Assembly (NCBI GenBank): GCA_964480775.1 | Contig: CAYZRF010000001.1 | Location: 113,462 to 145,461 of the forward strand | Length of the DNA stretch: 32,000 nucleotides | Direction: 5' to 3' | DNA from: an uncultured Nitrososphaerota archaeon | GTDB lineage: Archaea; Korarchaeota; Korarchaeia; Korarchaeales; Korarchaeaceae | Shown here: piece after piece, positions 1 to 32,000 of the stretch | Numbering within the stretch: the first letter of the stretch is position 1 | How the letters are laid out: each line of letters begins with the position of its first letter | Notes under the pieces: generated by a model | Seen by the model: only the letters and a program-made list of their open reading frames with translations | What the model was told of the DNA's origin: nothing | Databases searched by the model: none | Position numbers and translations under genes: made by a program

Positions 1-376
1 AGGTACCTTCATTTCTCATAGCTCCTTTTGGTACGACCAAATCTCCAGGCTTAACCTCTGGTTGTATGCCTGCGGAGGTTCCCACCCTTATGAACACCTT
101 AGCTCCAACATTTGCAAGTTCTTCGACAGCTATGGCAGCTGAAGGACACCCAATCCCTGTAGAAGTAGCAGAAACTAAAACTCCCTTATATTCCCCCGTA
201 TAAGTTAAGAACTCCCTGTTTCTTGCGACCTCCCTTGCGTTATCTAAGAATTCGGCTATCTTAATCACCCTACCCGGATCACCTGGAAGTAGAACGTACT
301 TTGCTACGTCTCCGGGTTTCACCTTGAGGTGGTATTGTAGCTTCCCCTTAGAAACCTCTCTTTTATCGACTGACAC
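1..376 (-). CDS. udp: uridine phosphorylase / PNP-UDP family nucleoside phosphorylase (N-terminal part; gene runs off the left edge)
   Basis: My own minus-strand translation from GTG at 376 gives [125 protein letters not shown]. This parallels the Udp/PNP N-terminal half as I recall it (PGDPxRV ... REF ... STGIGxPS.AIAVEEL ... R.GT.GAIQ). An in-frame TGA just upstream leaves GTG as the first possible start. Confidence 0.8.
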
Positions 377-554
377 AAAATCACCATCGTTATCTAGAGC
401 TCATTACCCTTAAAATTAACAACCAAAAGGATAGACAGCATCGATATACCTAAGCAAAAAGAAAGCTGCCCTTTCACCTCATCTTGAAGAATGGTGAAGT
501 TACTTCAAAGAAAAATCATTTAAAATATGGTGTAAGGTTTACCTTTGCATCTAA

Positions 555-1451
555 ATGAATGAGAAGACTGACAAGACTTTGAAAGCTTCTAAGCTTGTTT
601 TCATGGTAGTTATAGGATCTTTATTCGTCACATTCTTGGCACTATCTTACTTGATTGGCTTTTTCCTTCTTATATTGGCGTTAGCGCCAGGCTTTTTCCT
701 GATGCTATATTTCTACACTAGAGACAAGTATGAGCCTGAGCCTAGAAGTCTTATAATTAAGATATTCATTTTAGGAATTCTAATCTCAATTCCAGCAGCA
801 ATCCTAGAGTTAATCATAGTATCTGAAGATGAAAGCCTCTTCAGATTAATCCTAGATTACTTCATAGGAATAGCTCTTGTAGAAGAACTCTTCAAATTCT
901 CAGTCTTTTATTTAGGAGCCTATAGAAAATCGGAGTTTGACGAACCAATGGATGGAATAGTTTACTCAGTAGCAGCAGCCTTAGGATTCGCGACCATCGA
1001 AAATGTGCTTTATGTTGCAATGGGTGGAATTGTTGTTGCCTTATTGCGAGCAGTCTTGTCGGTACCTGGTCATGCCCTCTTTGGCGCAAGCATGGGATAC
1101 TACTCGGGGCTTGCCAAATTCAATCAAAACAAAGAGAACAGACTCCTCGCTAAAGGAATTCTGCTAGCAACTATATATCACGGACTATATGATTTATGCG
1201 TCACGATAGAACCCTTTCTCTTATTTTTGGTGGTAATTCCTATGATGATTTGGCTAGTTATTAGCGTCAGAAGAAGCATTATAGTCGCTTTAGAGCTTTC
1301 ACCACACAAACCCATAAGCCAGACTAGAGTTGAACGATTACTAGCAAAGTTGGAGGAATCTTACAGAGAAGGAAGGATTAGTAAGGAGACCTACGAAGAA
1401 CTAAAAAGAAAATTAAATCTAAGGTTGGCTACAAATGACTTATTAGGATAA
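555..1451 (+). CDS. PrsW-family intramembrane metalloprotease with C-terminal SHOCT-like tail
   Basis: Polytopic membrane protein with the PrsW/CAAX-type motifs VEELFKF (EExxK), PGHALFGASMGY and IYHGLYD. The soluble C-terminus LAKLEESYREGRISKETYEELKRKL matches the SHOCT short C-terminal domain pattern. Confidence 0.7.
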   Translation: MNEKTDKTLKASKLVFMVVIGSLFVTFLALSYLIGFFLLILALAPGFFLMLYFYTRDKYEPEPRSLIIKIFILGILISIPAAILELIIVSEDESLFRLILDYFIGIALVEELFKFSVFYLGAYRKSEFDEPMDGIVYSVAAALGFATIENVLYVAMGGIVVALLRAVLSVPGHALFGASMGYYSGLAKFNQNKENRLLAKGILLATIYHGLYDLCVTIEPFLLFLVVIPMMIWLVISVRRSIIVALELSPHKPISQTRVERLLAKLEESYREGRISKETYEELKRKLNLRLATNDLLG

Positions 1452-1466
1452 GCTATTCTCAAACAC

Positions 1467-2336
1467 TCAAAACTTTTTTGGCGTATATTCCTTCAAGGTA
1501 TATCTTAACAAGCTTCTAACTAAAAGATCTATTATAAAATCAGTGTTTGAGAAAGTATTATCTCCTAAAAGAAACATTCCACCTAGACCAACTTCAAATA
1601 GTCTTTCTCTAAGATCCTTAGGTATATGAGCCATTCCAACATCGAGCTTATTCAAAATTTTCTCCTTGTATCTAGTTTCTTTCAATAAGGGGGCTGCACA
1701 CCCAATCAGCTTCAAGTAGGAAAGTGCATATAGAGTCATTCCATTTCTAGAGTCTTTCACCAAATCATAAGTCTCTAAATCTTCTTTCGTTGGCTCAAGG
1801 AGGTATGATACGTATGCTACCTGATCCTCCAAGAATCCTTTGTTCACGAATAACCTCGTGACTTCATAATCCTTGACTGCTATGGAAGTTAGGTACAGGA
1901 TATTGTACAAGAACTCGCTATTTAGACCAAGTTCGATCCCTAGAGAGAGGAGAGACGAAGGAATGCGGAATTTGTAATACTTAGGAGAGCCATGTAGCAC
2001 CGAGTGACCAACTTCATGTCTTATGCAACCATCCCTGACAAGAGGTTGAACCTTTCTTAGAGAGTCCATCCTAAGGATAATCCTAGGTCTTCCTCTCCAA
2101 GCATCATGGGTAGCGATAAAACGGTTGCCAAATTCGGCAGATGCTATTTCTAAAGTAGCCCGCTCTTTTTTCATGAAATTCATGGCCGAATCAGAATCAG
2201 CGAATAGGTAGAGATCAAGCTCAAGCCCTTCCTTCTTCCCTATCTTTTTGTAACACCTTTCAATAAGGTTGATAATGTACTCAATTTCAGCATCATCAAT
2301 TGAACCAAACTTTCTGAGCTTAATGGTAACTTTCAT
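1467..2336 (-). CDS. hypothetical protein with HExxH zinc-metallopeptidase motif
   Basis: 289-aa ORF containing CIRHEVGHSVLHG (HEVGH). I recognise no other family signature. It is convergent with the PrsW gene, with a 15-nt gap. Confidence 0.5.
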   Translation of the reverse strand: MKVTIKLRKFGSIDDAEIEYIINLIERCYKKIGKKEGLELDLYLFADSDSAMNFMKKERATLEIASAEFGNRFIATHDAWRGRPRIILRMDSLRKVQPLVRDGCIRHEVGHSVLHGSPKYYKFRIPSSLLSLGIELGLNSEFLYNILYLTSIAVKDYEVTRLFVNKGFLEDQVAYVSYLLEPTKEDLETYDLVKDSRNGMTLYALSYLKLIGCAAPLLKETRYKEKILNKLDVGMAHIPKDLRERLFEVGLGGMFLLGDNTFSNTDFIIDLLVRSLLRYTLKEYTPKKF

Positions 2337-2432
2337 TCCTGATCCCTGAAGTTATGAGATTACTAAAAGATGACAAATGGCATAAATAACCTTTGAACAG
2401 TCCTTTGTAAAGAAGAATTTTAAGTCTGGCCA

Positions 2433-2440
2433 TTTTTATG
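2433..2440 (+). promoter_or_regulatory. candidate TATA-like box for hyuAB
   Basis: TTTTTATG lies about 40 nt upstream of the hyuA ATG (2481). A GAGAGG Shine-Dalgarno-like element lies just before the start. Confidence 0.25.
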
Positions 2441-2480
2441 CATCTGCCCGAAGTCATTTCACAATTAGAGAGGTATAGAA

Positions 2481-4565
2481 ATGGGCAAAAACATCATATG
2501 CGTGGACATAGGTGGTACGTTTACAGACGTCATAGCCTTAGATGTAGAGACAGGAGAGGTAGTGAGAGAGAAAGTTCTATCAACGCCTAAAGAACCAGAA
2601 ATCGCGATGTTAAGTGCAGTTTCTAATGTTTTTGAGAGAATAAAGTACAAAGAGGTTGAATTCATAGTACATGCAAGTACAATAGCCACAAATGCAATCT
2701 TAGGTCAAATAGGGCTTGAACTTCCAAAATGTGCGATGTTGACTACGAAGGGCTTTAGAGACATCATTGTGATAGGTAGACAGCAGAGACCAGAACTTTA
2801 CAACATCTTCTTTCAAAAACCAAGGGAACTCATTCAACGCAAGTACAGGTTTGAAATAGAGGAAAGGACTGGGCCCGATGGCAGCGAAATAATGCCTTTA
2901 AATCAGGAAGATGTCAAAAGGGCTATATCTAAGATAAAAGAAGAAGATATAAAGGCAGTAGCTATTTGCTTCCTCAACTCTTATGCGAATCCAACGCACG
3001 AGATGAAAGCAAAAAACCTCGTAGAAAAGGAGTGTAAAGTATTTACAGTGGCTTCAAGCGAGATCTGCCCAGAGTATAGAGAATACGAGAGGTTCAGCAC
3101 AGCAGTTGTAAACGCAGTTCTTATGCCCATCGTCTCCTCATACTTAGGACGCCTCAGACAAGGACTTGAGGAAATGGGTTTGAACTGTCCTCTCTTGATG
3201 ATGAAATCAAGCGGTGGTCTTATCTCTAGCCAAAGAGCTGTGAGGATGCCTGCAGCGATAATAGAGTCTGGTCCCGCCGCAGGAGTCATTGCAGCAACGT
3301 TCTATGCAGAGTTGATTGGTTTAGAAAACATCCTGAGCTTTGACATGGGAGGAACTACAGCTAAAGCTGGCACCATAGTGGACAGAACCCCCGAGGTCAC
3401 TAGGGAATACGAGGTGGGGGGCAGAACTCATAAGGGAAGGTTGGTCAAGGGAAGTGGTTACCCGGTTAGGTTTCCATTCATAGATCTTGCAGAGTGCAGT
3501 GCTGGAGGAGGCACCATTGCATGGGTGGATGAAGGAGGCTTTCTGAGAGTTGGTCCCGTAAGTGCTGGATCGGATCCCGGACCTGCTTGTTATGGAAAAG
3601 GAGGCAGCGATCCCACTGTAACAGATGCAAACGTGATTCTTGGAAGGTTAAATCCAAAATATCTTCTTGGAAGGGCATTGAAAATCCATAAAGAGCTGGC
3701 TGAAAAGGCAATAAGGGAGAAGATATGTGATTCTTTAGAATTAGATATAGTGGAGGCAGCAAACGGAGTAATTGAAATTGTGAACTCTGAGATGAGCAGA
3801 ATTTTGCGCATAATGTCAGTTGAGAGGGGACTTGATCCAAGAGAATTTGCTCTCATGGCCTTTGGAGGAGCTGGACCAATGCACGCTTGTTGGCTTGCTG
3901 AAGAGTTGTCCATAAATCTCATAATTATACCCCTAGATCCAGGACTCTTCTCTGCATGGGGCTTGATGTCTGCAGATGTAACGCATGAAGTTTCCAAACC
4001 CTTGATGACGACGTCAATTGATCATGAAAGGCTTGAAGATCTCTTTGAAAGTCTAGAAAAAGAGGCAAGAGAGGTTCTTTTGGAACAAGGAATCAAAGAA
4101 GGAAAAATATTCCTCTTCAGAGAGCTGGATGTGAGGTATTTAGGACAGTCTTACGAGTTACAAGTTTCAGTTCCTTCTGAACTAAACGAAAACTCTCTGA
4201 ACAAGGTAATAGAGTCCTTCCATGAGAAACACAGAAGGATGTATGGTTATTACATGCGCGATGAAGAGGTTGAGTTTGTAAATGCAAGAATAAAAGCAAT
4301 TGGAAGGATCATAAGGCCAAATATCCCGAAACAACCACTTCAAGGCGCTGTTCCAGATGAAAATTCAATATTGGGCTTTAGAGAGGTGTATTTTGGCAGA
4401 GAAGAAGAGTTCCACAAGACTCCAATCTACATTAGAGAAAGGCTTAAACCAGGAAACATGATTGAAGGTCCGGCCATAATCGAGCAATACGATACGACAA
4501 CAGTGATTCCTCCCGGATGGAGTGCAAAGGTTGATGAGTTTGGTTCCTTGAGGGTGGTGCGTTAA
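2481..4565 (+). CDS. hyuA: hydantoinase/oxoprolinase family, subunit A (HyuA-type; N-methylhydantoinase A / 5-oxoprolinase / acetone-carboxylase-beta-like)
   Basis: 694 aa. The N-terminal ICVDIGGTFTDV and the later FDMGGTTAK ASKHA-fold ATP-binding motifs are typical of Hydantoinase_A. The stop TAA (4563-4565) abuts the ATG of the B subunit. Confidence 0.9.
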   Translation: MGKNIICVDIGGTFTDVIALDVETGEVVREKVLSTPKEPEIAMLSAVSNVFERIKYKEVEFIVHASTIATNAILGQIGLELPKCAMLTTKGFRDIIVIGRQQRPELYNIFFQKPRELIQRKYRFEIEERTGPDGSEIMPLNQEDVKRAISKIKEEDIKAVAICFLNSYANPTHEMKAKNLVEKECKVFTVASSEICPEYREYERFSTAVVNAVLMPIVSSYLGRLRQGLEEMGLNCPLLMMKSSGGLISSQRAVRMPAAIIESGPAAGVIAATFYAELIGLENILSFDMGGTTAKAGTIVDRTPEVTREYEVGGRTHKGRLVKGSGYPVRFPFIDLAECSAGGGTIAWVDEGGFLRVGPVSAGSDPGPACYGKGGSDPTVTDANVILGRLNPKYLLGRALKIHKELAEKAIREKICDSLELDIVEAANGVIEIVNSEMSRILRIMSVERGLDPREFALMAFGGAGPMHACWLAEELSINLIIIPLDPGLFSAWGLMSADVTHEVSKPLMTTSIDHERLEDLFESLEKEAREVLLEQGIKEGKIFLFRELDVRYLGQSYELQVSVPSELNENSLNKVIESFHEKHRRMYGYYMRDEEVEFVNARIKAIGRIIRPNIPKQPLQGAVPDENSILGFREVYFGREEEFHKTPIYIRERLKPGNMIEGPAIIEQYDTTTVIPPGWSAKVDEFGSLRVVR

Positions 4566-6224
4566 ATGGATCCTGTAACTGTTGAGGTCATAAGAGGAGG
4601 GCTCGTTTATGCTGCCGAGGAAATGGGAATAGTTCTGAGGAAGACAGCTTACTCTCACAACATAAAGGAGAGAATGGACCATTCTTGTGCGATATTTGAC
4701 AGCAAAGGGAGGTTGATTGCTCAGGCTGAACACATACCTGTTCATCTGGGTTCGATGTCAATCGCCTTGAAGAACTGCCTTAAGGAGATCGATTTCACTC
4801 TTGAGGAGGGAGACATGGTGGTCTTCAATGATCCTTACCTGAGCGGAACGCACCTCCCAGACATAACACTGGTAGCACCGGTATACGAGGGGAAGGAGCT
4901 GCTTGGTTATGTTGTAAACAAAGCTCATCACTCTGATGTAGGGGGAAAGGCTCCTGGTAGCCTTCCAGGAGATGCTAGCGAGATATATCAAGAAGGGCTG
5001 ATAATCCCTCCAGTAAGGCTTGTAAGAAAAGGAGACATAGCTAAGGACGTCCTAAAGCTGATATTGTCAAATGTGAGGACTCAGAAGATAAGGATGGGAG
5101 ATCTTAAAGCGCAAGTAGCTGCAAATCTGCTGGGAATAAGGAGATTAAGAGAGATCGCACAGAAGTTCGGAATAGGTGTGGTTAACGAGGCTATCGACGA
5201 CATACTTGATTACTCGGAGAGGAGAATCAGGAAAAAGATATCAGAGATAAAAGAAGGATCTTATGAGGCAGAGGACTATCTGGAAAGCACTGGAACGGAG
5301 GATAAACCCGTAAGGCTGAAAGTAAGGGTTCAAGTGAAAGGAGATGAGATCTCTTTTGACTACTCTGGTACCGATCCTCAAGTAAATGGACCGGTGAATG
5401 CTGTTCTTGGAGTAACTTTGGCTGGAATTTATTACGTCTTAATGTGCATTACGGATCCAACAATTCCCATGAATGAGGGCTGTTTTAGACCTGTTTCTGT
5501 GAACGTGCCAAAGGGATGCGTGCTGAATCCAGTAAGACCAGCCCCCGTAGGAGGAGGAAACGTTGAAACGTCTCAGAGGAATGTAGATGTGCTCTTTAAA
5601 GCTCTTTCAAAAGCCATTCCCCAAAAAGTTTGTGCAGCTGGCCAAGGCACGATGAACAATGTTTGTGTTGGTGGAATAGATGCCTCAGGGAAACAGTGGG
5701 TCTTCTATGAGACAATAGGTGGGGGGTATGGAGGGAGGCAGGGGCTTGACGGAGTTGACGGAGTTCAGGTCCACATGACAAACACAATGAACACTCCGAT
5801 TGAGGCAATAGAAGCATCTTATCCCATTCTATTCTTGAGATATGAGCTTAGAAAGGATAGTTGTGGGGCTGGAAAGTGGAGAGGAGGCTGTGGTATAGTC
5901 AGAAGCTGGAAACTTCTGGGAAAGCATGCTTCGCTCTCCATAATGGCAGAAAGACATAAGATAGCACCATGGGGTCTCTTTGGTGGAAATCCTGGGATGA
6001 CAGGCGAAGCTCTGATAATTAAACCAGATGGAAGTAAGATGAAATTACCCTCAAAGTGCACCGTAACGCTGAAAAAAGGCGACGTCTTCATAATTTTTAC
6101 TCCTGGCGGTGGGGGGTATGGAAAACCACAAGAGAGAAGCCAAGAAGCGATATTGAAGGACTTTGAGAATGAGTTACTTTCAAAGGAAAAAATTATTGAA
6201 GATTACGGTTTTGAGCCTTCTTAA
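4566..6224 (+). CDS. hyuB: hydantoinase/oxoprolinase family, subunit B (HyuB-type)
   Basis: 552 aa starting MDPVTVEVIRGGLVYAAEEMG...RMDHSCAIFD..G.LIAQAEHIPVHLGSM, ending ..PGGGGYG.P. This is the typical Hydantoinase_B layout, directly coupled to hyuA. Confidence 0.9.
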   Translation: MDPVTVEVIRGGLVYAAEEMGIVLRKTAYSHNIKERMDHSCAIFDSKGRLIAQAEHIPVHLGSMSIALKNCLKEIDFTLEEGDMVVFNDPYLSGTHLPDITLVAPVYEGKELLGYVVNKAHHSDVGGKAPGSLPGDASEIYQEGLIIPPVRLVRKGDIAKDVLKLILSNVRTQKIRMGDLKAQVAANLLGIRRLREIAQKFGIGVVNEAIDDILDYSERRIRKKISEIKEGSYEAEDYLESTGTEDKPVRLKVRVQVKGDEISFDYSGTDPQVNGPVNAVLGVTLAGIYYVLMCITDPTIPMNEGCFRPVSVNVPKGCVLNPVRPAPVGGGNVETSQRNVDVLFKALSKAIPQKVCAAGQGTMNNVCVGGIDASGKQWVFYETIGGGYGGRQGLDGVDGVQVHMTNTMNTPIEAIEASYPILFLRYELRKDSCGAGKWRGGCGIVRSWKLLGKHASLSIMAERHKIAPWGLFGGNPGMTGEALIIKPDGSKMKLPSKCTVTLKKGDVFIIFTPGGGGYGKPQERSQEAILKDFENELLSKEKIIEDYGFEPS

Positions 6225-6292
6225 AGATTATTAAGAAGAATTAGATTGCGAGCTATCCATCTTAAAATGATTTATTTTAGAAGGGGGAGTTT

Positions 6293-6721
6293 ATGAAGAT
6301 AAGAAGACTTGTTCCAGACGACTATGAAAAGATTATTGAGCTATGGAAAGTGGCAGGACTACCCTATAAACCAAAGGGGAGAGATAGTAAGGAATCTATT
6401 GAAAAACAAATGAAAGAAAATCCAGAATTCTTCATCGGGGTATTTGTTGGGGATAAACTCGTAGGAACGGTTGTAGCTTCCTTTGACGGAAGAAAGGGAT
6501 GGATTAATAGACTAGCAGTTCACCCAAAGTACAGAAGAAGAGGAATAGGAGAACTTTTGATTAAGAAGGCAGAAGCCGTTCTTAAAGAAAAAGGAGCATG
6601 GATAATTTCTGCCCTCGTCGAAAAGGAGAACGAACCTTCCTTGAATTTATTCAGAAAGTGCGGTTACAAAATATCTAATGATGTAATCTATGTGAGCAAG
6701 AGAGATAGCGATCTTGTTTGA
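6293..6721 (+). CDS. GNAT-family N-acetyltransferase
   Basis: 142 aa with the acetyl-CoA binding motif LAVHPKYRRRGIGELLI (R/Q-x-x-G-x-G). A GGGGGA ribosome-binding site precedes the ATG. Confidence 0.85.
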   Translation: MKIRRLVPDDYEKIIELWKVAGLPYKPKGRDSKESIEKQMKENPEFFIGVFVGDKLVGTVVASFDGRKGWINRLAVHPKYRRRGIGELLIKKAEAVLKEKGAWIISALVEKENEPSLNLFRKCGYKISNDVIYVSKRDSDLV

Positions 6722-6750
6722 AGAGCTGTATAAGTTCTTCTGTCGTAGAG

Positions 6751-7155
6751 CTAACTAATGGATGATTTTCGACTTAACATGGATCTTACGGCCAGACCTG
6801 TTATAATTAAGGTGACTCCTGTAAAAATTAAGAAGGCTCTAATAGCAATAAGGACATAGGAGAGCGCACCTATTTTTATCCCAATCTTTTTCTTACCAAT
6901 AATGTCCGAAAGCCTTAATGTAACTTTGGATCCTCCAATCTCAACTGGCACTGTGACTTTACCCACAAGAGGATTATCTATCGATATATTAAATGAATAG
7001 GATGCGATTGGGACATCTATTTCTTCTGGAAGGAGATTTGAAACATCTATTTCAAAACTATCCGTTGAAGGAAGGAATATAGAACTCAAAATAAGCAAAC
7101 AGCCCAGAACAATGACCATAAACGGAAGAGCCCTTTCAGCCCAGAACAGTCTCAT
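6751..7155 (-). CDS. hypothetical small membrane protein (N-terminal and C-terminal TM segments)
   Basis: 134-aa ORF with hydrophobic segments at both ends. No recognisable family. Confidence 0.45.
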   Translation of the reverse strand: MRLFWAERALPFMVIVLGCLLILSSIFLPSTDSFEIDVSNLLPEEIDVPIASYSFNISIDNPLVGKVTVPVEIGGSKVTLRLSDIIGKKKIGIKIGALSYVLIAIRAFLIFTGVTLIITGLAVRSMLSRKSSIS

Positions 7156-7233
7156 ATGTGATTAACCACAATTTAAGCTAAAGATTTTTCCTAACATCTA
7201 AAGTTTTAAGGTCGTTCTGTCCTCTAAAATGGA

Positions 7234-7653
7234 ATGGGTATAGAGTTAATCGACCTACCCGTAGAAAGAAGAAGAGGTATAGGCTTCTGGATTTGCTTAC
7301 CCGCAGCTCTTATTGTGATAACTACTGGAATTTTTACAATGATTAGAAATGATGTGCATACACAACTTAAAATTAAGTTTGTGCCAGGATATCAGATTGG
7401 TCTGCTGGAATCTGGCCTTATAATACTTGGATTTCAGGCAGTTATGTACGGTGTTATGATACTTTTTGGAGCTTGGCTTATTAAGAATAAATATCCTGAA
7501 TTCGGAGGTATACTTTCTATAATGGCTTCCTTCTTGAACCTCTTTAATTACATGGTAACTTCTTCTTTAGGACTTGGTAGGAGTTATCTGTTCATGTTAG
7601 GCACTCTTACTGGAATGACAGGCGGCATTGTATCATTAACTTTGAAAAGGTAA
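7234..7653 (+). CDS. hypothetical polytopic membrane protein
   Basis: 139-aa ORF with about 4 hydrophobic spans. No recognisable family. Confidence 0.5.
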   Translation: MGIELIDLPVERRRGIGFWICLPAALIVITTGIFTMIRNDVHTQLKIKFVPGYQIGLLESGLIILGFQAVMYGVMILFGAWLIKNKYPEFGGILSIMASFLNLFNYMVTSSLGLGRSYLFMLGTLTGMTGGIVSLTLKR

Positions 7654-7667
7654 ATGACCCTACGCTT

Positions 7668-8063
7668 TCAAAGCTTACCCTTTCCTGCTAAAACGATCAT
7701 GTACCTAGGATAGCTCATGTTCCTCGGAAGAGGAACTTCTGCACTCAATATCATGCTCGCTAGCTCCCTAAATTTCTGCTTAAATTCTCTGTATTCATTT
7801 CTTTCGATAACTTCTCTTCCTTTTTCGGTAAGGTGGAACCTCCTTTCCCCGTTTGTCTTTACAACCTCCTGGAATATCAATCTATAAAGAGTACTTCTAC
7901 TGGCATATCTCCCCAGCTTCTTAATTCCACCATACTTCTCATTAGCTTCTATTAGCATGAGAACAGCGAACTCTTCGTTCTCATATATCAGCTCCATCAG
8001 TTTCCTCAGCAGCTCATTTTGAGAATAGGGAAGTATAATGGGCTTAACCTCCTTGTGTTCCAT
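7668..8063 (-). CDS. hypothetical protein, probable winged-helix DNA-binding (PadR/MarR-like pattern)
   Basis: 131 aa. The segment RSTLYRLIFQEVVKTNGERRFHLTEKGREVIE resembles the recognition helix plus wing of PadR/MarR-type wHTH proteins. This is an assignment by eye only. Confidence 0.4.
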   Translation of the reverse strand: MEHKEVKPIILPYSQNELLRKLMELIYENEEFAVLMLIEANEKYGGIKKLGRYASRSTLYRLIFQEVVKTNGERRFHLTEKGREVIERNEYREFKQKFRELASMILSAEVPLPRNMSYPRYMIVLAGKGKL

Positions 8064-8207
8064 AGCCTAATAAAATAGGTTTTAGAAATCAATTTTAATT
8101 TTTTGTGGGAGACAACAACTTCGATCGGCGGTGTAAAGACCCAGTTTAGAATGTGTGATGGATGAACCTAAGAAATCCTTATTTAGTTTCGTAGTTGATC
8201 CACATAT

Positions 8208-8576
8208 ATGGCATCTCTGAGCCCTCTTATCGTGATAAAACAAGGAAACGACTTGTATGAAGCAATTATGGAACTATTGATTATGTATACCACTGACGAA
8301 GCTTTAGTCTTGGAATTTGAAGGTGAAAAGGCCCTTTTCGTATTTGGAACAGAGCGGTTTGTGTTCATAGTTGGTAAAGAAGTTGAAATTTACAGTCTAT
8401 CAGATTTAGCCAAAATGTTTGTAAAGGAGGGAATAAAACCAGATATAGCAACAACAGAACCATTCTGGTATCCATCCAGATACTTAGATCAATGGTTGAG
8501 GATTCTAAAACAGCTCGGTCATGATATGACCAAATTAAAACCCATTCCTTATGATTTAGAACAAACGGAGGGCTAA
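8208..8576 (+). CDS. hypothetical protein
   Basis: 122-aa ORF, divergent from the wHTH gene. No recognisable motifs. Confidence 0.4.
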   Translation: MASLSPLIVIKQGNDLYEAIMELLIMYTTDEALVLEFEGEKALFVFGTERFVFIVGKEVEIYSLSDLAKMFVKEGIKPDIATTEPFWYPSRYLDQWLRILKQLGHDMTKLKPIPYDLEQTEG

Positions 8577-8954
8577 TAAGCCATCATATCTGGTTGGCTA
8601 TTGAACTTGCGGGAAGATAATCTCCCTCTTATCTTTGTGTTTTGAATTCGACTATTTGCCCTAGTTATGGATGAGATTACTGACCTTAGTCAGGCTTTGT
8701 TGTGCCAAAGAGCCCCTCGATAATAAATAACCTCACGTATCTTTAGCCTTTGCGAATTGGCAAGATAATGCTTCCTAAAGAAAGTAAATACTCAACAAAG
8801 GGAATAATTTATTGTTACATCTATCGCAAGACGAAAAGGCACAAAAACCATTTACTTGCAATACTTGACTGAAAGATATGATGTGATTGAGAACCAATGG
8901 GAGCCCAAAAACAATTATGTTAAAAAACGAATTCTGGTGATTCCATCCTCAACA

Positions 8955-10184
8955 ATGAACCTAAAGAAGAGACTATCGCCCCTAGCCAAGTTGCTGAAAA
9001 ACAAAAACTTAGCACTAGTAGTGGTTTCATGGATCCTTTTTGCCTCCGCAGGACCTCTTTTCTGGCAGTTTGAATCGGATTACGCAAAGAGACTGGGAGC
9101 CTCTCCTGAAATAATTGGCATGATGAATTCTGTCTTCACCCTAATCAACATGTTAGTTCAAATTCCTGGTGGTTATCTAGCTGATAAAAAAGGGAGAAAA
9201 AAGCTCGTTGCATGGGGAACCTTTCTTGTTGGTTTTCCAAACCTAATCAGGGCTATGGCAGGGAGCTGGAGAAGCTATTTTTTGGCCACAGCCGTGTCAG
9301 TTCTAGTGGGTAATATTTACAATCCAGCACTCGTGGCAATATATCAAGATTCTCTTCCGCCAGACTCAAGAGCGTTTGGCTGGTCCCTAATAAACGGCAT
9401 ATCTTGGGCAATCCCAAGCACCATAAGCTCGTTGCTCGGAGGATATCTATACGAAAAATACGGATTGCTTGGTTTAAGGGCTGCTTTGGTGGCAAATGCT
9501 GCCGTTTGTTTCATAAACGGCATTTTAAGGTTTAACATGACTGAAACCTTAGAAAGAAGATCAGAATCTTCTCAGCAGACATCCCTTTTAGGCACAATTT
9601 CAAGTTTGAAAAGAGTCTTTTCATGGGCTTATGGTTCAGTGAAAGTTCTCTTAACCTTAGAAATCCTTTTTGGTGTAATTATGGGGATATCAGGTGCTTT
9701 CAGGCTTTTGTACGCTCTATATGTGATTGGAATAAGTAGAACTCAGTGGGGGATAATAGGAGCCGTCTATAATATGTTGTATTTTCCGCTTAGTCTGTAT
9801 ACGGGGAAGATATCTGATAAAGAGGGAAGAGTAAGACAAATGAGGTTAACGCCCATCATATGGGCGATTTCAAATCTGATATTTTTGACGGCCAAGAACT
9901 TTCAAGCAGTACTATTTTCTTGGATCTTAAGCGTGGTTGGCGATGCTTTTTGGAGACCTGGTTTCTCAGCAATTTGGATAGATGTTATTCCAAGGAAGAG
10001 AAGGGCTAGGATATTTTCAATTAGAACTCTTGCTGGTGGAATAGCTTCGACTATAGCTTATACCATAAGTGGCTTCTTATATGCAAAGAATGAAATGTAT
10101 CCTTTTATTGTGGTTATTTTAGTTGAGCTATTAATGATACCTCTCTTATTATACCTAAAAGAGCCCGAGATAAAAGAAATCTAG
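8955..10184 (+). CDS. MFS transporter
   Basis: Multi-TM protein with MFS motif A, GGYLADKKGRKKL, between TM2 and TM3. The ORF track starts at TTG 8856, but the first 33 residues are hydrophilic and non-MFS-like, so I prefer ATG 8955 (MNLKKRLSPL...). Confidence 0.8.
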   Translation: MNLKKRLSPLAKLLKNKNLALVVVSWILFASAGPLFWQFESDYAKRLGASPEIIGMMNSVFTLINMLVQIPGGYLADKKGRKKLVAWGTFLVGFPNLIRAMAGSWRSYFLATAVSVLVGNIYNPALVAIYQDSLPPDSRAFGWSLINGISWAIPSTISSLLGGYLYEKYGLLGLRAALVANAAVCFINGILRFNMTETLERRSESSQQTSLLGTISSLKRVFSWAYGSVKVLLTLEILFGVIMGISGAFRLLYALYVIGISRTQWGIIGAVYNMLYFPLSLYTGKISDKEGRVRQMRLTPIIWAISNLIFLTAKNFQAVLFSWILSVVGDAFWRPGFSAIWIDVIPRKRRARIFSIRTLAGGIASTIAYTISGFLYAKNEMYPFIVVILVELLMIPLLLYLKEPEIKEI

Positions 10185-10945
10185 GGCGTGCCCCATATAA
10201 GGTCGCACTTTTGGGCTACCTTTTGGAGAATCTCCGACGGTATTGAGAAAAGCTGTAAGGGATCCTTTACATATATGTAAATGAGATAACGCTTTGACAG
10301 CCTATCTAGACTTGCCATGGCGTACTCTGGTTTTTTAGGAAGCCTTTTTTCATACTCTGAGAATACTTCCTCGAGGATCTTCTCAATTTTCTCCGTCTGA
10401 AAATCCCTAGGAAATTCTATAGGCAGCACGTAGCATGTTAAATCCTTGCTTTTTCTCTTAAAGTTGGTTATTCTCAGGCCCATGACATCCTGATTGCTGA
10501 TCAACACATGATTGAGGCTGGGAGTAAGGATCTTTGTGTAATTAATGGACACCTCTTCAACTATCCCCTCTACGCCGTCCATTCTTACATAATCCCCGAC
10601 ATTGAAAGGACGTGAGATAAGGACGTAGAGTCCAGCAATGAAGTTTCCTATGCTCTTTGTGGACGCAAACCCGATGGCAGTTCCAGCTAATGCTGAGAAT
10701 CCAACAAACCAATCACTTGGAAGCCCACTAAGTTCAAATAAAGCAGCAACCCCGCCAAGTACGATTACAAATCTGCTAAGGGTTACCAGAGCATTTTCAG
10801 CGGTCGGAGAGAGTTCAACTCTGCTTGCGTACTTCTTCAAGTACTTAGTGGTTAACCTCTCTAACACCGTTGTGGCGACTAGGATTATGATGACCTTTAG
10901 CGCAATTGTCAAGTAATTGGGAAGCTCTTCAACTAATTCTGACAT
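10181..10945 (-). CDS. small-conductance mechanosensitive channel (MscS family)
   Basis: TM segments are followed by the MscS core GNFIAGLYVLISRPFNVGDYVRMDGVEGIVEEVSINYTKI. I prefer ATG at 10945 (MSELVEEL...); the track's start at 10978 is a TTG. The stop overlaps the MFS stop within a palindromic CTAG. Confidence 0.8.
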   Translation of the reverse strand: MSELVEELPNYLTIALKVIIILVATTVLERLTTKYLKKYASRVELSPTAENALVTLSRFVIVLGGVAALFELSGLPSDWFVGFSALAGTAIGFASTKSIGNFIAGLYVLISRPFNVGDYVRMDGVEGIVEEVSINYTKILTPSLNHVLISNQDVMGLRITNFKRKSKDLTCYVLPIEFPRDFQTEKIEKILEEVFSEYEKRLPKKPEYAMASLDRLSKRYLIYIYVKDPLQLFSIPSEILQKVAQKCDLIWGTP

Positions 10946-11004
10946 AAAACTCACCAAATTGAGGTACTTGAATACCAAATTCCCTCCTTAAAAGGAAGGA
11001 GTTT

Positions 11005-11256
11005 TTAAGATTTTTTGTCTTCAGATAGCGCCTTCTTAAGCGCATTGCTTATGTCTTCAAAAAGAGAGGGCTTTAAAGTACCAACGAGAAGAATAAGCAT
11101 TCCTATTACAAATATTGCATCGCTAAGAAATGCTTTGTCAAATTCTTCCTTTTCTATTTTTCTTATAAGCCTTCTAAGGGCTTCTGCAAGTAGTATTATT
11201 TGAATCGTAGCAAATATGCCTTTTTTAGCATCTATCTTAGACCAATCTTCTTCCAT
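11005..11256 (-). CDS. hypothetical small membrane protein
   Basis: 83-aa ORF with two hydrophobic helices, lying between glnA and the MscS gene on the same strand. Confidence 0.4.
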   Translation of the reverse strand: MEEDWSKIDAKKGIFATIQIILLAEALRRLIRKIEKEEFDKAFLSDAIFVIGMLILLVGTLKPSLFEDISNALKKALSEDKKS

Positions 11257-11305
11257 TGATCTTTATGCAACAGACACACAATAAAAAAGTAAAGCTTCTT
11301 GGGGC

Positions 11306-12655
11306 CTACACCCTAAGGAGATACCTCTTAAGTTCCCAATTTGTGATGGCTCTTGAAAATTCATCCCATTCCTTTTGAAGCTCATCCAGGTAGGCATTAA
11401 AGATCTCTTCTCCAATAAACTTCATTAAGACATAGTCATTTTTAGCTTCATCTATGGCTTCCATCAAGTTATGAGGTAACGTTTCAAACTGATCAGGCGT
11501 CATGTAGGCATTCCAATCGGTTGGATCCCCAAGGTCAAGATTTCTCTCTATACCGTCCATTCCAGCCGCAAGCACAGCAGTAAAGGCCAGATATGGATTA
11601 CAAGTAGGATCAGGCGCCCTAAACTCTATTCTACATCCATTGTTTTTAGAAGCTGGCACCCTGATTAGAGCAGACCGATTTCTATATCCCCAGCAGATGT
11701 AAACAGGAGCTTCATATCCAGGAACCAATCTCTTGTAAGAGTTGACTGTGGGAGCTACAAAGGCAGATAGAGCTTTTGCATGGTCTAATATACCCGCAAT
11801 AAAATGTTCTGCTGTCCTAGAGATTGAACCCTCTTTAGAGTCCCAAAACAGATTGTCCCCCTTTAGGTTTGATAAACTAATGTGAAGATGCATTCCAGAA
11901 CCATTTATTCCATTGAATGGCTTCGGCATGAAGGTGACTTGCAAACCAAACTCCAAAGCTACATTTTTCAGAATTTCTTTGTAGACTAGGATAGAATCAG
12001 CTGTCTTGAGGGCGTCGGAAAATTCAAAATCTATCTCATGTTGCCCTGGTGCAACCTCGTGATGTATGGCCTCAGGTCTTATTCCTGCCTCAGACAAAGC
12101 CCTTGCAAACTCGATATTTATTTTCACAGCTCTATCTTCGACTAAATCAAAGTAACTTCCGTCATCATACTTCTCCTCTGCTCTGAGAAGAAAAAATTCG
12201 ACCTCTGCACCTATGTTGAAGGTTAATCCCTGTTTTCCAAGCTTATCTAGAGATATTCTCAGTAATTCTCGTGAATCTCTCTCAAAAACTTCTCCATTGG
12301 GCTTTAAAATTACGCAAAAGAAGTTTCCAACCACTACTCCATGATGCTTTGATATAAAGAAACTATTAAGATCAGGTTTTAGAAACAGATCAGACTCTTC
12401 TATTCCAATAAATTTCAATGAGGACCCATCGAAACCTATTCCCTCTTCTAATGCTTTTTCAAAAAGGTCTGATGGAATAAAGAGGCCTTTAGGTCTGCCA
12501 ACAATATCAATGGTTCTGAGCAACAAGAACTTGATGTGTTGTTCCTCAATTTCTCTCTTTATCATTTCAACACCCTTTGATTCCTGAATTATCATTAGTT
12601 TCTCCCATAGAATTCTAATGAATACCAAACAAAAATTTCTTTGAAAAGAAGACAT
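11306..12655 (-). CDS. glnA: glutamine synthetase (type I)
   Basis: Shows the beta-grasp N-domain (IKFLLLRTIDIVGRPKG) and catalytic-domain motifs (HHEVAPGQHEIDF, NGSGMHLHISL, YEAP, NRSALIRVP). The true start may be an internal Met at 12595 or 12565, because the first 20-30 residues (MSSFQRNFCLVFIRILWEKL) look like a non-GS extension. Confidence 0.9.
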   Translation of the reverse strand: MSSFQRNFCLVFIRILWEKLMIIQESKGVEMIKREIEEQHIKFLLLRTIDIVGRPKGLFIPSDLFEKALEEGIGFDGSSLKFIGIEESDLFLKPDLNSFFISKHHGVVVGNFFCVILKPNGEVFERDSRELLRISLDKLGKQGLTFNIGAEVEFFLLRAEEKYDDGSYFDLVEDRAVKINIEFARALSEAGIRPEAIHHEVAPGQHEIDFEFSDALKTADSILVYKEILKNVALEFGLQVTFMPKPFNGINGSGMHLHISLSNLKGDNLFWDSKEGSISRTAEHFIAGILDHAKALSAFVAPTVNSYKRLVPGYEAPVYICWGYRNRSALIRVPASKNNGCRIEFRAPDPTCNPYLAFTAVLAAGMDGIERNLDLGDPTDWNAYMTPDQFETLPHNLMEAIDEAKNDYVLMKFIGEEIFNAYLDELQKEWDEFSRAITNWELKRYLLRV

Positions 12656-12758
12656 TACCGTTTTCTACCACAACGAAATTTGGATAACATAGAGACGAAA
12701 ACTATTATAATTTATTTTGTAACATTCAAAAAACAATAATAATACTCTTAAAGGGTCT

Positions 12759-13709
12759 GTGCATATGAGCTACTTTGTTGAGAGAACCAAAGAAGGGCAG
12801 AATGCATATAAAAGCTTCCTAATAGAAGATCCCAAGAAAATCACAATACTTGGAAATAAAATAGCCCTTAAAATTCTCGAAGAACTCGGAAAGAAGCCAG
12901 GATGTCCTATGGACATAGCAAGAAACCTAAAAGAACTTGATGTTAGTGAACAGACAATTTATTACCACATTAAGAAGCTAGAAGCTGCTGGCTTAGTGCG
13001 TGTAGTTGCTACAGAGCAAAGATCTGGAGCAGTAGCAAAGATATATGAGCCAGCAGCTAGTGTGATATCAATTAAGCTATTTCCTTCTAAACCAATTAGG
13101 GATCTAAAGATTAGATCTGCTGAGATAGACTTCTTATGGCCTTTCATCAATGAAGGCTTTTTCGACTCTCTAATTATTTTAGGAAGCCCAGATCCTCACG
13201 GAAAGTATAGATCTAGAGCTTCTGATGGTTTTTGTGCTATAAACCTCGCTATGTTCTTTGGACAATTCACAAGAGATTACAAGATTCCTTTTTACAAGCT
13301 AGATACGCAGGTTAGGGAAGTTGATCTTGAGAAAAACCTAGTGATTGTCGGAGGACCAAAAGCCAACATAGTAAGTGCAAAAATAAACGAACACTTACCA
13401 ATATTCTTTGATTATTCGGAAGAGCTTAGAGAGTGGAGTATCGTTTCCTCCTTATCGAAGAAAATCTATAGAGAAAAGCAAGTCGGCCTTATAGCAAGGA
13501 TAGATAGTCCATTTAAAGAAGGTAAGGAGATCCTATTATTTGCTGGAATGGGGTTCAGAGGTACGCGAGCAGCAGTGCTAGGCTTCATTAGGCATCTTGA
13601 CCAGATTCAGGGAGGAAACTCCTTTAACCCTAAAGTTATAGCAAAAGTGGTTAGGGGCGTAGACATAGATGCAGATGGAATAATCGATGATGTAGAATTT
13701 CTTGAATAG
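12759..13709 (+). CDS. ArsR-type winged-helix transcription regulator fused to a ~220-aa C-terminal domain of unknown function
   Basis: The N-terminus ILGNKIALKILEELGKKPGCPMDIARNLKELDVSEQTIYYHIKKLEAAGLVRV is an ArsR/HTH_20-like wHTH. I do not recognise the rest (..LIILGSPDPHGKY.. LVIVGGPKANIV.. LLFAGMGFRGTRAA..). The start is GTG 12759 or ATG 12765. Confidence 0.6.
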   Translation: MHMSYFVERTKEGQNAYKSFLIEDPKKITILGNKIALKILEELGKKPGCPMDIARNLKELDVSEQTIYYHIKKLEAAGLVRVVATEQRSGAVAKIYEPAASVISIKLFPSKPIRDLKIRSAEIDFLWPFINEGFFDSLIILGSPDPHGKYRSRASDGFCAINLAMFFGQFTRDYKIPFYKLDTQVREVDLEKNLVIVGGPKANIVSAKINEHLPIFFDYSEELREWSIVSSLSKKIYREKQVGLIARIDSPFKEGKEILLFAGMGFRGTRAAVLGFIRHLDQIQGGNSFNPKVIAKVVRGVDIDADGIIDDVEFLE

Positions 13710-13731
13710 TCTATGTGACAGACAAAAAGGA

Positions 13732-14565
13732 TTATGGCATCAGAACGGCTTTAAATAACTCTACGGATCTACTTGATGAGGTACAACAGACTCCGGCCAT
13801 CTTTTCTATCAAGATCTGAGAGAAATAATTTACTGCAAGCCTTTGAAATTCAGCAGGATCAAAACCTAAGTGAATATCACACATTTCATCTTTGAACTCC
13901 TTAAACTCGTGTTTACAAAGATCGACTATAATAACTCGCCCATTTGGCTTTATACTCTCTCTCAGGCTTGATAGGGCCTTTTTTACATCCTTGACATGAT
14001 GTAAGGTGAGTATTGAGATGATTACATCGAATTTATCTGGCAAAGCAAAAAACCTTGAGGAATATAAGACGCTTTCTCTTATTTTCTCCACAATTCCAAC
14101 GATTGGAACTATATCTTTCCTTTTAGACGTCAATACCTTGAGCATGTCAGGAGTCAGATCCATCGCAAAGAAACTTGCGTTTGGCATACTTGACTTGATC
14201 CTATCAGTCATTTTTGCCGTTAAAAGACCAGTTCCTGCCCCGACATCAAGTATATCTATTAGATCTGTGCCAGAATAAAGGCTAATGGATTCAAGCACGG
14301 AATCAACTATCTTCTCTATACCTTCATGTCCGAGATACTCTAACAAAATAGCATCTCTCTTTCCTGCTTCCCTTACTGAAAAATGCCGAACCTGATTTAG
14401 ATAGTTATCTATATTGTTTATTTTAAGTTCTGATAGCAGGTCTTTTAAATCAAAAGACTCCAGGTACGATTGCACGTAGCTGTACATCCTGAAAAGTTGC
14501 ACATGATCTTTAAAAGACTCCTTTAGCAAAAATGCAAGGTCTCTTTTTAATTTTCCAGATGACAT
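13732..14565 (-). CDS. class I SAM-dependent methyltransferase
   Basis: SAM-binding motif I ILDVGAGTGLLT, an acidic post-I residue (FAMDLTPDM), and FDVIISILTLHHV..ALSSLRESIKPNGRVIIVD (Methyltransf_11/25-like). Confidence 0.8.
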   Translation of the reverse strand: MSSGKLKRDLAFLLKESFKDHVQLFRMYSYVQSYLESFDLKDLLSELKINNIDNYLNQVRHFSVREAGKRDAILLEYLGHEGIEKIVDSVLESISLYSGTDLIDILDVGAGTGLLTAKMTDRIKSSMPNASFFAMDLTPDMLKVLTSKRKDIVPIVGIVEKIRESVLYSSRFFALPDKFDVIISILTLHHVKDVKKALSSLRESIKPNGRVIIVDLCKHEFKEFKDEMCDIHLGFDPAEFQRLAVNYFSQILIEKMAGVCCTSSSRSVELFKAVLMP

Positions 14566-14573
14566 TTTCTTAG

Positions 14574-15383
14574 ATGAGAATCTTCCTAGAAAGAGAACTC
14601 GAAGAATATAAGAGGAATCTGAAAAGAGGCATTAAAATCGTAATAGAAGGAAAAACTCCTGCTGATGAAAATCTCATTAATGAGGCTGCAACAGAAGCAT
14701 CCCTTATCTTGGCTGAAAAGGGCATCAAAGTACCTGATCTGAGTGAAATTGTTAGAATAGGGAGAAAAAGGCTTTCCAATAAGGCAATTAGTTTGGGAAT
14801 AGAAGTAATAAACAACGCTATAAAGGATGTGATTGGAGCACCTGGTGTCGTAGGAACTGCTGCCGTAGCGTTATTAATCGCAAAGGCAGGAACTAATACT
14901 AAGACATCTAAACTCAGAAAGATGTTAGATCTAATAAGAAAAATCGAAGGCACGATTTCATCAGAAGAACTTATCGAATATCTTGTCTCTACTGGATTTG
15001 AAATATCTAGAGAGCTAAGCGAGGTGAAGTACTTTAGAAAGATAGAGGATTTACTAAGAGAAAAGGGATTGGAAGATAAAATGAAAGAAATACTCCCTCC
15101 AATATACGAACCCTTCGGAAAAATTGTAGGAGGAGGTAGATTAACTGGAAAGTTTGTAGTTGGAGAGATAGTTGCTTTTGGAGGAGCTATTGGGCTTAGT
15201 GAGTTGTTAGAAATGATTGAAGAATGGTCAGAGGGAAAGAGACTTCTTACTCTTATAAAGAGCTTAGAACTAACCGCTCCTCCAATAATTTACGTTTTAG
15301 GAGAAATAGAGGAGGCTGGAGATAGAACAGCCCTATCTATACCCTTTGCTTCTGCCTATTCGGTGTACTTGCAAGAGAAATAA
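14574..15383 (+). CDS. hypothetical protein (two Gly/Ala-rich hydrophobic segments)
   Basis: 269-aa ORF with no family recognised. Its ATG lies only 8 nt from the divergent methyltransferase ATG. Confidence 0.5.
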   Translation: MRIFLERELEEYKRNLKRGIKIVIEGKTPADENLINEAATEASLILAEKGIKVPDLSEIVRIGRKRLSNKAISLGIEVINNAIKDVIGAPGVVGTAAVALLIAKAGTNTKTSKLRKMLDLIRKIEGTISSEELIEYLVSTGFEISRELSEVKYFRKIEDLLREKGLEDKMKEILPPIYEPFGKIVGGGRLTGKFVVGEIVAFGGAIGLSELLEMIEEWSEGKRLLTLIKSLELTAPPIIYVLGEIEEAGDRTALSIPFASAYSVYLQEK

Positions 15384-15479
15384 CCTTAACATGTCTCTCC
15401 GTATGATTAATGAAGTCTTGGGCTTCTTCTCACCAAGGAAGGCAGTTATTTATTAATCAAACCGTGGGTTGGGTTAAAG

Positions 15480-16262
15480 ATGCAGATAGATTTAATCCTT
15501 CCAACTGTCTCTCTAATATTCCTTAACGTAGTACTTTGGACTTATCCGCACGTAGAACATAGAATGAAGCGATTCATGGAAGCTGGAGAGTTTTCGGTGA
15601 AAGATGCTTTAGGTTTGGCCCTTGTCATGGCAATTGCTGTCGCAATCTTAGCAATATCCCCAAGCGCCCTCCTTTTAGTTCTTTCTATGGTAGGAATAGG
15701 TTTTGTGCTCAATCTCACTTCACTAATTGTCACTGGAAACCGTTGGCTATCAATAATTTTGCCAAGCATCTTTTACTTGTGCTTCTTCTTTTTCTGGAAT
15801 ATAAAGCTCTTGAACTTATTTGCAATAATACTGGCGTTTGGAACTTCATTGATTTTGGCAAGCACTTTCTCTTGGAGGTCTTCTTTGGCTTTTGTTGCTA
15901 TTCTTACATTAATTGATGTCATTCATGTTTTCGGTACAAAGATGATGGTAGAAGTCGGTCAAAAAGGAATCCAGCTTGGATTACCGATTATGCTTTTGTT
16001 GCCGACCTATCCCGCGAAGGGGTATTTGGGATTTGGTTTAGGTGACTTATTTGTGGCTTCTTTAATTACAGTTAGGAACTGGGAAAGATTTGGAGGAAGA
16101 GCTGGATTATTAACCTCAATTCACATCGCTCTATTCTTAGGGTTGATGATTCCAATCGTTGAAAGATTTGGGGCTTTGCCAGCTACCGTCTTTATCTCTG
16201 CTGGTTGGGTTACATCATATCTCCAGATGAGAATATTAAGCGACAAGAGCAAGAATTCATAG
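15480..16262 (+). CDS. signal-peptide-peptidase / presenilin-like GxGD intramembrane aspartyl protease (peptidase A22-like)
   Basis: Polytopic membrane protein. LTLIDVIHVFGTKMMVEVGQK parallels the eukaryotic SPP motif (YDVFWVFGTNVMVTVAK as I recall it). It is followed by FGLGDLFVAS (GxGD) and a C-terminal ALPATVF at the PAL-motif position. Confidence 0.7.
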   Translation: MQIDLILPTVSLIFLNVVLWTYPHVEHRMKRFMEAGEFSVKDALGLALVMAIAVAILAISPSALLLVLSMVGIGFVLNLTSLIVTGNRWLSIILPSIFYLCFFFFWNIKLLNLFAIILAFGTSLILASTFSWRSSLAFVAILTLIDVIHVFGTKMMVEVGQKGIQLGLPIMLLLPTYPAKGYLGFGLGDLFVASLITVRNWERFGGRAGLLTSIHIALFLGLMIPIVERFGALPATVFISAGWVTSYLQMRILSDKSKNS

Positions 16263-16373
16263 ATTATCCCCCATCTGGCTCATAAGTGCTATTTTTGGAG
16301 TAGTTCTCATATTCTCTTTAAACGTCAATTATTTATCATTCTAGATCTGAAAGAAGAGCTGGTGCAGAGATAA

Positions 16374-17000
16374 TTGAAGGCACTCGTTACTGGATTCGAA
16401 AAGTGGGGTGAGGAACCTGGAAATCCAACTGAACGTCTTGTAAACATACTAGATGGAAAGAAAGTAGGTGACATAGAGATTCACGGATTTCTACTTCCAG
16501 TTGCCTTTAATAGGGCAAGAAAAGAAATAATATCAAAGATCGAGGAGATAAGACCTGATATAATAATTAATACGGGCCTAGCTGCGAGTAGACTTGTCAT
16601 ATCAGTAGAGCGGGTAGCTGTAAACATAGTTGATGCTAGACGCCCAGATAACGACGGTATAAGACCCATAGATGAGCCCATAGATCCTGAAGGTCCCTTT
16701 GCTTACCCCTCAACCTTACCTACGAGAAGGATCCTTGAACGCTTAAAGTCAAACGGGATCCCAGCGAAGCTATCTTACTCTGCAGGAACGTATCTATGCA
16801 ATTTCGTTATGTATCTGTCCTTGAGAACCATAGATAAGCTCGGAATTCGGTCTCTATCCGGTTTTATTCACGTTCCACATTCACCAGATTTAGCCGCAAA
16901 AAAGGATAAACCTACACCAAGCATGTCTATAGATTTGATGGAAAGAGCCATTAAGATAGCCCTAGAGGAGAGCGCCGCTAGTCTTTCTCATGTTGCCTAA
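16374..17000 (+). CDS. pcp: pyrrolidone-carboxylate (pyroglutamyl) peptidase I
   Basis: MKALVTGFEKWGEEPGNPTE..., IERVAVNIVDARRPDNDG, SAGTYLCNFVMYLSL (catalytic Cys) and GFIHVPH (catalytic His) align with Pyrococcus/Thermococcus Pcp as I recall them. The start codon is TTG. Confidence 0.9.
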   Translation: MKALVTGFEKWGEEPGNPTERLVNILDGKKVGDIEIHGFLLPVAFNRARKEIISKIEEIRPDIIINTGLAASRLVISVERVAVNIVDARRPDNDGIRPIDEPIDPEGPFAYPSTLPTRRILERLKSNGIPAKLSYSAGTYLCNFVMYLSLRTIDKLGIRSLSGFIHVPHSPDLAAKKDKPTPSMSIDLMERAIKIALEESAASLSHVA

Positions 17001-17081
17001 AACCAAATGCTAAATAGTAGAAAGAAGTGGAGGTAATGTACTCTCTCTATAAATATGGGCAAAGTTCCATCTATGCGATAA

Positions 17082-17974
17082 ATGTTGCCAGTTTCAAAAA
17101 GAAACATAGCTCTCAGTGAAGCTCTTCTCACAACATTTCTCTGGTCTTCTTCTTATATCCTAATTAAGCGTGGTCTAGTAATAATCAGTCCTCTTCTATT
17201 TGCTGGTAGTAGGTACTTTCTCGCCTTTCTTTGCCTATTGGCTGTTTTTCTCCTAACTAAGAGGAATTTACCAGCAATAAAAAGGAAGAAATGGGTTAAC
17301 CTCGCATTTTTAGGCCTTTCAGGATATGCAGGAATGCCTGCGTTCCAGTTCTTAGGTTTACTTTATCTTGGAGCGACTGATTCAGCATTCATCTCAAATT
17401 TCAATCCGCTATTGTGGCCCTCATTTCTTGGATCGTAAAAAAGAGGTCTCCTGGAAAAACGCAGTGGGTAGGATTTATTCTCTCGGTAGTTGGTGCAACC
17501 ATCTACTTTCTCCCAGAAATAGGGCTTAGATCAATGGATAAAGCTCTAGGTATGATATTCACCGCCATATCTGGTCTCTTTTGGGGAGTTTACATGGTGT
17601 TAGTTGAAAAAAGAAATTCTGAAGGATTGGACTCTCTCACAAGAACTACCATCTCAATGGGCTTAGGAAGCGCTCCACTTCTCCTCCTTTCCTTTGTAAT
17701 TGAAGGTACAGGGCTTGTAAAATCATCTTGGATATACATAGTGTGGTTAGGGGTAGTGAACACAGCGTTAGCCTTCACTTTGTGGATTCATTCTCTTGAG
17801 GAGCTAAGAGCATTTGAAACAGCAGTTTTGCAGAACACCATGCTAATTCAAATAGCTTTGCTCTCTATGCTATTTTTGGGCGAAACGTCTTCATCAAACA
17901 AGATAATTGGAATGATACTTGTACTTACAGGAGCTATTTTGGCCCAAAGGAGAATCAAAAACGACTCACAATAA
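17082..17974 (+). pseudogene. EamA/DMT-family transporter split into two ORFs (17082-17438 and 17414-17974) by a -1 frame change: pseudogene, sequencing indel, or programmed -1 frameshift
   Basis: The two ORFs (118 aa and 186 aa) together give the ~297-aa, ~10-TM architecture of EamA transporters. The second ORF is in the -1 frame relative to the first. The region where both frames are open is 17381-17435. Confidence 0.65.
17396..17402 (+). other. candidate -1 slippery heptamer A_AAT_TTC in the zero frame of the upstream EamA ORF
   Basis: The zero-frame codons are tcA AAT TTC (17394-17402). A slip to AAA TTT continues as CAA TCC GCT ATT GTG GCC CTC..., i.e. QSAIVALISWIVKK..., which is the downstream ORF's frame. 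Confidence 0.3.
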
Positions 17975-18007
17975 ATAAAAGGGACTTCACGAGATATTCC
18001 GAAAATA

Positions 18008-18697
18008 TCATCCACGCTCCATTAAAGGGACTATCCTCTCGAGTACATAGTTAATGAATGTCTCCTCATCTATCTTACTAAAAATGGTCACGACGCAGTT
18101 TCTGGTAAGTCCAACAACCAACCCATATTTCTTGTCCTCGAATACGACATACCAAATTTTCCCATGCTTGAGGTATTCATGGTATAAGGTGGTATCCTGG
18201 AGAGCGTTTCCATAAAGGGCCAACTTGTTTATATTTGGCAGATCGACCTGATCGAAGTAGATAACTTTAGTAGCCTCTGGATTGGATTCGTGTAACTCTT
18301 TTAGGGTCTCATGAGTTATCTTTGCCTCTACCACAGCCCCAGGTCCAGGAATAATTATCTCACCTAGCTTTGAGGCTATGTTGTTTGCTATTCTCCACTT
18401 TTCAACGACGAAAAGAAGCGTCGTTCTTTCATTCTCTGTGAAGAAAAAACCTGACTCTCTTGTAAATAAGTTGTATCTTTGTTCTCCCCTATAGGTGGTC
18501 GGAATTACCTTATCTTCAGAGTATATTCCCCACAAAAGATCTTTCCTAAAGTCAAGTTCTCTTATTTCACTCATCAGCTTTATTTCTTGTTCTCCATATT
18601 CTTCTACTCTTTCCATTTTCCAATCTTTTAGCTTTTCAGCAATAAGTTCTAATGGAATCCTCTCCTCAAGCTTGAAAAGCTTGCCTGCTAAAACCAT
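18008..18697 (-). CDS. hypothetical protein (about 229 aa), divergent from the SMC-like gene
   Basis: Long ORF with no recognisable motif. The track start at 18700 is TTG, and the adjacent ATG at 18697 is more likely. Confidence 0.5.
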   Translation of the reverse strand: MVLAGKLFKLEERIPLELIAEKLKDWKMERVEEYGEQEIKLMSEIRELDFRKDLLWGIYSEDKVIPTTYRGEQRYNLFTRESGFFFTENERTTLLFVVEKWRIANNIASKLGEIIIPGPGAVVEAKITHETLKELHESNPEATKVIYFDQVDLPNINKLALYGNALQDTTLYHEYLKHGKIWYVVFEDKKYGLVVGLTRNCVVTIFSKIDEETFINYVLERIVPLMERG

Positions 18698-18700
18698 CAA

Positions 18701-18738
18701 CGTAGGAATTCACAGATAATATTAAACAATATCCTACG
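18701..18738 (-). promoter_or_regulatory. perfect 7-bp inverted repeat (CGTAGGA / TCCTACG) bracketing an AT-rich TATA-like box immediately upstream of the 18008-18697 gene
   Basis: CGTAGGA at 18701-18707 and TCCTACG at 18732-18738. The 24-nt spacer contains, on the minus strand, TTTAATATTA about 20-30 nt upstream of ATG 18697. A third similar half-site, CGTAAGG, lies at about 18741. Confidence 0.3.
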
Positions 18739-19000
18739 AACGTAAGGCTTTGTCCACCAGCTTTTTTGGATGTATATGTTTTAAAACCCATAGAAATAAA
18801 CTTTCTTAATTCTAAGGTCTACATGGCGATCAAAGCTAAATGAAGAGCTTAATTGAAGAAAACATGTTCATACAGAGGATAATGGTAAAAAGGGAAGGAA
18901 CTAGCGAAATAGTTAGTAGCTTAAACCTGCAAATTCTTTTTAGGTCAGCATATACCCATGTCTTCCAAGGTAGGAGGACGGATTATCAAGGAGACCAGCA

Positions 19001-20815
19001 ATGCCATCAACTTACATCAAGGAAGTCGTGCTAGAGGACTTCATGTCCTACGAGTATTCTAGAGTACCTCTTAAACCAGGTCTTAATATAATAACAGGGC
19101 CTAATGGGGCCGGAAAGTCCTCGATAATACTAGGAATAGCCGTAGCGATGGGTCAAACATATACTGAGAGGTCTAGAAGGCTTAGGGATCTTATTAGAAG
19201 AGGAAAAAACGTTGCTCGTGTTACAGTAGTGCTTGACAATAGGCCAGTCGATGGAAAGAGGCCAATTCCCTTTTCAAGAAAAGATGAGGTCAGGATATCT
19301 CGATATCTAAGGTCTGACGGTACTTACTGGTTTGAAATGGACTATAAACCAATAGACAAGGCAGAAGTTGTCTACAGATTATCTCGTCTTGGAATAAACC
19401 CTAACAACATGTTAATCATAATGCACCAAGGTATGGTAGGCGATTTCAGCCGTCTTTCTGCAGAAGATAGATTAAAACTCGTTGAAGAGGCGGCTGGTCT
19501 ACATGAATATCGAGAAAGGATCTTAGATGCTAGGAAAAAATTAGAGGAGATAGTTAGTGAAGAGGAATCTCTAAAGGATCTACTCTCAAAAAGCGAAAAA
19601 ACAATGAATTATTGGGAAGAACAATACAAAAGGCTTCTTGAGAAGAGAGAAATCAAAGAAAAGCTTAGGAGCCTAAGACAAGAACTTGCTTGGTCCAAGT
19701 GGTGTCTTCAACTTAAGAATGTGGAGAAAATAAGGAGTAGGATAGCTAAAAGAGAGTTAGAAGCTGATAAATGGAAAAATAAGCTCATTAAAGCTGAAAA
19801 AAAGGCTAAAAACGCAAGAAAAGTCCTAAAGAAGTCCTGGGAGTCCTTAGAGGATGCCTTTTTAGAGCTCTCTGTTGAAGAAAGGGCGCTAGGTAGGATA
19901 GAAGCATCGTCGAAAGAATCAATAAAGGACGCGATGAAAAGCGTTGAAACCGCTAGAGCAAAAGTTGAGGCACTAAAAGCCTCTTTCTTCAAGAAGCAGG
20001 AGGAGCTTATAGAAGCATCTGTTGAGAAAGCACTGAGCGATTTTAGGCTAAAGATGATACAGACAGAAATATCAAGACTTAGGAGAAAGTTATTGGAAGC
20101 AGAGCAAAAGCTTTCAGAACTAGAGAAAGAAGCGTTGAATATAGGTCCGAAGGTAGAGACCGAAAGATCTCCTGATGAAATAATACAAGAGATAAGATTT
20201 GCTTCAGCTAGACTTTCTAGCTTAACAGATGTATCTGACGAAACTGAACAGATGTACTTGAATTATACGAAAATGCTTGAAGAGCTAAGGGAAAAAGCAA
20301 GAATTCTTGCAGAGAATAAAAAAGCGGCTATTAGAGAGCTTGAAGAAAGGAGTAAATTATGGAGAAGAAGGCTAAGGGCTCTAATAGGTGAGGTAAACAA
20401 GACATTTAACGACATTTTAGAGAGACTTGATGCCAGAGGCGAAGTCAGACTCTCAGATTTAGAAGACGTCGAAAAGGCGGGCCTGAGAATCTTTGTAGGG
20501 TATAGAGGAGCTCCTCTTGCAGAGTTGGATCCCTTCACGCAGAGCGGAGGAGAAAGGAGTACTGCCATAATAGCTTTTCTCCTATCCCTTCAAAAACAAA
20601 TGAAGTCTCCTATAAGAGTAGTAGATGAGTTTGATGTTCATATGGATCCAGCCAACAGGGAGAGAATGTTCGAGCAAATATTTGAAATACTTAAAGAAGC
20701 TGGAGGACAGAGCATCTTTGCTACACCTAGAAGGCTAGTTGGATTAAAAGCGGGTACACACATAATCGTTGTCCAAAATGTTGAAGGAATCTCAAAGATA
20801 AGAGAAGTTAGCTAA
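19001..20815 (+). CDS. SMC-family ATPase, half-length and hinge-less (Smc5/6-like head motifs)
   Basis: N-head: YIKEVVLEDFMSYEYSRVPLKPGLNIITGPNGAGKSSIILGIAVAMG (Walker A), then IMHQGMVGDFSRLSAEDRLKLVEEAAGLHEY. C-head: GEVRL..GLRIFVGYRG..L..FTQSGGERSTAIIAFLLSLQ (signature motif, Q at 20540), PIRVVDEFDVHMDP (Walker B/D-loop), FATP. Between them lie about 285 residues of Glu/Lys/Leu-rich heptad-like sequence. I see no Gly-rich hinge domain and no CxxC zinc hook. AGGAG lies 7 nt before the ATG. Confidence 0.85.
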   Translation: MPSTYIKEVVLEDFMSYEYSRVPLKPGLNIITGPNGAGKSSIILGIAVAMGQTYTERSRRLRDLIRRGKNVARVTVVLDNRPVDGKRPIPFSRKDEVRISRYLRSDGTYWFEMDYKPIDKAEVVYRLSRLGINPNNMLIIMHQGMVGDFSRLSAEDRLKLVEEAAGLHEYRERILDARKKLEEIVSEEESLKDLLSKSEKTMNYWEEQYKRLLEKREIKEKLRSLRQELAWSKWCLQLKNVEKIRSRIAKRELEADKWKNKLIKAEKKAKNARKVLKKSWESLEDAFLELSVEERALGRIEASSKESIKDAMKSVETARAKVEALKASFFKKQEELIEASVEKALSDFRLKMIQTEISRLRRKLLEAEQKLSELEKEALNIGPKVETERSPDEIIQEIRFASARLSSLTDVSDETEQMYLNYTKMLEELREKARILAENKKAAIRELEERSKLWRRRLRALIGEVNKTFNDILERLDARGEVRLSDLEDVEKAGLRIFVGYRGAPLAELDPFTQSGGERSTAIIAFLLSLQKQMKSPIRVVDEFDVHMDPANRERMFEQIFEILKEAGGQSIFATPRRLVGLKAGTHIIVVQNVEGISKIREVS

Positions 20816-20914
20816 ACAAACAACCTTTTATGACATTCTATCCGCTTTGTGGAGAGTGAAAATTTGAAATAGAAACATATAAGATAACCTACTTAGATGA
20901 AAATCCCTCTAAAC

Positions 20915-20925
20915 TTTTATTTTTT
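20915..20925 (+). promoter_or_regulatory. TTTTATTTTTT element: TATA-like box for the Roadblock gene and/or oligo-T terminator of the SMC-like gene
   Basis: It lies 25-35 nt upstream of the Roadblock start (GTG 20950 / ATG 20959) and 100 nt downstream of the SMC-like stop. The two roles cannot be told apart from sequence. Confidence 0.25.
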
Positions 20926-20949
20926 CAACCATTACTCCAGTGGCCAAGG

Positions 20950-21327
20950 GTGACATTCATGTCCGTTTCAGGTTCTGACCTTAACTCTCTCTTAGAAGGA
21001 TGCGTAAAACGTACACCCGGAATGGAAGCAGTGGCTCTTGTAACTATGGATGGACTCATTATGGCATCATCGCTTCCATCTGGCTCTGGTGAAGAAAGGG
21101 TGGCAGCAATGTCTTCTGCCTTACTTAGTATTGCATCGAGAATAACTGAGGAGCTAGAAAAAGGAGAATTTCAAAGAGCTCTTGTGGCTGGTTCAGAAGG
21201 ATTCATCGTTTTGGTTCCATCTGGTGATAACTTTCTTCTAACCGCTGTATGTTCTAGGGATGCAAGGTTAGGTATGGTTCTTTTTGAAATAAACAAACTA
21301 GCAGAGTTTTTGTCTGAAAGGCAATAA
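20950..21327 (+). CDS. Roadblock/LC7 (MglB-like) domain protein
   Basis: 125 aa. GMEAVALVTMDGLIMASSLPSG..EERVAAMSSALLSIASRITEELEKGEFQRALVAGSEGFIVLVPSGDNFLLTAVCSRDARLGMVLFEI is the classic Robl_LC7 alpha-beta-alpha pattern. The start is GTG 20950 or ATG 20959. Confidence 0.8.
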   Translation: MTFMSVSGSDLNSLLEGCVKRTPGMEAVALVTMDGLIMASSLPSGSGEERVAAMSSALLSIASRITEELEKGEFQRALVAGSEGFIVLVPSGDNFLLTAVCSRDARLGMVLFEINKLAEFLSERQ

Positions 21328-21354
21328 CTTCATATGTAAAAAGATAACCCAAAG

Positions 21355-21363
21355 TTTTTTTTT
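21355..21363 (+). terminator. oligo-T (T9) tract, candidate archaeal intrinsic terminator after the Roadblock gene
   Basis: TTTTTTTTT begins 28 nt after the stop codon at 21325-21327. Archaeal RNAP is known to terminate at oligo-T tracts. Confidence 0.45.
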
Positions 21364-21445
21364 AAAACAAAAGTATTATCCCCACCTTGCCTTTTGAACA
21401 GAATTTGAAACTGAATTTCCTTAATTAGTTAAATTTGTATTTTGA

Positions 21446-21510
21446 TTTTTTATATGGGGTGGCTGTATCTTATAATTGTAATTGTAAGATTATCTATACT
21501 ATCTATCAAT
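21446..21510 (+). promoter_or_regulatory. candidate promoter/operator of the kleisin-kite operon
   Basis: TATA-like TTTTTATAT (21446-21454) and CTTATAATT (21469-21477). An imperfect 20-bp palindrome CTTATAATTGTAATTGTAAG (21469-21488, 16/20 self-complementary) contains tandem TAATTG TAATTG. A direct repeat ATCTATA/ATCTATC lies at 21492-21507. GAGG lies 8 nt before ATG 21530. Confidence 0.3.
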
Positions 21511-21529
21511 AGAAAGCGAGGCACGATAA

Positions 21530-22333
21530 ATGAAATCCAAACAAAAGAGAAGAAGAGAGATACTGCTTAGGATACTGGACTTATGCGAGAAGACCCTGAG
21601 AGAGGAGACAGATCCTTTTCAGGTCGATGTTGTTCAGCTATTTAAAAAATTAAGACAACTTCTCCCAGAACTCGAGACAGAAGAAGAACTTTACTTGGAC
21701 TTAGAGGCAGTCCTTGGTCTAACTTCAGTAATACTGAAGCAAGAGGAGTGGATCAGATATAGATCCTCTCTCATGTTTTTGGATCCACTTCTGGTTCTTC
21801 TAAAAATAGAGAAACTGGATGACAAAGATCTTGCTGATGTGCTTCGGAGGAGTTGGAGGCCAATCGTTGAGGCTAGAGGAGTCTCCCCCTTGTTTCTTGA
21901 AAGGGCTGTTGAATACTGGAGGACCCTTCCAGCCCTCGAAGAAAGAAAGTTGGAATTGATAGAAGAGAATGAGTCAACAGGAACTCTTTCTCTTTCAGAG
22001 CTAGCGGCTCTAGGATTCGCCTCTGAGGAGGAATTCTTGTCCTTTCTGGAAAGCGAAGAAAATAGACTAAAGAAAGAAGCCAAAAAGAGAGGAGGCGAGG
22101 TTCCATACTGGGAGTTTATTGGTGCAATAACCTTTGAAGAAACCATAAAAAGAGCCTATCTTGTAAGTTTTCTCTGTAGCTATGGAAAAGCTACAATAAG
22201 AAGAGATCCTCTCTCAGGCGAAATGTGGCTTGTTCCTTTGGAGAAACCACTAGGAACCAAGGTTTCCCTCGCAATACCTATAGATGAAGAAAGGTGGAAG
22301 AGAAATGTCAGAAGAGGCAGAGCTAAGAGCTAA
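21530..22333 (+). CDS. kleisin-like protein (ScpA / Nse4-type SMC-bridging subunit)
   Basis: The N-terminal DPFQVDVVQLFKKLRQLL...LEAVLGLTSVILKQEEWIR parallels the archaeal ScpA N-domain (DPW.IDIVEL.DKYL ... LLAASILL+.K as I recall it). The middle is acidic and linker-like. The C-terminal IKRAYLVSFLCSYGKATIRRDPLSGEMWLVP resembles the kleisin C-terminal winged helix that binds the SMC head cap. Confidence 0.6.
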   Translation: MKSKQKRRREILLRILDLCEKTLREETDPFQVDVVQLFKKLRQLLPELETEEELYLDLEAVLGLTSVILKQEEWIRYRSSLMFLDPLLVLLKIEKLDDKDLADVLRRSWRPIVEARGVSPLFLERAVEYWRTLPALEERKLELIEENESTGTLSLSELAALGFASEEEFLSFLESEENRLKKEAKKRGGEVPYWEFIGAITFEETIKRAYLVSFLCSYGKATIRRDPLSGEMWLVPLEKPLGTKVSLAIPIDEERWKRNVRRGRAKS

Positions 22334-22865
22334 GTTGAGAAGAGCAGCTCACATGCTCTTCTTTAGAACCCACTCTAAGCCAGGAGTGAAGGGCTGGGAG
22401 CTCAAGAAAGGTCTTGGAAGAAACTACCTTCAGGTAATAGACTTACTTAACAGGGAATTGGAGAAGATAGGTCTTAGGGTGGAAGCAATCTCACAGGAAG
22501 GAGAGAAACCGAAAGATGAGCAAGATCTTCTTTACAGTAGCTTCTTTGTTACCTTCAAGGATCCTCCAGACTGGCCAGAAATAAGAGGTTCAGGATGGAG
22601 AATAGATGAAATGGCTGCCTTAACGGCATGTCTCTCTTTAATCCTATCAAGGGGTGGTAAGGTAAGGAGGAAGGAGATAGATGAACTACTTGAGAAGAAA
22701 ATACCTTCATGGAGGGCTAGAGCCATAGTTGAGAGGTTCTTTAGAATGGGATACCTCTCCCTTGGTGAGGAAGACGAAGTCATTGTAGGTTGGAGGAGCA
22801 GAGTTGAGATAGATTTACAAAAACTCATGAGCCTACTTCTTGGCAAAGAGACAGAAAGCGCTTGA
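22305..22865 (+). CDS. tandem winged-helix 'kite'-type protein (ScpB / MAGE-Nse3-like)
   Basis: I prefer the start at ATG 22305, with GGTGG 7 nt upstream; the track's ATG at 22284 has no RBS. It overlaps the kleisin stop by 29 nt, implying translational coupling. WH-A: AAHMLFFRTHSKPGVKGWELKKGLGRNYLQVIDLLNRELEKIGLRVEAIS...LYSSFFVTF. WH-B: DEMAALTACLSLILSRGGKVRRKEIDELLEK..ARAIVERFFRMGYLSLGEEDEVIVGWRSRVEIDLQKLMSLL. This layout matches the MAGE homology domain, including a terminal W-G-x-R-x-x-x-E-like element. Confidence 0.55.
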   Translation: MSEEAELRAKLRRAAHMLFFRTHSKPGVKGWELKKGLGRNYLQVIDLLNRELEKIGLRVEAISQEGEKPKDEQDLLYSSFFVTFKDPPDWPEIRGSGWRIDEMAALTACLSLILSRGGKVRRKEIDELLEKKIPSWRARAIVERFFRMGYLSLGEEDEVIVGWRSRVEIDLQKLMSLLLGKETESA

Positions 22866-22928
22866 TCAATTTTGATACCATAAACTTATATCTCAACAGT
22901 TTCCTAAACTGACACAAAGGTGTAATTT

Positions 22929-23345
22929 GTGAGTTCTGGGATCTTGAAAACTGTAGGATCCTTTTTGGACCAAATGGGTGTTAAGTACGCCCTAGATGAA
23001 GAGAAAGGGCTAATCTTAAGCAACTGGTCCATAGAGGACAAGCCCTTTACCGTAGGCGTATGGGCTGCAGGTCCTTGGTTGATAATCAGAGGCTATATAC
23101 TTCCAAAATCAATGATTCCAGGAGAAAAAGAACTTAAACTTTACAAAGAACTGTTAAATACTCACTATATCTTAGCAGAGGTCAGATATGATATAGATGA
23201 GGAGGGAAACATAGGAACAACCCAATCAATCCCCTTAGAGGGCCTTAACATAAGCAACTTTCAATCAGAATTTAATGCAGTTCTCTATGCAATTAAGTTC
23301 TTTCTAACAGATATAGCCGGGAAACTAGGTATAGAAATAAGTTAA
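22929..23345 (+). CDS. YbjN-like (T3SS-chaperone-like fold) protein, tentative
   Basis: 138 aa, GTG start with AAGGTG 7 nt upstream. The layout FLDQMGVKYALDEEKG..., FTVGVWAAGPWLIIRGYI, LYKELLNTHYILAEVRYDIDEEGNI resembles YbjN/DUF-type 'sensory transduction regulator' domains. Assignment by eye only. Confidence 0.4.
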   Translation: MSSGILKTVGSFLDQMGVKYALDEEKGLILSNWSIEDKPFTVGVWAAGPWLIIRGYILPKSMIPGEKELKLYKELLNTHYILAEVRYDIDEEGNIGTTQSIPLEGLNISNFQSEFNAVLYAIKFFLTDIAGKLGIEIS

Positions 23346-23573
23346 GAGCGTATGAATTGGTTATATACGATTAGATCAAAAAGATCAGGAATGTATACAA
23401 TAACCCGGGCCACTTATGTTTAACATAGTTAATTCAAATCATCAAAAATCCTCTGACCCCATGCAACGGAGGCTGAACTCCTCTTAAAGTATGAAAAGAA
23501 ATGTAATCCCTTCTCAAAAACTTCAACGTGAAGCTTAATTTATTTTTAGGTAGTTAAATGGTAGGGGTTGTAG

Positions 23574-24056
23574 TTGGTATTAGAAGGAGAGGACTTGATC
23601 TCATTCTTGAAAAAACAGATAGATTTGGAGAATATGATAGTAGAGGAAGGGAATAAAAGTGTTAAAGGCGTTGAAAACGTGCTTGTAAGGGAATTAATAA
23701 GAGGAATAGCCTTGGATTCCATGAAACACGCAAACATGTTAGAGGCAATGATTGCCCTAATATCTGGGGCCAAGATCTTTTTAACCGAGGAGGAGAGCGA
23801 AAGGATTGGTGAACAAATAAAAAGACACATAGCGCTTGAAAAACAAGCAATTGAGACCTATTCAACTTTGCTTGAGCATATAACTGATGAGAGGACGAGA
23901 TTACTAGTAGAGTACATTCTTAAGGATGAGAGAAGACACCACGAACTACTTCTAAAAATAGACGAGATTATTGTCAAAGCTGAAACTTTAAAGGAAGAAG
24001 ACCTGTGGGAAATGGTTTGGAAGTATTCAGTTTTCCACGGAGCTCCAGGAGGGTAA
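23574..24056 (+). CDS. ferritin-like / rubrerythrin-like four-helix-bundle protein
   Basis: 160 aa, helical, with paired E...(D/E)xxH patterns (LENMIVEEG...DSMKHANMLE; LEKQAIETY...KDERRHHELL) typical of ferritin-like di-iron folds. The track's TTG start is uncertain. Confidence 0.5.
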   Translation: MVLEGEDLISFLKKQIDLENMIVEEGNKSVKGVENVLVRELIRGIALDSMKHANMLEAMIALISGAKIFLTEEESERIGEQIKRHIALEKQAIETYSTLLEHITDERTRLLVEYILKDERRHHELLLKIDEIIVKAETLKEEDLWEMVWKYSVFHGAPGG

Positions 24057-24078
24057 CACTAAATTCCAGTGAGGTAAA

Positions 24079-24666
24079 ATGATCCGATATAAGTTCTTAG
24101 TGACAGATATGGATGGAACCCTTGTGACGTTAGACATAGACTGGGATGAGTTAAGAGAAAGAGTCAGAGAAATAATAAAGACAGATCATCCTCTGAAACC
24201 TTTAGGACCCAGCATTCTAGAGACAACAGAGGGAAATGAAGAACTTAGAAAAAAGGCGTTTGATCTTGTAGAAAGCGAAGAAGTTAGGGCAGCTCTTGGT
24301 GCTTTTCCAGACCCAGAACTCAAGGCAATGCTTTCAAGGCTTAAGGATAAAGGAGTAAGAATGGCTCTCATCACATTTCAATCGGCTAAACCTGCTACTA
24401 TAGCCCTAAAGAGACTCGAAGTGTTACCGTTCTTTGAGTTCTTGATAACTAGGGAATACTCACTAAACAGGAAGAAACAACTCTCAATAGCATTAGAACG
24501 CCTAAAGGCAGATCCTAGAAGGACTGTTTTTGCTGGAGACTCCTCTTGGGATGTCTTAGCTGGAAAAGAGCTTGGTTGTTATACCGTGGTTGTACGAAGA
24601 AAAATAGAAGGCGCTGATCTTTTCGTTGAAAAATTTGTAGAGCTTGAGAGGGTATTTTCGGATTAA
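24079..24666 (+). CDS. HAD-superfamily hydrolase (phosphatase)
   Basis: Motif I LVTDMDGTLV (DxDGT), motif II ALITFQS, and a C-terminal VFAGDSSWDVLAG (motif IV, GDxxxD). Confidence 0.8.
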   Translation: MIRYKFLVTDMDGTLVTLDIDWDELRERVREIIKTDHPLKPLGPSILETTEGNEELRKKAFDLVESEEVRAALGAFPDPELKAMLSRLKDKGVRMALITFQSAKPATIALKRLEVLPFFEFLITREYSLNRKKQLSIALERLKADPRRTVFAGDSSWDVLAGKELGCYTVVVRRKIEGADLFVEKFVELERVFSD

Positions 24667-27548
24667 TACAACCTCCATCTCTCTTTAAACCTTCTTGAAG
24701 CCAAACTCTTTCTTTCTTCATAAAGAAGTTCATAAAATTTCGAGGAGAGCCTTGGCTCTTCTGCTAGAATCTTCTCTATTGTATTCTGAGGAAGTCCGCT
24801 AACCAATGCTATAGCTGCTACCTTACCAAATTTGGAGATTAAGAAGGCAGATCTCCTTAAATCTCTCCAAATCCTTTTACTTTCTTTGTTAAGAGCTCCT
24901 TCTTTTGATCTAGTGAGAACTAATCCAACTTCGAATTCATCAGCATCGGTCATGCCAATTAACTTAGAGCCACAGATCGGACACATAAGTTCATCATCTA
25001 GTCTATGTAGCTCGATCTCTTCGATATATCCCTTACACTCAAGACAAGCAAAAGTCCTTAATTGACTTAACAACTCCACTTTCATCTTTGCAACTTTCAA
25101 AGTTCTCTTCCTCTCCAAAGGAACCCTTTCCAACTTTCTTGTTATGAGATCCACTCCAATCTTTGCAATCGGGGTTGGATTCTCAAGTTCTCCTACGCAT
25201 ATCACTTCAACTTCTCCACTGTTTATCCTCATTAGTAGTCTTTCTGCACCTTTGAGGTCTATATCTCTCTCAATGGCCTCTCTAAAAGCTTCTTTATAGA
25301 CGGGAGTATCTCTTAAGGCATCTATTAGGTTATCGACGAACTCTCTGCTTAGTGTGGCTCCTTTCTCCAATATTCCCATCTTTCTAGCTGCCTGGGTTAT
25401 CCTAAATCTAAAGAAACCACTCTTCTCCATCGTTCTCCTCACAAGCGTGGCGATGTCTGGTCCGCTTTCTTCTCTAAGGATCGTTGAAACTTCCTCAGGA
25501 GAAACTTGACCCTTAAGGTATATCCTATAAGGATCTTCGCTAACAGCAACGGGTTTTGCAAATCTTTCGGTCAACGCCTCAGAAATAAACCTGGATAGAG
25601 CTCTGTTTATTAGAGTTCCACCAAGAACGTGAACTGTTACAAGGTCTTTGTAGGATTCGACAACAATTCTTCTGTCGTTTGGAACTGGGAAACCAGATTT
25701 ACATTGCTCAAGAATTGGTTCTATGCCTCTAGCTATAAAATCAGGCGTAGACTGGTACTTTCGAGATAGCTCCTCCGCTATCTCCGATAAGGTCTTTCCT
25801 TCTTTAAACCTCTCCTCAACAAACCGCCTAATAAATCCTACCTCTTGTGCCACCTCATAGGGAACGGGGATTTCCTCTCCAACCCAGCTTGGAACGGCTC
25901 CTAAGGGATCCTCAGCTCTCTTTATATATACACGATCCTCAAAAACTTGAACTACTGTCCAAACTTCGCCAGCCATTATGAACTTAACCCCGGGCTTTCC
26001 ATATTCTGCCACGAAAGGCTCGTCTAAAATACCGACTGGCTCTTCTGAGTCCTGATCTATTACTAAATACTGTTTCACATCTGGTATCATAGACAGGTTC
26101 TCGAAATAGTATGTGTAAATTCTCTCAGGGGGGCCCACCCTAAAGAACTCAACTTCCTTGAAGGAGAGCCCTAGAAAGGGACTTCTCATATGGGCCATGA
26201 ACCTCAAAAGCTCCACAAATTCTTCAAATCCCAAATTTCTGTAGTTATAAGCTCCTTTAATAATTACATAAGCTTCATCTACGGCCCATCTCTTCTTTAT
26301 AAGAAGAAAACCAGCTATCTCATGCATTAAAGCATCTAGAGGTTTATCAGGGATCTTCACAGGCTCAAGCTCATCCGACATTGCCCTTCTAGCTACAACA
26401 AGGGCCTCGATTGCATCATCAGAGTTTTGAACTATAACCGTACCTTTAGAAATAGCACCTACTCTGTGCCCACTTCTTCCAACCCTCTGAACCAATCGAG
26501 TTGCCTGTCTTGGGGAGTTGTACTGTATCACCATATCTATGGATCCTATATCTATGCCAAGTTCTAAGCTTGAAGTCGCTATCAAAGCTTTTAATGTCCC
26601 AGATTTTAGTCCTCTCTCAGCTCTAAGCCTGCTCTCTAGGGCCAGAGACCCGTGATGCACATTTATCGGAATTGAGACATCCCAGAGCTTAAACCTGCTT
26701 CCAAGAACTTCTGTCATGGGTCTTGTATTCGTAAATATTAGGCAGGATTTAGAAGATTCAACGATTTTCTTTATACAACGAAGCCTAGCTGCAACATCTG
26801 GATATGTGTACAATTTTGAAGCGAGTTTAACATCCTCTGGGGTGGGCTTTGGATATGCTATCTCAACTCTCATCAACTTGACTATGGGTACGTATATCAT
26901 CTCATAAGAGTCTGAGGATCCAACCAGAAAGCGTGCAACATCCTCAGGGCTGCCTACTGTAGCTGAGAGCCCTATTATCTGGAAATCTCCTTTCTTCAAC
27001 CATTTTAGCCTTTCCAGGGCTAAAGCAAGCTGAGCACCTCTCTTGCTCTCAGCTAGCTCATGGATCTCATCTATGATAACGTGTCTCACAGTTAGTAGGT
27101 TCTCCCTCAGTTTTCTGCCAATGAGCATTATCTGCAAAGTTTCAGGCGTGGTTACTAATATGTCAGGAGGCATATCGGCCTGAGTCCTTCTTTCTCTCAC
27201 GGAAGTGTCTCCGTGTCTTACCCCTATTGAAAGATCCAGTTTACTGCACCACCATTGTAGCCTATCCATTAAATCCCTGTTCAAAGCCCTCAGCGGGGTT
27301 ATATACAGAACTTTAACCCCTCTTATCCTCTTTTCTTCTAAGAGTTTGCTTAACACAGGAAGAAAAGCTGCCTCTGTCTTACCTGTTCCGGTTGCGGCTA
27401 TTAAGAGCACATTTTTGCCCTCTAATATAGGTTTAATCGCCTTGGCTTGGGGATCCGTTGGTTCCATGAAACCTTTTTCCTCTACTAGTCTTTTAACTGG
27501 CTCTGCAAGCATTTCGAAAGCATTAGAGTTTGTGGAAGAGAATTCCAT
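24663..27548 (-). CDS. lhr: Lhr-type large superfamily-2 helicase (DEAD/DEAH box plus Lhr-associated domains, C-terminal zinc ribbon)
   Basis: 961 aa. Q-motif/Walker A PTDPQAKAI...LLIAATGTGKTEAAFLP, DEIHEL (motif II), SAT, TSSLELGIDIG, QRVGRSGH (motif VI), then a long Lhr-type C-terminal region with CLEC...CPIC. Confidence 0.9.
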   Translation of the reverse strand: MEFSSTNSNAFEMLAEPVKRLVEEKGFMEPTDPQAKAIKPILEGKNVLLIAATGTGKTEAAFLPVLSKLLEEKRIRGVKVLYITPLRALNRDLMDRLQWWCSKLDLSIGVRHGDTSVRERRTQADMPPDILVTTPETLQIMLIGRKLRENLLTVRHVIIDEIHELAESKRGAQLALALERLKWLKKGDFQIIGLSATVGSPEDVARFLVGSSDSYEMIYVPIVKLMRVEIAYPKPTPEDVKLASKLYTYPDVAARLRCIKKIVESSKSCLIFTNTRPMTEVLGSRFKLWDVSIPINVHHGSLALESRLRAERGLKSGTLKALIATSSLELGIDIGSIDMVIQYNSPRQATRLVQRVGRSGHRVGAISKGTVIVQNSDDAIEALVVARRAMSDELEPVKIPDKPLDALMHEIAGFLLIKKRWAVDEAYVIIKGAYNYRNLGFEEFVELLRFMAHMRSPFLGLSFKEVEFFRVGPPERIYTYYFENLSMIPDVKQYLVIDQDSEEPVGILDEPFVAEYGKPGVKFIMAGEVWTVVQVFEDRVYIKRAEDPLGAVPSWVGEEIPVPYEVAQEVGFIRRFVEERFKEGKTLSEIAEELSRKYQSTPDFIARGIEPILEQCKSGFPVPNDRRIVVESYKDLVTVHVLGGTLINRALSRFISEALTERFAKPVAVSEDPYRIYLKGQVSPEEVSTILREESGPDIATLVRRTMEKSGFFRFRITQAARKMGILEKGATLSREFVDNLIDALRDTPVYKEAFREAIERDIDLKGAERLLMRINSGEVEVICVGELENPTPIAKIGVDLITRKLERVPLERKRTLKVAKMKVELLSQLRTFACLECKGYIEEIELHRLDDELMCPICGSKLIGMTDADEFEVGLVLTRSKEGALNKESKRIWRDLRRSAFLISKFGKVAAIALVSGLPQNTIEKILAEEPRLSSKFYELLYEERKSLASRRFKERWRLY

Positions 27549-27647
27549 GCCCTATACTGATGATATGAACATCTTATTTATTCTAACTGATAATTAATCG
27601 TCCCTTAAAGCATGGTTTTATTACTTTTACAGACATTTTAGAAGCAG

Positions 27648-27983
27648 ATGAGTTCTTCTAAACCAGAGAAAGTAGCAGTTAAGATAATGCTACTTCTAAA
27701 GGGAAAATACGTTCTAGGCGAGGGAAGAGTTAGACTCTTAGAAGAAATTGACAGATTTGGGTGTATCTCTAAAGCCGCAAAAGAACTCAATATACCATAT
27801 AGGGTTGCAATTCGCCATATAAGAAGGGTCGAGGAAAAGATAGGGGAGAAGCTAGTTGTCACTAGGAGAGGAGGAAGAGGAGGGGGAGGTAAAGCTGAAC
27901 TCACTCCAATTGCCAAAAGCATCGTGGTTACTTACAAAAAGGCCAAGATCGCCGTAGATAGGGCTCTTAAAGAGATTTCCTAA
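27648..27983 (+). CDS. ModE-N-terminal-like (LysR-type) winged-helix protein, stand-alone
   Basis: 111 aa. GEGRVRLLEEIDRFGCISKAAKELNIPYRVAIRHIRRVEEKIGEKLVVTRRGGRGGGGKAELTP matches the ModE N-terminal HTH domain pattern (GSIS.AAK..G.SYR.AW..I...). Confidence 0.7.
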   Translation: MSSSKPEKVAVKIMLLLKGKYVLGEGRVRLLEEIDRFGCISKAAKELNIPYRVAIRHIRRVEEKIGEKLVVTRRGGRGGGGKAELTPIAKSIVVTYKKAKIAVDRALKEIS

Positions 27984-28048
27984 CTTATAATCTGTTTTTA
28001 CAAGCTCTTATCCATGCTTTATTGATAAGGACCCTGCCTCTCTTTGAT

Positions 28049-29572
28049 TTAAGTGTAATCTGGGATTCTTCTCAACAACATCCCTTCTACAGTAAAGGGT
28101 TTGCTCCTCATCGCCACATTGTAGGCATCTGTTAGCTTAGATTCCCTTTCTGCATATATCGTCATTAACAGACTGCCTTTTTCTACCTTATACCCTACTT
28201 TGGCATGTAATAAAACTCCAGCTCCTTTCTCAGAAGGAGCTCCAGCAGCCAGTGCTATCTCTTTTATGGAATGATTATCAACATCTGTCACATACCCATC
28301 ACAAGGAGCCCGTATCTCTGCTGTATACTGACCCAAAGGAATTTCCTCTGGTTTAACGTCTGGGTTACCGCCTTGAACTCCTATGATTTCTCTCATCTTC
28401 TTCAAAGCTTTTCCTGATGCTAAAGCCTCTTCGGCTAGCCCTTTCCCACTTCCTCTTGTAGCAACGCCGGCCATCTCCAATAACATGCCAGCTAGAGAAG
28501 TCGATTTCTCAATCAAACTTGCTGGTCCCTTTCCTTGAAGCGCTTCTAGTGCTTCTTTTGCTTCCAGGGCTGGCCCAATTGCATGTCCTACGGGTTGTCC
28601 TCCATACGTTATTCCACATTGGACTCTAACTCCAAACCTCCTCCCAAGTTCTACGAACTGACTAGAAAGGAGTTCGGCTTCCTCAACATTCTCTACTTTT
28701 GCTCCTTTACCAGTTGGAATATCTATAACAAGTGCTTTAGTTCCAGTAGCCAGTTTCTTAGACATTATTGAGGCCAACATCTGACCTCGCGGATCTATTC
28801 CTAGAGGATGCTCGACTCTTATGAAAATATCATCTGTTGGAGCGAGACCAAGCTTTCCTCCCCAAACAATGGCTCCTCCGACCTTCAAAGCTATCTCTCT
28901 AAACTCTTCTGCTGTGAATTCAACAGGAGCAAGAACTTCCATCGTATCAGCCGTTCCCGTAGGGCTTGTAATGGCTCTGCTAGATGTCTTTGGTATAAGG
29001 ACCCCTAATGATGCAACGATCGGCACAATGAGAAGGCTAACTTTGTTCCCTGGTACACCTCCTATGGAATGTTTCTCAAAAGCTGGTCTTCCAAAATCAA
29101 TTTTTTCCCCAGTTTCAACCATTGCTTTAGTCAAAGCTTCTATTTCATCCATACTCATTCCATAGAACTCTTGAGAAAGCAAGAATGCAGCTATCTCCAG
29201 ATCTGTGAGGTTATAACTTACAGCATCTTCTATGATAGATCTTATTTCCTCCGAAAGTAGCTTTTGCCCTTCCATCTTCTTTTTAATGTAGGGAAAGGAA
29301 GGAGGTCTACCAGCTAGGGTAAGGGAAATAACGCCACCATCCTTTACTTCTAGAATTTCCATAACTTCTTGAGATAAGGCCGCCACACCAGGTTCCACAT
29401 GACTTCTAGACACCGAGAGAAAGGCCGAAGCCCTTCTTTTCATATACTCAACTTTAACCCTGTCATTCATTCTCATTCCTTGGGTAGCTGCATCTTTTTC
29501 GTTAATTAGAACGAGACGTCTTCCAACAGGGAATCCCAAAGGTTTGGCTTTAAGCTTCAGCATATATATCAT
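28049..29572 (-). CDS. deoA: AMP phosphorylase (thymidine-phosphorylase family, archaeal DeoA type)
   Basis: 507 aa, near-collinear with Thermococcus kodakarensis AMP phosphorylase as I recall it: N-terminal extra domain (LVLINEKDA...), HSIGGVPGNK, IPKTSSRAITSPTGTADTMEVLA, VWGG.L.LAPTDD, LASIMSKK, ITYGGQPVGHAIGPALEAKEAL. The start may be Met4 (29563). Confidence 0.9.
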   Translation of the reverse strand: MIYMLKLKAKPLGFPVGRRLVLINEKDAATQGMRMNDRVKVEYMKRRASAFLSVSRSHVEPGVAALSQEVMEILEVKDGGVISLTLAGRPPSFPYIKKKMEGQKLLSEEIRSIIEDAVSYNLTDLEIAAFLLSQEFYGMSMDEIEALTKAMVETGEKIDFGRPAFEKHSIGGVPGNKVSLLIVPIVASLGVLIPKTSSRAITSPTGTADTMEVLAPVEFTAEEFREIALKVGGAIVWGGKLGLAPTDDIFIRVEHPLGIDPRGQMLASIMSKKLATGTKALVIDIPTGKGAKVENVEEAELLSSQFVELGRRFGVRVQCGITYGGQPVGHAIGPALEAKEALEALQGKGPASLIEKSTSLAGMLLEMAGVATRGSGKGLAEEALASGKALKKMREIIGVQGGNPDVKPEEIPLGQYTAEIRAPCDGYVTDVDNHSIKEIALAAGAPSEKGAGVLLHAKVGYKVEKGSLLMTIYAERESKLTDAYNVAMRSKPFTVEGMLLRRIPDYT

Positions 29573-29656
29573 GCCTTTTTAGCTGAATGGGGCTTAAAAA
29601 GCTGCCTTTATCCTAAAAATACCAATAAATCAGAAAGATCTTGGCTCATGAGCATT

Positions 29657-30577
29657 TTATCCGAATAAGTTATCGAGAAACATCATGACCGCGAAGCCTA
29701 TTACTGCTCCGAAAGTGGCAATTCTTTCATAACCTTTACTATGGCTTTCTGGGATCATCTCATCACTTACTACGAATATCATTGCACCGGCTGCAAAAGC
29801 CATTGCTATTGGAAGAATGGGTCTTACCTTTGAAACAAGCGATATCCCCAGCAATCCTCCTACAGGTTCAACAAGACCACTTAAAGTAGCATACCAGGCG
29901 GCCTTTCTTCTCTTAAAACCTTCTCTTAACATAGGAAATGCAACCGCCATACCTTCTGGTACATTCTGAAGCGCTATAGCGATAGAAACAGCAAAGCCAG
30001 TGCGAATATCTCCTCCACCAAAACTAACGCCCACAGCCATTCCTTCAGGGAAATTGTGTATTGTTATTGCCAAAATCATTAGGGAAACTTTAGAAAGCTT
30101 AGAAGGAGGGCCCTCATATCCTTTAAAAATGTGTTCATGTGGGATCAAACGATCCGCAATGTCTACAAACAAAGCCCCTCCCAACAAACCAATGAAAACC
30201 CTTCCTATACCTGCCATTTCAATAGCTGGAACTAAAAGGCTGAAGGCCGAAGCAGCCAGCATTACCCCCGCCGAAAACCCAAGAGCAGCATCTAAGAACT
30301 TATCTGAAATATTTGAGGTGAAGATCATAGGTAAAGCTCCGACGGCCGTAAATAACCCAGCAAAAAGACTAGCAAGAGAGCCTAGGAGAATTAAGTTATC
30401 TGAAAGCACATAATCACCTAACAATTTTTCATAAAAAGGTCTTCCTTTTTCCGTAGCTTGACCTTGTAGCGTAATAAATATAGAACCCAGTTTTCTTTTA
30501 GACCAATGATTCAACACGAGACTCTGAAAATAGGATCTGCGAATAAAATCAGTGATTAAGAAATATTTTCTAGCCAT
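29657..30577 (-). CDS. zupT: ZIP-family divalent metal (zinc) transporter, ZupT/GufA-like
   Basis: Polytopic membrane protein with ITIHNFPEGMAVGV and ALQNVPEGMAVAF signature repeats. The N-terminal ~60 residues are unusually hydrophilic, so the true start may be downstream at a non-ATG codon. Confidence 0.8.
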   Translation of the reverse strand: MARKYFLITDFIRRSYFQSLVLNHWSKRKLGSIFITLQGQATEKGRPFYEKLLGDYVLSDNLILLGSLASLFAGLFTAVGALPMIFTSNISDKFLDAALGFSAGVMLAASAFSLLVPAIEMAGIGRVFIGLLGGALFVDIADRLIPHEHIFKGYEGPPSKLSKVSLMILAITIHNFPEGMAVGVSFGGGDIRTGFAVSIAIALQNVPEGMAVAFPMLREGFKRRKAAWYATLSGLVEPVGGLLGISLVSKVRPILPIAMAFAAGAMIFVVSDEMIPESHSKGYERIATFGAVIGFAVMMFLDNLFG

Positions 30578-30615
30578 GGTTAAATACCTTGAGTTGCTAA
30601 TTGGCGTGGTTGCCC

Positions 30616-31470
30616 ATGGAAAGAAGAAGATTGGGGCGGACAGAACATATGAGTAGCATAGTCACGCTTGGATGCTATGCTTTCTCAAAAATTTCGCAAG
30701 AAGAAGCAGATCCGCTCATAGAGCTTGCTCTCTCATATGGAGTAAATCACTTCGATGTTGCACCAAGCTATGGAGAAGCTGAGAGAAGAATTCGTCCTTG
30801 GCTTGAGAAAAGAAGGAAAGAGATTTTTCTTGCCTGCAAAACCCTCAAAAGAACGAAAAAAGAAGCAGAAAAAGAGCTATTCTTAAGCATGGAGAGGCTC
30901 GGAGTCGAATACATAGATCTATATCAGATTCACGCTTTAGATGATCTTCAAGATCTTAAAATAGTAATGGGATCAGGAGGTGCCTTAGAAGCCATGAAAG
31001 AGGCCAGAGAAAATGGTCTGATAAAATACATCGGAATAACAAGTCACAGACCTCCTACGCTGATTAAAGCCCTTGAGGAATTTGACTTCGATACAATCAT
31101 GTTTCCCTTGAACTTTGTGCTTCGGAGACATAGGTGCAAAGAAAATGACTATGAACCCCTCCTTAAGATAGCCGAGGAAAGAGATCTAGGTACAATAGCC
31201 ATAAAAGCCTTCGCAAAAAGACCTTGGAAGACGGAAAATAGGCGATACCAAACTTGGTATGAGCCTTTTGATAAGCAGGAGGAGATAGAACTATGCCTGC
31301 GCTTCGCCTTATCTCAAGGAGTGACCACAGTGGCTTCAGCAGGAGATCCTAAGCTACTTCCGTTAATTTTAGAAGCCGCGGAAAGATATAGGGAACTTAC
31401 TAAAACTGAGCAAGAGGAGCTGATAGAATTCGCAAAAGACTTAACCCCCATATTTCCAAGGATCAAATAA
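30616..31470 (+). CDS. aldo/keto reductase family oxidoreductase
   Basis: MERRRLGRTEHMSSIVTLG..., NHFDVAPSYGEAE, YIDLYQIHALDD, KYIGITSH: the typical AKR layout. I prefer ATG 30616 over the track's TTG 30601. Confidence 0.85.
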   Translation: MERRRLGRTEHMSSIVTLGCYAFSKISQEEADPLIELALSYGVNHFDVAPSYGEAERRIRPWLEKRRKEIFLACKTLKRTKKEAEKELFLSMERLGVEYIDLYQIHALDDLQDLKIVMGSGGALEAMKEARENGLIKYIGITSHRPPTLIKALEEFDFDTIMFPLNFVLRRHRCKENDYEPLLKIAEERDLGTIAIKAFAKRPWKTENRRYQTWYEPFDKQEEIELCLRFALSQGVTTVASAGDPKLLPLILEAAERYRELTKTEQEELIEFAKDLTPIFPRIK

Positions 31471-31528
31471 GGCTAACAGATTCGATTCCCTTTTTGTTAA
31501 GGTTTTATTCTATCCTCAGTAGAGAGCA

Positions 31529-32000
31529 ATGTTGGTGCCCTTGAACAGAAGGATAACGTCTCACCCAATTCTTGAATTCCCAAGAGAGAAGTTAGTCGCA
31601 TTTATGTTCGAGGGAAAGAGAATTGAGGCATATGAAGGGGAAAGCATAGCAGCTGCGCTATATGCATCCGGTCTCAAGACATTCACTTGGAGCTACAAAC
31701 GAAACAGACCTAGGGGATGGTTCTGCGGGATTGGAAAGTGTTCTTCTTGCTTGATGACAGTAAATGGTATTCCGAATGTTAGAACGTGTATAGTGCCTGT
31801 GAAAGAAGGTTTAAACGTTCAAAGACAAAAACAAGGGTTAGGAACGCTCCCTTCCAGTTTGTACGAGAATCCAGAGGTAGAAAAGTTTGATGTTGAGTTG
31901 GCCGTGATAGGTGGAGGACCAGCAGGTCTTTCTGCAGCCATAACAGCAAAAAGACTCGGATGCAGCACCCTTGTAATTGATGAGCACTTTAAGGCTGGAG
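31529..32000 (+). CDS. 2Fe-2S / FAD-dependent oxidoreductase, sarcosine-oxidase-alpha / opine-oxidase-A / proline-dehydrogenase-like (N-terminal part; runs off the right edge)
   Basis: My own translation gives MLVPLNRRITSHPILEFPREKLVAFMFEGKRIEAYEGESIAAALYASGLKTFTWSYKRNRPRGWFCGIGKCSSCLMTVNGIPNVRTCIVPVKEGLNVQRQ...VELAVIGGGPAGLSAAITAKRLG. This is a 2Fe-2S-type Cys cluster domain followed by a GxGxxG dinucleotide-binding motif. Confidence 0.7.
   Translation, partial: MLVPLNRRITSHPILEFPREKLVAFMFEGKRIEAYEGESIAAALYASGLKTFTWSYKRNRPRGWFCGIGKCSSCLMTVNGIPNVRTCIVPVKEGLNVQRQKQGLGTLPSSLYENPEVEKFDVELAVIGGGPAGLSAAITAKRLGCSTLVIDEHFKAG

Follow-up and report, generated by a model that had tools for sequence, protein, structure and literature searches.

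Yoshinaga & Inagaki (2021, PMC8665677) described a clade of archaeal SMC proteins related to Smc5/6, and a preprint by van Hooff, Raas, Tromer & Eme (2024/25, bioRxiv 10.1101/2024.01.07.573240) reported operons in TACK, Asgard, and Hadarchaeota that combine an SMC5/6-related SMC with an Nse4-related kleisin and an Nse1/3-related kite. Many of these archaea carry a separate canonical Smc-ScpAB (PMC8665677). In that work the coiled coils were trimmed ahead of tree building, and a search of their text found no mention of hingeless ATPases of ~550 to 680 aa, of the neighboring gene that we call up230, or of a linkage to an Lhr helicase.

We analyzed an operon within a 32,000-nt stretch of archaeal DNA, hereafter the window, which an earlier note had read as a candidate minimal Smc5/6-type complex of five genes. 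The core trio of this operon is a member of the published archaeal class, with which it shares gene order (SMC, Nse4-related kleisin, Nse1/3-related kite), taxa (Thermoproteota/TACK, Hadarchaeota, Asgard), and Smc5/6 affinity; it differs in that the window adds Roadblock, YbjN-like, rubrerythrin-like, and HAD insertions. Because the archaeal Smc5/6-related SMCs and their kleisin/kite operons have been published, the main idea of the earlier note is right but not new. Overall, we consider it likely that three genes, encoding an archaeal SMC complex related to Smc5/6, make up the conserved unit, and not all five. The five co-oriented ORFs were recovered on the forward strand between positions 19001 and 23345, at the coordinates that the earlier note had given.

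The first of these genes (19001..20815) encodes a short, hingeless, Smc5/6-related ATPase of 604 aa. It matches SMC_N in Pfam (E 1.1e-28), and its best NCBIfam match is SMC_prok_A (TIGR02169) at 200 bits, far under the 729-bit cut-off. We detected more than 1,000 homologues, with Bathyarchaeia and MSBL1 found among them. The motifs quoted previously (LEDFMSY, GPNGAGKS, QSGGERS, VVDEFDVHMDP, and ATP replacing the H-loop histidine) are all present, intact, and conserved across the family. In the family alignment, six of the eight Walker A residues (GPNGAGKS, residues 33 to 40, 19097..19120) are invariant, and A37 is replaced by S in some members. Also invariant are S515 to R519 of the ABC signature motif (QSGGERS, residues 514 to 520, 20540..20560), D542, E543, and F544 of the Walker B/D-loop (VVDEFD, 20618..20635), and the Thr-Pro pair at the H-loop histidine site (T575 and P576, 20723..20728). 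These align with TQSGGER of Smc5, RVVDEIN of Smc5, and ITPKLL of yeast Smc5, respectively. When the head alone was searched against the PDB, yeast Smc5 scored highest (119.5 bits), followed by P. furiosus Smc (88), Smc6 (80), Smc3 (77), and Rad50 (38). By this bit-score ranking of PDB chains, the ATPase is an SMC head nearest Smc5, in line with the earlier claim that it is closer to Smc5/6 than to archaeal Smc.

The absence of a hinge, which had also been proposed, held up. The coiled-coil arm region spans approximately residues 172 to 455 (19514..20365), with a hairpin turn near residues 298 to 305 and Gly/Pro breaks solely at 298 and 382 to 391. No SMC_hinge match was listed by Pfam for the window ATPase, and none figured in the 25 most-shared families when 17 members of this ATPase family were scanned. 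The 60 full-length relatives that we collected from independent contigs measure 554 to 681 aa, and none of them contains a hinge domain or a mid-protein CxxC (zinc hook). The center of the family alignment is variable, also in length. Each arm comprises about 130 to 140 residues, or roughly 20 nm, and ends in a non-conserved hairpin; the poor conservation suggests that the arms do not dimerize at their tips. Short arms without a hinge or zinc hook mean that the complex probably cannot build a large hinge-closed SMC compartment. A split ABC head with a short antiparallel coiled coil is shared with hingeless Rad50/SbcC, RecN, LmuB, and a hinge-less SMC ocean clade of Actinobacteria (PMC12153180). 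The ocean clade is a separate bacterial lineage, however, Rad50 differs in its zinc hook and in its much weaker similarity to the window head (38 versus 119.5 bits for Smc5), and neither Rad50 nor RecN has the kleisin and kite partners of the window system.

The short ATPase could also be read as a truncated or mis-assembled canonical condensin (Smc-ScpAB), a reading that draws on SMC_prok_A as the best NCBIfam match and on ScpA/ScpB structures among the weaker fold matches of the partner proteins. We regard this reading as refuted. Both head halves sit within one uninterrupted ORF, the best 120 homologues span 552 to 683 aa, in agreement with the full-length copies above, and the TIGR02169 score falls well short of its cut-off. 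At the level of sequence, the small size and missing hinge are thus demonstrated features of the ATPase and not an assembly truncation. In addition, the kleisin and kite fit Nse4/Nse3 better than ScpA/ScpB; neither has a Pfam match, and no ScpA or ScpB was found even at E values up to 1.

The kleisin gene (21530..22333, 267 aa) was assigned as Nse4-like by profile and fold searches. Its profile matched the human NSE4 paralogue EID3 in the PDB (9lwi_D, E 1.9e-6) and, more weakly, yeast Nse4 (E 0.0098) and the ScpA N-domain (6ivh, E 0.026). The AF2 model is moderately confident overall (pLDDT 66), its confident parts being the N-terminal residues 1 to 78 and the C-terminal residues 160 to 240, and it suggests an N-terminal helical domain, a flexible middle, and a C-terminal winged helix. 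Fold matches included the C-terminal winged-helix domain of ScpA (4i99_C, TM 0.81 on the target), yeast Nse4 (7qcd_F), and Scc1-C; the small size of the matching domain keeps their E values modest (~1e-3). The kite ORF has two start options (22284 or 22305, each ending at 22865); its homologues begin at the second Met, which gives a protein of 186 aa and a 29-nt overlap with the kleisin gene. The predicted kite contains two winged-helix domains (pLDDT 83, pTM 0.74) and is of the Nse3/Nse1 (MAGE) type, as had been suspected: Nse3 (7dg2_C) was the sole meaningful profile match in the PDB (E 0.0029) and was also matched by Foldseek (E 3.5e-6, TM 0.60), with MAGE-G1/Nse1 (5hvq) and yeast Nse3/Nse1 as further matches and ScpB and MukE ranking below the Nse3/Nse1 structures. 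These results support the eukaryotic Smc5/6 counterpart as the nearest relative of each of the three proteins.

Gene order across related loci confirmed that the ATPase, kleisin, and kite genes are a true SMC-type trio with strong co-conservation. In 74 of 74 assessable loci the kleisin gene immediately precedes the kite gene, and in 58 of 58 an SMC-like gene lies upstream of this pair. Loci from named organisms belong to Hadarchaeota, Thermofilales, Nitrososphaerota/Thaumarchaeota, and a MAG labelled Hodarchaeaceae. The trio shares with eukaryotic Smc5/6-Nse its head motifs (including TQSGGER and TP for the H-loop His), an Nse4-type C-terminal winged helix in the kleisin, and a tandem winged-helix kite of the MAGE/Nse3 type. 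It differs in having one SMC gene, presumably forming a homodimer, instead of Smc5 and Smc6, one kite gene instead of Nse1 and Nse3, and ~20-nm hingeless arms instead of arms of ~50 nm; a RING, the Nse2 SUMO ligase, and Nse5/6 were not detected. With Smc-ScpAB, it shares the architecture of SMC, kleisin, and tandem winged-helix kite, the operon logic, and a kleisin winged helix that superposes on head-bound ScpA-C, whereas the window ATPase lacks the hinge and has half-length arms, and its partners are nearer Nse3/Nse4.

The same conservation did not extend to the two genes proposed as accessory. The Roadblock/LC7 label stood, since the product (20950..21327, 125 aa) matches PF03259 above the Pfam cut-off (E 1e-14) and 7f8m in the PDB (E 1.1e-20). 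For the YbjN-like protein (22929..23345, 138 aa, fold unconfirmed), we obtained only a sub-threshold match to CesT_Tir_1, a chaperone family related to YbjN (E 7.5e-5; 23.1 bits against a cut-off of 27), and no match in a PDB sequence search. The co-orientation and tight spacing of the genes in the window and in a 91%-identical relative (L085/L086) speak for a novel five-subunit complex, a minimal Smc5/6-type machine to which both proteins truly belong as accessory subunits. We nevertheless judge this very improbable: a survey of 90 related loci found Roadblock in one and the YbjN-like gene in two (L085 and L092 only), and SMC and kleisin genes abut or overlap in most relatives, leaving no space for an extra gene. 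In L092, whose DNA is ~77% identical to the window, 156 nt replace the 713 nt that include Roadblock (20816 to 21528) in a clean indel. Given its AT-rich flanking spacers of 134 and 202 nt and the oligo-T run after its stop codon, Roadblock may form a separate transcription unit. Both genes are recent lineage-specific insertions outside the conserved machine, and the rubrerythrin-like and HAD genes that come next after the YbjN-like gene are likewise recent insertions in one narrow lineage.

Two other genes recur around the trio, and neither linkage appeared in the earlier reading of the window. On the reverse strand beside the SMC-like gene lies up230 (18008..18700), a divergently transcribed gene for a 230-aa protein with no family assigned. 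Its homologues (44 to 53% identical) adjoin the SMC-like gene in L081, L083, L085, L087, and L091, with a partial copy beside it in L089 and another 3.9 kb off in L084. Of the 49 loci that could be assessed, 25 have up230; it is adjacent in 18, each time on the opposite strand. The up230 family has 135 representatives of ~225 to 235 aa, with no match in Pfam, NCBIfam, PADLOC, or the PDB and no likeness to the kite; we consider it a candidate fourth component or co-regulated partner. The second most recurrent neighbor cluster is an Lhr-type helicase of 961 aa (24663..27548, reverse strand), convergent to the operon. Lhr homologues (45 to 62% identical) are convergent past the kite gene in L001, L084, L089, L090, and L091, and the helicase lies downstream of the operon in 14 of 45 assessable loci.

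An SMC-like defense against phages or plasmids, akin to Lamassu or Wadjet, would have the ATPase sense foreign DNA and up230 act as the effector. PADLOC matched the ATPase to mad3 (E 1e-33) and, over nearly its full length, to LmuB (E 1.1e-28), and up230 matches no known fold or function. LmuB is also ~600 aa long and hingeless, and eukaryotic Smc5/6 and Wadjet both restrict extrachromosomal DNA. The ATPase, however, scores far more strongly against SMC (TIGR02169) and, for the head only, Smc5; PADLOC gave no match for the kleisin, the kite, or up230, and no Lamassu partner protein (LmuA/LmuC), JetA/B/D, or nuclease domain was detected. The loci have housekeeping surroundings and not those of defense islands: metabolic or transport genes in the window and, in relatives, FtsZ/SecE/Spt5/L11 or an RNA polymerase large-subunit gene (Rpb1 domains 4-5) with a NusA-like KH protein and an Obg-like GTPase. 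The family is 42 to 47% identical across phyla with synteny kept, which fits vertical inheritance, and we find a defense function quite unlikely.

For the three-gene Smc5/6-related complex, we sketched a putative assembly after the solved structures of Smc-ScpAB and Smc5/6; the stoichiometry, contacts, and DNA clamping proposed here have the same basis. Two copies of the 604-aa ATPase would join via their ATP-bound heads and be bridged by one Nse4-like kleisin, which would bind the first SMC at its neck through the N-terminal helical domain and the second at its cap through the C-terminal winged helix. The one Nse3/Nse1-like kite would sit as a dimer on the kleisin middle. ATP-driven head engagement would then clamp DNA atop the heads, with the kleisin and kites above it, as Smc5/6 does when bound to DNA. 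The suggested repair role is drawn entirely from the gene neighborhood, namely the Lhr helicase and, at the L087 locus, a DNA glycosylase with a metallo-beta-lactamase-fold protein (Lactamase_B_2, weak RMMBL). Most likely, the trio acts as a DNA clamp or tether, gated by ATP, in chromosome maintenance or repair and not as a defense system; the Lhr helicase, which is often adjacent, and up230 may take part.

All five co-oriented genes of the cluster (19001-23345) claimed in the earlier note are present in the ORF listing of the window. They encode an SMC-like ATPase (19001-20815, plus strand, 604 aa), a Roadblock/LC7 protein (20950-21327, plus strand, 125 aa), a kleisin (21530-22333, plus strand, 267 aa), a kite protein (plus strand, 186 aa), and a YbjN-like protein (22929-23345, plus strand, 138 aa). 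The kite ORF spans 22284-22865, and its homologues begin at the second Met; therefore, we place the real gene at 22305-22865, which bears out the claimed 29-nt overlap with the kleisin gene. GC content is approximately 40% across the window, without a compositional break. An Rfam search of the window found no family, and the TATA-like motifs that we examined in intergenic stretches do not settle the operon structure. Among named relatives, 'Thermoproteota archaeon' MAGs are closest, and the window neighbors of the cluster are metabolic and transport genes. One of these, an EamA-family transporter gene (17082-17974, plus strand), carries a frameshift near residue 115-119 that breaks it into overlapping ORFs of 118 and 186 aa. 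Its counterpart in L085, a relative with 91% identity, is a single 305-aa gene, and the window copy is either a pseudogene or the product of a sequencing error. Given that the hydantoinase/oxoprolinase A and B subunit pair at 2481-6224 (plus strand) represents ordinary metabolism, the region is not a defense or mobile island.

The ATPase matches Pfam SMC_N over residues 5-584 (E 1.1e-28) and has a split ABC head, with Walker A and the Q-loop in the N-terminal part and the signature, Walker B, and D-loop in the C-terminal part. In the family alignment A3, Walker A, Q-loop Gln143, the signature, Walker B Glu543, and the D-loop are invariant or near-invariant across 17 diverse relatives, so from its sequence the ATPase looks likely to be catalytically competent. 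Compared with PDB sequences, the whole protein is most similar to human and yeast Smc5 (E 6.5e-33 to 2e-31), with prokaryotic Smc heads trailing at approximately 1e-24. To exclude a coiled-coil artifact, we also searched PDB using phmmer with a head-only query (residues 1-172 and 456-604). Yeast Smc5 (119.5 bits) and human SMC5 (114) ranked first, followed by Pyrococcus furiosus Smc (88), Smc6 (80), Smc3 (77), Smc2 (74), and Rad50 (38). By this ranking, which reflects similarity rather than phylogeny, the head is closer to the Smc5/Smc6 class than to canonical Smc or Smc1-4. Alignment with Smc5 shows FTQSGGER/HTQSGGER and RVVDEFD/RVVDEIN in common, and both proteins have Thr-Pro at the position of the canonical H-loop histidine (FATPRR vs ITPKLL). 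The top NCBIfam match was SMC_prok_A, at 200 bits against a 729-bit cut-off, and matches to Rad50, ASRP, arcadin-4, and RecN were confined to the Walker A region. On these grounds we rejected an arcadin-4 identity for the ATPase, as well as an ASRP/ClsN/Sph identity, for which the match reached 44 bits against a cut-off of 300 and the zinc hook is missing.

The earlier note had described the ATPase as half the normal length and hingeless, and it had raised the possibility of a canonical SMC truncated in the assembly. A word-indexed search returned more than 1000 homologues. The best 120 of these, which come from Hadarchaeota, MSBL1, Bathyarchaeia, Nitrososphaerota/Thaumarchaeota, and one MAG labeled Hodarchaeaceae, are all 552-683 aa long. 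In addition, 60 full-length copies on independent contigs range from 554 to 681 aa. The relatives are thus uniformly short, and truncation of a canonical SMC is ruled out. As for the hinge, Pfam gave no SMC_hinge match in the window ATPase at E up to 1, and SMC_hinge is not among the 25 most-shared Pfam families listed for 17 scanned family members. Canonical SMC proteins (Smc, Smc1-6) have a globular hinge between their coiled-coil halves and arms of approximately 45-50 nm (about 340 residues per strand), for a total of approximately 1100-1200 aa. In contrast, the inter-head region of the window ATPase covers approximately residues 172-455 (about 284 aa), with Gly/Pro breaks only at 298 and 382-391; its sequence is consistent with two antiparallel coiled-coil strands of about 130-140 residues each, or approximately 20 nm, and a turn near residue 300. 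In A3 the conserved parts are the heads and neck, together with a stretch near ELAWSK and VETERSPDE, whereas the center is not conserved and varies in length by approximately 90 columns. The family also differs from Rad50/SbcC, which has a CxxC zinc hook at the coiled-coil apex; none of the 60 full-length members contains such a hook within its middle 240 residues. The 'hinge-less SMC' clade on record is actinobacterial (PMC12153180).

The kleisin has no Pfam or NCBIfam match, and neither ScpA (PF02616) nor ScpB (PF04079) was matched in the cluster by Pfam at E up to 1. Support for its identity comes from family profiles and predicted structures. Used as a profile against PDB, the 17-sequence kleisin alignment A1 matched the human NSE4 paralogue EID3 (9lwi_D, E 1.9e-6) across the C-terminal region. 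Weaker matches were yeast Nse4 (E 0.0098) and, from ScpA, the N-terminal domain (6ivh, E 0.026) and C-terminal domains (E 0.3-0.5). In the AF2 model, N-terminal helices (residues 1-78) and a C-terminal winged helix (160-240) are confidently predicted on either side of a low-confidence middle, as expected of kleisins. The top Foldseek matches of this model are all kleisin cap-binding domains, including the ScpA C-terminal winged-helix domain bound to an Smc head (4i99_C, TM 0.81 on target, rmsd 2.4 Å), with yeast Nse4 (7qcd_F and 7tve_G), Bacillus subtilis ScpA-C, Scc1-C, and RAD21-C as further matches. Taken together, profile, AF2, and Foldseek results indicate that the predicted kleisin carries the right folds, an N-terminal helical domain and a C-terminal winged helix, of the kinds with which kleisins bind the SMC neck and cap, respectively.

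For the kite, the sole meaningful PDB match of the 19-sequence profile A2 was Xenopus Nse3 (7dg2_C, 'MAGE domain-containing protein', E 0.0029). The AF2 model (pLDDT 83, pTM 0.74) consists of two winged-helix domains, and Foldseek again placed Nse3 7dg2_C at the top (E 3.5e-6, TM 0.60), followed by MAGE-G1 and Nse1 (5hvq), Nse1 (7dg2_A), MAGE-A4, and yeast Nse3/Nse1. ScpB (3w6j_F, E 0.017) and MukE (E 0.02) were weaker. Because the same Nse3 structure leads by both sequence and fold, with ScpB and MukE behind, the claim of a tandem winged-helix kite of the MAGE (Nse1/3-related) type is supported. For the window kleisin and kite, the components of Smc-ScpAB appear only as weaker profile or fold matches. 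Since the head, kleisin, and kite are each nearest to Smc5/6-type parts, the Smc5/6 affinity proposed for the core trio (ATPase, kleisin, and kite) holds.

We surveyed 90 related loci, 10 of them from exact look-ups and a genome scan and 80 from metagenomes, where the kite profile found 535 relatives, and scored all their ORFs by HMM and phmmer. When genome contigs were searched with the SMC alignment, the Walker A pattern saturated the results; canonical SMCs of bacteria and archaea made up most of the matches, and L001 and L002 were the only true family members. The trio is co-conserved: the kleisin gene lies directly upstream of the kite gene in all 74 assessable loci, and the SMC-like gene is upstream in all 58. 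In most relatives the SMC gene directly abuts the kleisin gene or overlaps it (for example, 7905/7905 in L081 and 2914/2915 in L089). The window and the 90 related loci each have one SMC-like and one kite gene, whereas eukaryotic Smc5/6 contains Smc5-Smc6 and Nse1-Nse3 heterodimers. Within the window, Pfam found no Nse1 RING, Nse2 SP-RING SUMO ligase, or Nse5/6 in the cluster or among the 27 ORFs scanned, although the rest of the genome may encode them.

The remaining two genes of the cluster, which the earlier note had treated as parts of the system, behave differently from the trio. The Roadblock protein is a clear family member (PF03259, Robl_LC7, 54.5 bits against a cut-off of 23; PDB 7f8m, E 1.1e-20). 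The YbjN-like protein matches Pfam CesT_Tir_1 over nearly its full length at 23.1 bits, against a 27-bit cut-off, and has no match among PDB sequences; a CesT/YbjN-like fold is plausible. Roadblock was detected in one of the 90 loci, L085, and the YbjN-like gene in two, L085 and L092. The latter locus, with approximately 77% DNA identity to the window, has YbjN-like, rubrerythrin-like, HAD, and Lhr genes and lacks Roadblock. Between the SMC stop codon and the start of the kleisin gene it shows no homology to the window, such that 713 nt in the window (20816-21528, comprising Roadblock and AT-rich flanks) correspond to 156 nt in L092. After the Roadblock stop codon there are an oligo-T run (21352-21362) and a 202-nt AT-rich spacer. 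Given this distribution, the abutting SMC and kleisin genes of relatives, the replacement in L092, and the oligo-T run and spacer, the Roadblock and YbjN-like genes are recent insertions, not subunits. A rubrerythrin/ferritin-like gene (23574-24056, plus strand) and a HAD hydrolase gene (24079-24666, plus strand) lie between the YbjN-like gene and the Lhr helicase gene; like the YbjN-like gene, they were found only in the closest relatives, L085 and L092.

Unsupervised clustering of flanking ORFs identified only two further recurrent neighbors. The first, up230, encodes a 230-aa protein on the minus strand immediately upstream of the SMC-like gene (18008-18700). Its homologues, in Hadarchaeota, Nitrososphaerota, and others, are 44-53% identical, and an exhaustive HMMER search yielded 135 representatives at 50% clustering, nearly all of 220-235 aa. 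Of the 49 loci that could be assessed, 25 carry up230; in 18 of them the gene is adjacent, and its orientation is divergent in every case. Searches of Pfam (with single sequences and with 43 members), NCBIfam, and PADLOC and a profile search of PDB all returned nothing for up230, and we rejected a second, Nse1-like kite because its profile did not match that of the kite family in a profile-profile comparison. The second neighbor is an Lhr-type helicase gene, convergent after the kite gene and found downstream in 14 of 45 assessable loci, from several distant Thermoproteota lineages. Examples are L001 (Thermofilales, 3951-6788), L084 (Nitrososphaerota, 9477-12389), L089 (4649-7585), L090 (5736-8141), and L091 (10996-13807), among others; in L090 and L091 it was called as two ORFs and is split or frameshifted. 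The window Lhr gene (24663-27548, minus strand) is displaced from the kite gene by the inserted genes. L090 also has a dCTP deaminase (DCD) gene (9516-10562, minus strand) with an Intein_splicing domain between its two DCD halves. Other neighbors in relatives are housekeeping genes. They include FtsZ, SecE, Spt5, and L11, as well as genes for the large subunit of RNA polymerase (Rpb1 domains 4-5), an Obg-like GTPase, and a KH protein resembling NusA. In L087, genes for a 3-methyladenine-type DNA glycosylase (Pur_DNA_glyco) and a metallo-beta-lactamase-fold protein (Lactamase_B_2, weak RMMBL) directly follow the operon (9363-11489), a hint of a DNA-repair context.

The housekeeping context of these loci argues against the main rival explanation, in which the ATPase system serves in defense as Lamassu or Wadjet do. 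Lamassu LmuB is short and lacks a hinge, much like the window ATPase, and PADLOC matched the ATPase to mad3 (E 1e-33), LmuB (E 1.1e-28), and JetC (E 1.8e-6). However, PADLOC found no defense match for the kleisin, kite, up230, or YbjN-like protein, and neither LmuA and LmuC nor JetA, JetB, or JetD partners were found beside the ATPase; the single Roadblock match, to PglZ at E 0.024, is spurious. Because the matches involve the ATPase and not its partner proteins, we rejected a Lamassu/Wadjet identity, and the conservation of the trio across phyla with synteny kept also argues against a defense role. The Lhr and glycosylase neighbors, together with the Smc5/6 affinity, suggest a role in DNA repair or replication-fork maintenance.

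Judging from the known structures of the homologous Smc-ScpAB and Smc5/6, the trio would most likely assemble as an ATPase homodimer with one kleisin and a kite homodimer, in which DNA would be clamped on the ATP-engaged heads of the ATPase dimer. With arms this short and an apex that lacks conservation, a hinge-closed ring of normal size is unlikely, and an ATP-gated clamp or tether fits the trio better than such a ring.

Yoshinaga and Inagaki (2021, PMC8665677) defined 'SMC5/6-related aSMC' in TACK and other archaea, accepting sequences of 500-1500 aa and removing coiled coils before tree building. Published trees place such proteins of TACK archaea and Hadarchaeota with Smc5/6 (PMC8665677; bioRxiv 10.1101/2024.01.07.573240). 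Van Hooff et al. (bioRxiv 10.1101/2024.01.07.573240) reported operons that combine these SMCs with kleisins related to Nse4 and kites related to Nse1/3; kleisin and kite were neighbors in all 31 cases. Hadarchaeota, Bathyarchaeota, and P. syntrophicum are among the species, with Thermofilales flagged for kleisin and kite. Asgard members that they name are P. syntrophicum NZ_CP042905.1_495 and Heimdallarchaeota LC_3 MDVS01000027.1_69. The window trio has both adjacent partners and belongs to this published class. Of the earlier interpretation, then, the SMC-kleisin-kite core and its Smc5/6 affinity stand, and the Roadblock and YbjN-like proteins drop out as parts of the system. The core idea of an archaeal Smc5/6-type trio is already published, and because of this the locus adds nothing new to the archaeal roots of Smc5/6. 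By text search, neither the two papers nor their supplements refer to short length, the lack of a hinge, Lhr, or conservation of a fourth gene, and other literature may note the architecture.

The remaining interest is in the family-wide hingeless, short-arm architecture, the uncharacterized up230, and the Lhr linkage. Uniformly half-length, hingeless relatives that keep a full kleisin and kite challenge the hinge-closed ring as an intrinsic property of kleisin-bound SMCs, and the trio is a naturally minimal system for biochemistry and structural work. With up230 and Lhr, the locus offers candidate partners and a candidate repair function that can be put to the test. The local insertions of Roadblock and YbjN-like genes caution against deducing a complex from the gene order of one genome. 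We offer only tentatively, as a rather doubtful proposal, that eukaryotic Smc5/6 has an archaeal sister group that is, family-wide, a hingeless, short-armed SMC-kleisin-kite machine, with up230 as a fourth protein and with Lhr in Thermoproteota, that acts as a DNA-repair or replication-fork clamp and not as a loop extruder. If this were true, the minimal requirements of SMC-kleisin-kite function would be directly testable, and the Smc5/6 hinge and long arms would represent a eukaryotic or Asgard re-acquisition, or else a loss in these archaea.

What the first reader, a model, noticed from the sequence alone, without database searches (positions are those of the whole stretch)
19001..20815. Half-length SMC-family ATPase with no hinge and no zinc hook
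Both ABC head halves are complete: Walker A at residues ~33-41, signature motif QSGGERS at residue 514, and Walker B VVDEFD. Only about 285 residues separate them. That would give antiparallel arms roughly a quarter to a third the length of canonical SMC arms.

The mid-point region (..LSVEERALGRIEASSKESIKDAMKSVETARAKV..) has no Gly-rich hinge fold. The protein contains a single Cys, so a Rad50-type CxxC hook is excluded.

How such a protein dimerises is unclear. It might dimerise through a RecN-like coiled-coil tip, or through an accessory protein such as the adjacent Roadblock dimer. It is also unclear whether it can entrap or extrude DNA.

The C-terminal half tracks the Smc5 C-terminus pattern as I recall it (W...L..L...N..F......GEVRL.....GL.I.V.+R....L....QSGGERS....LL.LQ....P.RVVDE...GMDP.NER).
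Basis: partly seen in the sequence, partly recalled or inferred. Interest (0 to 1): 0.7.

Follow-up and report, generated by a model that had tools for sequence, protein, structure and literature searches.

The report
Hingeless mini-SMC of archaeal SMC5/6-like complex
This gene encodes a real, widely conserved archaeal relative of the eukaryotic DNA-repair protein SMC5/6 that keeps its ATP motor and its partner genes but has short arms (about 20 nm by calculation) and no hinge, so it may test whether a closed ring is needed for this type of machine.

Summary
ORF 19001-20815 (+) encodes a 604-aa SMC-type ATPase with intact Walker A, Q-loop, signature and Walker B motifs. A confident AlphaFold2 model shows the two head halves joined only by an antiparallel helical hairpin: no hinge, no CxxC.

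It is not a deletion artefact. More than 100 clusters from Hadarchaeota, Bathyarchaeia, Nitrososphaerota, MSBL1 and Thermoproteota are 552-683 aa long. The closest non-archaeal relatives are eukaryotic SMC5.

Downstream lie an Nse4-like kleisin (21530-22333) and an Nse3/MAGE-like kite (22284-22865). This trio was found in all 12 short-form loci examined.

The family is therefore the "SMC5/6-related archaeal SMC" complex already described by Yoshinaga & Inagaki (2021) and van Hooff et al. (2024/25). Neither paper, in the text I could search, remarks that most members lack a hinge.

The Roadblock gene is a lineage-specific insertion, not a conserved partner.

Two things appear new: a conserved 230-aa protein of unknown function encoded divergently upstream, and a recurrent neighbouring aLhr1 helicase.

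The arm tip is the least conserved part of the protein. The likeliest model is a kleisin-bridged, ATP-engaged head dimer that clamps DNA without apex closure. This is inferred, not shown.

The parts
19001..20815 (+). 604-aa short SMC5/6-related ATPase (whole gene, stop codon included)
   Evidence: ORF. Pfam SMC_N 1.1e-28. NCBIfam SMC_prok_A 200 bits, far below its 729-bit cutoff. Best PDB hits are SMC5. 13,668 library hits at E<=1e-3, 113 at E<=1e-30.
19001..19495 (+). N-terminal head half (residues 1-165), with Walker A at 19097-19120, an Arg-finger-like TER motif at 19163-19171, and the Q-loop MHQ at 19421-19429
   Evidence: AF2 secondary structure. Motif positions. G33-S40, T55, E56, R57, H142 and Q143 are invariant in 56 homologues.
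19502..19897 (+). Ascending arm helix, residues 168-299 (132 residues, about 19-20 nm by my calculation)
   Evidence: One continuous helix with block-mean pLDDT mostly 83-94. No Pro. Heptad-type periodicity.
19898..19912 (+). Arm tip: 5-residue loop (residues 300-304, EASSK). No hinge, no CxxC.
   Evidence: Only non-helical stretch in the middle; pLDDT <50 at 301-303. Residues 240-340 are the least conserved part of the family, with top-residue frequency 0.38-0.50. Tips of other members vary in length and sequence.
19913..20143 (+). Descending arm helix, residues 305-381
   Evidence: AF2 helix. No Pro or Gly.
20144..20239 (+). Conserved interruption of the descending helix (residues 382-413, GPKVETERSP...DVSD), read as the SMC 'joint'
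   Evidence: Breaks at 382-390 and 408-413 flank helix 391-407. R389 is invariant and P391 nearly so, with E416 and Y419 invariant just after the segment. The segment is also conserved in the long relatives. Best structural match is the Pyrococcus Smc head with coiled coil and joint, 5xei, E = 5e-25. The 'joint' label is my inference.
20240..20422 (+). Head-proximal ('neck') descending helix, residues 414-474
   Evidence: AF2 helix. Conservation 0.6-0.77. Its role as the site for the kleisin N-domain is inferred by analogy.
20432..20812 (+). C-terminal head half (residues 478-604), with signature QSGGERS at 20540-20560, Walker B at 20615-20635, the D-loop, and 'ATP' at the H-loop position (20717-20734)
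   Evidence: 81.6-bit local alignment to the human SMC5 C-terminal head, including the shared ITP/ATP motif.
21530..22333 (+). 267-aa Nse4-like kleisin
   Evidence: The family profile hits human EID3/NSMCE4B (E = 2e-6), yeast Nse4 (0.014) and the ScpA N-domain (0.029). Pfam Nse4_C matches 11 of 18 members, best 1.7e-4. Found immediately after the SMC gene in all 12 short-form loci.
22284..22865 (+). 193-aa Nse3/MAGE-like kite (tandem winged helix). The true start may be the ATG at 22305; it overlaps the end of the kleisin gene.
   Evidence: The family profile hits Xenopus Nse3, 7dg2_C (E = 0.0065). AF2 pLDDT is 82. Foldseek top hits are Nse3, MAGE-G1, Nse1, MAGE-A4, then JetB, MukE and ScpB. 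Homologues begin at MSEEAEL.
18008..18700 (-). 230-aa conserved protein of unknown function, transcribed divergently from the SMC gene. Candidate additional subunit.
   Evidence: 44-47% identical homologues lie within 4 kb in L081, L083, L084, L085, L086 and L088; L089 carries a 97%-identical copy and L090 a 53%-identical fragment at the contig edge. No hit in Pfam, NCBIfam, PADLOC or PDB by profile. Unrelated to the kite or kleisin.
20950..21327 (+). 125-aa Roadblock/LC7 protein. A lineage-specific insertion between the SMC and kleisin genes, probably not part of the conserved system.
   Evidence: Pfam Robl_LC7 1e-14. Found only in the window and L089. Absent from L090 and all other loci.
24663..27548 (-). 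961-aa aLhr1-type helicase, convergent with the operon. A recurrent neighbour.
   Evidence: 45-62% identical Lhr lies just downstream of the kite gene in L001, L083, L085, L087 and L090, and 91% identical in L089. One lies 3.6 kb away in L092. The C-terminal Cys-rich motif is visible; aLhr1 definition from PMC8301817.

Best explanation
**What it is.** The gene encodes the ATPase subunit of an archaeal SMC5/6-related SMC-kleisin-kite complex. In this family the distal arm and hinge have been reduced to a plain helical hairpin.

**Shown**
- The head is a complete SMC-type ABC ATPase, closest to SMC5.
- The arm is an antiparallel helical hairpin of about 130 residues per strand. It has a conserved joint-like interruption and a non-conserved tip.
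- The gene is always followed by an Nse4-like kleisin and an Nse3/MAGE-like kite.
- The short form is the predominant form across several archaeal phyla.

**Inferred mechanism**
- Two copies engage head-to-head around two ATP molecules.
- One kleisin bridges them: its N-domain binds the neck of one copy and its C-terminal winged helix binds the cap of the other. The kleisin also carries a kite homodimer.
- DNA is clamped on top of the engaged heads, between the head-proximal arms and the kleisin/kite module, as in the DNA-bound yeast Smc5/6 structure.
- The dimer is held by the kleisin bridge and ATP, not by an apex domain. The arms are open or only loosely zipped, so DNA is held in the kleisin compartment rather than in a hinge-closed SMC ring.

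**Likely role.** The conserved aLhr1 helicase neighbour, the housekeeping genomic context and the SMC5/6 kinship point to DNA repair or replication-stress handling rather than long-range loop extrusion.
For: **Head identity**
-.
- After the archaeal family, the next best hits in a 1.84-billion-protein library include eukaryotic SMC5 (P0260 and P0287, named).
- ATPase motif residues are invariant in 56 homologues.
- The 'TP' at the H-loop position is shared with SMC5.

**No hinge or hook**
- AF2 model.
- No CxxC in any of 56 short members; five have no Cys at all.
- The tip is the least conserved region. In other members it is a variable loop, sometimes low-complexity.
- The Walker A-to-signature distance varies from 428 to 562 residues within the short family.

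**Partners**
- Kleisin and kite.
- The trio is present in 12 of 12 short-form loci.
- It is also present next to the 982-aa relative P0214.

**Context**
- The window carries glutamine synthetase, oxoprolinase, a nucleoside-phosphorylase-type protein (Glycos_transf_3/PYNP_C) and transporters.
- In L084 the module is followed, after a tRNA-deacylase gene, by FtsZ, SecE, Spt5 and ribosomal protein genes.
- aLhr1 is adjacent in 7 loci.

**Literature**
- SMC5/6-related archaeal SMC, Nse4-related kleisin and Nse1/3-related kite occur in operons (PMC8665677; bioRxiv 10.1101/2024.01.07.573240).
Against: - No homodimer or complex model could be run, so the state of the arm tips is untested.
- Low conservation of the tip does not exclude a generic helical-bundle contact.
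- Kleisin and kite assignments rest on weak-to-moderate profile scores (E = 2e-6 and 0.0065) plus one fold match.
- The window's own kleisin and kite do not reach any Pfam threshold.
- The DNA-clamp and repair role is by analogy and gene neighbourhood only.
- Relatives with a central CxxC or a globular middle exist. Apex dimerisation therefore clearly matters in some branches of the same family.
Confidence: 0.55

Rival explanations
1. Same complex, but the hairpin tips do self-associate, either RecN-like or as a small helical bundle. Two 20-nm arms would then form a small closed SMC ring that can still entrap or extrude DNA over short distances.
For: - All well-studied SMC-family proteins dimerise at the apex.
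- Relatives in the same family carry a central CxxC or a globular middle, which suggests selective pressure for apex joining.
- Short Lamassu LmuB proteins with zero CxxC are proposed to use divergent dimerisation strategies (PMC12663957).
Against: - The tip is the least conserved and most length-variable part of the protein.
- In several members it is a Gly/Ser/Pro-rich loop.
- No conserved motif is found there, and AF2 confidence is lowest there.
Confidence: 0.27
2. The apex is closed in trans by a separate protein: either the conserved 230-aa protein encoded upstream or, in this lineage, the Roadblock dimer. That protein would act as a detachable hinge.
For: - The 230-aa gene is linked to the operon in 9 of 10 loci with enough flank.
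- It has no other assignable function.
- Roadblock proteins are dimers (general knowledge).
Against: - Nothing locates the 230-aa protein at the tip, and the non-conserved tip is a poor docking site for a conserved partner. The conserved joint segment at 382-419 is a likelier one.
- Roadblock is absent from all but the closest relatives.
- The 230-aa gene is absent next to the operon in L087.
Confidence: 0.1
3. It is a Lamassu-like or other SMC-like immune sensor. A short LmuB-type ATPase would sense foreign DNA ends, with neighbouring genes as effectors.
For: - PADLOC LmuB model PDLC03859 matches nearly full length at 1.1e-28, and mad3 at 1e-33.
- Short LmuB is also about 600 aa with coiled coils of about 20 nm.
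Against: - SMC-specific models score higher: 200 bits against SMC_prok_A, and 117 bits by single-sequence search against SMC5.
- The kleisin, kite and 230-aa proteins hit no PADLOC model.
- No nuclease, Sir2 or protease effector is present.
- The gene order is conserved across phyla, with subunit identities that track each other (about 44% each).
- The context is housekeeping, not a defence island.
- LmuB derives from the SbcC/Rad50 branch, whereas this protein groups with SMC5/6.
Confidence: 0.05
4. It is a truncated, decaying or mis-assembled SMC gene with no function of its own.
For: It is about half the usual SMC length. A neighbouring EamA gene in the window appears frameshifted.
Against: - The reading frame is intact and all ATPase motifs are invariant.
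- More than 100 independent clusters have the same architecture in several phyla.
- The AF2 model is confident.
Confidence: 0.01

Closest known systems
SMC5/6-related archaeal SMC complexes (Yoshinaga & Inagaki 2021, PMC8665677; van Hooff et al., bioRxiv 10.1101/2024.01.07.573240)
   Same: - The head groups with SMC5/6.
- The operon order is SMC, Nse4-related kleisin, Nse1/3-related kite.
- The taxa match: TACK, some Euryarchaeota including Hadarchaeota, and Asgard.
- This locus is almost certainly a member of that set. Their length filter was 500-1,500 aa.
   Different: - Neither paper's searchable text mentions a missing hinge, short arms, the 230-aa neighbour or the Lhr neighbour.
- Both treat these proteins as hinge-dimerising SMCs by default.
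Eukaryotic Smc5/6-Nse1/3/4 core
   Same: - Best sequence match of the head.
- 'TP' at the H-loop position.
- Nse4-type kleisin C-terminal winged helix.
- MAGE/Nse3-type kite fold.
- A likely DNA-repair context.
   Different: - A homodimer is expected from a single SMC gene and a single kite gene.
- No hinge.
- Arms about half as long.
- No Nse1 RING, no Nse2 SUMO ligase, no Nse5/6 detected.
Bacterial and archaeal Smc-ScpAB
   Same: SMC homodimer plus kleisin plus kite homodimer encoded together. Best structural match is the Pyrococcus Smc head with coiled coil and joint.
   Different: - Scores far below the SMC equivalog cutoff (200 vs 729 bits).
- No hinge domain.
- Arms about 40% of canonical length (canonical length from general knowledge).
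- The kite is Nse3-like rather than ScpB-like.
Short Lamassu LmuB / RecN / ASRP (ClsN, Sph1/2)
   Same: SMC-superfamily ATPases of about 550-650 aa with short coiled coils and no canonical hinge. Short LmuB may have no CxxC.
   Different: - Those belong to the Rad50/SbcC-like or RecN branches, or carry a zinc hook (ASRP).
- They lack a kleisin-plus-kite pair of the Nse4/Nse3 type.
- The NCBIfam ASRP model matches only the Walker A region (44 bits vs a cutoff of 300), and RecN scores 34 bits vs 408.

Membership tests
SMC proper (hinge-type SMC, e.g. Smc, SMC1-6) | Bipartite ABC head with Walker A, Q-loop, signature, Walker B and D-loop | tested here: met
   All motif residues are invariant in 56 homologues.
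SMC proper (hinge-type SMC, e.g. Smc, SMC1-6) | Globular hinge dimerisation domain at the apex of the arm | tested here: not met
   AF2 gives an all-helical hairpin with a 5-residue tip loop. No Pfam SMC_hinge hit. No PDB hit for residues 168-475.
SMC proper (hinge-type SMC, e.g. Smc, SMC1-6) | Long antiparallel coiled-coil arm (about 300-350 residues per strand) | tested here: not met
   132 and about 155 residues per strand. The score against the SMC_prok_A equivalog is 200 bits, against a cutoff of 729.
SMC proper (hinge-type SMC, e.g. Smc, SMC1-6) | Works with a kleisin and kite/hawk partners | tested here: inconclusive
   Kleisin-like and kite-like genes are co-encoded in 12 of 12 short-form loci. 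Physical interaction was not tested.
SMC5/6-related archaeal SMC (literature clade) | Head sequence closer to SMC5/6 than to canonical SMC or Rad50 | tested here: met
   PDB: SMC5 6.5e-33, Pyrococcus Smc 1.3e-24, SMC6 4e-18, Rad50 1.5e-7. The first non-archaeal library hits that I named are eukaryotic SMC5. A rough NJ tree is consistent but has no support values.
SMC5/6-related archaeal SMC (literature clade) | Adjacent Nse4-related kleisin and Nse1/3-related kite | tested here: met
   Operon description.
Rad50/SbcC and ASRP (zinc-hook SMC-like) | Central CxxC zinc hook | tested here: not met
   The single Cys is at residue 235. No CxxC in 56 short homologues. ASRP scores 44 bits vs a cutoff of 300; Rad50 scores 73 bits or less vs 700 or more.
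Lamassu (LmuABC) | LmuB ATPase encoded with an LmuA effector (nuclease, Sir2 etc.), with or without LmuC | tested here: not met
   An LmuB model matches at 1.1e-28, but no neighbour hits any PADLOC model and no effector domain is present.
RecN | Match to the RecN equivalog; bacterial SOS context | tested here: not met
   TIGR00634 scores 34 bits vs a cutoff of 408, and only over the Walker A region.

The most novel reading that the evidence does not exclude
The predominant prokaryotic relatives of eukaryotic SMC5/6 are natural 'hingeless' SMC-kleisin-kite machines. Their arms are about 20 nm long and end in an unconstrained loop, so they would act as ATP-gated DNA clamps without a closed SMC ring. 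They would work together with a previously unrecognised 230-aa subunit and the aLhr1 helicase. Within the same clade the apex has been remodelled repeatedly: a globular middle, nothing, or a Rad50-type CxxC hook. That would make the family a natural experiment on what the hinge is for.
Probability: 0.3. Interest if true: 0.78.

Novelty: new variant of a known kind. Interest (0 to 1): 0.58.

Why it matters
**The mechanistic question.** Current models of SMC action (topological entrapment, DNA-segment capture, loop extrusion) assume two arms permanently joined at a hinge. Here a bona fide SMC-kleisin-kite system has dispensed with the hinge and with more than half of the arm. It is also the closest archaeal kin of SMC5/6. 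It offers a compact, probably thermostable model for asking which SMC activities need apex closure. Candidate activities to compare are DNA clamping, ATPase stimulation and translocation.

**Evolution.** The finding bears on how SMC5/6 originated. If the rough tree is right, a hinge-bearing form is basal, most lineages lost the apex domain, and one Bathyarchaeota lineage re-extended the arm and acquired a CxxC hook.

**Possible new partners.** The linked 230-aa protein and aLhr1 helicase would be new leads for archaeal DNA repair.

**What is not new.** The gene family and its operon are already in the literature. The new element is the architecture and the extra neighbours, not the existence of the system.

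Tried and rejected
1. **Genome-contig scan with the family alignment.** Only 2 true family loci (L001, L002) were recovered; the rest were ordinary bacterial SMC or RecF/RecN heads. I switched to exact look-ups of homologues.
2. **Look-up of the window's own protein.** Not on record, so the source genome was not identified beyond 'Thermoproteota archaeon' labels on close homologues of the kleisin.
3. **The 230-aa protein.** Pfam, NCBIfam, PADLOC, a PDB profile search, and hhalign against the kite and kleisin profiles gave nothing.
4. **Middle of P0214 against the PDB.** No hinge hit. 'Hinge-like' for that relative remains my reading of its sequence pattern and Pro/Gly content only.
5. **Roadblock as a conserved partner.** Rejected on synteny.
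6. **Lamassu, RecN, Rad50 and ASRP membership.** Rejected on scores and missing defining features.
7. **Deletion or assembly artefact.** Rejected.
8. **Literature searches for a prior description.** I searched for a hingeless or short archaeal SMC5/6-like protein and for an Lhr-SMC linkage and found none. Figures and non-open-access papers could not be checked.
Full report
**1. Observation**

The window holds an intact ORF at 19001-20815 (+) of 604 aa with an ATG start.
- Walker A GPNGAGKS at residues 33-40.
- Signature QSGGERS at 514-520.
- Walker B RVVDEFD at 539-545.
- Also a Q-loop (MHQ, 141-143) and a D-loop.
- One Cys only, C235.

Pfam gives SMC_N (1.1e-28, spanning residues 5-584). NCBIfam's best model is the SMC equivalog TIGR02169, at 200 bits against a cutoff of 729. 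Rad50, RecN, RecF, ASRP and arcadin-4 models match only the Walker A region.

**2. The middle of the protein**

An AlphaFold2 model built on 56 homologues is confident (mean pLDDT 87.9). Its elements are:
- a head half (1-165);
- one uninterrupted helix, 168-299;
- a five-residue loop, 300-304, the only low-confidence spot;
- helix 305-381;
- an interrupted segment, 382-413;
- helix 414-474;
- the second head half (478-603).

There is no globular insert. The two long helices contain no proline. The arm shows strong 3.5-residue hydrophobic periodicity: 28.7 against 10.6 +/- 2.9 in shuffles, with 0 of 500 shuffles reaching it. The heads do not show this. The middle 308 residues alone find nothing in the PDB beyond coiled-coil noise.

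Foldseek's best match for the whole model is the Pyrococcus Smc 'head with coiled coil and joint' (5xei, E = 5e-25), followed by cohesin, Smc5/6 and condensin heads.

I read the conserved interruption at 382-413 as the SMC joint. R389 is invariant and P391 nearly so; E416 and Y419, just after the segment, are invariant, and W231 lies on the opposite strand.

The arm is 132 residues on the ascending strand, which is about 19-20 nm by my calculation. From Walker A-to-signature distances (481 here, 857-924 in long relatives and SMC5) I estimate roughly half the SMC5-type arm. It is about 40% of a canonical Smc arm, whose length I take from general knowledge.

**3. Not an artefact**

- A search of 5.8 billion proteins returned over 1,000 hits. 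The best 120 clusters are all 552-683 aa (median 637) and 42-100% identical over the full length. Named members come from Hadarchaeota, MSBL1, Bathyarchaeia, Nitrososphaerota and Thermoproteota, plus one MAG labelled Hodarchaeaceae.
- An exhaustive HMMER search of 1.84 billion representatives gave 113 hits below 1e-30. About 50 of these are full-length representatives of 548-685 aa.
- None of the 56 aligned short members has a CxxC in the arm, and five have no cysteine at all.

**4. Kinship**

By sequence, the closest solved structures are:

| Structure | E-value |
|---|---|
| Human SMC5 | 6.5e-33 |
| Yeast Smc5 | 8e-32 |
| Pyrococcus Smc | 1.3e-24 |
| SMC6 | 4e-18 |
| Rad50 | 1.5e-7 |

The C-terminal head aligns to SMC5 over 185 residues. 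This includes the 'TP' that replaces the H-loop histidine (query FATPRR, SMC5 FITPKL).

In the large library, the first hits after the archaeal family include eukaryotic SMC5 proteins (P0260 and P0287; P0285 is SMC6).

**5.

*The kleisin.* The 267-aa ORF at 21530-22333 has no Pfam hit on its own. A profile of its 18 homologues matches:
- the C-terminal winged helix of human EID3/NSMCE4B (E = 2e-6);
- yeast Nse4 (0.014);
- the N-terminal domain of ScpA (0.029).

Eleven of 18 members touch Pfam Nse4_C.

*The kite.* The 193-aa ORF at 22284-22865 gives a profile hit to Xenopus Nse3 (0.0065). Its AF2 model (pLDDT 82) is a tandem winged helix. The best structural matches are Nse3, MAGE-G1, Nse1 and MAGE-A4, then JetB, MukE and ScpB. 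So it is a kite of the Nse1/3/MAGE type.

*Synteny.* In all 12 short-form loci examined, SMC, kleisin and kite follow one another. The SMC stop codon abuts or overlaps the kleisin start in seven of the twelve. The three proteins diverge in step: about 44% identity each between the window and Hadarchaeum.

**6. What is already known**

Yoshinaga & Inagaki (PMC8665677) defined 'SMC5/6-related' archaeal SMC homologues. There are 80 of them, mostly TACK, and their length filter was 500-1,500 aa.

Van Hooff et al. (bioRxiv 10.1101/2024.01.07.573240) showed that such SMCs sit in operons with Nse4-related kleisins and Nse1/3-related kites. They inferred a duplicated SMC complex in the TACK/Asgard ancestor.

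The present locus is a member of that system. Neither paper's text or held supplements mention a missing hinge, shorter arms, a helicase or a further conserved neighbour. Targeted literature searches found no such description. I could not inspect figures.

**7. Roadblock**

The Roadblock/LC7 gene (20950-21327) lies between the SMC and kleisin genes only in the window and in a 91%-identical relative (L089). A 58%-identical relative (L090) and all others lack it. It is an insertion, not a conserved subunit.

**8. Additional conserved neighbours**

*A 230-aa protein.* It is encoded divergently upstream (18008-18700, -). Homologues that are 44-47% identical lie in the same position, or within 4 kb, in six more distant loci. 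L089 carries a 97%-identical copy and L090 a fragment at the contig edge. It is missing only in L087, while L001 and L002 have no upstream flank. It has no detectable family or solved relative and is unrelated to the kite or kleisin.

*An aLhr1-type helicase.* It lies at 24663-27548 (-) and has the C-terminal Cys-rich motif. It lies convergent just beyond the kite gene in seven loci and 3.6 kb away in an eighth. A dedicated Lhr survey reported no conserved neighbourhood (PMC8301817).

*General context.* The wider context is housekeeping.

**9. Apex diversity in the family**

- Three Bathyarchaeota representatives (1016-1047 aa, 35-41% identical) have long arms with a central C[DE][KR]CGS motif. 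This is a Rad50-type CxxC.
- One representative (P0214, 982 aa, 31% identical) has a Pro/Gly-containing globular middle that looks hinge-like to me. It hits neither Pfam SMC_hinge nor the PDB. It carries the same kleisin and kite (hhalign 99%) and a nearby Lhr.
- In a rough neighbour-joining tree of head domains, without support values, P0214 is near the base of the archaeal clade and the hook-bearing forms nest within the short forms.

This suggests, but does not establish, loss of the apex domain followed by one secondary arm extension with hook gain. The hook-bearing locus examined has no adjacent kleisin or kite.

**10. Mechanism**

*Shown:*
- a complete SMC-type ATPase;
- a hairpin arm with a conserved head-proximal half and joint;
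- a tip that is the least conserved region (top-residue frequency 0.38-0.50, against 0.8-0.9 in the heads);
- a tip that varies in length (Walker A-to-signature distance 428-562 residues) and is sometimes a low-complexity loop;
- obligatory co-encoding with a kleisin and a kite.

*Inferred:*
- An ATP-sandwiched head homodimer is bridged asymmetrically by one kleisin that carries a kite dimer.
- It clamps DNA above the heads, as in DNA-bound Smc5/6.
- Dimerisation comes from the kleisin bridge and ATP rather than from an apex domain.
- The likely role is DNA repair or replication stress, possibly together with aLhr1.

I rate this model at about 0.55.

*Main rival (about 0.27):* the tips still self-associate, giving a small closed ring. 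Trans-closure by the 230-aa protein or Roadblock rates about 0.1.

*Other rivals:* a Lamassu-like immune role rates about 0.05. PADLOC LmuB matches at 1e-28, but there is no effector, no PADLOC hit for any partner, the SMC scores are higher, and the context is housekeeping. A decaying gene rates about 0.01.

**11. Verdict**

The finding is real and correctly read. It belongs to a described family, so it is not categorically new.

The hingeless, half-armed architecture as the predominant form of the archaeal SMC5/6-related complex, and the two extra linked genes, appear not to have been pointed out. They would interest SMC specialists.

The decisive tests are multimer prediction and simple biochemistry, neither of which was possible here.

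Noticed in passing
window 18008-18700 (-): A 230-aa protein with no recognisable family. It is conserved (44-47% identity) and linked to the short-SMC operon in loci from several archaeal phyla. It is a candidate fourth subunit or regulator.
   Followed up: partly
window 24663-27548 (-); also L001, L083, L085, L087, L089, L090, L092: An aLhr1-type helicase with a C-terminal Cys-rich motif is a recurrent convergent neighbour of the kite gene. A published Lhr survey (PMC8301817) found no conserved neighbourhood.
   Followed up: partly
window 20950-21327 (+): A Roadblock/LC7 gene is inserted between the SMC and kleisin genes only in this lineage (window and L089). No small GTPase partner was seen among the ORFs I scanned against Pfam.
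   Followed up: partly
P0183, P0188, P0192 (Bathyarchaeota); L091 4843-8019: Long relatives of 1016-1047 aa carry a central C[DE][KR]CGS (zinc-hook-like) motif instead of a hinge. In a rough tree they nest among the short forms. The one locus examined has no kleisin or kite next to it.
   Followed up: partly
P0214; L092 4014-8261: A 982-aa relative has a globular, hinge-like middle that is not confirmed by any profile. It has the same kleisin-kite operon and a nearby Lhr, so it is a possible ancestral-type form.
   Followed up: partly
window 17082-17438 and 17414-17974 (+): An EamA-family transporter is split into two overlapping ORFs (118 and 186 aa). The 91%-related locus L089 has a single 305-aa gene (4077-4994). 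This looks like a frameshift, a sequencing error or a pseudogene.
   Followed up: no
window 22929-23345 (+): A 138-aa protein with a weak CesT_Tir_1 chaperone-like match (7.5e-5, below cutoff) follows the kite gene. A homologue is found only in L089.
   Followed up: no
window 22284 vs 22305: The start of the kite gene is ambiguous. Homologues begin at MSEEAEL, which corresponds to the ATG at 22305. Either start overlaps the 3' end of the kleisin gene, consistent with translational coupling.
   Followed up: partly
P0242 (Candidatus Freyarchaeum deiterrae, 835 aa): An Asgard relative (33% identity) has a Pfam SMC_hinge domain at residues 341-452 but is only 835 aa long. Its arms are intermediate in length and it retains a hinge.
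   Followed up: no
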